57,352 bases of DNA from Coriobacteriia bacterium (GTDB taxonomy: Bacteria > Actinomycetota > Coriobacteriia > Anaerosomatales > SLCP01), in the NCBI GenBank assembly GCA_019429145.1, contig JAHYJI010000005.1:1-57352 (forward strand). Reading direction: 5' to 3'. Shown piece after piece: positions 1-57,352 of the stretch; positions within the stretch are counted from its first letter, which is position 1; the number at the start of each line of letters is the position of its first letter. The position numbers and the translations under genes are program-made. A model generated the notes under the pieces. That model did no database searches, had not been told where the DNA came from, and saw only the letters and a program-made list of their open reading frames with translations.

Positions 1-797
1 TGCATCTGGCGGGTGCGTATCTGGACGCGAAGAACCGGGCCGCGGGCCTGACCGGTGACGACGGTCCGGCCGGGCAGACACCATCGCAACTCGAAGCGGC
101 GGCCGCACGCGTGCGGCAGGACGCTCCCGGCGTGCGCGCGCCCGGACCCGGCGAGCGGGCGCTCGATACGTACCGCACGCGCCTGCGGGCCGCGCTGAAG
201 GGCTCGAGCGTCGCGGGTGGCGACGAGCTTCTCGCCGACGTTGACGCGCTCGGTCCCGACCCCGGACGTGCTGAGGTGACCCGTGTTCGTTCGCTGGTTC
301 TCGCGGTCGAGTCGCTGGCGGCGGTACCCTCGCCTGTGAGCGTCCTCGCAGGTGCGCACCTTCTTGCGACCGACGTTGCCGCCTCGGCGCTGCCCGCAGG
401 AGCGGGAGCAGACGCAGTTCTCGCGGCAGCCGATGCGCAAAGCGCTCCCGAATCCGCCGTCGACGTCAGGGGGTTCGAGCGCTCGCCGGAGCTCGATTTC
501 GTCCCCGGAGAGGGTGCCCCGGGGGCTCTCCCCGAGCGAGTCCTGCGTCTCAACGCCCGTCCGGGTTCCCCGCCGTCGCTCACCTGGGCCGGGGAGGGGA
601 GCAGCGAGTCGGTCGCCCCTGAGGTATGGCTCGCCCACGAGCGTTTAGACGGTGTGCTCTACTGGCTGGCCGGGGAGGACGGACGGTTCGCCCTGACCGA
701 TGCGTCGCTGCGCGGATGGGCGTTCTCCCGAAGCGTTGCCGCTGTAGTGGACGCGTCACGGTGCGGGCGTCTCCTTGCGACGTTTGCGGCGGAGTGA
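1..797 (+). CDS. Hypothetical Ala-rich protein, 5'-partial
   Basis: The frame of ORF 111..797 is open back to the window start (HLAGAYLDAKNRAAG...). Its stop lies just before uvrC. No motif recognised. Confidence 0.55.
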   Translation, partial: HLAGAYLDAKNRAAGLTGDDGPAGQTPSQLEAAAARVRQDAPGVRAPGPGERALDTYRTRLRAALKGSSVAGGDELLADVDALGPDPGRAEVTRVRSLVLAVESLAAVPSPVSVLAGAHLLATDVAASALPAGAGADAVLAAADAQSAPESAVDVRGFERSPELDFVPGEGAPGALPERVLRLNARPGSPPSLTWAGEGSSESVAPEVWLAHERLDGVLYWLAGEDGRFALTDASLRGWAFSRSVAAVVDASRCGRLLATFAAE

Positions 798-802
798 TCC
801 AC

Positions 803-2677
803 GTGTCCCGCGATCAGACCTCGCTTGCCGAACAGGTCGCCGGCGTTCCCGACGAGCCGGGCGTCTATCTCTGGAAGGCGGAGTCGGGCCAGGTGCTCTA
901 CGTCGGTAAGGCGAAGTCCCTGCGCAAGCGCATGAAGCAGTACACGCTCGGCCAGGACGATCGCGAAAAGGTACCGCTCATGATGGCCCAGGTCTCCTCC
1001 TTCGATTACGTGGTGACCGACAACGAGGTCGAAAGCCTCATCCTCGAGAAGAACCTCATTCGCCAGTTCAACCCGCCGTTCAACGTTGACTACCGCGACG
1101 ACAAGTCGTATCCGTTCATCGCCGTCACCACCGCCGACCCGTTTCCGGCGATCAAGTTCACGCGAGAGAAACACCGGCCGGGAACGCGCTACTTCGGGCC
1201 CTACACCGATGCCCGTGCCGCGCGCGAGACCGTCGACGTCGTGCGCAGGATCTACCCGATCTGCAGCGCCCAGTGCGTCGAGTGGAAGCGCGTCAACACC
1301 AGACAGGGCGCTCCCAGCGGGAAGGCGTGTTTCGACTACAACGTCGGCAAGGGCCCGGGTCCGTGCGTCGGAGCGGTCACGCCCGAGCGCTACGCCGAGA
1401 ATGTGGGACACGTGCTGCGCTTCCTCGAGGGCCGTCACCGGGGTGTCGCAGACGAGCTCGAGGAGTGCATGCGCGCGGCGGCCGACGATCTCGATTACGA
1501 GCGCGCCGCGCGGTACCGCAACCGGCTCGACGCGGTACGCCGAATCGAGCAGAAGCAGACCGTCGTCTCGAGCCGCCCGCTCGAGATCGACGTGGTGGGA
1601 TTCTTCCGGGAGGAGACGATCGCCGGCGTGCACGTCTTCGTCGTGCGCGAAGGTCGCGTGCTCATCGGCAACGAGTTCGTGCTCGACAAGGGCCTCGACG
1701 TGCCGATCGCCGAGCTCGTGAAGGGGTTCATTCTCCGGTACTACGACGATGCCGGGCACGTACCTCGCGAGGTCGTGCTGCCCGAACTGCCTCAGAGTTC
1801 CGGGGCGGTCGAGGAGTGGCTGAGCGGGCTGCGGGGCACGAAGGTCCGTCTGGTCGTGCCGGTGCGCGGGGAGAAGCGCCGCCTCCTCGACATGGCCGAG
1901 ACAAACGCCCGCCACACGCTCATGCGCCACAAGGTGCGCACACGTTACGACGAGGAGCGCCTCAACACCGCGCTGCTCGAGCTGGAGAGTGCGCTGTCGC
2001 TTCCCTCGGCGCCGCTGCGCATCGAAAGCTACGACATCTCCACACTGCACGGGCGCCACTCGGTGGGCTCGATGGTGGTGTTCACCAACGGGCGCCCCGA
2101 CACCGGGGCGTACCGGCGCTTTCGCGTGCGGATGGACGAGGGGGAGTCGAACGACGTTGCGATGATGGCCGAGGTGCTGAGCAGGCGCTTCGCGACCGGG
2201 CGCAGCGGCGACGAGCGTTTCGCGTCGTCGTCTCCGGATCTGGTCATCGTCGATGGCGGCAAGGCGCAGCTCGCGGCGGCCACAGCCGCGCTGACACAGG
2301 CGGGTGCCGGAGACGTGTCGCTCGCGGCGCTGGCGAAGCGCGAGGAGGAGCTGTGGCTGCCGGGGTGGGAGGAGCCGGTAGTCCTGCCGGCAGGCTCGGC
2401 CTCGCTCTATCTCGTGAAGCGCATTCGCGACGAGGCACACCGCTTCGCGATCGCTTACCATCGCGAGCTGCGGGGCAAGGCGATGACCGCGAGCGTTCTC
2501 GACGACATCCCGGGTGTGGGCCCGAAGCGCAAGAAGCTGCTCCTGAAGGCTTTCGGGTCGGTCAAGCGGCTGCGCGAGGCCGACGTGGATGCGATAGCGG
2601 CCGTACCCGGGATTCCGCGAGAGGTTGCCGAGGAGATCGCAGCGGTGTTGCGCCAGTCCGCTGCACAGGGCGGATAG
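803..2677 (+). CDS. uvrC: Excinuclease ABC subunit C
   Basis: GIY-YIG (PGVYLWK...YVGKAKSL), UVR domain, RNase H-like RIESYDIS and VDGGKAQL motifs, RIRDEAHRFAI, and C-terminal HhH (IPGVGPKR). GTG start at 803 after GGAG; 794 is an alternative. Confidence 0.97.
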   Translation: MSRDQTSLAEQVAGVPDEPGVYLWKAESGQVLYVGKAKSLRKRMKQYTLGQDDREKVPLMMAQVSSFDYVVTDNEVESLILEKNLIRQFNPPFNVDYRDDKSYPFIAVTTADPFPAIKFTREKHRPGTRYFGPYTDARAARETVDVVRRIYPICSAQCVEWKRVNTRQGAPSGKACFDYNVGKGPGPCVGAVTPERYAENVGHVLRFLEGRHRGVADELEECMRAAADDLDYERAARYRNRLDAVRRIEQKQTVVSSRPLEIDVVGFFREETIAGVHVFVVREGRVLIGNEFVLDKGLDVPIAELVKGFILRYYDDAGHVPREVVLPELPQSSGAVEEWLSGLRGTKVRLVVPVRGEKRRLLDMAETNARHTLMRHKVRTRYDEERLNTALLELESALSLPSAPLRIESYDISTLHGRHSVGSMVVFTNGRPDTGAYRRFRVRMDEGESNDVAMMAEVLSRRFATGRSGDERFASSSPDLVIVDGGKAQLAAATAALTQAGAGDVSLAALAKREEELWLPGWEEPVVLPAGSASLYLVKRIRDEAHRFAIAYHRELRGKAMTASVLDDIPGVGPKRKKLLLKAFGSVKRLREADVDAIAAVPGIPREVAEEIAAVLRQSAAQGG

Positions 2678-2692
2678 CGCCTCGTCCGCGGG

Positions 2693-2698
2693 TATACT
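2693..2698 (+). promoter_or_regulatory. Putative sigma70 -10 element (TATACT) for the holin-like/rapZ operon
   Basis: TATACT in the short intergenic gap; no clear -35. Confidence 0.4.
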
Positions 2699-2737
2699 GT
2701 GGTCACACCGACCGGTTTCAGCGAGGAGGATGCGAAG

Positions 2738-3085
2738 ATGAAGTTCGTCCTGCGTATGGTGGTGAGTGCCGCTGTCATCTTCGGCGTAGCGTATCTGTCA
2801 GGTGGCTGGCTGTTGAGCGTCGATAGCTTCGTTGCCGCGCTCTGGGCCGCCCTCGTGCTTGCCGTCGTCAACGCGTTCGTCCGGCCGGTCGTCAAGGTGC
2901 TCTCTCTGCCGATCACGCTCCTGACGCTGGGCCTGTTCGCGCTGATCGTCAACGCGGCGATGATCTATCTCGTCGCGTGGGTGGTCCCGGGCGTGGAAAC
3001 GACAGGTTTCTTCCAGACGGTGCTTGCGGCGATCGTCATCGCTATCGTCACCTCCCTGTTCACTGCAGCGATCGACAAGGACTGA
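2738..3085 (+). CDS. 4-TM phage-holin-family (YvlD-like) membrane protein
   Basis: VNAFVRPVVKVLSLPITLLTLGLFALIVNA signature; GAGGAGG RBS. Commonly a chromosomal gene near uvr/rapZ. Confidence 0.85.
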   Translation: MKFVLRMVVSAAVIFGVAYLSGGWLLSVDSFVAALWAALVLAVVNAFVRPVVKVLSLPITLLTLGLFALIVNAAMIYLVAWVVPGVETTGFFQTVLAAIVIAIVTSLFTAAIDKD

Positions 3086-3105
3086 CCCCGAGGTGAGGAC
3101 GTCTG

Positions 3106-4035
3106 ATGCCCGAAGAACGCGCCGTTCCTTCTGATCCGAGTACGTCCGGTGAGAACGAGACGACCGAGCTGGTCGTCATTACCGGCATGTCCGGCGCCGG
3201 ACGCAGTCAGGCAATACACACCTTCGAGGACCTCGGCTACTTCTGCATCGACAACCTGCCGCCCGCATTCATCGGGCAGCTGGTCGACCTGACACGGTTG
3301 CCAGGCAGCCGCATTCGCCGCATCGCTGTCGTCAGTGACGTGCGGGCCGCGGAGTTCTTCGAGGAGCTCACGGGCGAGCTGCGCAAACTCGAAGTGGCAG
3401 GGGTGCCGTTCCGGCTCCTCTATCTCGAGGCCGACGACGAGGTGCTGGTGCGCCGGTTCAAGGAGACCCGCCGGTTGCACCCGCTCTGTGCCGAGGGCGA
3501 CTCAGTGCTCGACGCGATCGCGGCGGAGCGCCAGGCGCTCGCCGAGGTGCGCGAGCGAGCGGACTTCATCATCGACACGAGCGGCCTGAAGCCGGCCGCG
3601 CTACGAACGATCATCCGCGAGCGGTTCTTCACCGGGAGCGTGGCCGACACCCTAGCGGTCACCGTGATGTCCTTCGGGTTCAAGTACGGCGTCCCTACCG
3701 ATGCCGACATCGTGATGGACGTCCGCTTCCTCCCGAACCCCTTTTACCAGCGGGCCCTGAGGGAGCGCACCGGCCTCGATGAGCCCGTCCGGCGCTTCGT
3801 TCTCGACCGCGAGGAGACCGCCGAGTTCCTCGAGAAGTGGTTCGACCTTCTCCAGATGTTGACGCCGAGCTACCTGACCGAGGGCAAGACGCATCTGGTC
3901 GTTTCCCTGGGATGCACGGGCGGGATGCACCGGAGCGTGGCGCTTGCCGAGGAGACCGCACGGTTCCTGTCGACCCACGGCTTTCGCGTTGCGGTGACCC
4001 ATCGTGACATCGCGAAGGACCGGGAGGCCAGATGA
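3106..4035 (+). CDS. rapZ: RNase adapter RapZ/YvcJ P-loop protein
   Basis: GMSGAGRS Walker A, DNLP, SFGFKYG, DVRFLPNP, GCTGGMHRSV. Confidence 0.95.
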   Translation: MPEERAVPSDPSTSGENETTELVVITGMSGAGRSQAIHTFEDLGYFCIDNLPPAFIGQLVDLTRLPGSRIRRIAVVSDVRAAEFFEELTGELRKLEVAGVPFRLLYLEADDEVLVRRFKETRRLHPLCAEGDSVLDAIAAERQALAEVRERADFIIDTSGLKPAALRTIIRERFFTGSVADTLAVTVMSFGFKYGVPTDADIVMDVRFLPNPFYQRALRERTGLDEPVRRFVLDREETAEFLEKWFDLLQMLTPSYLTEGKTHLVVSLGCTGGMHRSVALAEETARFLSTHGFRVAVTHRDIAKDREAR

Positions 4036-5006
4036 GCGAGGGCTGTCGCCGCGGGGTCGCGATCGGGGGCGGCACGGGGTTGCCCGGAGTGCTCCGGTGT
4101 CTGGTCGAGCTCGGGTTCGAGACGACGGCGGTCGTCACGATGGCCGATGACGGAGGATCATCGGGGACGCTCAGGCGTGAACTGGGCATGTTGCCGCCGG
4201 GCGACATCAGGAACTGCCTCGTCGCCCTCGGGGACCCCGAGGGCGACCTCGGCCGCCTGTTCCAGTATCGCTTTCCTCACGGTGAGGGTCTTGCGGGGCA
4301 CGCTCTGGGCAACCTGATCATCGCTGCTCTCGCAGACATCACCGGCAGCTTCCCGGAGGCTATCGAGGAGGCCCAACGGATGCTCGGTGCCCGCGGTCGC
4401 GTGCTGCCCTCGACGCTCGCAGACGTCTCGCTGCATGCGGTGGACGCCGCGGGGTGCGTGGTCTCGGGCCAGGCCCGGATCGCCGTGAGCGACGGTCCCG
4501 TTACCGGGGTCCGGTTGGAGCCCTCCGCGCCGCCTGCCTACGATCCCGCCGTCCACGCGATCCTCGGAGCCGATGTCGTCGTGCTCGGTCCCGGCAGCCT
4601 GTTCACGAGCCTCGTTCCCAACCTGCTGGTGCCCGGCATTGCCGACGGGCTGCGCGCCGCTCCCGCGCAGGTCATCTACGTTTGCAACGTCGCGAACCAG
4701 CGAGGGGAGACGAGCGGCATGGACGCCGCGGACCACGTGCAGGTGCTCCTCGACCACGGGCTAGAGGGTTGCGTCGACGTGGCCATCGTCAACGATCCGG
4801 ACTGCTCACCGGGTCCTGTGGGCCGCTGCCTGTTGTGCGATGATGAGCACGAGCCGGTCGATGCTGTCGAGGTGGGACCTGCAGCGATCGACCGGATCGA
4901 GGCGATGGGGATCCGGGCGGTCGCCGCCGACGTGGTCGATCCTGTCGACGTTCGCCACCACTCGTATCACAAGCTGTGTCGCGTTCTCGGGAGGCTGGTC
5001 GGCTAG
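4032..5006 (+). CDS. yvcK: YvcK/GlmR-family (gluconeogenesis/UDP-GlcNAc-binding) protein
   Basis: GGGTG, DDGGSSG, PPGDIRNC, GHALGNL, GPGSLFTS; rapZ-yvcK-whiA synteny. Confidence 0.93.
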   Translation: MSEGCRRGVAIGGGTGLPGVLRCLVELGFETTAVVTMADDGGSSGTLRRELGMLPPGDIRNCLVALGDPEGDLGRLFQYRFPHGEGLAGHALGNLIIAALADITGSFPEAIEEAQRMLGARGRVLPSTLADVSLHAVDAAGCVVSGQARIAVSDGPVTGVRLEPSAPPAYDPAVHAILGADVVVLGPGSLFTSLVPNLLVPGIADGLRAAPAQVIYVCNVANQRGETSGMDAADHVQVLLDHGLEGCVDVAIVNDPDCSPGPVGRCLLCDDEHEPVDAVEVGPAAIDRIEAMGIRAVAADVVDPVDVRHHSYHKLCRVLGRLVG

Positions 5007-5948
5007 GTGTCCTTTACCGCCGAGGTCAAAGACGAACTCTCGCGCATCGAAGTGAAGCGACAGTGCTGCCTTAAGGCGGAGCTCGCGGCGCTCGTTCGTA
5101 TCGAGGGTACCTTGCACATCACCGGCAAGGAACGCTACCGGCTCGAGATCGCCACGGAGACCGCGCCGGTCGCGCGCAAGACCATCAAGCTGCTTCACGG
5201 TCTGTACGACCTCAAGACCGAGCTCACCGTGCGGCGGAGCGTGCTGCACAAGACGAACAACTATCTGATCACGGTGGTCAGTCAGCAGCGGTTGCCGCAA
5301 GCGCTCAACGAGCTCGGTATCCTCGAAGATGGTCTCGCGCTCACGTACGGCATCGCACCCCGGCTCGTGAAGCGTGACTGCTGTGCGATCTCCTATCTTC
5401 GCGGCGCGTTTCTCGGTGGAGGCTTCGTGGCCGACCCGCACGGTGACTTCCACTTCGAACTCACCGCCGAGACCGACGAGATGGCCGAGGACCTGCGAAC
5501 GCTCATGGCACGATTCGGCATCCACGCCAAGGTGACGCAGCGACGAGGTCTGCATGCGGTCTACCTCAAGGGCGCGGAGCCGATCGTGACCTTCCTCGCA
5601 CTCGCCGGGGCGCACCGGGCACTCCTTCGTACCGAGGACGTGCGGATCGTCAAGTCGATGCGCAACGATGTGAACCGCCTGGTCAATGCCGAGACAGCGA
5701 ACCTGCAGAAGTCCGCCGAGGCAGCGATGGTGCAGCTGGAAGCGATACGCACGCTCGAGGCGACGCGAGGCCTGGAGAGCCTGCCGCCTGCCCTGCGAGA
5801 ACTGGCAGCGCTCAGACTGGAGTTCCCCGAGGTCAGCTTGCGAGAGCTCGGCGAGCTGGCCGACCCGCCGCTCTCGAAGTCAGCCGTCTATCATAGGATC
5901 CGTCGCATCGAGGAACTGGCTTCACGCGGGGCTGCTGGGGAACACTAA
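5007..5948 (+). CDS. whiA: DNA-binding protein WhiA
   Basis: MSFTAEVKDEL, YLRGAFL, NRLVNAETANL, SLRELGEL..PPLSKSAVYHRIRRI. Confidence 0.95.
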   Translation: MSFTAEVKDELSRIEVKRQCCLKAELAALVRIEGTLHITGKERYRLEIATETAPVARKTIKLLHGLYDLKTELTVRRSVLHKTNNYLITVVSQQRLPQALNELGILEDGLALTYGIAPRLVKRDCCAISYLRGAFLGGGFVADPHGDFHFELTAETDEMAEDLRTLMARFGIHAKVTQRRGLHAVYLKGAEPIVTFLALAGAHRALLRTEDVRIVKSMRNDVNRLVNAETANLQKSAEAAMVQLEAIRTLEATRGLESLPPALRELAALRLEFPEVSLRELGELADPPLSKSAVYHRIRRIEELASRGAAGEH

Positions 5949-6047
5949 CCATAGGGAAGGTCGCGCTCGTCGCGCACTGTACGCGGCGGGCGTTCACAAG
6001 GGCGTCAGGCAGAGGGCCGGCGCCGGCCACTAGAGGAGGGATCCACT

Positions 6048-7052
6048 GTGTCGATCAAAGTCGGGATCAACGGTTTCGGACGCATAGGTCGTCTTGTGTT
6101 CCGGGCCAGTGCGAGCAACCCGGATATCGAGGTCGTCGCCGTCAACGATCTTACTGACGCGAAGACCCTTGCACACCTGCTCAAGTACGACTCCGTCCAT
6201 GGTCGCTTCGGTACGGACGTCGTGGCACACGACGACGCCTTCAGCGTCGACGGCACCACCGTCAAGGTGCTCTCGGAGCGCGATCCGGCCGCGCTGCCCT
6301 GGCGCGACCTCGGGGTCGAGATCGTCGTAGAGTCCACCGGCTTTTTCACCGACGCCAACAAGGCCCGCGCGCACATCGACGCAGGCGCCCGCAAGGTGCT
6401 CATCTCAGCACCTGCGAGCAACGAGGACATCACCGTGGTCATCGGCGTGAACGATGCCGACTACGATCCGGCGAGCCACCACATCGTGAGCAACGCCTCG
6501 TGCACGACGAACTGCCTTGCGCCCTTCGCCAAGGTTCTGCGCGACGAGTTCGGCCTGGTGCGCGGTTTCATGAACACCATCCACAGCTACACGAACGACC
6601 AGGTCACGCTCGATGCGCCGCACAAGGACCTCCGCCGTGCGCGTACCGCCGCCGCCTCGATCATCCCGACGAGTACCGGTGCCGCCAAGGCGATCGGCCT
6701 CGTCATGCCCGATATGAAGGGCAAGCTCGACGGCATGTCGATGCGCGTTCCGACTCCGGACGGTTCGGTCGTCGACCTCGTGGCAGAGCTCTCGCGTGAC
6801 GTCACCGTCGACGAGATCAACGCCGCGATGAAAGCGGCAGCCGACGGTCCGATGCGCGGCATCCTCGAGTACTGCACCGACCCGATCGTCTCGGTCGACG
6901 TGGTCGGCAACCCTGCGTCCTCGGTCTTCGACTCGCTGCAGACGATGGTGATGGGGGGTAGCGGCAACTTCGTGAAGTGCGTCTCCTGGTACGACAACGA
7001 GTGGGGCTACAGCAACCGCGTGGCGGACCTCGTTAAGATCATGGCCGGCTAG
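6048..7052 (+). CDS. gap: Glyceraldehyde-3-phosphate dehydrogenase (type I)
   Basis: [18 protein letters not shown] active site, WYDNEWGY. Confidence 0.98.
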
Positions 7053-7115
7053 CCTTCCGACCTGGATCGCCCGGTTCGCACGGCAGGCACGGCACCCGGA
7101 TCGTCAGGAGACTCG

Positions 7116-8303
7116 ATGTTTGCGAAGAAGACCGTCAAGGACGCGGACGTCCGCGGCAAGCGGGTGCTCGTGCGCGTCGACTTCAACGTACCCCTGAGCG
7201 AGGGCGCCGTTGCGGACGACACGAGGGTCCGGGCGGCTCTGCCGACCCTGCGATATCTGATCGACCACGGTGCGCGCGTCATCATCTTGAGCCACCTCGG
7301 CAGGCCCAAGGGCGAGCAGGACCCGCAGTTCTCCTTGAGACCGGTGCGCCGCGTGCTCCAGCGCCTTCTTGGCCGTAACGTGCTCTTCGTCGACGATATC
7401 GTGGGGCGGGAGGCGCGCGAGGCCGTCGAGCGGATGGTCGACGGTGAGATACTCATGCTCGAGAACGTGCGGTTCCACCCGGGGGAAAAAACCAACGACC
7501 CGGGCTTTGCGGCCCAACTCGCCTCTCTCGGCGACCTGTACGTCAACGACGCGTTCGGGGCGGCTCACCGGGCACACGCTTCCACCGCGGGCCTCGCCGG
7601 CCACTTGCCTGCGTATGCAGGCCTGCTGCTTGCCCGGGAGGTCGAGACGCTCAGCGGGATGCTTGCCGATCCCGAGCGGCCGTTCGTTGCGATCCTCGGT
7701 GGCAGCAAGGTCTCCGACAAGTTCGGGGTCATCGAGAGGCTGCTCGACGTCGTGGACACGCTCGTCATCGGCGGAGGCATGTGCTTCACGCTTCTCGTCG
7801 CCAAGGGAGTAGACGTCGGGCGCAGCCTCGTGGAGCAGGAGTGGGTCGAGCCGGCCAAGGCGATGCTCGATGCCGCCAAGGCCAAGGGCGTCGACCTGTT
7901 GTTGCCGGTCGACTTCGTAGCTGCCACCGACATCGTTGACGACGCTGATACGCGCGTGGTCGGCCGCGAGGAGATCCCGCCCGACATGATGGGCCTCGAC
8001 ATAGGTCCCACCAGTGTCGAGCTCTTCAAGGAGGCGATCGCATCGGCCCGCACGATCTTCTGGAACGGCCCCATGGGTGTCTTCGAGATGAAGCCGTTCG
8101 AGGCGGGCACTCGTGAGGTGGCCGTAGCTGTCGGACGCAACAGCCGTGCGGTTTCGGTCATCGGCGGGGGCGACTCCGTCGCAGCACTGAAGAAGTTCGG
8201 CCTCGAGGAGAGAGTGACGTTCGTCTCCACAGGCGGAGGCGCCTCGATGAAGCTGCTCGAGGGCGCGAGTCTCCCCGGACTCGACGTCCTTCTGGACAGG
8301 TAG
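7116..8303 (+). CDS. pgk: Phosphoglycerate kinase
   Basis: RVDFNVP, SHLGRPKG, NDAFGAAHRAHAS, GGGDS, STGGGAS. Confidence 0.98.
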   Translation: MFAKKTVKDADVRGKRVLVRVDFNVPLSEGAVADDTRVRAALPTLRYLIDHGARVIILSHLGRPKGEQDPQFSLRPVRRVLQRLLGRNVLFVDDIVGREAREAVERMVDGEILMLENVRFHPGEKTNDPGFAAQLASLGDLYVNDAFGAAHRAHASTAGLAGHLPAYAGLLLAREVETLSGMLADPERPFVAILGGSKVSDKFGVIERLLDVVDTLVIGGGMCFTLLVAKGVDVGRSLVEQEWVEPAKAMLDAAKAKGVDLLLPVDFVAATDIVDDADTRVVGREEIPPDMMGLDIGPTSVELFKEAIASARTIFWNGPMGVFEMKPFEAGTREVAVAVGRNSRAVSVIGGGDSVAALKKFGLEERVTFVSTGGGASMKLLEGASLPGLDVLLDR

Positions 8304-8315
8304 GGAGGAGTACGT

Positions 8316-9083
8316 ATGGCACGTCGACCGATGGTCGCCGGCAACTGGAAGATGTACAAGACTGCAGGGGAGGGAGCGATCCTGACCCAGAACATCGATC
8401 CGCTGGTCGCGGACTTCTGGGAGGACGTCGAGGTCGTCGTCTGCCCGCCGTTCACCGCGCTCAAGAGCGTATCGACCGTCATCGAGCTCGACCGTCTCAA
8501 GATGGGGCTCGGAGCCCAGGACGTGCACTGGGAGGACGAGGGCGCGTTCACTGGCGCCATCGCTCCCCGGATGCTCGTCGACCTTCGCTGCGACTACGTC
8601 ATCGTCGGGCACTCCGAACGGCGAGAGTACTTCGGCGAGACCGACGAGACCGTCAACAAGAAGGCCCACGCTGTCTTCGCCGCCAACATGGTCCCGATCG
8701 TCTGCGTTGGAGAGTCGCTTGCGGTGCGTGAGGCCGAGGAGACCGAAGCGTTCGTGCGGGGGCAGGTCCGCGCCGCGGTCGAAGGGCTCTCTGCCGAGCA
8801 GGCCGCACGTCTCGTGATCGCCTACGAACCGGTCTGGGCCATCGGCACGGGCCGCACGCCCACCCCGGAGGGCGCCAACGATGTCTGCCGCTCGATCCGC
8901 GCGACGGTCGGTGCGGTCTTCGGCCAGCCGGCCGCGATCTCTGTGCGTGTGCTCTACGGCGGCTCGGTCAAACCGGAGAACGCCTCGATGTTCTTCGCCG
9001 AGCCTGACATCGACGGCGCGCTGGTCGGAGGCGCCGCGCTCGATGCTGCTTCCTTCGCGTCGATCGTACAGGCCGCCCGGTGA
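8316..9083 (+). CDS. tpiA: Triosephosphate isomerase
   Basis: AGNWKM, GHSERR, AYEPVWAIGTG, YGGSV, LVGGA. Confidence 0.98.
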   Translation: MARRPMVAGNWKMYKTAGEGAILTQNIDPLVADFWEDVEVVVCPPFTALKSVSTVIELDRLKMGLGAQDVHWEDEGAFTGAIAPRMLVDLRCDYVIVGHSERREYFGETDETVNKKAHAVFAANMVPIVCVGESLAVREAEETEAFVRGQVRAAVEGLSAEQAARLVIAYEPVWAIGTGRTPTPEGANDVCRSIRATVGAVFGQPAAISVRVLYGGSVKPENASMFFAEPDIDGALVGGAALDAASFASIVQAAR

Positions 9084-10618
9084 GCGAGGCGCGCCTTCCG
9101 CTCTGCCTCATCGTCATGGATGGCTACGGTCTGGCCGAGCCGGGTCCGGCCAACGCGATCACCTCTGCGCGCACGCCCGAACTCGACGCTCTGTTCGAGA
9201 CCTATCCGCACACGCGTCTCTGCGCGTCAGGCGAGGCGGTCGGTCTGCCCGCGGGCCAGATGGGCAACTCGGAGGTCGGGCACCTCAACATCGGTGCCGG
9301 CCGCGTCGTCTACCAGGAGCTCACCCGCATACACAAGGCCATCGAGGACGGTTCGTTCTTCGCCAACGAAGTCTTAGATGGTGCCGTGGACGCGGCTGTG
9401 GCCAACGGGAAAGCCGTCCACTTCATGGGGCTGCTCTCCGACGGAGGCGTTCACAGTCACCGCGACCACCTCTATGCGCTCCTGCGTCTCGCGAAGCGCA
9501 GGGGAGCGACGCGCGTATTCGTGCACTGCTTCCTCGACGGTCGCGACGTGCCGCCCGACTCGGGGCTCCGCTTCATCGAGGAGCTCGAGACCTTTCTGGC
9601 GGAGGAGCAGGCCGGACACATCGCCAGCGTCACGGGCCGCTACTATGCGATGGACCGCGACAACCGCTGGGAGCGGGTCGAGAGAGCGTGGCGGGCCCTC
9701 GTACTCGGGGAGGGCGTCAACGCTCCGGGAGCCGTCCAGGCGGTGGCGCACTCCTACGCCGAGGGGGTGACCGATGAGTTCGTCGTTCCGGCGGTCGTCG
9801 TTGATGATGGCGTTCCTGTCGGCCCCGTGCAGGACGGCGACGCCGTGGTGTTCTTCAACTTCCGGCCCGACCGTGCCCGGGAGATCACCCGCGCGTTGGT
9901 CGATCCCGGGTTCGCCGGGTTCGAGCGGCCGGTGGCCCCGCAAACGCACTTCGTGTGCCTGACCGAGTACGACCCCTCGATTCCGGCGCCGGTCGCGTTT
10001 CCAAAGGACCTGCCGTGCTGCGTGTTGGCCGACGTGCTGTCCGAGGCGGGCCTGCGCCAGCTGCACATCGCGGAGACCGAGAAGTACGCGCACGTCACCT
10101 TCTTCCTGAACGGGGGGGCCGAGAAGCCCAAGGAGGGCGAGGAGCGGATACTGATCCCGAGCCCGAGGGTGGCCACCTACGATCTCAAGCCCGAGATGAG
10201 TGCGATCGAGGTGACCGACGAGCTCGTCGGCGCCATCGGGGCGGGCCGGGCCGACGTCTACATCGTGAACTACGCGAACTGCGACATGGTCGGGCACACG
10301 GGCATCTTCGATGCCGCCGTCACCGCCGTCGAAGCAGTGGACGGCTGTATAGGACGCGTCGTCCGGGCGGTCCGAGAACGTGGAGGCGTCGCCCTGGTGA
10401 CCGCCGACCACGGGAACGCAGAGCAGATGACCGAGTCGGACGGGGTCAGTCCGTTCACCGCCCATACCCCTGCGGATGTGCCACTGATCGTGGTAGACGA
10501 GCAGGTCGCCGCGTTGGCCGAGGGCGGGATCCTCGCCGATGTCGCGCCGACGGTCGTGGCTCTGTTGGGGATCGAGTCGCCGCCGGAGTGGACGGGACGA
10601 AGCCTCCTGCTATACTAA
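9080..10618 (+). CDS. gpmI: 2,3-bisphosphoglycerate-independent phosphoglycerate mutase
   Basis: GQMGNSEVGH, GRYYAMDRD, ETEKYAHVTFF, DMVGHTG, TADHGN. Confidence 0.97.
   Translation: MSEARLPLCLIVMDGYGLAEPGPANAITSARTPELDALFETYPHTRLCASGEAVGLPAGQMGNSEVGHLNIGAGRVVYQELTRIHKAIEDGSFFANEVLDGAVDAAVANGKAVHFMGLLSDGGVHSHRDHLYALLRLAKRRGATRVFVHCFLDGRDVPPDSGLRFIEELETFLAEEQAGHIASVTGRYYAMDRDNRWERVERAWRALVLGEGVNAPGAVQAVAHSYAEGVTDEFVVPAVVVDDGVPVGPVQDGDAVVFFNFRPDRAREITRALVDPGFAGFERPVAPQTHFVCLTEYDPSIPAPVAFPKDLPCCVLADVLSEAGLRQLHIAETEKYAHVTFFLNGGAEKPKEGEERILIPSPRVATYDLKPEMSAIEVTDELVGAIGAGRADVYIVNYANCDMVGHTGIFDAAVTAVEAVDGCIGRVVRAVRERGGVALVTADHGNAEQMTESDGVSPFTAHTPADVPLIVVDEQVAALAEGGILADVAPTVVALLGIESPPEWTGRSLLLY
10608..10616 (+). 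promoter_or_regulatory. Extended -10 promoter (TGcTATACT) for secG
   Basis: TGn-TATACT overlapping the gpmI 3' end, ~50 bp before secG. Confidence 0.45.
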
Positions 10619-10666
10619 AGGGCCGTGTGGCCGACCCGGCCCGGGATCACGTAAGGAGAATCGCTG

Positions 10667-10912
10667 GTGAACGTGTTTGTTGGCTTCCTTCTGCTGATAC
10701 ACGTGCTCGCGTCAGTCGGGCTCGTCGTACTCATCCTTCTGCACTCCGGCAAGGGGACGGGCGTCTCCTCGATGTTCTCGGGCATGATGTCACCGACCTC
10801 GACCGGTACCGGCATCATCGAGAAGAACCTCGACCGCTTCACCATCATCGCCGCGGGTACGTTTGCGGTGACCACACTGCTTCTCATGGTCACATACTCT
10901 CCCGGCGGTTAG
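10667..10912 (+). CDS. secG: Preprotein translocase subunit SecG
   Basis: ILLHSGKGTG...EKNLDRFT, two TM helices; position after the glycolytic genes; AAGGAG RBS. Confidence 0.92.
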   Translation: MNVFVGFLLLIHVLASVGLVVLILLHSGKGTGVSSMFSGMMSPTSTGTGIIEKNLDRFTIIAAGTFAVTTLLLMVTYSPGG

Positions 10913-10944
10913 CGACTGCGAGGAATCACATCTGCGCGTATCTG

Positions 10945-10977
10945 AGGGCGGGACGTACTCATGTACCCGCCCTTTTT
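10945..10977 (+). terminator. Rho-independent terminator after secG
   Basis: AGGGCGGG...CCCGCCCT stem followed by TTTT. Confidence 0.75.
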
Positions 10978-11172
10978 GCTGCGCATACGCCATTTCGCCT
11001 CGGGTCCGCGACACTTGCCATCGAGGGCGAACAGGTGGACACTTGATGCGTTGCCGCGTGCGGTTATGCGGCGTGCGCGACCACGGACGCTCCGGAAGAT
11101 GCGGGGAGGTCGCCCTCGTTGGTTCGGGGCTGTGGTCGATGCGACCGTTCGACGTTGGAAGGAGGCACTACG

Positions 11173-12828
11173 TTGTCAGAGAGATTGCGCAAGTCGATCG
11201 CGCTTCTCCTGGTCTTCGGACTCGCGTTCACAGTGCTCGGTTTGGCTGGGTGCGGCGGGGCCGACGAGGAGGAGCCGGAACCCGGCGAACCGGTAGCCGA
11301 GGGGCCATTTGAGGGTGGGACCTTCAACTTCTACATCTCCGAGCCCGCCTTCATCGATCCCGTCAACCTGCAGGAGTCGGAGGGCACCCAGGTCGGCCAG
11401 GCGCTCTTCGACAGCCTCGTGACCTTCGATCCGGTCTCCATGGAGGTCCAGTCGGCAGCAGCCGAGACGTGGGAATCGAACGACGACGCTACGGTGTGGA
11501 CGTTCAACCTCGTCGAGGGTGCGAAGTTCCACAACGGCCGCGACGTGACCGCTGAGGACTTCAAGTATGCGTGGGAGCGCATCGCGAACCCCGAGAACGA
11601 GTCCGAGATCTCGTATCACCTCTCGGCCGTCAAGGGCTTCGACGAGATGCAGGACGGTTCTGCAACCGAGCTCGAGGGCGTCGTCGCGGTCGATGACTAC
11701 ACGCTCGAGGTCACGCTGAACTACGCGTTTGCCGACTTCGAGTACGTCGTCGGCCACCCCGCACTCGCTCCCGTTCCGGCCGAGGAAGTAGAGGCCGGAG
11801 ACTTCGGCGAGATGCCGATCGGTAACGGTCCGTTCAAGATGAGCGAGCCGTGGGCGCACGATCAGTACATCAAGGTCGAGAAGTTCGACGATTACTACGG
11901 CGATGCACCCTACATCGACGGCGTCGAATTCAAGATCCTTGCCGACCAGGACACCGCTTTCCTGGAGTTCCAGGCCGGCAACGTCGACTTCGTGCCGATC
12001 CCCACCGGCCAGATCCAGTCGACCATCGACCAGTACGGTGAGAGCCCGGACGGCTACACCTCCAACCCGGGCGAGCAGGTCGTGCTCGGTGGCGAGCTTG
12101 CCGTGTACTACATGCTCATGAACAACACGGATGAAGTCCTGAGCGACCCGCTCGTTCGGCAGGCACTCTCGCTTGCCATCGATCGTCAGGCCATCTGCGA
12201 CACCGTGTTCGAGGGAACCCGTTCGCCTGCAACCGGTATCGTTCCGGAGGGCATCTTCGGCTTCCAGGATGATGCGTGGCCCTACTCGAAGTACGACGTC
12301 GAGGCGGCCAAGGCCAAGCTCGTTGAGGCCGGCTATCCCGATGGCGAGGGTCTGCCCACCATCACGCTTCAGTTCAACAGCGGATCGGGCCACGAGGACA
12401 TCATCCAGCTGATCCAGCAGGACTTCGCCGCCATCGGCGTCGAGGCCGACCTGGCCGGCATGGAGTGGGCTCAGTACCTCGACATGCTTTCCGAGGGTAC
12501 GTACCAGATGGGTCGTCTGGGCTGGATCGCCGACTACCCGATCATGGACAACTTCCTCTACCCGCTCTTCAAGTCCGGCAGTGCCGACAACTACGCGCTG
12601 TACGAGAACTCTGACGTCGACGCCCTCCTCGAAGAGGCACGCGTCACGACCGACGATGACGAGCGCGTCGCGGCATACCGCGAGATCGAGAAGATGATCG
12701 GTGAAGAGGCTGCTGTCGCCCCGGTCATGTTCTACCGTCACACCCGCGTTGCGTCCGATCGTGTGAACGACGGTGTCTACAGCGCCAACGGACTCTACGA
12801 TTTCCAGAGGGTCTGGCTGGAGCAGTAG
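11173..12828 (+). CDS. oppA: Oligopeptide/dipeptide ABC transporter substrate-binding lipoprotein (family 5)
   Basis: Lipobox LAGC; family-5 signature (AETWESNDDATVWTFNLVEGAKFHNG); GNGPF; very acidic. TTG start after GGAGG. Confidence 0.9.
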   Translation: MSERLRKSIALLLVFGLAFTVLGLAGCGGADEEEPEPGEPVAEGPFEGGTFNFYISEPAFIDPVNLQESEGTQVGQALFDSLVTFDPVSMEVQSAAAETWESNDDATVWTFNLVEGAKFHNGRDVTAEDFKYAWERIANPENESEISYHLSAVKGFDEMQDGSATELEGVVAVDDYTLEVTLNYAFADFEYVVGHPALAPVPAEEVEAGDFGEMPIGNGPFKMSEPWAHDQYIKVEKFDDYYGDAPYIDGVEFKILADQDTAFLEFQAGNVDFVPIPTGQIQSTIDQYGESPDGYTSNPGEQVVLGGELAVYYMLMNNTDEVLSDPLVRQALSLAIDRQAICDTVFEGTRSPATGIVPEGIFGFQDDAWPYSKYDVEAAKAKLVEAGYPDGEGLPTITLQFNSGSGHEDIIQLIQQDFAAIGVEADLAGMEWAQYLDMLSEGTYQMGRLGWIADYPIMDNFLYPLFKSGSADNYALYENSDVDALLEEARVTTDDDERVAAYREIEKMIGEEAAVAPVMFYRHTRVASDRVNDGVYSANGLYDFQRVWLEQ

Positions 12829-12859
12829 TACTGGATCAGAGCCTTACAGATGTGAAACA

Positions 12860-12893
12860 GGTGCCGGGACGCCCGTCCGGGCGTCCCGGCACC
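12860..12893 (+). repeat. Perfect 15-bp inverted repeat (intercistronic stem-loop)
   Basis: GGTGCCGGGACGCCC-gtcc-GGGCGTCCCGGCACC between the SBP and permease genes; no U-tract. Confidence 0.85.
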
Positions 12894-12939
12894 GCACCTC
12901 TGGCACCTATCCTCTGACCCGAGGGCGAAACGGATTCCG

Positions 12940-13917
12940 ATGTTCAAGTACGTAGTCCGGCGCGTGTTCCAGATGATCCCGGTGTTCATCGGCGTGACCC
13001 TGATCCTGTTCATCCTGCGGGCGCCGGGGGTGCTGCCGGGCGACCCGGTGCGCATGATCACCGGCGAGCGCGGCATGACCGATGCCCTGCGTCAGCAGAT
13101 CATCGAGAAGCACGGTCTCGACCAGCCGCTGCACCGACAGTACGTCATCTATCTCGGCAATCTCCTTCAGGGCGACCTCGGCGAGTCGTATCAGCGCGGT
13201 CGGGCCGTGACCGAGATCTTCGCCGACAAACTCCCTAACACCCTGCGGCTCGCGCTCGCCGCCATCGTCATCGAGGGGATCGTCGGCGTGACCGCGGGTA
13301 TCATCTCTGCGGTCCGACAATACTCATTCCTCGATGTCCTCGTAACGCTTTCAACATCCATACTCGTGTCGGTGCCGGTGTTCTGGCTCGGCATGCTGTT
13401 TCAGATCTTCTTCGGCATCAAGCTGAAAGAGTGGACAGGTGGTGCGTTCTACCTGCCCATCTCGCAGATGTCATCGGCCCAGTTCCCCGACTGGGCCCAC
13501 ATGATCCTTCCGGCCATAACCCTGGCCTCCGTCTCTACGGCGTACGTGGCGCGTATCATGCGCAGCCAGATGCTTGAGGCGATGGGGCAGGACTACATAC
13601 GGACCGCCGAAGCCAAGGGTCTCACGCGTCGCGCGGTCACCTTCCGCCATGCGCTGAAAAACGCGCTCATCCCCGTGGTCACCTTCGTGGGCATCGACTT
13701 CGGTGTGATGATGGGCGGCGCGATTCTTACCGAGACGGTCTTCAGCTGGCCCGGAGTGGGTCGCGAGATCTTCCTCGCCGTAGGACAGCGTGACTGGCCG
13801 ATCGTCATGGGTGGGGTCGTGATCATCGTGTTCCTCGTGATGATCATCAACCTGCTGGTCGACCTCAGTTACGCGCTCCTCGATCCTCGGATCAGGTACG
13901 GGGGTGGTCCGGAGTGA
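12940..13917 (+). CDS. oppB: Peptide ABC transporter permease
   Basis: PGDP, GDLGESY, EAA-loop DYIRTAEAKGL...HALKNA, ETVFSWPGVG. Confidence 0.92.
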   Translation: MFKYVVRRVFQMIPVFIGVTLILFILRAPGVLPGDPVRMITGERGMTDALRQQIIEKHGLDQPLHRQYVIYLGNLLQGDLGESYQRGRAVTEIFADKLPNTLRLALAAIVIEGIVGVTAGIISAVRQYSFLDVLVTLSTSILVSVPVFWLGMLFQIFFGIKLKEWTGGAFYLPISQMSSAQFPDWAHMILPAITLASVSTAYVARIMRSQMLEAMGQDYIRTAEAKGLTRRAVTFRHALKNALIPVVTFVGIDFGVMMGGAILTETVFSWPGVGREIFLAVGQRDWPIVMGGVVIIVFLVMIINLLVDLSYALLDPRIRYGGGPE

Positions 13918-14900
13918 CCGACAGACACGGCGCCTCACCACCCCACGGGACCAACGGCCCGACAGATGTTGACGGCCACGAGGTCCGGCACGAAGGCACG
14001 ACGCTACCTACGCTCCCTGGCGGCCTGCACGAGACTACGACGAGCCGCACGCTCTGGGGCGATGCCTGGCGGCGTCTGCGCAGGAACAAGCTCGCCACCG
14101 CGGGGCTCATCTGGATCGCCCTCGTCGTGGCGATGACGATCACCGCCGATCTCTGGGTGCCTCCGACCTTCGGAGACCCCCTCTCGGTGAACACCACGCC
14201 CGGCGCCAACCTGCAGCCGCCCTCGCTCGAGCACCCCTTCGGAACCGACAAGCTCGGCCGCGACGTGTTCTCGCGGGTGGTCTACGGGGCCCGGGTGTCG
14301 CTCACCGTCGGCCTTCTCGCCGTCTCGATATCGCTCGTCATAGGCCTGCTGATGGGTGCGTTATCCGGATACTACAGCGGGCTTCTTGACGCTTTCGTGA
14401 TGCGAACCGCCGACGTGTTCTTCGCGTTCCCGTACATCCTCTTTGCGATCTCGCTGATCGCAGTACTCGGGCCGAGCTATCGCAACGTCTTCATCGCCAT
14501 CGGCATCCTCGGATGGCCGAGCATCGCGCGTGTGTTCAGGAGTTCGATCTTCTCGGTCAAGGAGAACGAGTACGTCGATGCGGCTCGCGCGATGGGTGCC
14601 TCGGACATGCGCATCATGTTCCGGCACATCATGCCCAATGCTATCGCCCCGATCATCGTCTACGGCACGATGAGCATCGGAGGCGCGATCATCACCGAGG
14701 CCGCACTTTCCTTCCTCGGGATGGGCGTACAGCCGCCGACACCGTCGTGGGGGCTGATGCTCTCTGACGCCAAGTCGCTGATGTTCGCGGCACCGTGGCT
14801 CACCATCTGGCCCGGCTTCGCGATCCTGACCACCGTGCTCGCGTTCGTCCTCATGGGGGACGGCATGCGCGACGCCCTCGACGTCAAGATGAAGGACTGA
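13914..14900 (+). CDS. oppC: Peptide ABC transporter permease
   Basis: HPFGTDKLGRD, EYVDAARAMGAS, EAALSFLG, PSWG, GDGMRDALD. Confidence 0.92.
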   Translation: MTDRHGASPPHGTNGPTDVDGHEVRHEGTTLPTLPGGLHETTTSRTLWGDAWRRLRRNKLATAGLIWIALVVAMTITADLWVPPTFGDPLSVNTTPGANLQPPSLEHPFGTDKLGRDVFSRVVYGARVSLTVGLLAVSISLVIGLLMGALSGYYSGLLDAFVMRTADVFFAFPYILFAISLIAVLGPSYRNVFIAIGILGWPSIARVFRSSIFSVKENEYVDAARAMGASDMRIMFRHIMPNAIAPIIVYGTMSIGGAIITEAALSFLGMGVQPPTPSWGLMLSDAKSLMFAAPWLTIWPGFAILTTVLAFVLMGDGMRDALDVKMKD

Positions 14901-14904
14901 CCCG

Positions 14905-15921
14905 ATGTCGGCACTCCTCGAGGTAAGAGACCTCGCCACCCAATTCACCACTCGCGACGGCATCGTTCGCGCCGTTGACGGCGTCTCGTTCACCCTCGAT
15001 TGCGGTGAGACTCTGGCCATCGTAGGGGAGTCCGGCTCCGGCAAGTCGGTGACGGCGCTTTCGATCATGCGGCTCATCCAGGAGCCGCAGGGCAAGGTCG
15101 TCTCCGGCCAGGTGCTCTTCAAGGGCGATGACATCCTCAAGCTGAGCGATTCGAAGGTGCGTGCGATCCGGGGCGACCGTATCGCGATGATCTTCCAGGA
15201 CCCGATGACCTCGCTGAACCCGGTCTTCAGGGTCGGGCGCCAGATCGGCGAGTCGCTCATCCTGCACAAAGGCATGAGCCGCAAGGAGGCGTTCGAGCGG
15301 GCGGTCGAGCTGCTCGACATGGTCGGCATCCCGCATCCCCGAGACCGTGCGAGGGACTACCCGCACCAGTTCTCGGGAGGCATGCGGCAGCGCGCGATGA
15401 TCGCCATGGCACTCGCGTGCGATCCCGACATCCTCATCGCCGATGAGCCCACGACGGCGCTCGACGTCACTATCCAGGCGCAGATCCTCGAGCTGATGAT
15501 CGAGATGCAGGAGCGCACCGGGGCCGCGATCATCATGATCACGCACGATCTCGGGGTGGTCGCGGACATGGCCGACGACGTCATGGTCATGTACGCGGGC
15601 AAGCAGGTCGAGTACGGGAAGGCCGATGGTGTCTTCTACACTCCAAGGCACCCCTACACCTGGGGCCTGCTCGACAGCCTTCCGCGTCACGACATCGACG
15701 AGAAGGGCGCCCTGCTCCCCATCACCGGCCAGCCCCCGAGCCTCATCAACGTCCCGGCGGGATGCGCGTTCCACCCTCGCTGTCCGTACGCCAAGGACGT
15801 CTGCACGACCGGGACGCCGGTTCTCACCGACGTCGGCGAGGGGCATCTCGCCGCATGCCACTTCTCGAATGATCCGGAGTTCCAACGCCGCGCTTCCCAG
15901 CACCCGGGAGAGGTGGCCTAG
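14905..15921 (+). CDS. oppD: Peptide ABC transporter ATP-binding protein
   Basis: [25 protein letters not shown]-terminal Cys-rich oligoHPY (GCAFHPRCP...C...ACH). Confidence 0.93.
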
Positions 15922-16977
15922 GTGAGCGAGCTGCTGCGCGTCGATAACCTCGTGAAGTACTTCCCGGTCGAACAGGGCGTACTCAGCAGTCGCCTCGGCC
16001 GCAAGGTGCACGCCGTCGACGACGTGTCGTTCAGCGTCAACTCCGGCGAGACGCTCGGACTGGTTGGCGAGTCGGGATGCGGGAAGTCAACGACCGGCCG
16101 GTGCGTCATCAGGCTCCTGGAGTCCACGTCAGGGTCGATCACATTCGACGGCGCCGACGTGAGAACCATGAAGCGCTCCGCACTGAAGGCCTTCCGCCGC
16201 GACGTCCAGATCATCTTCCAGGACCCCTACGCCTCGCTGAACCCCCGCATGACGATCGGCGAGATCGTGTGGGAGCCGCTCGTCGTGCACAACATCGGCG
16301 ACCGGACGACGCGCCGCACGCGCGTCAAGGAACTCCTTGAGGTCGTGGGGTTGAACCCCGAGCACATCAACCGCTACCCGCACGAGTTCTCCGGCGGCCA
16401 GCGCCAGCGTATCGGCATCGCGCGGGCGCTCGCTCTGCAGCCGAGGCTGATCGTCTGCGACGAGCCGGTGTCCGCACTCGACGTCTCGATCCAGGCGCAG
16501 GTCGTCAACTTGCTCGACGAGCTTCAGGACACCTTCGGGCTGACGTACCTCTTCATCGCACACGACCTGTCGGTGGTCCGTCACATCTCCGACCGCGTCG
16601 CGGTCATGTACCTCGGCAAGATCGTCGAGATGAGCGACTGGAAGGGCCTCTACGACCGGCCCCATCACCCGTACACGCAGTCGTTGCTCTCCGCCGTGCC
16701 CGTTCCCGACCCGGCCAAGCAGCGTACCCGCGAACGGATCATCCTCAAAGGTGACGTGCCGAGTCCGATCGAGCCGCCCACGGGGTGCCGTTTCCACACA
16801 CGCTGTCCGATCGCGCAGTTCCCGAAGTGCCGGGACGAGGAGCCACAGCTGCTGGAGGTCTCCACGGGACACGCAGCCGCGTGTCACTTCGCCAAGCCGT
16901 TCCCCATCGCGCTGGACTCCGTCTGCGGTCAGCCGGTGCCTTCCGCTGCCGTCGTGTCCGGGTCCGATGAGGCCTGA
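15922..16977 (+). CDS. oppF: Peptide ABC transporter ATP-binding protein
   Basis: [38 protein letters not shown]. Confidence 0.93.
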
Positions 16978-17446
16978 CCCGACCGAGAGGATCGACGGCC
17001 GGGCGGTGACCGTCTGGCGTCTCGCCGGAGCGCTCGGCGCTCTGATCGTGGTTGCTGCAGCCGGCGTCGCGATCGGGTTGTCCGCGGCGGGCGTGCTTCC
17101 GGCCTTCGTGGCCGCGACAGCCGCGGCTGTCGCCATCGTCGCCTCTGTGCTGATCGTCGGCGTGGTGCCGAAGGTCCGCTGGCTGCGCTGGCGCTACGAG
17201 GTCAGCGAGAGCGAGGTCTACCTCCGCCACGGGCTGATCGTTCGCAAGCGCGTGTTGATACCGATGACGCGGGTACAGCACGTCGACACTACCGCCGGGC
17301 CGCTCCTGAGGGCGTTCGGCCTGTCCTCGGTCACGGTGGCCACGGCCGGCGGCGAACACGAGATCCCCGCGCTCTCGGACGAGGTCGCCGATCGCCTGCG
17401 CGATCGCATCGCGGCACTCGCCCGGGTGACCGAAGATGTGGTCTGA
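16967..17446 (+). CDS. Bacterial PH-domain membrane protein (YdbS-like)
   Basis: Two TM helices then WRYEV...HGLI...[23 protein letters not shown] 16967 overlaps the oppF end. Confidence 0.85.
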
Positions 17447-18932
17447 TCCCCGCAGAGCGCATCCGGCCGGCGTCCTCGTCACCTCCTTGCGGTACGTAGG
17501 CGCGCTCGTGGCTCCGGTCACGGGTGGATTCTTCGCGATCGCGGCTGTGTTGGAGGATGCACGCGCTGCGTTGGGCAGCTTCCTGATCGTTCTCGGCGTC
17601 ATCTTCGCCGGTGTTCTTGCGATCCTGCTCGCATGGGTGCACTGGTATCGCTTCACGTACCAGGTCGCCGATGACGGCTCGCTACGCGTGGAGCACGGGT
17701 TGCTCATCCGTAAGAGCACCCGGCTGTCTCCCGAGCGCGTCCAGTCCGTCGACACCAAGGCCAACCTGCTCTTTCGCGTGCTCGGACTGGTAACGGTCGA
17801 CATCCATACTGCCGGACGAGGGCAGGAGCCCGAGGTGTCCATCGCCGCGATGACCGAGGAGGATGCTCGCGATCTCGCAGCGGCGCTGCGGCCGGCGTCC
17901 CGTGGCCAGGCGGTCACCGAGGCCGCAGCCGATGCGGCGGAGGAGCCTCCGCAGGGTCCGAGGTGGCGTCTCACCGGAAGCGAGCTGGCTCTGGTGGCCG
18001 TCACGTCGAGCGCCGGACTCATCGCGCTCGCTGCGCTGGCGCCGCTCATCGCCGCGCTCGTGTCGATGCTCCCGGAGAGCGCGTTCGACGTTGAGATCGT
18101 CGCCCCGTCGGGCACGGTCATCGCGGCTGTGGCCGGGGGAGCGCTGGTGCTGCTCGTCGCCGCCTGGGTGGTGGGGAGTGTCGCGACGGCACTGCAGTTC
18201 TGGGACTTCCTCGTGGTCCGAAGCGGCGGTGAGGTCCGGGTCGAGCGGGGGCTGCTTCAGCGCAACACCCGAAACGTGCCGCTCGACCGGGTCCAGGCCG
18301 TCCGGTACACGGAAGGCCTGCTCCGTCAGGCGATCGGGCGGGTCACGGTGGGGGTCGACGCCGCCGGGATCGGTGCGGGGGGCGAACTCGGCCCGACGGT
18401 GCTCCACCCGCTGCTCACTGCGGCTGAAGCGCGGCGATTTGGAGAGGTGATGGTGCCGGGGCACTCTACGCCGGGAATACGCTCCGTACCCCGGCGCGCC
18501 CTGCGCCGCTACGTGTTCCGCTCGACGGTCCTTCCGTTGTTGCCGAGTCTGGTCGTCGCCTGGTTCGTGCCATACGGGTGGGCCGCGCTGACGATCCCGT
18601 GTGTTGCGGCGGCATGGGGAGTCTGGGTGTACCGCGATGCCGGATGGGGCGTGTCCGGCGAGGTGCTTGCCATCAGGTGGCGCAGTGTCGCCCGCACGAC
18701 CGCGCTCGTACGGCGCAGCCGGGTACAGTCCGTCTCGGTCAGCCAGCATCCGCTGCAGAAGATCGCCGGGCTTGCGACACTGTCCGTCCGCGTCGCTGCA
18801 AGTCCTGCAAACGCCACGTTCACCGTTCGCCACGTGGACGAGACGGACGCCCTGGGTGCGCTCGAGTGGGTCTCCGGGGGGACGCAGCGGCGGGGCGAGC
18901 CGGACCCCGGAGTGCCTATCGAGGCCGTGTAG
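17436..18932 (+). CDS. Bacterial PH-domain membrane protein (YdbT-like)
   Basis: Three repeated bPH_2 units (RVQSVD, RVQAVR, RVQSVS) separated by TM pairs; paired with the YdbS-like gene. Confidence 0.85.
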   Translation: MWSDPRRAHPAGVLVTSLRYVGALVAPVTGGFFAIAAVLEDARAALGSFLIVLGVIFAGVLAILLAWVHWYRFTYQVADDGSLRVEHGLLIRKSTRLSPERVQSVDTKANLLFRVLGLVTVDIHTAGRGQEPEVSIAAMTEEDARDLAAALRPASRGQAVTEAAADAAEEPPQGPRWRLTGSELALVAVTSSAGLIALAALAPLIAALVSMLPESAFDVEIVAPSGTVIAAVAGGALVLLVAAWVVGSVATALQFWDFLVVRSGGEVRVERGLLQRNTRNVPLDRVQAVRYTEGLLRQAIGRVTVGVDAAGIGAGGELGPTVLHPLLTAAEARRFGEVMVPGHSTPGIRSVPRRALRRYVFRSTVLPLLPSLVVAWFVPYGWAALTIPCVAAAWGVWVYRDAGWGVSGEVLAIRWRSVARTTALVRRSRVQSVSVSQHPLQKIAGLATLSVRVAASPANATFTVRHVDETDALGALEWVSGGTQRRGEPDPGVPIEAV

Positions 18933-18988
18933 CGCGCCCGAAACGAGTACGCTATACTGTCGTCCGTCGCGCTCACGGGTGCGGAGAT

Positions 18989-19074
18989 GTCCGAGTGGCG
19001 GAATGGCAGACGCGCTAGGTTGAGGGCCTAGTGTCCCTAGGGACGTGCGAGTTCAACTCTCGCCTCGGACACCA
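18989..19074 (+). tRNA. tRNA-Leu(GAG)
   Basis: Acceptor GTCCGAG/CTCGGAC-ACCA, anticodon arm CTAGG-TTGAGGG-CCTAG, long variable arm, GTTCAA T-loop; TATACT at 18953-18958. Confidence 0.95.
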
Positions 19075-19084
19075 ACGAATGAAC

Positions 19085-19115
19085 AGCGGCCCTTCCCGAG
19101 TCGGGGAGGGCCGCT
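19085..19115. terminator. Hairpin between convergent tRNA-Leu and ABC1 kinase (probable bidirectional terminator)
   Basis: AGCGGCCCTTCCC...GGGGAGGGCCGCT stem. Confidence 0.65.
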
Positions 19116-19134
19116 TGCTGTGCTCGCCGTGCGC

Positions 19135-20808
19135 CTACTGGTCGTGTCGGCGCTGTCGCCAGCGGCGGAACACGATCGACAGGAAGAACCACACCCCCAC
19201 GCCTGCTGCGCACACGAGAGCGAACGCCGCGATAGCTTCGAGCCACCAGGCGAGCTCGGTAGGCGCAAGCAGCCAGGAGAAGCCGAGGACGAACGCCGAG
19301 ACCACCAGCGCGAACGCGAGCCGGTCGATCGCTTGCTCGATGCGGGCCATCAGCGGGTCGAACCCGCCCGGACGCACCGTCATCCGCAGGTCGCCGTCGG
19401 CAACGCGCTTGAGCGCCCGGTTGACGTTGTCGGGCAGGCCCTGCAACGCCTTCATCGTGCGGCGTACGGTGGCAGTGAGCCCCTTCGCCATCGTGGCGGG
19501 GTTGGTCTGCTCCTCGATGATCCGCTTTGCGAACGGCGTCACCGAGTCGACGAAGTGGAACTCGGGGTCCACGTTCGTGCCGAGAGACTGGATCGTCGCG
19601 AGCGTGGTGAGCAGTAGGGCGAACTCGGACTCGAGCGTGAGCCCGCGCCTCCCGATGAGCGACATGATCTCGAAGAGAAGCTCACGCGTGTCGACCTCGT
19701 TGAGCTGGAGGTTGTAGTACTTCCTGATGAGGTTCGTGACATCGCGCTTGAGCCCGACGGCATCGACGTCGGCGGTGCTCCGGCTCACCTCGAGCAGGAT
19801 GTCACCCGCGAGTTCGCCGTCCTGACCGATGATCGCGACGAGCAGGTCCGCCACGTGCGCCCGCGCCGAGGAGGTGAGCACGCCCGCTCGGCCGAAGTCC
19901 GTGAAGGCGACGCGGCCATCGTCCAGCGCGAACAGATTGCCCGGGTGCGGGTCGGCATGGTAGAAGCCGTGAATGAAGATCTGCTCGTAGTAGCATGAGA
20001 TGCCGCGCCCGGCGATCTCGTGGCGGTCCACTCCACGGGCATCGAGCTCGTCGAGCCGGTTGAAGGGGATGCCGTCAATCCGCTCGAGGGTGAGCACGGT
20101 TGCCGAGGTCAACTCCCAGTAGATGCGTGGGAAGTAGACGGTCTCGTCCCCCGCGAACGCCTCGCGGAGACGCTCGGCGTTCTCCGCCTCGTTGACGTAG
20201 TCGCACTCCTCGTGAAGGATGCGGGCGAACTCGTCCACGAGCGCCACCACGTCGAAGCGCCTTCCGACATCGGTCCTCCCGTGGATGCGCCGGGCCTGGG
20301 TGCGCAAGATGTCCAGATCGGCCTCGATGACATCACGGATGCCCGGTCGTTGCACCTTGACCGCGACGGGCGTACCGTCGTGGAGGACGGCCATGTGGAC
20401 CTGTCCGATGCTTGCCGCAGCGGCAGGGACTTCGTCAAACGCGGCGTACAACTCCTCGAGCGGCTGGCCGAAGGACGCCTCGACCTCCTCCCGGGCCTCG
20501 GCGAACGGGAACACCTCCATCTCGTCCTGGAGTCTCGCCAGCTCGTCGGCGAACGACTCGGGAATGAGGTCCCGCCGCACGGAGAGGATCTGGCCGATCT
20601 TGGCAAAGGTCGGGCCGAGGCGCTCCATCGTGCGTCGGACGCGCTGCTCGGGTGCGAGCGAGGTATCCTCGGGCGCGCGACGACGCATGAGCAGGGAGGT
20701 GATCCACGGCGCACGGACTCCGAGCTGGTCGAGGACGGTGCCAAAACCCTCTTCGACGAGCACCGTGATGATGCGACGGTAGCGCTCGCTACGGCTGATG
20801 GTGGACAT
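19135..20808 (-). CDS. ABC1/AarF/UbiB-family atypical kinase
   Basis: LGPTFAKIGQ, AAASIGQVH, VAVKVQRP, HADPHPGN, DFG; two C-terminal TM helices. Confidence 0.93.
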   Translation of the reverse strand: MSTISRSERYRRIITVLVEEGFGTVLDQLGVRAPWITSLLMRRRAPEDTSLAPEQRVRRTMERLGPTFAKIGQILSVRRDLIPESFADELARLQDEMEVFPFAEAREEVEASFGQPLEELYAAFDEVPAAAASIGQVHMAVLHDGTPVAVKVQRPGIRDVIEADLDILRTQARRIHGRTDVGRRFDVVALVDEFARILHEECDYVNEAENAERLREAFAGDETVYFPRIYWELTSATVLTLERIDGIPFNRLDELDARGVDRHEIAGRGISCYYEQIFIHGFYHADPHPGNLFALDDGRVAFTDFGRAGVLTSSARAHVADLLVAIIGQDGELAGDILLEVSRSTADVDAVGLKRDVTNLIRKYYNLQLNEVDTRELLFEIMSLIGRRGLTLESEFALLLTTLATIQSLGTNVDPEFHFVDSVTPFAKRIIEEQTNPATMAKGLTATVRRTMKALQGLPDNVNRALKRVADGDLRMTVRPGGFDPLMARIEQAIDRLAFALVVSAFVLGFSWLLAPTELAWWLEAIAAFALVCAAGVGVWFFLSIVFRRWRQRRHDQ

Positions 20809-20814
20809 GAGCGC

Positions 20815-23253
20815 TCACGACTCCCTCGATGTCGACCTCTCGACGCCCGTTGCCGGTCCAGTGTAGCGCAGGGCGATCACGGCGACGTCATCGCCGAGAG
20901 TCCCGCCGCAGTGGGCCTCGACGCTCTCTACCAGCGCATCGATCACCGCCGCCGGTCCGCCGCCCGCGCTGCGGGCGACCGCCTCCTTCACGCGCTCCTC
21001 GCCCAGGAAGCCGGAGCTGCTGCGCGCCTCGATGAGTCCGTCACTGAACGCAACGAGCAGGCTGCCCGGATCGAGTGGCATGCTGAAGCACTCAAAGGTT
21101 CCTCCGGGCACGACACCAAGTGGGGGAGAGCTCGTGATGGCGTCATCGGTACATCGCCCGCTCATGCACAGGACGGGCTGCGGATGTCCGGCACAGGCCA
21201 GTTCGAGCCGGCCTGTCGGCACGTGGATGGTTCCGTACAGCGCGGTGATGAAGCGGCTGTCACCGATTTGCGAGGCGATCGCATCGTTGGCCGCTCCGAG
21301 CACGGCGTCGGGACGCGGGTCCTGGTAGGCGTATGCGCGGATGGTGCTCTTCGCCATGGCGGTAAGCGTGGCCGCCTCGATGCCCTTGCCCGAGACGTCG
21401 CCGAGGACCAGTGCGACCCGGTCATCGGAGACCTCGAACACGTCGTAGAAGTCCCCTCCGATCCGTGCGAGTTCGGTTGCGCTGCGGTACACGTGTGCGA
21501 GTTCGAGCCCCGGAAGGGACGAGGGCATTGCCAGCAGGGCAGACTGTAGCGTGTCAGATATCATGCGCTGGGACGCGTAGAGACGCGCGTTCTCGATCGC
21601 GAGCGTGACAGAGGAGGAGAGCCTGCGGGCGAAATCGACCTCCAGGTCGGTGAAGCGATGGGGCGCCGAGTGGTAGTTCATGTAGATCACTCCGAGGTCT
21701 TGACCCCGGAAGCGCAGCGGGATCGTGGCCAGCGAGCGGATGCCCAGGATTCTCATCGTCTCGGGGCTCATGCGCTTGTGCGTGAACGCATCATCGACGA
21801 TCAGCGGGCCGCCGTCGTCGTCGGCAACGGGCACCGGCCGGTCGCCGGGAGCGTGTAGGGGGATCTTCTCGTGCGGGAACCGGTAGAGATGGCCCGGCCG
21901 CCACCGCTTCCCGTCTCGCATCAGGACGGCTGCGCTCTCTGCGCCGAGCGCGTCGCACCCTGCCTCGGCAGCGGCTCGCGTGATCTCTGCAACATCGGTC
22001 ATCGCGTTGATCGCGAGATCGAGCGCGCTCAGGGCCGCGGTGAGATCGCGAGATCTCCGGAGGTTCCCCTCACGCTCCTTGCGCTCGCTGATGTCTTCGA
22101 TCGTGGCGATGAAGTACTTCGGGGCGCCATCCGGACCGCGCATGAGCGTGCGGCTCACCTCGACCCAGGCGACCGTTCCGTCTCCTCGGATGTAGCGTTT
22201 CTCCAGGCGGTACTCACTGATATCGCCCTCCAGCAGACGCCTGATGAGCGCTATCTCGGCGGGCCGGTCCTCGGCATGGGTGATGTCCTCAGGCCGAATC
22301 TGCCTGAGTGCTTCGGGAGAGTGACCCGCGATCTCGGCAAGCCTGCGGTTGAAACGGAGCCAGCGGCCGTCCAGGGAGACGTGTGCGATGCCGATCGTGG
22401 CCTGTTCGAACGTCGACCGGAAGCGCACCTCGCTCTCCCTCAACTCCTCCGATGCCTGTTGGAGGTCGCCGAAGAGCACGTCGAGCGGGCGTGTGAGCGC
22501 GGTCTCGACGATAGCCCGGTACAGCAGGAAGAACGTGAGGACCTTGAGCATGTGGCCGATGAAGTTCCACGCTCCGAACGGGTCCGTGTACAACGTGAAA
22601 GCGATCTCGGCGGCGACGGCGGTCAGGATCACTCCCGAGAGCAACCAGACGACCTCGCGGGTGAATGTGTCCCGGTATCTCCAGACCGCCGCAAGACTCA
22701 GCAGCATTGCCGCGCTGATGAGGTACTCGCTCCATATCTTGAAGGGGGTGAGCCCCGCACCTTCGACGAAGGCGACAGGGAAGACGTCGAAGACGAACAC
22801 GCTTGCGAGCAGTACGCCTGTTGCGGCTGCGAAGAGCCAGAACGCGGCGACTGCCGAGATCTTGCGTCGCGCGAAAGCGGGGGCGATCAGGAGCCCGGCT
22901 GTCTGGAGGTAGCGCGCGATGAGCCACAACTGGGTCGGCAGATCCGCGTCAGCGTCCGGGAAGACTCCCATCCCCCGGTAGGCGAGCAGGTGCAGGGTGT
23001 CAACGCACGCGGCGAAGAAGAATGCTACCGCGAGCACCACGAGATACCCGGTGTCGAAGTAGCGACGGAGGTTCCAGGCGACCATGAAGGTGCCTGCGGC
23101 GACTGCGATCGCGAAGAGCTCGACCAGTGAGTGGAACAGAAGGTAGTCGTAGGTGAGCCTGACACCGAGCAGTCCGAGGAAGACCGCGATCACGAGCACG
23201 GCGTACCCGGCGACGCTCACCCGCTTCCCCTGGCTCTGCACGACCTGTGGCAT
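20815..23253 (-). CDS. MASE3-PAS-GAF-PP2C (SpoIIE/RsbU-type) sensor phosphatase
   Basis: N-terminal YLLFHSLVELF multi-TM region, PAS (RFRSTFEQATIG...EKRYIRGDG), GAF, GGDFYD, GDVSGKG, SDGLIE, DDVAV. Confidence 0.9.
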   Translation of the reverse strand: MPQVVQSQGKRVSVAGYAVLVIAVFLGLLGVRLTYDYLLFHSLVELFAIAVAAGTFMVAWNLRRYFDTGYLVVLAVAFFFAACVDTLHLLAYRGMGVFPDADADLPTQLWLIARYLQTAGLLIAPAFARRKISAVAAFWLFAAATGVLLASVFVFDVFPVAFVEGAGLTPFKIWSEYLISAAMLLSLAAVWRYRDTFTREVVWLLSGVILTAVAAEIAFTLYTDPFGAWNFIGHMLKVLTFFLLYRAIVETALTRPLDVLFGDLQQASEELRESEVRFRSTFEQATIGIAHVSLDGRWLRFNRRLAEIAGHSPEALRQIRPEDITHAEDRPAEIALIRRLLEGDISEYRLEKRYIRGDGTVAWVEVSRTLMRGPDGAPKYFIATIEDISERKEREGNLRRSRDLTAALSALDLAINAMTDVAEITRAAAEAGCDALGAESAAVLMRDGKRWRPGHLYRFPHEKIPLHAPGDRPVPVADDDGGPLIVDDAFTHKRMSPETMRILGIRSLATIPLRFRGQDLGVIYMNYHSAPHRFTDLEVDFARRLSSSVTLAIENARLYASQRMISDTLQSALLAMPSSLPGLELAHVYRSATELARIGGDFYDVFEVSDDRVALVLGDVSGKGIEAATLTAMAKSTIRAYAYQDPRPDAVLGAANDAIASQIGDSRFITALYGTIHVPTGRLELACAGHPQPVLCMSGRCTDDAITSSPPLGVVPGGTFECFSMPLDPGSLLVAFSDGLIEARSSSGFLGEERVKEAVARSAGGGPAAVIDALVESVEAHCGGTLGDDVAVIALRYTGPATGVERSTSRES

Positions 23254-23356
23254 CTTACCGTCCCTGATGTGAGCGCGTTCGGGTTATCGTCGCACGGTGG
23301 GAGGCGGAGCGGCAACCGGGAGGAGAGCTGATTGAGCCTCCGCCATCGGCTATGCT

Positions 23357-24100
23357 GTGGACGACTCGACGAGAGGAGTGCGTCACGTGCTCGTGTTCTG
23401 CGACATACCTGTTGGCGACGCCGGAGAGGTTTGCTGCTGTCGGTGCCGCGGCGGCGACGCGCCGCCACACACGAGTATCGCCGAGCTCAGCGAGCAGATC
23501 GATTCTGCGCTCCGTACTGTACCGGACGCCGGCGTTCTCCTTTCGGGTGTCGACTCGCTCGACCACGGCGAACTCGGCGACCTCGTGAAGCACGCTGCAC
23601 GGGCGGGTGCCTCCCGCATCGCCCTGCGCACGTCTGGCCGCGTGCTTGCCGACGCCGCCACGGCTCGGCAGCTCGTGCGCAGCGGCGTCCGGGTCGTAGA
23701 GGTGACCTTCCTCGGTTCTAGCGCGCAGGCGCACGATGCGCTCGCCACCACCCCGGGCGCGTTCGATACCGCGGCCGCCGGCATCGCCCACGTCCGTGCG
23801 GCTGCGGACGCACTCGGTATCCGGGTGGCCGTTCGCGGACGGGTGCGGGTATGCCGCCACAACCTCCAGGACCTTCCGGCAACGGTCATGCGCCTCGCAG
23901 AGATGGGCGTTGCCAGCATCTCGCTGGCTTGCGATCCCACCCTCGACCCCCGACGCTCCGTCGACTGGGTGCGTGCCGCGTGCGACACCGGGACCGTGAA
24001 TCGTGTCTGGGTTTCGGTGTCAGGTGTGGGCGATGGCGTGCTCGGGGACAGATCGCTGCACGCCACCGATCCGATCACCATCTGCGAGGTCCCGGCGTGA
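23357..24100 (+). CDS. Degenerate radical-SAM-fold protein with non-canonical Cys cluster
   Basis: Partial TIM-barrel traits (RTSGRVLAD...LVRSGV..VEVTFLG...HDAL...GAFD...CRHNLQDLP), but CCCRC in place of CxxxCxxC and SGVDS in place of GGEP. Confidence 0.65.
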   Translation: MDDSTRGVRHVLVFCDIPVGDAGEVCCCRCRGGDAPPHTSIAELSEQIDSALRTVPDAGVLLSGVDSLDHGELGDLVKHAARAGASRIALRTSGRVLADAATARQLVRSGVRVVEVTFLGSSAQAHDALATTPGAFDTAAAGIAHVRAAADALGIRVAVRGRVRVCRHNLQDLPATVMRLAEMGVASISLACDPTLDPRRSVDWVRAACDTGTVNRVWVSVSGVGDGVLGDRSLHATDPITICEVPA

Positions 24101-25368
24101 GCAGGGGGCCGCTCCAGAAGGTGGCGCTCGTCGGCCTCAACTCGGCAGGGTACCGCTCGCTTGCTTTGGGATACGTGCGCGCCTACGCGCAGGCGGACCC
24201 GCGCCTTTCGGGCAAGAGCGGCTTCATGACGCTCGATCTCGACGTCAACGTCGATCCCTGGTGGGTCGCGTACCGGGTGGCCGCACTCGAGCCGGACGTG
24301 GTCGGGTTCTCGGTGACCTGCTGGAACGCCCGGTCGGTCTACGATGCATGCCGCCTGTTGAAGCGAATCGTGCCGAACGCCTTCGTCGTCGTGGGTGGCC
24401 CTGAGGTCGCGCCCATCGCCGAGGAGGTTCTTGTGGACCAGCCCTCGATCGACGCGGTCGTGCGCGGAGAGGGGGAGGAGACTTTCGCCGAGCTTCTCTC
24501 CACGCTTCTCAAGGGCCGCTCGCCCTGGCGGGTCGAGGGCGTCACGGCCCGGCGAGACGGTGAGATCGTCTCCGGCTCCGACCGGGCGTTGATCGGGGAC
24601 CTGGACGCCATCCCTTCACCGTACCTGACGGGTGTGCTCGAACCGGTCGAGGGCACTGCGTATATCGAGACGTACCGGGGGTGCCCCCATCGGTGCGGGT
24701 ACTGCTTCGAGGGGAAGGGATTCGGACGCTTGCGGTCCTTCTCGAAGGAGCGCGTCCAGACCGAGATCGAGTTCCTCGCGAGCACCGCGGGGCTGCGGTC
24801 CTTCTCCTTCATCGACCCGGTGTTCAATCTCACAAGGGATCGCCTGGAGTGGCTCGCCGGGGTCATGGACCCGTACGCGCGACGGGGTGTGCGTCTGCAC
24901 ACCATCGAGGTCGACATCGAGCGAATCGGTCCGGACGAGGCTGCTCTGCTGCGCCGTGCGGGAGTCGCGTCGGTCGAGACCGGTCCCCAGAGCGTCGGCG
25001 AGAAGGCGCTCGCGCTCTGCCGCCGCACCTTCGACCGCGACCGGTTCGTCGCAGGCGTAGAGGCGCTGCGGGCCGAGGGTATCTCCGTGGAGTGCGACCT
25101 GATCATCGGTCTGCCCGGCGACACCGCTGCTGACGTGCTCGAAGGCATGCGCTTCGTCGCCGATCTGGACCCGGGAATGCTCCAGATGTCGACGCTGCAC
25201 GTGTTGCCCGGGACGGACCTGTGGCAACGTTCGGGGGAGGTCGGTCTGGCGTTCGACCCGGCTCCGCCGCACGAGGTCATCAGCACCGGGGAGATCGACT
25301 TCGCGGACCTGCGCCGCCTCGAAGTGATGGGCAACGCGGTCATGGACCACTACCGGGCGCGTCTCTAG
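24097..25368 (+). CDS. B12-binding radical SAM protein (class B-like)
   Basis: PDVVGFSVTCWN...VVGGPEV...GEGE cobalamin-binding domain; ETYRGCPHRCGYC; DLIIGLPGDT. GTG start overlaps the upstream stop. Confidence 0.9.
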   Translation: MSRGPLQKVALVGLNSAGYRSLALGYVRAYAQADPRLSGKSGFMTLDLDVNVDPWWVAYRVAALEPDVVGFSVTCWNARSVYDACRLLKRIVPNAFVVVGGPEVAPIAEEVLVDQPSIDAVVRGEGEETFAELLSTLLKGRSPWRVEGVTARRDGEIVSGSDRALIGDLDAIPSPYLTGVLEPVEGTAYIETYRGCPHRCGYCFEGKGFGRLRSFSKERVQTEIEFLASTAGLRSFSFIDPVFNLTRDRLEWLAGVMDPYARRGVRLHTIEVDIERIGPDEAALLRRAGVASVETGPQSVGEKALALCRRTFDRDRFVAGVEALRAEGISVECDLIIGLPGDTAADVLEGMRFVADLDPGMLQMSTLHVLPGTDLWQRSGEVGLAFDPAPPHEVISTGEIDFADLRRLEVMGNAVMDHYRARL

Positions 25369-25386
25369 CGCGCTGTGAGGAGAGAG

Positions 25387-26565
25387 ATGGAGCCCACATC
25401 AGAACACGTGTCGAAGCGGGCGACGGCCATCCGGCCGTTCGTCGTCATGGATGTCGTTGCGCGGGCCAAGGAACTGGCCGCGATGGGCCACGACGTGGTG
25501 CGTCTGGAGATCGGAGACCCCGACCTGCCCACGCCGGCCGTCATCACACGTGCCGCCGAGGAGGCGATGGAGCAGGGGGACACCGGATACACGCAATCCG
25601 CCGGCCTGCCGACGCTCCGGCAAGCGATCTCGGCTCACTACAGCACGTCGTACGGCGTCACGGTCGACCCCGAGGACATCGTCGTCAGCCAGGGCACGTC
25701 ACCCGCGATGCTTCTCGTCTTCGGCGCTCTGCTCGACCCTGGCGATGAAGTGATCGTCTCCGACCCGTGCTATCCGGCGTATCCGAACTACGTGAACTTC
25801 CTCGGCGGCGTGCCGGTGCCGGTGCGGGTGCGTGCCGAGGAAGGCTTCCGCTTCCGCCCCGATGAGGTTCGCGCCGCGATCACGCCGCGTACCCGTGCGA
25901 TCATGGTGAACTCGCCATGCAACCCGACCGGGACCGTCCTGCCCGCCGAGGACCTGGCCGAGCTTGCTGCCATCGCCGAGGAGCACGACATCTGGATCGT
26001 AAGCGACGAGATCTACCACGGCCTCGATTTCTCCGGACGCAGCCGCTCGATCCTCGAGTTCACCGACCGGGCCTTCGTGCTCAACGGATTCTCGAAGGTC
26101 TACGCGATGACCGGTTGGCGACTCGGGTACCTCATCGCGCCGCGCCCGTTCGTGCGCCCGTGCGAAAAGATCCAGCAGAACTTCTTCCTCTGCGCGAACC
26201 ATTTCGTGCAGGTGGCCGGGACCGTGGCCCTCACCACAGCACAGGCCGAGGTGGCCCGCATGCGCGAGATATACGACGAGCGGCGCCGCTACCTGGTTCC
26301 CGCTCTGCGTGACATCGGGCTCACCGTGGCGTGCGAGCCCACCGGTGCCTTCTACGTGTTCGCCGACGCACGGTCGTGGGGAAGCGACTCGCTGGAGCTG
26401 TCGCGTCGCATCCTGGAAGAGGCGTTCGTCTCGACGGCCCCCGGCATCGACTTCGGCCCCGGCGGCGAAGGGTTCCTGCGCTTCAGCTACGCGACGTCCC
26501 TCGAGCGGCTTGCCGAGGGCGTGTCCAGGCTGGGAGCGTGGAGCCGTGAACACGCACAGGGCTGA
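25387..26565 (+). CDS. PLP-dependent class I/II aminotransferase
   Basis: LEIGDPD, NSPCNPTG, SDEIY, GFSKVYAMTGWRLG, LRFSYA. Confidence 0.93.
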   Translation: MEPTSEHVSKRATAIRPFVVMDVVARAKELAAMGHDVVRLEIGDPDLPTPAVITRAAEEAMEQGDTGYTQSAGLPTLRQAISAHYSTSYGVTVDPEDIVVSQGTSPAMLLVFGALLDPGDEVIVSDPCYPAYPNYVNFLGGVPVPVRVRAEEGFRFRPDEVRAAITPRTRAIMVNSPCNPTGTVLPAEDLAELAAIAEEHDIWIVSDEIYHGLDFSGRSRSILEFTDRAFVLNGFSKVYAMTGWRLGYLIAPRPFVRPCEKIQQNFFLCANHFVQVAGTVALTTAQAEVARMREIYDERRRYLVPALRDIGLTVACEPTGAFYVFADARSWGSDSLELSRRILEEAFVSTAPGIDFGPGGEGFLRFSYATSLERLAEGVSRLGAWSREHAQG

Positions 26566-26657
26566 GGGAGCGCCGTTCGCCGAGAAGCCCTCATGTTCGC
26601 CTTTCCGGCAGCCGACAGTTACACTACGCGACGTTGTCGCGAACACGGCCCGGACGA

Positions 26658-26673
26658 CGGCACGGATATTGCA
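26658..26673 (+). promoter_or_regulatory. Sigma-54 -24/-12 promoter upstream of the PHP gene
   Basis: CGGCACG-gata-TTGCA, with exact GG-N10-GC spacing, ~54 bp before the start codon. Confidence 0.75.
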
Positions 26674-26726
26674 CTAGCGGGTCGGACACCTCAAGGCGCC
26701 GACAGAATCCCTCGAGAGGGGACCTC

Positions 26727-27455
26727 TTGACTGATACGTGGAGCAAGGCCGACCTTCACATCCACAGCGACTTCAGTGACGGTCTGGCCACCATCCCCGA
26801 GATCATGCAGCACGTGCAGGACAACACCGATCTCTCTGTCATCGCCATCACCGACCACAACACCATCGAGGGCGCATTGCTCGCGAAATCACTCGAGCAC
26901 GAGTACGACCTCGAGGTCGTCGTGGGCGAGGAGATCTCGACGAAGTCGGGCCACGTGATCGGGCTCTTTCTCGAGGAGCATATCCCTGCCGGTATGACGG
27001 TCGCCGAGACCATCGCGGCTATCAGCGAGCAGGGCGGCGTCGCGATGATCCCTCACCCCTTCTCCGCACAGGGCGTCTTCGGCCCGTTCGGCGTCAAGGG
27101 GTTCGGCGCGGCACTGAACGAACTCGCATTCCAGGCCCTCGAAGTCTACAACTCGATGCCATTCCTCGTGTTCGCCAACCGCGTGGCGGCCAAGGTCTTC
27201 GCCGGGGGCCAGGGCATCGCGGCGACCGGCGGCTCGGACGCTCACGTCCTCCAGGGTATCGGCAAGGGTTACACGGTCTTCCGTGGCTCCACGACTGCGA
27301 ATCTGCGCTCGAGCATCGACGCGCTCGAGACGAGGGCCGAGACGGGCAAGGGCGGACTCGCGATCGCACTGCGTTACGCGTACACGTTCCCGCGCATCAG
27401 GCGCCAGCGAGAGTGGAACCGCGCGGTGTGCAAGCCGCAGCGCGTCAGCGCGTAG
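26727..27455 (+). CDS. PHP-domain metal-dependent phosphoesterase
   Basis: DLHIHS, ITDHN, GH, PHP, EVYNS, GSDAH. TTG start after GAGAGGGG. Confidence 0.88.
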   Translation: MTDTWSKADLHIHSDFSDGLATIPEIMQHVQDNTDLSVIAITDHNTIEGALLAKSLEHEYDLEVVVGEEISTKSGHVIGLFLEEHIPAGMTVAETIAAISEQGGVAMIPHPFSAQGVFGPFGVKGFGAALNELAFQALEVYNSMPFLVFANRVAAKVFAGGQGIAATGGSDAHVLQGIGKGYTVFRGSTTANLRSSIDALETRAETGKGGLAIALRYAYTFPRIRRQREWNRAVCKPQRVSA

Positions 27456-28683
27456 CCGCCACACCGGTTCCCGGCGCGCCACCGGCCGCCTCTTCGATGC
27501 CTGCCGCCAGCACTTCAGCGAACACCGGGTCGTCGCCCCAGGGTGCGATATGCACTACGCGCACTTTCTCGGGCACGCGAGCATCTCGCGCCGCTGCCGG
27601 CAGATCGAGCAGCGTCTGCAGATCGGCGAAGGGGTGGCACGCCGGAACGACCAGGATGCGGTCGCATCCGAGAGCTGCGAGATGCCGCACCGTCTCGGTC
27701 ACACCCGGGTCGCGCCACTCGGCGGTGCACACCCGTACGCGGTCGCTCTTGAGCCCCTCCTCCACGAGGAAGAGCCGGACCCTGTTGGCGAACGAGTTCT
27801 CCTGGATGTCGAAGGATCGGTTGACGCGCTCGTACTCACCGGGCTGGCCATGGACGACGAGCGCCACACCCGTGATCTCCGGGTCCGAGCGGACCGCGAG
27901 GGTTCTTCGTGCAACGAGGCGTGCGAGCTCGTCCGAGGCCCAGAGCGAGCGGGTGGAGGAGACCGAGAGTCCCGGGACGGGCACATCAGCTCCCTGTCGC
28001 TCGGCGTTGGCCCGGTATCCCTCCGCGATGTAGGCGCCGGTGACGATCGCGGTGTCGAAGCCGGCCTCGCGTGCTGCGTGCAGTAACCCGTCGAGAGATG
28101 AGCCGTTCCCACAGCGCAACACAAGCGGCCCGGCGAAACGCATCCGGTCGAGACGTGTCTCGACACGTTCTGCGAGTCCCACGACCTGACCGTGCTCGGG
28201 ACTGCGCCCGCCCACCGCACGGTAGCGAGCTTTCTGAGCGGCATAGTGGAAGGGGTACACGCTGAGAGCGGGCTCGGGAAGACCCGCGTCGACGAGGTCG
28301 GCGATCTCTCTCGTCACCTCGCCGGGAGCGTACTCCTCCGCCTCCCCGTCGGCGAGCGCGATCACCAGTGTGCGCGGTGGCGTTGCGACAGGAGGCAGAA
28401 CCGGGAGTTCCTGCTTCGGGCGGACGTAGGCGAGCAGCGAGGCCACGAGGGCGAAGCCGCCCCCGATGGCGGCCATTGCGATGACGCTGGCGATCACAGC
28501 CACTGAGGGCTGGTCGTACACGGCGAGCAGGCGATTGCCGGCAAGCACGCTCAGAGCCATCGACGCGACACCGGCGACCATCACGAGACCCTCACGCCGA
28601 CGGGTGACCACGAGAAGTACGGCGAGAGCAGACCCCGCTCCCAGAGAACCGCCCACCAGCCCGACCCAGAGGAGCGGTGTCAT
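27445..28683 (-). CDS. Membrane-anchored divergent ferrochelatase-like (class II chelatase fold) protein
   Basis: Three N-terminal TM helices; RYRAVGGRSP, VVHGQP, VVPAC..FADLQTLLDL and WGDDPVFAEVLA resemble HemH/CpfC motifs. Confidence 0.65.
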   Translation of the reverse strand: MTPLLWVGLVGGSLGAGSALAVLLVVTRRREGLVMVAGVASMALSVLAGNRLLAVYDQPSVAVIASVIAMAAIGGGFALVASLLAYVRPKQELPVLPPVATPPRTLVIALADGEAEEYAPGEVTREIADLVDAGLPEPALSVYPFHYAAQKARYRAVGGRSPEHGQVVGLAERVETRLDRMRFAGPLVLRCGNGSSLDGLLHAAREAGFDTAIVTGAYIAEGYRANAERQGADVPVPGLSVSSTRSLWASDELARLVARRTLAVRSDPEITGVALVVHGQPGEYERVNRSFDIQENSFANRVRLFLVEEGLKSDRVRVCTAEWRDPGVTETVRHLAALGCDRILVVPACHPFADLQTLLDLPAAARDARVPEKVRVVHIAPWGDDPVFAEVLAAGIEEAAGGAPGTGVAATR

Positions 28684-28747
28684 CTTCTTCCCTCCGACTA
28701 CACCCCGACGAAGACGATGATACCCGAGCAGGACGGGGCGCGCCGTG

Positions 28748-28777
28748 TTGACCCTGGAATACCCCATGGGGTATAAT
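28748..28777 (+). promoter_or_regulatory. Sigma70 promoter of trxA with overlapping CsoR-family operator
   Basis: TTGACC-18bp-TATAAT; palindrome ATACCCC-at-GGGGTAT at 28759-28774. Confidence 0.8.
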
Positions 28778-28815
28778 CACCTTCAGAGACAACGCTGGCT
28801 GTGAAGGGAAATGCT

Positions 28816-29142
28816 ATGTCAGAGAAGGTTATCGAGGTCACTGCCGCCCAGTTCGATTCGGAGGTGCTCGATGCGACCGTTCCGGTGGTCGTTGACTTCT
28901 GGGCTCCGTGGTGCGGACCCTGCCGAGTGGTGGCCCCCGAAGTCGAGAAGCTCGCAGAGCGGGCCGATGGCGCGGTGAAGTTCGTCAAGGTCAACATCGA
29001 TGAGAATCGCGATGTCGCCATGAAGTTCAACGTGATGAGCATACCGACGATTGCGAAGTTCGAGCGCGGATCGGTTGTGGCGCAGGCAGTCGGCGCCAAG
29101 GGAGCCGATGCGCTCTCGAAAGAGCTGGGTCTGGGGGTGTAG
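28816..29142 (+). CDS. trxA: Thioredoxin
   Basis: VDFWAPWCGPC, SIPT cis-Pro. Confidence 0.95.
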   Translation: MSEKVIEVTAAQFDSEVLDATVPVVVDFWAPWCGPCRVVAPEVEKLAERADGAVKFVKVNIDENRDVAMKFNVMSIPTIAKFERGSVVAQAVGAKGADALSKELGLGV

Positions 29143-29145
29143 GAG

Positions 29146-29346
29146 TTGCCCTCCTACGACCTGAAGTGTCAGGATTGCGGTACGCGATTCGAGCGATTCT
29201 TCATGCGGTTGATCCGTACCGAGGATCGAGTGTGCCCGTCGTGTGGCTCCACTCGCGTGGTGACGGGACCCGGTGGAGGAGTGGTGGCGGTCGCTCGCAC
29301 GGTACGGAGTGACTCGGGTGCGTGCGGCTCAGGAGGATTCACCTGA
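29146..29346 (+). CDS. FmdB-family zinc-ribbon protein
   Basis: MPSYDLKCQDCG...CPSCGS, C-terminal CGSGGFT. Confidence 0.85.
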   Translation: MPSYDLKCQDCGTRFERFFMRLIRTEDRVCPSCGSTRVVTGPGGGVVAVARTVRSDSGACGSGGFT

Positions 29347-29390
29347 GGGTGAGGATTCGCGCCCGGTCGGGCGCCAGCTGAGGGGGACCG

Positions 29391-29759
29391 GTGGATCACG
29401 CATACAAGCGAACGAGGACCGGGAGCTTCTCAGAGACCATCGAGGCCGTGGAGCACGCCGTGCGTGCCCGCGGCTTCGTCATCGAGAACAAGTACGACAT
29501 CGGAGGGACGGTGGTCGCCAAGGGATTTGCCATCCGGCCCCTGGTGATCATGGAGGTCAGCCCCGTCGAGGAGGTGGGGAGTCCGCTCTCGCTCGTGCTG
29601 CCGTGTCGCATCAACATCTACGAGGAGGACGGAGCCGTCGTCGTCGCGGCCCTTCGCCCGACGATCTTCGGTGCGATCTACCCGGAGCACCGGCTCGACG
29701 AGCTCGCAAGGGGTATCGAGGAGACGGTCATCGGCATCGTGGATGACGCGACCAGCTGA
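29391..29759 (+). CDS. DUF302-family protein
   Basis: GFVIE...LPCRINIYEEDG.VVV...P motif. Confidence 0.8.
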   Translation: MDHAYKRTRTGSFSETIEAVEHAVRARGFVIENKYDIGGTVVAKGFAIRPLVIMEVSPVEEVGSPLSLVLPCRINIYEEDGAVVVAALRPTIFGAIYPEHRLDELARGIEETVIGIVDDATS

Positions 29760-29768
29760 GAGGCTGCC

Positions 29769-30074
29769 CTACTTCACGCACGATGAGTACTTGAGGAAGA
29801 CGCTGATCGCCTCGTCGATGAGCTCGTCGCGCGATCTCTCCTCATCGTCGATGAGGCAGCGTTTCATCGAGTGGCCGATGATGTGGAGCCCGACCTGGTT
29901 CAGCGCGGACTTCGCGGCCATGATCTGAGTGAGGACGTCTTCGCAGTCCTTTCCCGACTCGATCATGGACTGCAAGCCCCGGATCTGTCCCTCGAGGCGA
30001 CGGAGGCGGTTGAGGATGCGCGTGCGCTCCGCATCTGCGGCGAGCGGGCCTATGCTATCTGTCATCGAGTTCAC
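29769..30074 (-). CDS. CsoR/RcnR-family transcriptional repressor
   Basis: LNRLRRLEGQIRGLQSMIE...CEDVLTQIMAAKSAL...HSMKRC. Start may be ATG 30065. Confidence 0.92.
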   Translation of the reverse strand: MNSMTDSIGPLAADAERTRILNRLRRLEGQIRGLQSMIESGKDCEDVLTQIMAAKSALNQVGLHIIGHSMKRCLIDDEERSRDELIDEAISVFLKYSSCVK

Positions 30075-30120
30075 CTCGCACGGTGTGGGGTATCATCACT
30101 CATCTGTGATGAATCAGTAG

Positions 30121-30143
30121 AATATACCCCCCAGGGGTATATT
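30121..30143. promoter_or_regulatory. CsoR-family operator between the divergent repressor and CDF genes
   Basis: Perfect 10-bp inverted repeat AATATACCCC-cca-GGGGTATATT. Confidence 0.85.
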
Positions 30144-30161
30144 GTGCAAGCGGGAGGTCAC

Positions 30162-31106
30162 GTGGGCTACTCCGCAGGACCCGGTGAGGGCGCTGCTCCG
30201 GATCGCAAGTCGCGCATCCGTCGCATCCTGGTCTTCATCCTTGCGCTGAACCTCGCCGTCGCCCTTGCGAAGCTGGGATGGGGCTACGTGGCGGGATCGG
30301 TGTCGATGGTCGCCGACGGTTTTCACTCTCTGTTCGATGGTGCCTCTAACATCATCGGTCTCGTGGGCCTTGCTCTGGCGGCACGGCCGGCCGACCGGGA
30401 CCATCCCTACGGCCACGGCAAGTACGAGACCTACGCCTCTGCTGCCATCGGCGCGATGCTTGCGTTCGCGGCGTACAGCGTGGGGAGCGCGGCGATCGGG
30501 AGGTTGCTCGAGGGCAGCCCCCCGCCGCGTGTCGATGCCATCGCGTTCGCCGTGATGATCGGTACGCTCGCCGTCAACATCGGCGTTACACTCTACGAGC
30601 GGGCGGTGGGCAAACGTCTGGGCAGCGAGATACTCATCGCCGATGCCAGCCACACCGGAAGCGACGCGCTCGTGAGCATCGGGGTGATCGCCGGATTGAT
30701 CGCGGTCCGTGCCGGGTATCCCATCGCCGACCCGCTCATCGCCCTTGTGGTCGCCGGGGTCATCGCGTACACGGCATTGCGCGTATTCAGACAGGCCACG
30801 GTCACTCTCTCAGACACGGCCCGCATAGACCCCAGACTCATCGCGAACGTGTGCATGGAGGTTCCGGGAGTGCTCGGGTGCCACCGCATCCGGACACGCG
30901 GCTCTGCAGCCGAGGTCTACGTCGATCTGCACATCCAGGTCGACCCGGCGGCGACCGTGACCACCGGGCATGCGGTGGCCGAGGCGGTGGAACGCGTGGT
31001 GTGCCACTCGTTCGAGCCGGTCGTCGATGTGGTCGCACACCTCGAACCCTACGACGCCTACCAGGTTGGCAAGACGGCCAAGGAGATAGATGCAGGACTC
31101 GCTTAA
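30162..31106 (+). CDS. Cation diffusion facilitator (FieF/MntE-like) transporter
   Basis: ADGFHSLFD, HPYGHGKYE, ADASHTGSD, C-terminal VDLHIQV...GH...HLEP. GTG start after GGGAGG. Confidence 0.92.
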   Translation: MGYSAGPGEGAAPDRKSRIRRILVFILALNLAVALAKLGWGYVAGSVSMVADGFHSLFDGASNIIGLVGLALAARPADRDHPYGHGKYETYASAAIGAMLAFAAYSVGSAAIGRLLEGSPPPRVDAIAFAVMIGTLAVNIGVTLYERAVGKRLGSEILIADASHTGSDALVSIGVIAGLIAVRAGYPIADPLIALVVAGVIAYTALRVFRQATVTLSDTARIDPRLIANVCMEVPGVLGCHRIRTRGSAAEVYVDLHIQVDPAATVTTGHAVAEAVERVVCHSFEPVVDVVAHLEPYDAYQVGKTAKEIDAGLA

Positions 31107-32085
31107 GCCAGTTCCTGACCAGAGTCACAGCTGGAAGGGTTACGCGCTCGCTACGGTTGCGGCGCTCTGTTGGGCCACGGGAGGATTGACTGCCAAGTGG
31201 CTCTTCACCGCCGAGGGACCGGATACCGCGGCGTGGCGCGTGCCGCCGCTCGGAATGACCATCGATCCCGTCGTGCTCTCGGGCGCGCGTGCATTCAGCG
31301 CCTTCGCGGTGCTGATCGTCTACCTGGTCGTGTCTCGGCGCTACGCACTACGCATCTCCCGGCGCGAACTGCCTTTCTTCGCGTTGTTCGGCGTGGTAGG
31401 GCTGGCCGGCGTGCACTTCACCTACTTCAAGGCGATCTCTCACACGAACGTCGCAACCGCTATCCTGCTCGAGTACCTCGCACCCGTGCTGGTGCTGATC
31501 GTTTCGGTCATCTTCCTCGGACAGCAGCTGACGTGGACGCTGCCCACCGGTGTCGGACTCTCGATCCTCGGGTGTGCGCTCGTTGTGGGTGCGATCGGAG
31601 GCGACGGGCTCGCGGTGAGCCCCGAGGGCATCGCGTGGGGGCTCGCCTCCGCGGTCTTCTTCGCCGCCTATTCGCTGATGGGCCGGTACGCCGCGAGACG
31701 CTTCTCGCCCTGGACGACGCTGGTGTACGGTCTTGGCTTCGCCTCGGTCTTCTGGATGCTCTACCTGCGTGGCCCGGCCGGAGTATCCGACGCGTTTGCG
31801 ACCCCGACATCCACCGCCGCGGTCCTATTCATCGCGGTGGCGAGCACGATCATCCCATTCGCGGCGTTCCTCAAGGCGCTTCACTACATCGACCCGACCC
31901 GTGCGACCATCGTCGCGACACTGGAGCCGGTGATCGCCGGGCTCGTCGCCTTCCTTGCGCTGGGGGAGACGTTCGGTCCGGTGCAGATTCTCGGAGGCGT
32001 GCTCGTGCTCGGCGCGATCATGCTCATCCAGGCACCGGGCAGGGCCGCTCCCGCTCAGCCGTTCGAAGTGCCTCCTGCCTCCTGA
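31090..32085 (+). CDS. EamA/DMT-family transporter
   Basis: Two EamA repeats (ATAILLEYLAP; LEPVIA...LGE), ~10 TM helices. Confidence 0.9.
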   Translation: MQDSLKPVPDQSHSWKGYALATVAALCWATGGLTAKWLFTAEGPDTAAWRVPPLGMTIDPVVLSGARAFSAFAVLIVYLVVSRRYALRISRRELPFFALFGVVGLAGVHFTYFKAISHTNVATAILLEYLAPVLVLIVSVIFLGQQLTWTLPTGVGLSILGCALVVGAIGGDGLAVSPEGIAWGLASAVFFAAYSLMGRYAARRFSPWTTLVYGLGFASVFWMLYLRGPAGVSDAFATPTSTAAVLFIAVASTIIPFAAFLKALHYIDPTRATIVATLEPVIAGLVAFLALGETFGPVQILGGVLVLGAIMLIQAPGRAAPAQPFEVPPAS

Positions 32086-32122
32086 CCTCACGTAACCTCC
32101 ACGAAAGAACACCCGCTTCCGG

Positions 32123-32172
32123 TGGTATATTCTTTGCTAGGCGCGCCGCCTTCTTCTGGCGGCCGATATGCA
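32123..32172 (+). promoter_or_regulatory. Candidate promoter region of rpoN: two GG-N10-GC sites, one overlapping an extended -10
   Basis: TGGTATA-ttct-TTGCT (32123-32138), which also reads TGgTATATT, and TGGCGGC-cgat-ATGCA (32157-32172). Confidence 0.5.
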
Positions 32173-32188
32173 CCGGGGAGGGTTCTCA

Positions 32189-33583
32189 GTGGAGCTCGGG
32201 CAGAGGACCGAACTCAGACAGAAGGTGACACTCTCGCCCCAGGTCTACCAGGGCCTGAGTATCCTCGCCATGCCCATCTTCGAGCTCCAGCAGCTGGTCG
32301 AGGCCGAGATGCTGGAGAACCCGCTTCTCGAGGTCGACGAGATCGAACCCGAGCCGGGCGAGGACGACGAGACGCGTCAGGAGAGCGCGGAGGAGGAGCG
32401 CGCCTGGGACGAGTGGCTCGACATGTACGACGAGCTCGACTCGGCGGAGTACAGTGGTCCGCGCGATCCCAACGAGGAGGCGGCCAACACCGAGGAGTTC
32501 GTCGGCGGCGCGGTGAGCTTCTCTGACTACCTCGAACAGCAGCTGGCGATGATGGAACTCAGCGACGAGGTGGACGCGGCCGCGCGTGCCGTGATCGGTT
32601 CGCTCGACGCCGACGGGTTCTTCAAGGGTGACTGTGCTGAGGTCGCCGCGCTCGTCGGTGTGACGACCGCGAACGCCGAGGAGGGCCTGCGCGTCGTGCA
32701 GCAGCTCGATCCTCCGGGCGTGGGTGCCCGTAGCCTGACCGAAGCGCTCGTCATCCAGATGGACTTCCTCGGCCTGGAGGACCCGCTGCTGGAGGCGATC
32801 ATCAACGGCCATCTCGACGACGTCGCCGCGAACCACTTCCGCAAGATCGCCCGGGCACTCAAGGCCACCGAACCGGAGGTCCGTGAAGCGGTCGCTGTGC
32901 TGCGCTCGCTGAATCCCCGGCCGGCCGGCGCCTACTCGCCCGGCCCCTCACCGGGCTACATCGTTCCCGACGTGACGATCCGTCGCTTCGACGACGAGTG
33001 GCTGATCATCCCGAACAGCGAGTCCGTGCCCACCCTGCGGGTCAGCCCGCGCTACCGGTCGATGCTGCGCTCGGGTTCGAACGCCGACGAGGACACCCGC
33101 CGCTATCTCAAGGACAAGATCCGTTCCGCGGAAAGCTTCATCAAGAACGTCGACCGTCGCAAAGACACCGTGAGCCGGATCACCGGCATCATCCTGGAGG
33201 TCCAGTCGGAGTTCTTCGAGGACGGTAAGGGTCCGCTTCGCCCGCTTCGCCTCGAGGACGTCGCGGTCGAGCTGGGCGTCCATCTCTCCACGGTCAGCCG
33301 GGGCGTGACCGGCAAGTACATGGCGACCCCGTACGGGCTCTTCGAGCTGAAGCACTTCTTCGCCGGCGGGTACCGGACCACCACCGGTATGGACATCGCG
33401 TCCACGAGCATCAAACAGAGACTGAAGGAGCTCGTGGCGGAGGAGGACGCGGAGAAGCCGCTCTCGGACCAGAAGCTCGCCGAGCTGCTCTCCGACGAGG
33501 GCGTGAGCGTCGCACGCCGTACGGTGGCCAAGTACCGCGAGGAGCTGCACATCGAACCTTCCTGGGCGAGGAGACGACGGTGA
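32189..33583 (+). CDS. rpoN: RNA polymerase sigma-54 factor
   Basis: Q/L-rich region I (RQKVTLSPQ...ENPLLE), QQLDPPGVGAR, HTH HLSTVSR, PLSDQK, RpoN box ARRTVAKYRE. GTG start after GGGGAGG. Confidence 0.96.
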   Translation: MELGQRTELRQKVTLSPQVYQGLSILAMPIFELQQLVEAEMLENPLLEVDEIEPEPGEDDETRQESAEEERAWDEWLDMYDELDSAEYSGPRDPNEEAANTEEFVGGAVSFSDYLEQQLAMMELSDEVDAAARAVIGSLDADGFFKGDCAEVAALVGVTTANAEEGLRVVQQLDPPGVGARSLTEALVIQMDFLGLEDPLLEAIINGHLDDVAANHFRKIARALKATEPEVREAVAVLRSLNPRPAGAYSPGPSPGYIVPDVTIRRFDDEWLIIPNSESVPTLRVSPRYRSMLRSGSNADEDTRRYLKDKIRSAESFIKNVDRRKDTVSRITGIILEVQSEFFEDGKGPLRPLRLEDVAVELGVHLSTVSRGVTGKYMATPYGLFELKHFFAGGYRTTTGMDIASTSIKQRLKELVAEEDAEKPLSDQKLAELLSDEGVSVARRTVAKYREELHIEPSWARRRR

Positions 33584-35099
33584 CCGAGCAGCCCAGGTCG
33601 GCCGAGGAGGCCGAGGCTCAGCGCAGGGCGGTGCGGCTGCGAGCGGTCGTCATCGTCGTTGCGATGCTCGCGGTGGTCACCACGCTGCACCTGTACACGA
33701 ATGTCGCCGGTGGTGCCGTCATGCTGCACCTGCTCTACCGGCGCCTCTACTACGTCCCGATCCTTTACGCGGCCTTCGTCTTCGGCAAGAAGGGCGGGTT
33801 GCTTACCGCGCTTGCCGCCTCGGTACCGTTCGCCATCAACGCCCAGATCACCCTCGGAGGATTCACCGGACGGACAATCGACAGCAGCCTCGAGGTATTC
33901 ATGTACTTCGCCATCGGCGTTCTCTTCGGCGCACTGCGGGACATGGAGGAGCGCAAGACGGCGGACCTCCGGCAGGTGAGCGCGCGGCTCGAGGAAGCGT
34001 ACAAGAAGCTCGAGGAGCGCGCCATCCAGCTCATCAACATCCAGGACTACACGCAGTCCATCCTCCGCTCGATCACATCCGGTGTACTCACCATCGGCCC
34101 TGATGGCTCGATCACCACAGCTAATCCCGCGGCCGAGCGCCTGCTCGGCATGTCGGAGTACGAGATGGTGCCCAAGAGCATCGGCGCGCTCTTTCGCGAC
34201 GACGGGGGACTGGAAGGTGACGTCAGGAAGGTGCTGTCCGGGCGCATCCCGCTCACCCTGCGGGAGGTCAGGATGGTGACCGACGCCGGTCACGACATCC
34301 ACGTTCAGGCCTCGACGTCGCGAATGCGCGCGGTCGGCGGGCGGATACTCGGGGCGGTCGTCACCATCGAGGACGTCTCGGAGGTCAAGGCGCTCACCGA
34401 GCAGCTCATAAGGGCCGACCGCCTTGCAGCGATGGGGGAGCTCACCGCCGGCGTGGCGCACGAGGTCCGCAACCCGCTCGGTGTCATACGCGCGAGCGTG
34501 CAGCTGCTCGAGGACGCGGACTGCGACGCCGAGCGCGTCCGTCAGGCCGGCGAGGTCATGAAGCAGGAGATCGACCGGCTCGACAAGGTGATCAAGGCGC
34601 TGTTGGACTTCGGCCGGCCGAGCAAGCCAACGATGCGGGCAACCGACGTCTCAAGCGTGCTCGGGGACGTCGTGCTCTTCACGAGTCGTTTCGCCGCGCA
34701 GTCCGATGTCACGATCTCCGAGGAGTACGCGCCCGATCTCCCTCGCGTCACGGCCGATCCGGACCAGCTGAAGCAGGTGTTCCTCAATCTGATCACCAAT
34801 GCGGTTCAGTCAATGGAGGAGATCGGCGGAGAGATCCTCCTCTCCGCGCACGAGCAGGGAGACTTCGTGGTGGTGACCCTCTGCGATACCGGCCCCGGCA
34901 TACCCGCCGAGGACCTGGGAAAGGTGTTCGATCCGTTCTACTCGACCCGAGACGCCGGGACCGGTCTCGGGCTCACCATCGTCCACCGCATCATCGATGA
35001 GCACGATGGGCATATCGAACTGGAGAGCAGTCCCGAGGGCACGACGATCCGGATCTCTCTCCCGACCGCATTCGACGACGAACCGATGGGGGGCGCTCG

Positions 35100-35103
<4 letters not shown>
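33580..35103 (+). CDS. Membrane PAS histidine kinase (NtrB/ZraS/AtoS-like)
   Basis: TM sensor HLLYRRLYYVPILYAA, PAS, H-box AHEVRNPL, N-box, DTGPG, GTGLGL. GTGA overlap with rpoN. Confidence 0.93.
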
Positions 35104-36449
<1,346 letters not shown>

Positions 36450-36461
36450 GCCACCGGCGCT

Positions 36462-36477
36462 TGGCATGGCTGTTGCA
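36462..36477 (+). promoter_or_regulatory. Sigma-54 -24/-12 promoter directly downstream of the bEBP gene
   Basis: TGGCATG-gctg-TTGCA, exact spacing, ~42 bp before ATG 36519. Confidence 0.8.
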
Positions 36478-36518
36478 CCCTGCGTGACATCGCTGCGCAT
36501 CCACGCCGGGAGTGAAGT

Positions 36519-36863
36519 ATGGCGCGCGAACGGGACAGGAAAAGGACGGTTCTCGCCGGTCTGTCATTCGGCCTCTTGCTCCTGTTCTCCGTAGCCGCGC
36601 TCCTGCTTTCGCTCGTGCGGTCTGCGCCTGCGGCACCGGCATGGGGCTTGGCACTGATTGTGGGCACGCTGTGTGCCCTGGTGGCTCTGCTTCTGTTAGA
36701 GCCCGGATCGGAGTCCACCGATGCCGATCCCGTGGTATCGTCATGTGCCGCGTGCGGCAATCCCATGCTTGCCGAGTGGCGACTCTGCCCGCACTGCGGG
36801 CAGATGCTGGAATGCGACATGTCCGCACCGATGCAAGGAGATCGCACCCCATGGCTGACCTGA
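36519..36863 (+). CDS. 2-TM membrane protein with C-terminal zinc ribbon
   Basis: Two hydrophobic helices, then CAACG...CPHCG. Confidence 0.75.
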   Translation: MARERDRKRTVLAGLSFGLLLLFSVAALLLSLVRSAPAAPAWGLALIVGTLCALVALLLLEPGSESTDADPVVSSCAACGNPMLAEWRLCPHCGQMLECDMSAPMQGDRTPWLT

Positions 36864-37075
36864 AGACCGTTCACCTGACGACGACGGGTATGCACTGCGG
36901 CTCGTGCGCGATGCTCATCGACATGACACTCGGGGACCTCGAGGGCGTCTCCGAGGTCAAGACCGACTACGCCTCCGGAGCCACGATGGTTACGTTCGAC
37001 CCCGAGAGGATCTCCGTGGACGATCTCGTTCAGTCCGTCCGATCTGCAGGGTACGAGGCTGCCGTTACGGCGTAG
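36851..37075 (+). CDS. Heavy-metal-associated (CopZ-like) chaperone
   Basis: GMHCGSC, 74 aa, AGY C-terminal motif; AAGGAG RBS. Confidence 0.88.
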   Translation: MADLKTVHLTTTGMHCGSCAMLIDMTLGDLEGVSEVKTDYASGATMVTFDPERISVDDLVQSVRSAGYEAAVTA

Positions 37076-37091
37076 CGGATCGCGCTCGACC

Positions 37092-37120
37092 TTGCCTCGG
37101 GATACCCCGTGGGGTATAAT
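37092..37120 (+). promoter_or_regulatory. Sigma70 promoter of ccdA with overlapping CsoR-family operator
   Basis: TTGCCT-17bp-TATAAT; ATACCCC-gt-GGGGTAT at 37102-37117. Confidence 0.8.
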
Positions 37121-37158
37121 GCGGCGTCGACGACCGCTTCGCCCCGGGAGGTAGATCG

Positions 37159-37875
37159 ATGGAGATGGGTTTCGCGCTTGCCTTCGCTGCAGGCGTCGTC
37201 TCGTTCCTGTCCCCGTGCGTGCTGCCTCTCATCCCCGGATACCTGTCATTCATGACCGGGATCGCGGTAGGCGACCTCGGTACGGGACGTGCGGCCCGAG
37301 CGGTGATCGGGCCCGCACTGCTCTTCGTGGCAGGATTCTCCGTCGTCTTTACTTCGCTTGGCGCATCCGCGTCGGTCCTGGGATCGTTTCTCGTCGACTA
37401 CCGCGTCGTTCTCGAGCGGGTGGCGGGTGTACTGGTCATCGGGTTCGGTATCCTCATGCTCGGGATCGTGAGGCTCCCGTGGCTCTACGGCGAGGCGCGG
37501 GTCGACATGGGCAAGGCACGTGCCTTCGGCCGGGGAGCGGCGTTTGTCATGGGTGCCGCGTTCGCATTCGGGTGGACGCCCTGTGTCGGACCGGTGCTCG
37601 GCTCGATACTGGCACTGGCGGGTACCACCGCCAGTGTTGGCCAGGGTGCCGCTCTGCTGTTGGTGTACTCCCTCGGTCTCGGTGTTCCGTTCATCGCCAC
37701 TGCGCTGCTTTTCGGAAGCGCGGGTCCGCTGCTTGCCCGCATCAACCGTCACTCCCTGGTCATCAACCGCGTCGCCGGCGTTCTCCTGATCGCCGTCGGC
37801 CTGCTTATCGTGACCGGCAGGCTCTCCGCGCTCGTTGCCGCGTTGAGCTCGGTGCTTCCCGAGGTGGCTCTCTAG
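37159..37875 (+). CDS. ccdA: CcdA/DsbD-family transmembrane thiol-disulfide electron transporter
   Basis: AGVVSFLSPCVLPLIP and FGWTPCVGPVL motifs. Confidence 0.92.
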   Translation: MEMGFALAFAAGVVSFLSPCVLPLIPGYLSFMTGIAVGDLGTGRAARAVIGPALLFVAGFSVVFTSLGASASVLGSFLVDYRVVLERVAGVLVIGFGILMLGIVRLPWLYGEARVDMGKARAFGRGAAFVMGAAFAFGWTPCVGPVLGSILALAGTTASVGQGAALLLVYSLGLGVPFIATALLFGSAGPLLARINRHSLVINRVAGVLLIAVGLLIVTGRLSALVAALSSVLPEVAL

Positions 37876-37949
37876 CAGTTGGTGGCCTGCCGCCCGTGCT
37901 TTACGATGGGTAGCGTCTGTGCGTCCATGCGACGACGGGTGAGGGCCGG

Positions 37950-40900
37950 ATGAGCAAACGAGGCGGCCGGAACGCGAGTCTGGCCACCAGCGTCGTACTG
38001 TTGACCTTCGTGCTGGCGATGACCGCCGTCAGCGTAGTCAGCCTGTCCGCGCTCGTCGGCGTCTACGATCTCGCGAACAGCCAGGTGGGCGCGAGGCACC
38101 AGGCCTACCTGCAGACGCTCGTCGGCGACATCGCCCTGCGTCTCGATCCCGCCGGACGTCTCGTGTCCCGCTCCCTCGCGGTGTCGATCGACCCCGCCAC
38201 CGGTGAGGTAAACCGGACCGCGCTCGCCGCGCAGTTCGACACCGGCGTGGAATACGTCGACCAGCTGCTTCTTGCCCGCAGCGACGGGAGTGTCGTCAGC
38301 GGCTATCCCACGTTTCGAACGCCTCGCAGTGTCGAGGGGTATCCGGTGCTCTCGATGGCCACTACCGAGACCCCCGTCTACTACTACGAGCGTCTGGAAG
38401 GCTCCCTCGATACGCGCTTGTGGGTCGCGCAGGCAGCCCCGGGCGATGCTGACCTCGTCATGCTCGCGCGAGTGAGACTGGGCTTCCTCAGACCGGTGAT
38501 AGACCGTTTCGCCGACCCTTCGATCGACCGGTGGGTGCTCCTCGTAGAGCGTGAGGGAGATGCCGTAGTCGCGAGCGTCGGCGCCTCCCGGCTCGTGCAG
38601 GAAAGCATCGTATACGAGGAGGAGGAGCCCGCGAGCGGCACCGTATCGGCGGTTGCCGAGGACGAGGCGGTCGTGTGGGGCCACTACGCTGACATAGACG
38701 ACCATCCCGGGCTGCCCTGGCGAGCGGTTATCGTCGAACCGCGCTCGGGGATGATCACCGCCACGTTGCTCGCACTCGGCCCTGCCGTCATGGCGCTTGT
38801 GGCGACCGGCGTCGTCACACTGGTGTTGGTCGGCATCTTCGCCCGGCGGCTCGTGTCACCCCTTACCCACCTCGAGGAACGTGCTCGCGAGGCGGTTACC
38901 GGGGCCTACGTCAGGCCGTTGCAGAGTGACCGTTCCGACGAGGTCGGCCGTCTGGCGGCGGCGTTCAACGCGATCGCGCTGCGCCTGAACGCGCTGCACG
39001 ACCTCTCTCAGTTGTTGGCGTCGTCGTCCCGCCTCGACCAGGTGCTCGACGGCATCATGTCTGCGATGGGGCACATCGTAGGAACGGCCACCGTAGCGGT
39101 CTTCCTTGTCGACGAGAACTCGGGCACGTTGGCGCTTGCACGCGCGCAGGATTCGTCCGCCGATCAGGCCCGGGGGGTCACGCTGGATTCGGATTCCTGG
39201 CTCGTCGATGCGCTTCACGCCGAGAACCCTCAGGTGCGCTCTGCAGCGGGCGATGAGATCGCGGAGCTCGTCCCTGCCGACTACGGACAGACGGTGACCG
39301 TGCTCGCGGCTCCTCTCACGGTTGGTACCGAGCCGCTCGGCGTGGTGCTCGTGATCGAGGACGGCGCCCGTACGTTCAGTGAGGCCGAGACGGAGATGGT
39401 GCGGACGTTCTCGGCGCAGGCGGCGGTGGCCGTCTACAACTCGCGTCTCTTCCAGTTCGAGACCCGCTCGCGCATGGAGGCCGAGGTGCTACGTGCCGTG
39501 GCTGAGCAGCTCTCCCGCCCACAGGAACTCGCCGCTGCTCTCAAGAGCGTGGAAGAGAGCACGGCGATACTCGTGGGTGCGTCGTCCACGATGATGGCGG
39601 TCTTCGACCGTTCGGGATTCGGGTTGCCGCCTGCTTCACATCCACTCGAAGAGGAAGCCGTGCTCTCGGCATGGGCCGAGCGTGAGTACGCAACGGGAAC
39701 CACCGCGGTCGTCGACACGGATTCAGGGGAGGGCGCGAGGCGTCTGCTTGCCGCTGCATTCGCCAGCAGTGCGCTGTTGGTCGCCATCGTCATCGACGAA
39801 GAGCCCCGCGCGGTCCTGGCGTTCCTGCGCGCCGGCGACAGGCCCTTCACTCTGCGTGAGCATCGTCTGGCAGCAGCCCTGGCGAGCCAGCTCGCGCTGG
39901 CGTTCGAGAGCGCGTACAACTTTGAGCGCGCTCGTACCCGGGCGGTGAATCTGGAGACCATCTTCCGGATCAGCCAGGCGGTCAGTTCCTCGCTTCAGAC
40001 CAAGGTAGTCCTCAACCGGGTCCTCGACGTCGTCCAGAAGATTTTCGCGGCCGATGCGGTATCGCTGATGACGTACGATGCTGCAACGGGTCTGGTATCG
40101 ACCGAGATGGCCCGCGGCATGATCTCCTCGGAGATGCTTCACTTCGAGGTCGAACCGGGCACCGATATCCCGGGCCAGGTCTTCTCGAGTGGCGAGCCCA
40201 CCCGTGCGGATGATGTGGTCCCGGGCGATGAGGGGCTTGCCGCACTTGCCGCCGAGCAAGGGCTCCACTCCATGCTCTCGGTTCCGCTCCTCGCTCGCGG
40301 GCGCAGCATCGGTGTGCTCACCGTGTTCTCGACGGAGTACGGCGCATTCAGCCACGAGGACATGGGCCTGCTCCACACGTTTGCGTCCCAGGCCGCACTG
40401 GCAATCGACACCGCCAAGCTCTACGGCAAGGAGCACCTGGTCGCGACGGTGTTACAAGCGTCGATCCTGCCCAAGACTCTGCCGGACTTCCCCGAGATAG
40501 AGTCGAGCAGCATCTATCTGCCCGCTGGAGTCGAGGCCGACATCGGTGGCGACTACTACGACCTGTTCAGGACACCCGACGGACGGATCCTCATGGTGAT
40601 GGGCGACGTCTGCGGCAAGGGGGTCGTGGCCGCCACGAAGACTTCGATGATCAAGTACACGGTGAGGGGTCTCGCGACGGCAGGACTGGCGCCGGACGAG
40701 ATCATCTCCGAGGTCAACAAGATGGTGTCCAGGAGCGGGGACACGAGCGACATCGTGACACTGTGGGTCGGCGCACTCGACGCCGGGAGCGGCACGCTTG
40801 CGTACGCGAACGGGGGTCATCCGGCGGCACTCGTGCGTCGAGCGTCAGACTCCTCGATCGTGCGATGCCCACCGACGGGAGCGCTCCTCGGCGCCACGGA

Positions 40901-41171
40901 AAGCGCGCACTACGACCTGGAGAGCGTGGATGTCGGACCAGGCGACCTCATCCTTCTGTACACGGATGGAGTGACCGAGGCCCGTCGTGGGAATACATTC
41001 TTCGGTGAGGGAAGGGTGCAGCGGGCGCTGCGCCAGGGCAGCGACGCCGGCGATGTGACACAACGTCTGCTGTCTCTCCTCGACAAGTTCGTGCCCGGCG
41101 CCATTCGGGATGATGCCGCGATACTCGCGGTCGGCGTCGTGGCCGAGCGTAGCGAAGATGCAACGGCATAG
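37950..41171 (+). CDS. Cache-like/HAMP/multi-GAF PP2C (SpoIIE/RsbU-type) sensor phosphatase
   Basis: Two TM helices flanking an extracellular domain, HAMP (RSDEVGRLAAAFN), three GAF-like blocks, GGDYYD, GDVCGKG, YTDGVTE, DDAAIL. Confidence 0.9.
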   Translation: MSKRGGRNASLATSVVLLTFVLAMTAVSVVSLSALVGVYDLANSQVGARHQAYLQTLVGDIALRLDPAGRLVSRSLAVSIDPATGEVNRTALAAQFDTGVEYVDQLLLARSDGSVVSGYPTFRTPRSVEGYPVLSMATTETPVYYYERLEGSLDTRLWVAQAAPGDADLVMLARVRLGFLRPVIDRFADPSIDRWVLLVEREGDAVVASVGASRLVQESIVYEEEEPASGTVSAVAEDEAVVWGHYADIDDHPGLPWRAVIVEPRSGMITATLLALGPAVMALVATGVVTLVLVGIFARRLVSPLTHLEERAREAVTGAYVRPLQSDRSDEVGRLAAAFNAIALRLNALHDLSQLLASSSRLDQVLDGIMSAMGHIVGTATVAVFLVDENSGTLALARAQDSSADQARGVTLDSDSWLVDALHAENPQVRSAAGDEIAELVPADYGQTVTVLAAPLTVGTEPLGVVLVIEDGARTFSEAETEMVRTFSAQAAVAVYNSRLFQFETRSRMEAEVLRAVAEQLSRPQELAAALKSVEESTAILVGASSTMMAVFDRSGFGLPPASHPLEEEAVLSAWAEREYATGTTAVVDTDSGEGARRLLAAAFASSALLVAIVIDEEPRAVLAFLRAGDRPFTLREHRLAAALASQLALAFESAYNFERARTRAVNLETIFRISQAVSSSLQTKVVLNRVLDVVQKIFAADAVSLMTYDAATGLVSTEMARGMISSEMLHFEVEPGTDIPGQVFSSGEPTRADDVVPGDEGLAALAAEQGLHSMLSVPLLARGRSIGVLTVFSTEYGAFSHEDMGLLHTFASQAALAIDTAKLYGKEHLVATVLQASILPKTLPDFPEIESSSIYLPAGVEADIGGDYYDLFRTPDGRILMVMGDVCGKGVVAATKTSMIKYTVRGLATAGLAPDEIISEVNKMVSRSGDTSDIVTLWVGALDAGSGTLAYANGGHPAALVRRASDSSIVRCPPTGALLGATESAHYDLESVDVGPGDLILLYTDGVTEARRGNTFFGEGRVQRALRQGSDAGDVTQRLLSLLDKFVPGAIRDDAAILAVGVVAERSEDATA

Positions 41172-41189
41172 CCAGCGGAGACGGTGTGC

Positions 41190-41975
41190 ATGGAACTTGA
41201 GATTGACCGGCATGAGGGACATCGCGCATGCGTGTTCCATCTCGCCGGTGACATAGACGTAGCAGTCGTCCCTGATCTTCGCGGTTCTCTCGATCAGGTC
41301 ATACAGACCGGCTGCGAGAACATCGTCCTGGACCTCGCCCGGGTAACGTACGCCGACAGCTCGGCGCTCGGCCTGCTGGTCTGGCTCGATCATCGTCTCC
41401 AGCCCCGCGAGGGCAAGGCGATCCTCGCCGGTGCGAATGACGACGTCGCTCGCATCTTCGAGCTCTCGGGGTTGTTGAGCGTCGCCGGATGTCTGGAGGA
41501 GCGCCAGGACGTCGAGAGCGCTGTGGCATGCTTCGACGTGGTCGGGACCGGTGCCGAGGCCGAGTGGTCGCAGATGCTGGAGATGCCTGCCGACGTGCAG
41601 GCGCTCGCGAGCGTGCGAGAGCAGGTGCACGACCTCGTAGGCACACTCGACTTCAACGAATCGGCCCTCTTCGACATCAAGGTCGCTGTCGGCGAGGCGC
41701 TCGCGAACGCGGTGCGTCATGGATCGCCGACAGACGGCCAGGCGGCCATACACGTCGCCGTCACGGCATATCCCGACCGCGTCGTGCTGCAGGTCACCGA
41801 TTCGGGCAGCGGCTTCGACGGAGACCACGTCTGCAGCGACGATCTCTATGCGGTGGGAGGTCGCGGCGTGATGTTCATGCGCGCGCTGATGGACCAGGTG
41901 TGCTTTGCTCCCCGCGAAGGGGGCGGGACCGAAGTGACCCTCGTGAAGCACCGTCCGCTCAGGCTGGTGGAGTAG
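41190..41975 (+). CDS. Fused anti-anti-sigma (STAS) and anti-sigma/Ser kinase (HATPase) protein
   Basis: STAS GDID...LDLARVTYADSSALG; GHKL EALANAVRHG, DSGSGF, GGRGV. Confidence 0.88.
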   Translation: MELEIDRHEGHRACVFHLAGDIDVAVVPDLRGSLDQVIQTGCENIVLDLARVTYADSSALGLLVWLDHRLQPREGKAILAGANDDVARIFELSGLLSVAGCLEERQDVESAVACFDVVGTGAEAEWSQMLEMPADVQALASVREQVHDLVGTLDFNESALFDIKVAVGEALANAVRHGSPTDGQAAIHVAVTAYPDRVVLQVTDSGSGFDGDHVCSDDLYAVGGRGVMFMRALMDQVCFAPREGGGTEVTLVKHRPLRLVE

Positions 41976-42119
41976 GGGTCGCCGCATCAGATCCGGTCGG
42001 ACACGTGCGGCCGGAGGATTACGGCAGCGGACCGGCGAAGAGGAAGGTGTCCGGCCGGTGGCAGTTGGCGGTATGCTCGCTTCAGCGGCATCGGTGCGAA
42101 GCTAGGGAAGGTGCGCAGC

Positions 42120-42689
42120 ATGGACGTGTTCGAGGCTCTCGAGAAGCGCCACTCGGTGAGGTCGTTCAAGACCGATCCGGTCCCGGTCGAGATGATCGAG
42201 CGGATCATGCGCGCCGCGTCGCTCGCGCCTTCGGCGATGAACGAGCAGCCATGGCGCTTCTACGTCACCACCGGTGAGACACGACGTCGTGTCGGTGAGG
42301 CCATGGCGCAGGGCACGACGCATCTCGAAGAGTTCATCGACGTCATGGGTGCGGAGCTGCACGCAGAGGCGGTGAGGTGGTACTCGGAGCTGGGCAACGC
42401 ACCAGTGGTCATCGTCTGTACAATGCCGAAGGCCGCAGACGAGTTCTGGCGCATGAACAAGCATCTGTCGATCGGCGCCGCCATCGAGAACATCCTGCTC
42501 GCAGCAACCGCGCAGGGTCTGGGCGCGTGCAACATCACATTCTCGTTCTACGTCCGAGACGAGCTGGCAGCCACGCTCGAGATCCCCGAGGACCGCACGA
42601 TCATCGCGATCGTCGCGCTGGGATACCCCGATGAGGTGCAGCCGGCACCAGCGGCGCACAATCCCGATATCGCCGTCTTCCTCGACTGA
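42120..42689 (+). CDS. Nitroreductase-family flavoprotein
   Basis: RHSVRSF, APSAMNEQPWRF, AATAQGLG, LGYP. Confidence 0.9.
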   Translation: MDVFEALEKRHSVRSFKTDPVPVEMIERIMRAASLAPSAMNEQPWRFYVTTGETRRRVGEAMAQGTTHLEEFIDVMGAELHAEAVRWYSELGNAPVVIVCTMPKAADEFWRMNKHLSIGAAIENILLAATAQGLGACNITFSFYVRDELAATLEIPEDRTIIAIVALGYPDEVQPAPAAHNPDIAVFLD

Positions 42690-42694
42690 CTCCG

Positions 42695-43393
42695 ATGACG
42701 AAAGCCGTCTTCTTCGACGTCGGGAACACGCTGCTCTTCCCGTACCCCAGCGTGTCAGAGGTGTGCCGTCAGGTGCTGAGCGAAGCGGGGCACGTGCGCG
42801 ACATATCAGCCATCGACGAGTACATGCCGCTCGTGGACGCGTACTACGAGGACCGCTACCGGGAAGATGACACCTTCTGGACCGATGAGGGCGCCACGAA
42901 CGAGGTGTGGGTGGGGATGTACTCGCTCCTCGCCCGCAAACTCGGTCTCCACGAGGATGCCGAGGAGCTTGCCAGTCGCGTCTACGAGGAGTTCGGACGG
43001 GCGGACCGCTGGCGTGCCTACGATGACGTCGTCCCCGCACTGATGCGCCTCAAGGAGCGCGGACACCGCCTGGGCATCATCTCGAACTGGGACCGCCGGT
43101 TGAGCGGCGTGCTCGCCGGTCTCGGGATCGCGGAGCTACTCGACACCATCGTCTCCTCGGCCGAGGTCGGGCTGCACAAGCCCGATCCGCGCATCTTCGA
43201 GCTTGCGTGCCGGCGCGTGGGAGTCGAGCCCCGGGAGGCGGTCCACGTCGGCGACCACCACTACGCGGACGTGCTAGGAGCGTCGTCGGTGGGCATGACA
43301 CCGGTGCTCATCGATCGTCACGAGACGCCAGGGCCCGGCCGGGGCATCGAGACGCTCGATGCACTGGAGATGTTTCTGGGTTGGACGACGTGA
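42695..43393 (+). CDS. HAD-superfamily hydrolase
   Basis: FDVGNTL, ISNWD, KPDPRIF, HVGD...D. Confidence 0.9.
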   Translation: MTKAVFFDVGNTLLFPYPSVSEVCRQVLSEAGHVRDISAIDEYMPLVDAYYEDRYREDDTFWTDEGATNEVWVGMYSLLARKLGLHEDAEELASRVYEEFGRADRWRAYDDVVPALMRLKERGHRLGIISNWDRRLSGVLAGLGIAELLDTIVSSAEVGLHKPDPRIFELACRRVGVEPREAVHVGDHHYADVLGASSVGMTPVLIDRHETPGPGRGIETLDALEMFLGWTT

Positions 43394-43409
43394 CGAGGGA
43401 GGAGCCCGG

Positions 43410-45104
43410 ATGAGACGTTCCGTTGCGTGGATGGCGGGAGCACTTGCGCTGGCCGTGTGTGTGGCAGGAGCGTACGGTGCGTACCTGCTTGCGGGCTACT
43501 CGTGGGACCAGGTGGTGTCGTACGAGACGCCGTTCGGCGACTACGACCGGCCGTGGGCGCTCGACACTGTTCCCGCCGGGGTCGCCACCCCCGCTGATGC
43601 CCCGCGTGCTGTGCTGGTGATCGTCGATGGCTTGCGGGCGGACACGACCCAAGAGATGCCGGGCTACCAGACGCTGCGCCAGTACGGCGCGGAAGTGATC
43701 GCGGTCACGCCGCAGCCCTCCCTGTCCTATCCGACGTGGACGACGATCCTCTCCGGCGCATCGCCCGACATCTCCGGCGTGACCACCAACTGGTTCGAGG
43801 GAGCGGTCCCCGTCGAGACCCTGATCGACAGCGCGCTCGCTGCCGGGCTCACAGTCGCGGTATCGGCACCGGACGACTTCGTGACCCTCTACGGCGCAGA
43901 TCGTGCGCAGGCGACATACTTCGACGCGTGGGCGAAGGAGTACCTGTCGGATGTCTACGTCGACCGCGCCATCGAACTCGTGACACGGGCCGATCCGGCG
44001 TTGCTCGTCGTGCACCTGCCCGACGTGGACGAAGCGGGCCACGCCTACGGTGGGGAATCGCCGCAGTACACGGAGATGGCACAGCGGATCGACGGAGAGG
44101 TCCTGCGGCTCGTCCAGGCGCTGCAGGACGACCGCACGCTCTTCGTGGTGGCGGGCGATCACGGTCACATCGACGCAGGCGGCCACGGTGGGTGGGAGAG
44201 TGTCGTCAGGCAGGTGCCCGCACTGTTCATCGGGCAGGCATCGTCGTTGGAGCGGGAACCGATCTCGCAGACGGACATCGCCCCCACGATAGCCGCGTAC
44301 CTCGGCATTCCCGTTCCGGCGCACGCTGAGGGGAGCGTGCTGACCGAACTCCTCGTACCCGGAGCAGTGAGTCCGGGGGTTGATGACGAGCATGCTCTGC
44401 GGTTCGCGGAGATCTATCTCGCAGCCCTTGGTGCGCCTGAAGCTGTACCCGCTGCTGGAGCGAGCGCCGAGAGTGTCGCAGTGGCTCTGGACAACGCCCG
44501 GGCGGAAAGACTCGCAGCGGAGCGCAGGGACCGGTTGCCGACGGCGCTCGGACTGGGCGCAGCAGCGGTGATCGTACTGCTCGCACTCTTCACACTGTCG
44601 TGGCGGGCAGGTGTTGCGGCTGCCGTCGGAACGCTCGCGTACTACCTCGCGTACAACGGCCTCTACTTCATAGTCCACGGCTACCGCTGGTCGCTTTCCG
44701 CCTTCAACGACGAAGCGCTCGTTCAGCAGTTCTTCTATTTCCGCATGGCGGAGGCGGCCATCGCCGGGCTCGTGGCTGTGGCGGTGGCGGCCATCATCTA
44801 TCCGCTGCTGCACGCCGAGCCGAAGGGTCCGCGCGCTAGAGGGCATCTTGCGGGATGGCTGGCGCTCGGGCCGGCGACCGTCTTGGCGGTCATGGCCACG
44901 CTCGCTCTTCAGGTCGCCTGGTTCCTCTGGGCATACGGGGCCGAGGTGGTCTGGCGACTTCCCGACCTGAGATGGGGATTCAAGTACGACTTGGATCTCA
45001 TACAAGCAACGGCGGTAGGGGCAACCGCGCTCCTGGCACCGCTGGTAACGTACCTGATAGGCCGGTATCATCCGAGGACCCGCATCCGACCTGCCGGGAA
45101 GTAG
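43410..45104 (+). CDS. Membrane-bound alkaline-phosphatase-superfamily protein
   Basis: N-terminal signal/TM, IVDGLR, PSLSYP nucleophile, DVDEAGH, GDHGH, then ~5 C-terminal TM helices. Confidence 0.8.
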   Translation: MRRSVAWMAGALALAVCVAGAYGAYLLAGYSWDQVVSYETPFGDYDRPWALDTVPAGVATPADAPRAVLVIVDGLRADTTQEMPGYQTLRQYGAEVIAVTPQPSLSYPTWTTILSGASPDISGVTTNWFEGAVPVETLIDSALAAGLTVAVSAPDDFVTLYGADRAQATYFDAWAKEYLSDVYVDRAIELVTRADPALLVVHLPDVDEAGHAYGGESPQYTEMAQRIDGEVLRLVQALQDDRTLFVVAGDHGHIDAGGHGGWESVVRQVPALFIGQASSLEREPISQTDIAPTIAAYLGIPVPAHAEGSVLTELLVPGAVSPGVDDEHALRFAEIYLAALGAPEAVPAAGASAESVAVALDNARAERLAAERRDRLPTALGLGAAAVIVLLALFTLSWRAGVAAAVGTLAYYLAYNGLYFIVHGYRWSLSAFNDEALVQQFFYFRMAEAAIAGLVAVAVAAIIYPLLHAEPKGPRARGHLAGWLALGPATVLAVMATLALQVAWFLWAYGAEVVWRLPDLRWGFKYDLDLIQATAVGATALLAPLVTYLIGRYHPRTRIRPAGK

Positions 45105-45110
45105 ACCACG

Positions 45111-46596
<1,486 letters not shown>

Positions 46597-46604
<8 letters not shown>

Positions 46605-47466
46605 CGCCGCCGAGAAGGCTCGCGTCTTCCTCGAGCTGGTCAAGTTCGAACACAGCATCTTCGCGCTTCCGTATGCGTACATCGGCGCACTCTACGGGGT
46701 GGGGGAGGGCTGGCCGAGCTGGCAGTCGCTGCTCTGGATCACGGTCGTCATGGTGGGCGCGCGGGCGTTCGCCTTCGTCGTGAACCGCGCGGCCGACAAG
46801 GAGATCGATGCACGCAACCCGCGCACGGCGGAGCGCGCCATCCCTGCCGGGCTGATCAAGGCGTGGGAGCTCTGGCTCTTCTCGGCCGTGATGCTCGCGG
46901 CCTACCTGTACGGAGTCTGGCAGCTCGATCCGATCGCGCGGCTACTGTGGCCGATCCCGCTCGCGGCGTTCGTCATCTACCCGTATACGAAACGCTTCAC
47001 CCCACTCTGCCACTACTGGCTCGGTCTGTGCCTCGGGCTCGCGCCTGTGGGCGGCTGGGTCGCGGTAGGAGGGCCTATCGGTGACCCCGCACCGTGGGTG
47101 CTCGGTGTGGCCGTCATGTTATGGACCGCCGGGTTCGACATCATCTACGCGACCCAGGACATCGAGTGCGATCGTCGCGATGGCGTGCATTCGATGCCGG
47201 CGGACTACGGTGTGGCAGCCGCCCTGCTTCAGACGCGTGTGGCGCACGCGGCGACCGTGCTCCTGCTCGCGGTGGGCGGGTTCCTCGCAGGTGCGGGCTG
47301 GCCGTACTTCGTTGGTGTCGCCATCGCGGCCGTGCAGCTCGGCTACGAGAACCTGATAATCGGGCCATCGGATCTCTCGCGCGTCAACGCGGCGTTCTTC
47401 ACGGTCAACGGCATCATCGCTATCGTGGTGTTCATGGGGGCGGTCGCCGACCGCCTGACAGCGTAG
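46597..47466 (+). CDS. ubiA: UbiA-like polyprenyltransferase (MqnP-type)
   Basis: KFEHSIFALP, NRAADKEIDARNPRT, GFDIIYATQD, VNAAFF. Confidence 0.9.
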
Positions 47467-47481
47467 GAAGAAAGGGGACCG

Positions 47482-48078
47482 ATGGGCCGCTACACCGTTG
47501 CGATCACTGGTGCGTCCGGCAGTGCGTACGGGATGCGGGTCGTAGAACGCCTGCTCGCCTCGGGTCACGAGGTGGCGCTCGTCATGACGCCCGCAGGTAC
47601 CGAGGTTGCCGCGTACGAGCTCGAGTTCGATCTCCCTGCCGAGGACTCGGCCAGAGCCCTCCTGCGCTTCCTGGAGCTGCCGAGTGACGCGCCCCTGCGC
47701 ATCGCATGCTGTGGCGACCTCTTCGATCCGCTCGCATCCGGATCTCACCGGACCGACGCGATGATCGTCGTGCCTGCCTCCATGGGGTTCTGTGCGAGCG
47801 TGGCGAACGGCCTCGCATCTAACCTGGCAGAGCGGGCGGCCGACGTGGCGCTCAAGGAGGGCCGGCCGCTTGTGATGGTGCCCCGAGAGACGCCGCTCTC
47901 CCTCGTTCACCTGCGTAACCTCACGACGCTTGCCGAGGCGGGTGCGATCATCGCGCCGGCGATGCCGGCCTTCTACCATCACCCGCAGACTCTCGATGAC
48001 CAGGTGAGTTTCGTCGTTGGCAAGGTGCTCGACGTCCTCGGGATCGAACACGATCTGTTTCCGCGGTGGGGAGCGTAG
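47482..48078 (+). CDS. ubiX: Flavin prenyltransferase UbiX
   Basis: ITGASG, ASGS, PASM, RAADVALKE, PRETP, PAFY. Confidence 0.95.
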   Translation: MGRYTVAITGASGSAYGMRVVERLLASGHEVALVMTPAGTEVAAYELEFDLPAEDSARALLRFLELPSDAPLRIACCGDLFDPLASGSHRTDAMIVVPASMGFCASVANGLASNLAERAADVALKEGRPLVMVPRETPLSLVHLRNLTTLAEAGAIIAPAMPAFYHHPQTLDDQVSFVVGKVLDVLGIEHDLFPRWGA

Positions 48079-48100
48079 GGGGGTCTTCCTCGGCCTCAGG

Positions 48101-48129
48101 TTGACGGACGTGCCACCTCGGCGGAGAAT
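48101..48129 (+). promoter_or_regulatory. Sigma70-type promoter of the small ORF
   Basis: TTGACG-17bp-GAGAAT. Confidence 0.6.
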
Positions 48130-48162
48130 GTGTGTTCGTAAGGGTCAGAACCACCGCACCGC

Positions 48163-48201
48163 AGCAGTAGTAGCAGTAGTAGTCGCAGTCACAGTCGCAG
48201 C
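48163..48201 (+). repeat. Triplet (AGY)n tract in a 5' UTR
   Basis: AGC AGT AGT AGC AGT AGT AGT cgc AGT cac AGT cgc AGC immediately before the GGAGG RBS. Confidence 0.8.
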
Positions 48202-48216
48202 ACGGAGGTAGCAGCC

Positions 48217-48369
48217 ATGACCCTGGCACAGGCGCGCAAGCGCTATCCGCTCGTGCCCGCCGAGATCGTGAAGTGGGCCGTCGATAACATCCCCGATCCG
48301 CGCGATGTCGAGCGCGGGCTGATGCGGCTCGAGAACTCCCGCCGCGTCGAGCTCAAGTACTCGGCATAG
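48217..48369 (+). CDS. Small 50-aa protein not in the ORF track (MTLAQARKRYPLVPAEIVKWAVDNIPDPRDVERGLMRLENSRRVELKYSA)
   Basis: GGAGG RBS at 48204-48208, host-like GC3 codon bias, upstream promoter and downstream hairpin. Confidence 0.75.
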   Translation: MTLAQARKRYPLVPAEIVKWAVDNIPDPRDVERGLMRLENSRRVELKYSA

Positions 48370-48380
48370 CAGACACACAA

Positions 48381-48408
48381 GAAGGGCCGCCCACCGGGAC
48401 GGCCCTTC
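48381..48408. terminator. Hairpin between the convergent small ORF and tRNA-Cys
   Basis: GAAGGGCCG...CGGCCCTTC 9-bp stem. Confidence 0.65.
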
Positions 48409-48416
48409 ATCGGTTC

Positions 48417-48490
48417 TGGAGGCGACGCCCGGATTCGAACCGGGGATAAGGGCTTTGCAGGCCCCTGCCTTGCCACTTGGCCACGTCGCC
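48417..48490 (-). tRNA. tRNA-Cys(GCA)
   Basis: Reverse complement GGCGACGTGGCCAAGTGG...CTGCAAA...GTTCGAATCCGGGCGTCGCCTCCA. Confidence 0.95.
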
Positions 48491-48582
48491 GTATGCGGCG
48501 CTGAGCTGCGCCTGTTATGAATCGAAGGCCGGCCCCGTGGGCCGCGTTGAAGCCTCCCGGACCGACCTTCGGATCGAATCGA

Positions 48583-48657
48583 TGGAGCGGACGAAGGGAT
48601 TCGAACCCTCGACCCCCACCTTGGCAAGGTGGTGTTCTACCACTGAACTACGTCCGC
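48583..48657 (-). tRNA. tRNA-Gly(GCC)
   Basis: Reverse complement GCGGACGTAGTTCAGTGG...TTGCCAA...GTTCGAATCCCTTCGTCCGCTCCA. Confidence 0.95.
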
Positions 48658-48668
48658 GCGCAAAGGGT

Positions 48669-48697
48669 AGTCTAGCAAGGGCACTACACCGTGGCAA
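48669..48697 (-). promoter_or_regulatory. Promoter of the tRNA-Gly/tRNA-Cys pair
   Basis: Minus strand TTGCCA-17bp-TAGACT. Confidence 0.65.
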
Positions 48698-48826
48698 GGA
48701 AGAATCCACGCTGGTTCTGATAGATGCCGAGGATATCGTGGTTCCTGGGCGTCCCAGCATTTTGGGGGTGGCGCGGACGGCTGGAGTTGGTACAATGTGC
48801 GTCGCTGCTCGATAGAGTGGCTGCAC

Positions 48827-48901
48827 GGGCGCTTAGCTCAGGGGGAGAGCACTTCCTTGACGCGGAAGGGGTCAGAGGTTCAAATCCTCTAGCGCCCACC
48901 A
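48827..48901 (+). tRNA. tRNA-Val(GAC); integration target
   Basis: GGGCGCTTAGCTCAG...CTTCC-TTGACGC-GGAAG...GTTCAAATCCTCTAGCGCCCACCA; extended -10 TGgTACAAT at 48788-48796. Confidence 0.95.
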
Positions 48902-48910
48902 TGGATGAAG

Positions 48911-48955
48911 AAACGCCCCTTCGGGATCTCTGCGGAGATATTCGAAGGGGCGTTT
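48911..48955. terminator. Bidirectional terminator between tRNA-Val and rep
   Basis: AAACGCCCCTTCG...CGAAGGGGCGTTT 13-bp perfect stem. Confidence 0.75.
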
Positions 48956-49863
48956 TAGCTGGCCCCGAGCGAGGCGAGCGCACCATAGAGGCGGCTGATG
49001 ATCCGACCTTCACTCTCGGCCCGGGCAGCGTGACGGATGCGCGGCTGGGGCTCAGAGGCCCCCCACAGCCCCGGCAGCACCTCCCAGCGCGGATCGAGCG
49101 GCCAGCGGCTCTTGTTGGCCCCTGACGGAACGCAGAGCTTGCACCACTCGACCCCATGGGCAAACAGCCCCGGCAGAATCTGAAAGGACTCACGGACCGT
49201 GTCCGCTGAGAGCTCTCTGAGCGCGTCGCGCCGGTACTGCACTTCGATGCGCCACACAGGAGCGTCCGGATCGTAGTGCTCCGCAGACTCCCACACCGTC
49301 GCATATGAGAGCTTCTTCTTGGCCTTGAGTTCAGCGTCCTTGCGGTAGATGCGAAAGACGGTATTGCGCGTGCCGAGCTTGTACGTGACCCCTTCGCCGT
49401 CTTTGTGGATGCTTCGGGCACTTGCCCGGCAGACGATGTTTTCGAAGTCACGGTCAGTGAACTCAAAGCCCTGGACATCGAGACACAGGTCCAGGCGCGA
49501 GAGGGTGTTTTCCCGATCCGCTCCAAGGGAGGCGGCAAGCTGTGCCGAACGCTCGTAGAGCTCCGTGTGGCCGTGTGTGGCAAGCGCTTGGGCGAGCAAG
49601 CGTACCGAGACCGGAGGGATACCGCTTGCGGCAACAGAGACCCGGAGGATGATGTCTGAGTCCTGTAGTACGAAGCGATACGTGCCGCTGCCCTTGGGAG
49701 TCACGAAGAACTCCTCACCGCCACCGTCGAAGGGCTGAGGACGGTCTAGAAGCTGTGCCCGGTCCTTGGCGGTCTGAAGGCGTGAGATCAGGCCATCGAC
49801 GAGCTCACCTTCAAAGGTCGCTTCCAGGGTATCCACACCGGCATAGAGGAGCCGAATACTCAC
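48955..49863 (-). CDS. Rep_trans-like replication initiation factor (rolling-circle nickase), possibly C-terminally truncated
   Basis: GVDTLE, SRLDLCLD, GVTYKLG, FRIYRKD and VWRIEVQ match the ordered Rep_trans motifs (RxDxxxD, GxTxxxG, RxYxK, WxRxE). Confidence 0.75.
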   Translation of the reverse strand: MSIRLLYAGVDTLEATFEGELVDGLISRLQTAKDRAQLLDRPQPFDGGGEEFFVTPKGSGTYRFVLQDSDIILRVSVAASGIPPVSVRLLAQALATHGHTELYERSAQLAASLGADRENTLSRLDLCLDVQGFEFTDRDFENIVCRASARSIHKDGEGVTYKLGTRNTVFRIYRKDAELKAKKKLSYATVWESAEHYDPDAPVWRIEVQYRRDALRELSADTVRESFQILPGLFAHGVEWCKLCVPSGANKSRWPLDPRWEVLPGLWGASEPQPRIRHAARAESEGRIISRLYGALASLGAS

Positions 49864-50069
49864 GACTTGTCCTCTTGGGTGTAATTAGAATCCCCCATGT
49901 TATAAGCGCTGGGGGATTCGAGCCCTGCGGGCTCCGGGGCGAGGAGTCCGTCAGCGATCAGATCGATGAGCAGCACCGCGAGGGCGCGGGCCTCGGCCGC
50001 CTCCAGGGCGCATCCGCGCCGCTGGAGCTCGGCGCGAAGCTCCGCGCCCACCTCGTGCTTGCTGCTCAT
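49860..50069 (-). CDS. Small hypothetical protein coupled to rep
   Basis: GGAGGTGA RBS; stop overlaps the rep GTG. Confidence 0.6.
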   Translation of the reverse strand: MSSKHEVGAELRAELQRRGCALEAAEARALAVLLIDLIADGLLAPEPAGLESPSAYNMGDSNYTQEDKS

Positions 50070-50123
50070 GTGATCTCACCTCCAAGACGGTCTCGTTCGG
50101 TCTTGGAGGGAGTATCTGTGTGG

Positions 50124-50864
50124 CTAGTCCGGTTTCGCGGACAGAGAATCGAGCACTTGTGTCCACTTATCGCGATATCGGCGGACAGCCCTGCCTACCG
50201 TGTGAGCCGCCTTGCGGACCTCTTCGGAGTAGTTTTCGGGCTCAGCCATAGCCTCGGGGAGTATCCCTGAGCGTAGATCGGCAAGCGCGATCTCGCGGTA
50301 GGAGCCGCGCTTCTCACCGAGGGCTTGGTATCTACGGAACCACTCAGCGTCGCGAAGCGCGTTCTCATGCTCGCCGATGTAATGCGCGAAAGTCCGGTCG
50401 CAGACACGCTGGAAGTCTTCGGTGATTGTGCCGGAGGTCAGCGGTGTCGCGATGGCTATGACTACCGGAAGCTCGAACTCGTCTTCCTCGTGAATCAGGG
50501 TCTGCACTCCGCCGGTGAGCATCGGCAGCATCGGGAACCCTTCGCCTCCGAGATCGGCGATGACTGCAGCGAGCATGTGGAGCGCAAAGTACTGCCGGAA
50601 GGCCGCACGCGCGTCGTCAGGAAGGGTGATGCCTTGCGCCGCGATGCCGTTGAGCAACTCGTCGAGATCGAGGCCGTCTTCTTTGAGGAGTTCCGCCACG
50701 CGGTCAGCGGCCCACTCGTGACTCTGGCCGGTAGCATTCATCTCGCGGACGACGGCCTGTGCCGCACGCCATGCAGGCGTGTCCTTGACGAGCTCGGTGA
50801 GCTCGAGCGCTGATTGTGTCCATGCGGGGAGGTCCATGAGAGCTAGGGTAGCACCCGCCAGCAT
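50124..50864 (-). CDS. Hypothetical protein, possible C-terminal HTH
   Basis: Co-oriented with rep; basic C-terminus (SYREIA...VRKAAHTVGRAVRRYR); start uncertain. Confidence 0.55.
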   Translation of the reverse strand: MLAGATLALMDLPAWTQSALELTELVKDTPAWRAAQAVVREMNATGQSHEWAADRVAELLKEDGLDLDELLNGIAAQGITLPDDARAAFRQYFALHMLAAVIADLGGEGFPMLPMLTGGVQTLIHEEDEFELPVVIAIATPLTSGTITEDFQRVCDRTFAHYIGEHENALRDAEWFRRYQALGEKRGSYREIALADLRSGILPEAMAEPENYSEEVRKAAHTVGRAVRRYRDKWTQVLDSLSAKPD

Positions 50865-50956
50865 CGCACCCGACTACAGGCAGTCGGCGCGAGCTATGCC
50901 CTTCGGGCTCGCGCCGGCCTGATCACCTGTGGACGGCTGCTAGAGGCCAGTCCTCA

Positions 50957-52126
50957 GTGATTGTCTATACTGCGGGAGACAGCGCACGATCCATCAGGAG
51001 GACGTTCTTGTCTGCTCGGTCCAACTCCGCTCTGCATCACGGACCCAAGGCTTCGCTTCGAGTGCTCGCATGGAGAGTGCGCGAAGCGATGGTCGGGGCT
51101 TGGAAGCGGCATGACCGTACCCCCCTATACTGCAAGGCGCTTGCTGGTGAGTCCGACTACAACATCTGCGTGAATTCGGACATGACCGTATCGTGCAATT
51201 GCCAGGACTTCGACGGAACGGGTCGCATAGGTGATCTGCGATCGCATTCCCTTGCGGAGATATTCTCGGGTGAGACGGTCCAGGCTTTCCAGGAGTCCCT
51301 GGCGTCAAGAGAATTCCCCACAAGCGTGTGCCACGCATGTCCTGAACTGGCCCCAATCCCAGCCCACGAACTTGCCAGAGGACCCGCGCTCGGTCGAGTC
51401 CCGCGTAGGGGCATCATGGTGGAAAACACCGCGATGTGTAACCTCAGATGTGGACTCTGTCGTCGCAAGGAACTGCTGGCCCTCCGTCGTCAGCCCTCGC
51501 TGAGCCTCGAAGACGTCGCGCACGTGTCGAGAATGCTGGCCGAGTACGGCATCGAGCAGGTCGCATTCTTCAATCTGGGCGAACCGTTTCTCTCTCCAGA
51601 CATTCTTTCTGAGATCCGTCTCCTGCGGCGGCACAATCCAGCTCTCCGTATCCTGACTTCTACAAATGGCCTCTTGCTGGACAACGAGGCGAAGATTGAG
51701 GCCGCCCTTCTCACGGACTACGTCTACTTCTCCATTGACGGAGTCTCGCAAGATACCCTGGTGCGCTATCAGGTAGGGGGCAGCTTTGACAGGCAATACG
51801 GCAATATGAAAGCACTTGTGGAGCAGAGGAACCATCGAAAGGCCACTGACCGTACAGTACGAGTCCCGCTTGTCGAGTGGAAATACGTGTTCTTTCGCTG
51901 GAATGACCACCTGGACCACCTGACGCAGGCATGGGAACTGGCCCAGGAGGCCGGAGTCGATAGACTGACCTTTCACCCCGGGTCCGTAACCGAAGAGGCC
52001 GACCTCTCCAAGCGATCCCTGACCGACCCGTTCTTCCTTTCAGCGGGAGCTCGACTCGTTGATGGCGGGATGAGTATCGACCTTACCGCCTACTCGGCAG
52101 GGGACCTTCGGTTGGAGAGCTTGTAG
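50957..52126 (+). CDS. Radical SAM protein with N-terminal SPASM/twitch-like domain
   Basis: YC...ICVNSDMTVSCNC...IGDL...SLAEIF...CHAC precedes ENTAMCNLRCGLC, LGEPF, STNGLLL, SIDG. Start uncertain (ATG 51089 is an alternative). Confidence 0.85.
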   Translation: MIVYTAGDSARSIRRTFLSARSNSALHHGPKASLRVLAWRVREAMVGAWKRHDRTPLYCKALAGESDYNICVNSDMTVSCNCQDFDGTGRIGDLRSHSLAEIFSGETVQAFQESLASREFPTSVCHACPELAPIPAHELARGPALGRVPRRGIMVENTAMCNLRCGLCRRKELLALRRQPSLSLEDVAHVSRMLAEYGIEQVAFFNLGEPFLSPDILSEIRLLRRHNPALRILTSTNGLLLDNEAKIEAALLTDYVYFSIDGVSQDTLVRYQVGGSFDRQYGNMKALVEQRNHRKATDRTVRVPLVEWKYVFFRWNDHLDHLTQAWELAQEAGVDRLTFHPGSVTEEADLSKRSLTDPFFLSAGARLVDGGMSIDLTAYSAGDLRLESL

Positions 52127-52175
52127 CCAGCCCTAGACCGTTCGAAGCGCGTCAACTAGCGCCCACCAATAGCAC

Positions 52176-52206
52176 AGGGCCCTGGACCATTGGTTCGGGG
52201 CCCTTT
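52176..52206. terminator. Hairpin just after the second att repeat (likely the ancestral tRNA-Val terminator)
   Basis: AGGGCCCTGGACC...GGTTCGGGGCCCT-TT. Confidence 0.65.
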
Positions 52207-52211
52207 CACAT

Positions 52212-53141
52212 TCAGATACCCCGCGCACCGTCGACGAACGCCGCGAGTCGGCTGACGGGAATGCGCTCCGGCACTGCCGAGCCGGGCGTTGCGATGAATG
52301 GATGCCCTCGCATCTCCTCGGCCATCCTTGCTCCCTGATTCCGCAGCCACTCCTCGTCGCGGTCGAGTAGGCGCATCGAGTCGAGGTTCCCGAAGACCAC
52401 GGTGTGGGGAGAGAGCTTCTCTCGTGCGGTGGCCAGAGGGGTATCCGCCGTGATCGACATCCCGCTGGCACCCGCACGACTGACGGCATCGAGAACGTGC
52501 GTGGCCGGGCCGCTCACGTGCACCACCGGGTCTGCGCCCGCAGCGCGGCTGCGCGCGAGCAGTTGCCTCATCGCCGGTAGCCACAGAGCGCAGAGTGACT
52601 GGGGACTGGCGAGTGCCGCCAGAGGTTCTCCTATCCACAGGAGTGCAGGATGTGTCTCGAGCGTGGCTTCGGTCACTGCCAACGTTGCCTCGAGTCCGCG
52701 CTCGAGATGCGAGTATGCCGCGCTGCTGCCCGCGAGCGATTCTACGAAGGGTTCGAGTCCGACGATGGTCGCAGCCGTGGTCATGGGCCCCCACACCTGG
52801 GCAACGACCGGCAAGGAACTGGCCGCGAGTTCGCTCATCAGCGACCGGTAGCGCTCGACCGTGCGGGAACCTGCCCCTTCGAGCGGATGAGCCGCTGCCT
52901 CAAGCGGAAGCATCGCACCGAGAACGAAGGGGGACTCCCACGACCGGGCATGGTGAAGTGCGTACTCCGGGTTCGTCCAGGTGGATGGACCGGGTCCCGC
53001 GAACGGCGTCGCCGGAGGGCCGCCGGTGACGAAGACCATCTGCTGCGGCGCTGCACGAACCATGTCCAGTAAGCCCGCCCGCGCTGCGGGCCGGTCCTGT
53101 GCGCTGAAGTGTGGCTGAACTCCGGCTTCCTGCTGTTCCAT
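52212..53141 (-). CDS. Uroporphyrinogen decarboxylase/MtaA-CmuA-fold protein, divergent
   Basis: WGPMTTA, IGEP, VVHVSG, VFGNLDS, FIATPGS.VP...AFV pattern of the URO-D superfamily. Confidence 0.7.
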   Translation of the reverse strand: MEQQEAGVQPHFSAQDRPAARAGLLDMVRAAPQQMVFVTGGPPATPFAGPGPSTWTNPEYALHHARSWESPFVLGAMLPLEAAAHPLEGAGSRTVERYRSLMSELAASSLPVVAQVWGPMTTAATIVGLEPFVESLAGSSAAYSHLERGLEATLAVTEATLETHPALLWIGEPLAALASPQSLCALWLPAMRQLLARSRAAGADPVVHVSGPATHVLDAVSRAGASGMSITADTPLATAREKLSPHTVVFGNLDSMRLLDRDEEWLRNQGARMAEEMRGHPFIATPGSAVPERIPVSRLAAFVDGARGI

Positions 53142-53248
53142 GGTTGGAGTGTACCCGTGGCACGTGCGCGAACCCCGTTACCATCATGGGTAGAAACCTG
53201 GTGAGGTCACACGCGCAGCGGCTCTGCGGAGACGAGGAAGGATGACAC

Positions 53249-53605
53249 ATGCTGTTGGCGAAGCGTTGGCGCATGCTCATCGTGTGCACGGTACTGATGG
53301 CACTCGTGGTCTTTGGTGCGGCGGCGTGCGGGTCGGACCAGCCGGACACGATAGCACCTGACACCCCCGGCACTGTCGAACCGGACGAACCCGATGGCGG
53401 CGAAGGAGCCGAGGTTCCCGCTACGGACGCTGATCGCACACTCGTCGAGGCGAAATGCTCGGGCTGCCATAATCTGGACCGGGTCTGGGCCGTCGATCAG
53501 GACCGTGCCGGGTGGGAGGCGACGGTCAGCAGGATGGAAGCGAACGGCCTGCAGGTCTCGGAGGACGAGCGCGCTGCGATCATCGAGTACCTGGCCAGCC
53601 AGTAG
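53249..53605 (+). CDS. Monoheme c-type cytochrome lipoprotein
   Basis: Lipobox AAAC, Pro/acidic linker, CSGCH, W..TVSRM axial Met, IIEYLA. Confidence 0.85.
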   Translation: MLLAKRWRMLIVCTVLMALVVFGAAACGSDQPDTIAPDTPGTVEPDEPDGGEGAEVPATDADRTLVEAKCSGCHNLDRVWAVDQDRAGWEATVSRMEANGLQVSEDERAAIIEYLASQ

Positions 53606-53614
53606 CCTGTCGGG

Positions 53615-54505
53615 TCAGGGCAGTATCAGGCGCGTCGCGCCGGGCAGTACCCGTGCTCTGAGCGGGGTTGTCGCCGGAAGGACTTCTCCGTCGTACTGGA
53701 GCGAGAGATCCGGCTCTGCCTCGATCACCACTTCCTGTGCCGAGTGGACCTCGAGGCCTGCGGTGTGGTCGGGATTGGCCACGAAGCGATCGAAGAACGC
53801 ACCCCAGACGGTCGGGATCAGCCCCGGAACGTTCTTGGTCCTGACGACGACGACCTCGAACAGGCCGTCCGCCGGGTCGCTCCGGTGCGTGAGCGCCAGG
53901 TCGAACTGCAACCGTGCGACGTTCATCACCAGCACGGCGATTCCCTCGGAGTGCACGGTTCTGCCGTCGATGTGCAGTGTGAAGTGCGACACGGTCGGTG
54001 TCAGATTCTGGAGCGCGCCGACGAAGTAGGCGGCAGCACCGAGAGTCGGCTTCAGCCGGTCGGCCGCTTCCATGATCGCCGCATCGAATCCGGCACCGGC
54101 AGCTACGATGAAGCCCTGTCGGTGCTCTTCATCCGGACCGTAGGTGAACTCGCCCAGATCGATGTCCCTCAGTTGTCCGTCGAGCGTGATGTGCGCGAGT
54201 GCCTCGGGGTCTGCGGGCATCCGCATATTGAGAGCGAACACGTTTGCCGTGCCCGCAGGATACGCAAGCACGGGAATGCCGGAGTTGGCGAGCGTGTAGC
54301 ATATCGCCGAGACCGTTCCGTCGCCGCCGGCGGCCACTACGCGGTCGTGCTCCGCCGCATCTCGCAGCGCGCCAGCGACATCGCCACTCTGGTGCAGATC
54401 CCGCACGGTGACCTCGGCGCCACGCTCCACGAGGGCGCGGACGTACTCGTAGACGCCGGCATCGCCCTGGCCGGACTTGAGATTGACGACCAGCAGGATT
54501 CGCAT
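53615..54505 (-). CDS. Diacylglycerol-kinase-family lipid kinase (YegS/DgkB-like)
   Basis: VN.KSG, AAGGDGT, PAGTAN, GAGFDA, YDGE. Confidence 0.9.
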   Translation of the reverse strand: MRILLVVNLKSGQGDAGVYEYVRALVERGAEVTVRDLHQSGDVAGALRDAAEHDRVVAAGGDGTVSAICYTLANSGIPVLAYPAGTANVFALNMRMPADPEALAHITLDGQLRDIDLGEFTYGPDEEHRQGFIVAAGAGFDAAIMEAADRLKPTLGAAAYFVGALQNLTPTVSHFTLHIDGRTVHSEGIAVLVMNVARLQFDLALTHRSDPADGLFEVVVVRTKNVPGLIPTVWGAFFDRFVANPDHTAGLEVHSAQEVVIEAEPDLSLQYDGEVLPATTPLRARVLPGATRLILP

Positions 54506-54618
54506 CTCAATCCTCCACCTTCAGTGCTACCGGTCAAGGTCTGTCCGGTGCGCATCATGTCACGCCTATACGGTATTGTGTGAACGGCGGATTTACCAGC
54601 ACCGACGGAAGGCGGCAC

Positions 54619-55803
54619 GTGTACGTCAGCGATAGCGAAGGGTTACAGGAGCTCGCCTCGCTCGTGAGGGGCGCGGAGTTCGTAGCGCTGGACACCGAGT
54701 TCATGCGAGAGCGTACGTACTATGCCCGTCTCTGTCTCGTGCAACTCGCCACCGACGACGTTGAGGCGATCGTCGACCCGCTGGCCGTTGAGGACTTGAC
54801 GCCGCTTCTGGACGTGCTGTCCGACACGCGTATGACGAAGGTCTTTCACGCGGGCCAGCAGGACCTGGAGATCATCTGCCGCATCGCCGGCACCGTGCCT
54901 GCGCCGGTCTTCGATACCCAGGTGGCCGCCACGCTCGCAGGCTTCCCGACCCAGGTGGGCTACGGTGCTCTGGTCAGCGAGATCGCCGGCGTGAAGCTCG
55001 ACAAGTCGGACACGTTCACCGATTGGTCCCGCAGGCCGCTCTCGTCGACACAGGTCGAGTACGCGCTCAACGATGTCAGGTATCTTCCCACCGTCTACCG
55101 GGAGCTTCGCTCGCGTCTGGAGGCCGAGGGACGGCTGTCATGGCTGGAGCCCGAGTTCGATCGCATGGTCGATCCGGCAACGTATGAGGTCGTTCCCGAG
55201 GAACTGTTCCGGCGCGTCAAGCGCATGTCCTCGCTGAAGGCGCGTCAACTCGGCGTCCTCATGAAGCTCACCGCATGGCGGGAGTATGAAGCACAGCGCC
55301 GTGACATCCCGCGCAAGTGGGTGCTCGGAGACGAGAGCCTGCTCGAGATAGCGCGCAGGTCACCGCAGGACCGGGAGGCACTTGCGTCCATCAGGGGTGT
55401 TGCTGACAAGCTCGCTAAAGGATCGTTCCCGGGTGTCCTGTCCGCGGTGGCCGAGGGCCTGGCGCTTTCACGTGAGGAGTTGCCGACACTCGAGCGCAAG
55501 CGGCGCCGTCCGCTCGATGTGGATGGCGCGGTAGACCTGATGGCCGCTCTGGTGCGGCTCCGGGCCAAAGAGCACGGGGTCGCTACTCCGCTGCTTGCCT
55601 CCCGCGGTGACCTCGAGCTGCTTGCAGGGGGCGAGCGTGACGACACGCCACTCCTGGAGGGGTGGCGCCGCTCGATCGTCGGCGATGAGCTCATCAGGAT
55701 GCTCGACGGGGAGCTTGCCCTCCGGCTCGCTGACGGTCGCGTGGTGGTCGACGAGTGCGGTACCACGGCCGAGTGTCCCGATTCCGGGGAGAGCAGTCCC
55801 TAA
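54619..55803 (+). CDS. rnd: Ribonuclease D
   Basis: ALDTEFMRERTYYARLCLVQ, HAGQQD, FDTQVAA, TDWSRRPL, YALNDV, HRDC domain; start could be 54580. Confidence 0.93.
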   Translation: MYVSDSEGLQELASLVRGAEFVALDTEFMRERTYYARLCLVQLATDDVEAIVDPLAVEDLTPLLDVLSDTRMTKVFHAGQQDLEIICRIAGTVPAPVFDTQVAATLAGFPTQVGYGALVSEIAGVKLDKSDTFTDWSRRPLSSTQVEYALNDVRYLPTVYRELRSRLEAEGRLSWLEPEFDRMVDPATYEVVPEELFRRVKRMSSLKARQLGVLMKLTAWREYEAQRRDIPRKWVLGDESLLEIARRSPQDREALASIRGVADKLAKGSFPGVLSAVAEGLALSREELPTLERKRRRPLDVDGAVDLMAALVRLRAKEHGVATPLLASRGDLELLAGGERDDTPLLEGWRRSIVGDELIRMLDGELALRLADGRVVVDECGTTAECPDSGESSP

Positions 55804-55811
55804 ACGAGCGC

Positions 55812-55827
55812 TGGCAAAGGGTTTGCA
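55812..55827 (+). promoter_or_regulatory. Sigma-54 -24/-12 promoter upstream of the YugP-like peptidase
   Basis: TGGCAAA-gggt-TTGCA, exact spacing, ~51 bp before the ATG. Confidence 0.7.
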
Positions 55828-55877
55828 CTCATTCAGCAACACGTTCCAATCTACGACCATGACAGACGGAGGATCAG

Positions 55878-56546
55878 ATGTTCGGTTCGTACTTGCCGAT
55901 TCTCATCATCGCGGTAGTCCTGGGGCTTGCGACTCAGGGCTTCGTCAACGCCTCGTACCGCCGCTACTCGCAGGTGGCCTTGGCGACAGGTAAGAGCGGT
56001 GCCGAGGTGGCTCGCTATATGCTCGACTCCGAGGGACTCGGTCACGTGGGCATCGAGATGGTGCCGGGTCACCTGACCGATCACTACGACCCGAAGCAGG
56101 ACGTCCTGCGCCTGTCCGAGGACGTGTATCGCGGCCGGACGGTTGCGGCAGCGGGAATCGCCGCCCACGAGGCGGGACACGCGGTCCAACACGCGCGCGG
56201 GTTCGTCTTCGCACGCGTGCGTGGAGCGCTCGTTCCGACGGCACAGCTCGGCTCGTCACTGGCATTCCCGCTGATACTCGGTGGGCTGTTCATCGGATTG
56301 TCGGGGCTCATCACGCTGGGTGTCATCATGTTCGCGGGTGCGGTGCTCTTCCAGATCGTGACCCTGCCGGTGGAGTTCGACGCGTCTCGTCGGGCAGTGG
56401 CCGCCCTCAGCATCGGCAACGCCCTTCCGGCCGAGCAGATGAGCGGCGCACGTACGGTGCTCACGGCCGCCGCACTGACCTATGTCGCGGCCACTCTCAT
56501 CGCGGTCCTGCAGCTGCTGTACTTCCTGGGTCTCTCGCGCCGCTAG
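55878..56546 (+). CDS. Membrane zinc metallopeptidase (YugP/Zn_peptidase_2-like)
   Basis: LTDHYDP, AAHEAGHAVQH (HExxH), TLPVEFDASRRA, AAALTYVA. Confidence 0.9.
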   Translation: MFGSYLPILIIAVVLGLATQGFVNASYRRYSQVALATGKSGAEVARYMLDSEGLGHVGIEMVPGHLTDHYDPKQDVLRLSEDVYRGRTVAAAGIAAHEAGHAVQHARGFVFARVRGALVPTAQLGSSLAFPLILGGLFIGLSGLITLGVIMFAGAVLFQIVTLPVEFDASRRAVAALSIGNALPAEQMSGARTVLTAAALTYVAATLIAVLQLLYFLGLSRR

Positions 56547-56610
56547 CGCCGGAGGTGTCAGACCGGTCGGGTACCATCGTGAGTAGCGGCAGCGGCTGAG
56601 AGGGGAGCGG

Positions 56611-57352
56611 GTGCCTGAGGAACGAGCGGTCAGCGTCAGCGAGGCGATCGCACGCGCAAAGCGCGCCCTGGAGGGCGTGAGACTCCGGGTCGTCGGGGAG
56701 GTCTCGGAGTTCGCCGACAAGCCGGGCTACGCCGCGGCCTACTTCACGGTGTCTGACGGTGCTGCAGCACTGCCGTGTCTGATGTGGCGTGACCAGTACG
56801 CGGCCTCGGGGGTAATGCTGCGCTGCGGCATGCTCGTCGAGATGGAGGGGTACTTCTCCGCCTACGCGGCCAAGGGCAGGATGCAGTTCATCGTCAGGTC
56901 GATCTCGCTGGCTGGCGAGGGTCGCTTGCGCCTGCAAGTTGCCGAGCTCGCCCGCAAGCTCGAGGCCGAGGGGTTGATGCGTCCGGAGCGCAAGCGCGCA
57001 CTTCCGGCCTATCCCGCCCGGATCGGGGTGGTCACCTCACCCCGGGGCAAGGCGGTGCACGACGTTCTGCGCACGCTACGCCGGCGCTACCCGCTTGCCG
57101 AGGTTCTCCTCGCCGGAGTCCCGGTAGAGGGCGCAGAAGCGCCCTCGGCGATCGTAGAGGGCCTCGAAGTCGTTGCAGACGCTCGCCCCGATGTTGTCCT
57201 GCTCGTGCGCGGAGGCGGCTCCTACGAGGACCTCATGCCCTTCAACGACGAGCGCGTCGCCCGGGCTATCGCTGCGTGCCCCGTGCCGGTAGTCACCGGA
57301 ATCGGGCACGAGCCCGATACGTCGATCGCCGACATGGTCGCAGACGTCAGGG
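56611..57352 (+). CDS. xseA: Exodeoxyribonuclease VII large subunit, 3'-partial (absent from the ORF track because it has no stop in the window)
   Basis: My translation from GTG 56611: MPEERAVSVSEA...VVGEVSEF...YFT; RIGVVTSPRGKAVHD, RGGGSYEDL..FNDE, VTGIGHEPD. Confidence 0.93.
   Translation, partial: MPEERAVSVSEAIARAKRALEGVRLRVVGEVSEFADKPGYAAAYFTVSDGAAALPCLMWRDQYAASGVMLRCGMLVEMEGYFSAYAAKGRMQFIVRSISLAGEGRLRLQVAELARKLEAEGLMRPERKRALPAYPARIGVVTSPRGKAVHDVLRTLRRRYPLAEVLLAGVPVEGAEAPSAIVEGLEVVADARPDVVLLVRGGGSYEDLMPFNDERVARAIAACPVPVVTGIGHEPDTSIADMVADVR

Follow-up and report, generated by a model that had tools for sequence, protein, structure and literature searches.

The window, by which we mean the whole 57,352-base stretch of DNA that was analysed, contains a 3.3-kb segment bounded by two copies of the 13 nt that end its tRNA-Val(GAC) gene. 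Within the segment lie three backbone genes (rep, a 69-aa ORF and an ORF named P0003) and a cargo gene oriented divergently from them. The features of the locus are collected in Table 1.

Table 1. Features at the tRNA-Val(GAC) locus, in window coordinates
Feature	Position	Strand	Basis
tRNA-Val(GAC), integration target, intact	48827..48901	+	ARAGORN; Rfam RF00005, 66.6 bits
attL core, 13-nt direct repeat, final 13 nt of the tRNA	48889..48901	+	
Left arm of the element (P' arm) with hairpin, stems at about 48910-48956	48902..48962		fold; relatives; tblastn
Putative deletion breakpoint, LSR tail joined to rep codon 301/302	48962..48963		blastn blocks
rep, C-terminally truncated, 302 aa	48955..49863	-	alignments; PF02486 below threshold; fold
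69-aa backbone ORF	49860..50069	-	homologues at the same position
P0003 backbone ORF, longest reading 246 aa	50124..50864	-	homologue in the G013 element
Predicted radical SAM cargo gene, longest ORF 389 aa	50957..52126	+	PF04055, PF13186
Right arm of the element (P arm), kept across the family	52133..52155		comparison of right ends
attR core, second 13-nt copy	52156..52168	+	
Native tRNA-Val hairpin/terminator, displaced by the insertion	52176..52204	+	fold; G003 empty site

The segment is a genuine foreign insertion in the 3' end of tRNA-Val. We observed exactly two copies of the repeat, CTAGCGCCCACCA, in the window, and their spacing of 3,267 bp confirmed the initial annotation, which had reported that the end of the tRNA gene recurs 3.27 kb downstream. 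The chance expectation for this repeat was 0.06, and none of 100 shuffles gave at least 2 matches. The empty site that the same annotation had proposed to seek in relatives was found in the same-genus genome G003, where window positions 47481-48901 and 52156-57352 aligned to adjacent stretches. The left and right flank alignments overlapped exactly on the 13-nt core, the tRNA-Val(GAC) gene was identical to that of the window, and the native hairpin came directly after it. Two features expected of an integrative element of a large serine recombinase (LSR) were thereby present: short direct repeats at the borders, and a relative with the exact site unoccupied. The G+C fraction was about 0.56 to 0.65 inside the insertion versus about 0.66 to 0.68 outside it.

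The initial annotation had described a terminator-like hairpin after each repeat copy. Indeed, both regions gave strong folds on the + strand (-34.3 kcal/mol and z -5.8 for 48902-48962; -25.2 kcal/mol and z -5.1 for 52169-52215), but neither hairpin qualified under a strict terminator pattern, for which the scanner returned no site in 48700-52400. The left arm provides tRNA-Val with a replacement terminator and also forms the 3' end of a former serine-recombinase ORF. Nearly identical left-arm sequence follows tRNA-Val in the elements of the relatives G008 and G013, and those of G018 and G025 have unlike sequence with a similar fold at this position. At the other end, the motif CCGTTCGAAGCGCGTCAA, which immediately precedes the core, has near-identical counterparts where the elements of G008, G013 and G006 end on the right. 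Both att arms are thus retained in the window copy; the left arm occurs only once in the window's own assembly.

Homologues of Rep were present in five of the 40 relatives searched (G008, G018, G013, G025 and G006), four of which were assessable, rep lying at a contig end in G006. In these four the elements showed, in order, a P0003-like gene, a 68-69-aa ORF, rep, an LSR gene, a hairpin and tRNA-Val, the 68-69-aa ORF being seen in 3/4 elements with enough contig. In all four, an ORF of 488-536 aa with the PF00239, PF07508 and PF13408 domains was located between rep and tRNA-Val on the strand of rep, and in three of them repeats of the tRNA 3' end recurred 6.2-7.1 kb away. The complete G008 element, of 6.2 kb, contains only the LSR gene, rep, the 69-aa ORF, a 313-aa ORF without family matches and a type IV restriction enzyme gene. 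In a scan of public genomes, an LSR adjoined rep at 47 of 53 loci; of the remaining six, one lacked contig room and five had none, two of these five carrying a tyrosine integrase beside rep. An LSR was paired with a tRNA gene at 34/53 loci, and an Acidimicrobiia branch of the family was found at tRNA-Leu(GAG). Element sizes in the family ranged from 4.6 to 11 kb, and no recognised transfer genes were seen in the members examined. The initial annotation had labelled the segment a minimal integrase-less element, either satellite-like or decayed, while holding that an integrase always present in homologues would make it a simple remnant and that homologous elements should be checked for one. Since homologues nearly always bear a recombinase next to rep, the refuting observation named there has essentially been made.

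We then compared the window copy with its relatives' elements, with which it is otherwise collinear. Window positions 48825-48962 aligned by blastn to L033 8307-8444, and positions 48962-50107 to L033 9974-11119. Relative to the G008 element, 1,529 bp are missing (with an ambiguity of 1 nt), comprising LSR codons 1-461 and the last 48 codons of rep (302-349). By tblastn, LSR residues 462-503 matched window positions 48961-48836, across the hairpin and the antisense strand of the tRNA; this remnant corresponds to the terminal 42 codons of the LSR, 22 of which are antisense tRNA. The frame of rep ends one codon past the breakpoint, in agreement with the earlier suggestion that a rep gene stopping at the terminator beside attL reflects decay. 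Similarly, the absence of a recombinase gene from the element held, except that an LSR tail remains as sequence. No near-identical intact sibling of the window copy was recovered, so that the deletion is inferred from collinearity with diverged relatives and not from a before-and-after pair.

In further support of the deletion, contigs from other metagenomes (X2 record 11 and X6 record 29) extend beyond 48962 into dissimilar sequence on both sides, and a loose end among them resembles the intact 3' region of rep in G008. Among public contigs of related elements, breaks fall at 48901 and 48962, marking these positions as branch points of the assembly graph, and the window comes from a metagenome-assembled genome (MAG) of 143 contigs. 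These breaks and the fragmented genome would suit an intact element in the cells whose LSR region was collapsed or skipped during assembly or binning. We nevertheless consider such an artefact extremely unlikely: the junction lies in unique sequence within a 57-kb contig, only 1 nt is common to its two sides, leaving the assembler no repeat to collapse across, and two further genomes (G027 and G002) contain independent remnants whose breakpoints differ.

Tyrosine integrases are the usual assumption for tRNA sites. At this locus, the missing recombinase is an LSR, not a tyrosine integrase. A full LSR, with its resolvase, recombinase and zinc-ribbon domains, is not encoded in the window, and none of the insertion genes matched recombinase, capsid or conjugation families in Pfam, NCBIfam, PHROGs or PADLOC. 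A phage satellite of the PICI type, which would have an integrase of its own and genes to hijack the packaging of a helper, was likewise rejected, as no integrase, capsid, terminase or packaging family was found in Pfam or PHROGs. The search of the genome for a tRNA-Val-targeting integrase, which the initial annotation had advised, returned no serine recombinase: PF00239 had no match in the window's own assembly (98.5% complete), the control matching in 12 of 14 genomes, and a protein search with the LSR recovered only tRNA-antisense tails. The suggested borrowing of an integrase in trans thus gained no support from a helper in this assembly. Mobile elements are often missed in MAG assembly or binning, so failure to find a serine recombinase among these 143 contigs does not imply that the cells lack one.

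The Rep protein of the window has 302 aa, versus 337-349 aa at the compared loci of relatives. Among 19 database homologues, 16 have 349-353 aa, the window protein being one of the three shorter ones; its closest homologue is 62% identical, and it aligns to residues 1-301 of a 349-residue homologue. The Rep_trans family PF02486, to which the gene had been likened, was matched at only 21.5 bits (E 1.9e-4), below the gathering score of 29.6, as was the full-length G008 protein (21.6 bits), and only 5/36 family members matched at E<=0.01. Fold and profile evidence supported the likeness. An AF2 model of the G008 Rep, which is 60% identical to the window protein, had a pLDDT of 90.3 and a pTM of 0.83, and all six Foldseek hits in the PDB at E<=0.001 were Rep_trans initiators (4cij chains A-D, 4cwe and 4cwc), the best with E 2.8e-10, probability 1.00 and a TM score of 0.58 by target. 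The family profile aligned with 4cij at E 0.0059. By way of this homologue's model, the window Rep is predicted to have the Rep_trans fold, and to be like a rolling-circle initiator or a relaxase.

The family Rep thus resembles RepSTK1 and RepDE (4cij, 4cwc, 4cwe) in fold and in its aligned R-x-Y-x-K, R-x-E and RWP-x(4)-W motifs. Tyrosine Y173 (in RIYRK) is invariant in 36 family sequences and aligned with RFYEK of 4cij, whose tyrosine we take to be the catalytic residue of the solved Reps. Unlike RepSTK1 and RepDE, to which its identity is 14-16%, the family Rep is encoded on an integrated element, in an operon with a recombinase, and has an additional C-terminal three-helix bundle (residues 277-345 of the G008 protein), two helices of which are missing from the window Rep. 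No origin (dso or oriT) and no coupling protein were identified for the element. In public data the family Rep is annotated as hypothetical and carries no Pfam domain.

Rep also matched phrog_1159 (E 3.3e-11), and the 11.3-kb Synechococcus inovirus Yong-M4-251 encodes a homologue (23% identity, E 7e-8) annotated as its replication initiator, whose gene is again directly followed by an integrase gene. A filamentous phage with a serine recombinase integrating into a tRNA is mentioned in a passage of PMC3218068. The segment could on these grounds be the remnant of an integrated filamentous phage or other virus and not of a plasmid-like element. However, no coat or morphogenesis family was matched in any ORF tested, and the complete G008 element holds only the genes listed above; we regard a viral origin as almost negligible.

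Upstream of rep, the TGA stop of the 69-aa ORF overlaps the GTG start of rep (GTGA), which suggests that the two are translationally coupled. In G008, G013 and G006, the corresponding position is occupied by ORFs of 67-69 aa that share 75-86% identity with the window's 69-aa ORF, and the 68-aa counterpart in G018 is more distant. P0003 shares 76% identity with its positional counterpart in the G013 element; a search of 5.8 billion proteins returned only three homologues, all beginning at M10, and the start is likely at this residue (50837), giving 237 aa. Neither ORF had a match in Pfam, NCBIfam, PHROGs or PADLOC. The AF2 model of P0003 (pLDDT 50) was unusable, and its earlier description as a possible DNA-binding protein could not be confirmed.

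The cargo gene matched PF04055 (E 3.9e-15, 56.9 bits versus a cut-off of 29.5) and, N-terminal to this radical SAM core, PF13186 (residues 71-129, 24.7 bits versus 21.5). With its CX3CX2C cluster motif (CNLRCGLC), the product is predicted to be a radical SAM enzyme whose Cys-rich N-terminal domain is SPASM/twitch-like. The public gene call, P0005, has 349 aa and would begin at 51077. No NCBIfam model reached its cut-off, the best being TIGR04317 (69.6 versus 380). We considered and rejected a prokaryotic viperin: the PADLOC pVip matches span just the generic core (residues 158-270, E 9e-9), and the NCBIfam viperin model scored 26.5 bits versus a cut-off of 180.

Taken together, the segment is very probably a CIME-like deletion remnant of a tRNA-targeting element with an LSR, a Rep_trans-like protein and radical SAM cargo. 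In the parent family, a fixed backbone operon runs from the P0003-like gene through the 69-aa ORF and rep to an LSR gene that continues through the hairpin into the tRNA 3' end. The LSR, as the presumed integrase for the tRNA-Val site, would have inserted a circular element of about 4.8 kb through an 11-13-nt core common to the tRNA-Val 3' end; the left arm would thereby have given the tRNA its new terminator hairpin and pushed the native one to attR. Rep may have nicked and replicated, or mobilised, the excised circle. A single internal deletion would then have taken the LSR and rep codons named above and left the rep frame running into a stop codon at the hairpin edge. The remnant, consisting of the tRNA, both att arms, the three backbone genes and the cargo, is presumably now immobile and kept passively or because the cargo is useful. 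Its own integrase gene having been lost by internal deletion, the segment is a decayed island of the ordinary kind, rather than a new integrase-free element type; of the two alternatives offered in the initial annotation, the evidence favours the decayed island and not the satellite that borrows an integrase. Further decay stages are found among kin, namely a radical-SAM-only remnant at tRNA-Ala in G027 and a hairpin-only scar in G002.

The three retained backbone ORFs are uninterrupted. Open backbone ORFs and intact-looking att arms are also expected of an element that can still be mobilised.

A functional non-autonomous element, that is, a satellite or cis-mobilisable derivative still moved at attL and attR by the LSR and directionality factor of an incoming sibling, would keep its backbone genes for replication or regulation. 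The open ORFs, the close match of the att arms to the G008 and G013 elements and the presence of LSR-bearing siblings in the same bacterial family as the host agree with this, as do tandem arrays with internal att-like junctions in G013, G025, G027 and L041; in streptococci, according to passages of PMC5704250, CIME mobilisation takes place within arrays of this kind. Against it, the own genome yielded neither an LSR nor a sibling element, the architecture occurred once among 41 Rep-searched genomes and was absent from all 53 public rep loci, two of the three C-terminal helices of Rep are gone, and the LSR-less copies in G027 and G002 have other breakpoints, as random decay predicts. We consider a mobilisable derivative very unlikely.

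The deletion remnant is CIME-like in the terms defined in passages of PMC5704250, having lost its integration genes while still flanked by attL and attR at the target gene's 3' end; related loci also show tandem accretion with internal att-like junctions. Unlike streptococcal CIMEs as described there, its parent is not a demonstrated ICE or IME, and its host is an uncultured Coriobacteriia MAG. The parent resembles the streptococcal IMEs with a recombinase and Rep_trans/MobT of the same passages in its small size and in combining a Rep_trans-type protein with a recombination module and variable cargo; there, Rep_trans proteins can serve both excised-circle replication and relaxase function. 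It differs in that its Rep is too diverged for Pfam and that a tRNA 3' end is targeted through an LSR.

Actinomycetota hosts, integration at tRNA 3' ends and the combination of replication and recombinase genes are shared with the AICEs portrayed in passages of PMC3218068, which include a Mycobacterium group whose serine recombinases use a tRNA-Leu gene, comparable to the Acidimicrobiia branch of the present family. The same passages of this 2011 survey report no AICEs in Coriobacteridae or Acidimicrobidae. An AICE was rejected, since neither the window element nor the large ORFs tested of the G008 and G025 elements showed an FtsK/TraB-like translocase. Prochlorococcus tycheposons, in the portions of bioRxiv 10.1101/2020.12.28.424599 concerned, are likewise small tRNA-integrating cargo elements with tandem copies, partial tRNAs and degenerate remnants by the tRNA; they differ in replication genes and hosts, no homology is shown, and their recombinases are mostly of the tyrosine type (474/501).

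For annotation, a decayed integrative element is the appropriate reading of this locus, rather than a new integrase-independent mobility mechanism. It offers a clean example of how tRNA-adjacent islands form, four stages being seen among kin: the unoccupied site, the intact element, the remnant that keeps cargo and backbone, and the scar reduced to a hairpin. The parent family looks unnamed in the sources searched and may merit separate description. More speculatively, and this is on balance unlikely, the remnant may point to an undescribed family of very small integrative replicons (about 4.6-11 kb) in Actinomycetota, in the boldest form with LSR-less derivatives whose intact att arms are still moved in trans by siblings. 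Its backbone may be a Pfam-invisible Rep_trans-fold initiator translationally coupled to an LSR that crosses the att core into antisense tRNA; its targets may be tRNA-Val in Coriobacteriia and tRNA-Leu(GAG) in Acidimicrobiia, and its cargo, in the few elements examined, restriction-type and other single genes. If derivatives are moved in trans, the family would have autonomous and hitch-hiking members seeding tRNA-adjacent islands. Serine-recombinase integration at tRNA genes is called rare in a passage of PMC3218068, in contrast to the frequent LSR-tRNA pairing in our public scan. With their short, well-defined att sites, the LSRs of this family could interest collectors of integrase tools.

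The final 13 nt of tRNA-Val(GAC), CTAGCGCCCACCA, occur in exactly two copies in the window, at 48889-48901 (attL) and 52156-52168 (attR), a repeat for which 0.06 occurrences were expected by chance and for which none of 100 shuffled sequences gave two matches. This confirmed the duplication of the tRNA 3' end described in the initial annotation, which had also suggested looking for the empty site in relatives. Such a site was present in the same-genus genome G003, in which window positions 47481-48901 and 52156-57352 align (~92% identity) to adjoining stretches, the two flank alignments overlapping by exactly the 13-nt core. Directly 3' of the tRNA, the empty site carries the hairpin found at 52176-52204 in the window. 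Given this arrangement, the hairpin at attR is native to tRNA-Val and the one at attL was brought by the element, which is a site-specific insertion. The G+C content is 0.56-0.65 within the element, compared to ~0.66-0.68 in the flanks.

The terminator-like hairpins reported after each copy of the core proved to be strong folds on the plus strand (attL side, 48902-48962, -34.3 kcal/mol, z -5.8; attR side, 52169-52215, -25.2 kcal/mol, z -5.1), but the strict T-run terminator pattern applies to neither of them, and a terminator scan found it nowhere in the region. A consensus scan of the same region returned neither a sigma-70-like promoter nor a canonical terminator. In agreement with the initial annotation, the four element ORFs had no match to recombinase, capsid or conjugation families in Pfam, NCBIfam, PHROGs or PADLOC. 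We also observed an exact 13-nt direct repeat, TGCGGAGATATTC, in the attL hairpin loop (48931-48943) and inside the radical SAM gene (51253-51265), possibly by chance, with ~0.1 such pairs estimated for 3.7 kb.

Features of the element in the window and large serine recombinase (LSR) ORFs in the loci of relatives
Feature	Sequence	Positions	Strand	Remark
tRNA-Val(GAC)	window	48827-48901	+	target gene of the insertion
rep-like	window	48955-49863	-	302 aa
69-aa ORF	window	49860-50069	-	TGA stop overlaps the rep GTG start
P0003	window	50124-50864	-	246 aa
radical SAM gene	window	50957-52126	+	cargo
LSR ORF	L033	8315-9826	-	open through left-arm hairpin and att core into antisense tRNA
LSR ORF	L034	4630-6240	-	open through left-arm hairpin and att core into antisense tRNA
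LSR ORF	L035	5751-7277	+	open through left-arm hairpin and att core into antisense tRNA
LSR ORF	L036	8355-9821	-	open through left-arm hairpin and att core into antisense tRNA

Among the 40 relatives searched, five encode a homologue of the Rep protein; the three same-genus genomes gave none. In one of these five loci (G006), rep lies at the end of its contig; the other four are all adjoined by tRNA-Val, with anticodon TAC in G008, CAC in G018 and G013 and GAC in G025. Between rep and the tRNA, all four encode on the rep strand an ORF of 488-536 aa with Resolvase, Recombinase and Zn_ribbon_recom domains, whose start in G008 has one base in common with the rep stop codon. In G008, G013 and G025, a repeat of the tRNA 3' end lies 6.2-7.1 kb downstream. 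Since the LSR ORFs run into the antisense tRNA, their last ~10-36 codons are host encoded when these four intact relatives are integrated, and the LSR C-terminus should, as read from these frames, differ in the excised form. The cargo varies by element: a type IV Mrr-like restriction enzyme in G008, a BglII-like endonuclease and an MT-A70 methylase in G025, and a SAP-domain protein in G006. The insertion belongs to this LSR-carrying family.

Comparison with G008 indicated what the window copy has lost. The window Rep aligns to residues 1-301 of the 349-aa G008 Rep and ends one codon later, and window positions 48961 to 48836 are 74% identical (E 4.6e-14) to residues 462-503 of the G008 recombinase ORF. 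At the DNA level, 48825-48962 corresponds to 8307-8444 and 48962-50107 to 9974-11119 of the G008 locus, L033; the part lost from the window copy is equivalent to 1,529 bp, made up of recombinase codons 1-461 and rep codons 302-349, and the two sides of the junction have only one base in common. The left arm (TGGATGA, hairpin, GCTGG) is nearly the same in the window, G008 and G013, as is the right arm immediately to the left of the attR core, so both att sites are preserved, and these arms belong to the LSR family. The insertion is thus very probably a small serine-recombinase/Rep_trans-like integrative element decayed by internal deletion, and such a remnant fits the CIME definition in PMC5704250. 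Of the two origins offered by the initial annotation, a decayed island or a satellite borrowing an integrase in trans, the 1,529-bp gap in the G008 alignment favors decay, and the satellite is unlikely.

Two contigs from other metagenomes (X2 record 11 and X6 record 29) agree with the window as far as 48962 and diverge from it beyond that point, on either side of the breakpoint, and the loose end of the X6 record resembles the intact G008 rep 3' region; as these records are contigs, the support that they give is weak. No public sequencing run held at least half of the sampled words (best 0.23, all contigs). That the junction is an artefact of assembly we regard as very improbable.

We then considered whether the remnant could still be moved in trans. 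In its own assembly (98.5% complete, 143 contigs), the Resolvase family had no match, while the control was found in 12 of 14 genomes. The matches of the G008 recombinase were all short and confined to its C-terminal tail, and outside the window they cover solely residues encoded by antisense tRNA. A further copy of the left arm was not detected in the assembly. Because a MAG can miss mobile DNA, the serine recombinase is described as not found rather than absent. The search for an integrase elsewhere in the genome, also suggested initially, did return five tyrosine recombinase matches on other contigs but no serine recombinase. With both att sites in place, continued mobility in trans is conceivable, but we consider it doubtful.

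The assignment of the rep gene as Rep_trans-like was upheld at the level of structure but not by Pfam. In the suggested HMM test with PF02486, the window Rep scored 21.5 bits, below the threshold of 29.6, and only 5 of 36 family members matched Rep_trans at E<=0.01. A profile of these 36 members had a single match among PDB sequences, the Geobacillus Rep structure 4cij (E 0.0059), with which the RxYxK, RxE and RWPxxxxW motifs align. Kelch-repeat PDB matches of a 6-sequence Rep profile were spurious, arising via a YDPxxDxW motif, and were not recovered with the 36-sequence profile. The AF2 model of the G008 Rep (pLDDT 90.3, pTM 0.83) gave six Foldseek matches at E<=0.001, all to Rep_trans rolling-circle initiators (4cij, 4cwe, 4cwc), the best with E 2.8e-10 and a TM score of 0.58 by target. 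This model ends in three C-terminal helices (277-302, 308-326 and 330-345), the last two of which are missing from the window Rep; the invariant residues are retained, since all precede residue 276. Origin specificity in the pT181 family resides close to the C-terminus.

A search of 5.8 billion proteins returned 19 Rep homologues, none with a precomputed Pfam domain and the named ones all hypothetical. Sixteen are 349-353 aa long; the three short ones are the window's own protein with 302 aa, another with 328 aa and a 280-aa fragment from a contig end. Distant homologues annotated as replication initiators are encoded in Bacillus plasmids, with an HTH gene and then an integrase gene after rep, and in a Synechococcus inovirus, where an integrase gene follows rep. 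Examples are L105 (NZ_CP085507.1, a Bacillus cereus plasmid), in which the HTH gene is small, and L106 (OM868077.1, the inovirus), in which the integrase gene comes directly after rep. The order of rep and then recombinase recurs across unrelated mobile element types. A filamentous-phage origin of the insertion, which the inovirus homologue might bring to mind, is extremely improbable, no capsid family having been matched by the element ORFs.

Scanning public data, one genome per species, with a 4-sequence Rep alignment as the query yielded 53 loci encoding a Rep relative, and in 47 of them a serine-recombinase match starts just downstream of rep. The contig left no room for one in a further locus, and five had no serine-recombinase match. 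Pfam was applied to three of these five (L042, L077 and L080, the others being L079 and L088): L042 and L080 have a tyrosine integrase beside rep, and neither of the two ORFs examined in L077 gave a match. An integrase in homologous elements, the presence of which the initial annotation had proposed to check, was thus found as an LSR in 4/4 assessable relatives and 47/53 public loci, and as a tyrosine integrase in L042 and L080. Among the 47, the tRNA within 3 kb on the opposite strand is tRNA-Leu(GAG) in 31 and tRNA-Val in 3, with none detected in 13; most of these loci are from Acidimicrobiia MAGs, which are kin rather than independent samples. The 31 tRNA-Leu(GAG) loci, all within L044-L091, share the order rep, serine recombinase, tRNA (opposite strand). 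Judging by repeats of the tRNA-Leu 3' end, 17 of them would measure 4.6-11 kb, and an 18th (L086) has its repeat only 1.1 kb away; some of these 11-nt matches may be due to chance. Several reps or recombinases in L044-L091 are split into pieces, which may reflect decay or sequencing error.

An ORF of 67-69 aa lies at the same place upstream of rep in four of the relatives' loci, and the window 69-aa ORF is 75-86% identical to its counterparts in G008, G013 and G006. In relatives it is preceded by an ORF of 237-428 aa that occurs in distantly related variants. P0003 and the G013 variant (L035 3759-4472) share 76% identity, whereas the Reps of the window and G013 are only 34% identical, so modules have been exchanged. 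Likewise, G008 and G013 have recombinases with 82% identity and Reps with 31%, and the backbones are mosaic. A protein search located a 93%-identical P0003 homologue on a 45-kb contig, and metagenome scans using P0003 and its alignment as queries yielded no confirmed locus. The AF2 model of P0003 had a pLDDT of 50.1, and a structure atlas look-up gave only unnamed clusters with TM scores of <=0.32.

The cargo protein has a CX3CX2C motif and a PF04055 core, preceded N-terminally by a SPASM-like Cys-rich domain; it reached no NCBIfam model at the cut-off, and its structure-atlas neighbours are generic radical SAM/SPASM clusters. A role in defence was not supported, the viperin/pVip matches in PADLOC covering the generic core alone. 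Homologues numbered 464 at E<=0.001 among 8,000 scored candidates, and the gene is patchy within the order (8 of 146 genomes at E<=1e-10). The closest copy (80% identity) is in G027, at L101 (G027:C74) 6910-8500. On one side of it lies tRNA-Ala(TGC) with the family left-arm hairpin, and on the other a junction of right arm, tRNA-Val-type core and second left-arm hairpin; neither rep nor recombinase was detected there. This is a second remnant, broken at different points and at a different tRNA, and it resembles what is left of a tandem array. In the same-genus genome G002, an element-type hairpin stands directly 3' of tRNA-Val(GAC) (L038, G002:C24, 10172-10300), followed by ~60 nt and a URO-D-like gene, with no second core or native hairpin at this locus, which is a hairpin-only scar of a former element. 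Taken with the empty site and the intact elements, these remnants give four states in kin: empty, intact, backbone-plus-cargo remnant and scar.

Signs of tandem accretion were seen at three other loci. In G013 (L035, G013:C37), 922 bp separate two attR-like sites; the left-arm hairpin of G025 recurs at the right end (L036, G025:C2, 15121-15192); and in L041 (1093-1209 and 5757-7211) the rep-LSR-tRNA-Val unit is preceded upstream by another serine-recombinase gene and, separately, a fragment of a recombinase tail.

A literature search for elements combining Rep_trans and a serine recombinase at tRNA-Val or in these classes turned up no paper, supplementary tables, which may list related elements, being outside its coverage. 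PMC3218068 terms serine-recombinase integration into tRNA genes rare and reports no AICEs in Coriobacteridae or Acidimicrobidae. Tycheposons, as outlined in bioRxiv 10.1101/2020.12.28.424599, show an analogous pile-up of remnants at tRNA genes, and the minimal hitchers of the iOriT preprint are different in kind.

Finally, a second presence/absence difference was observed beside the tRNA cluster. The G003 locus, collinear in other respects, lacks a 2.4-kb stretch (45108-47480) with genes for a UbiD-family decarboxylase (45111-46604) and a UbiA prenyltransferase (46597-47466); the UbiX-like flavoprotein gene next to the UbiA gene (47482-48078) is common to both.
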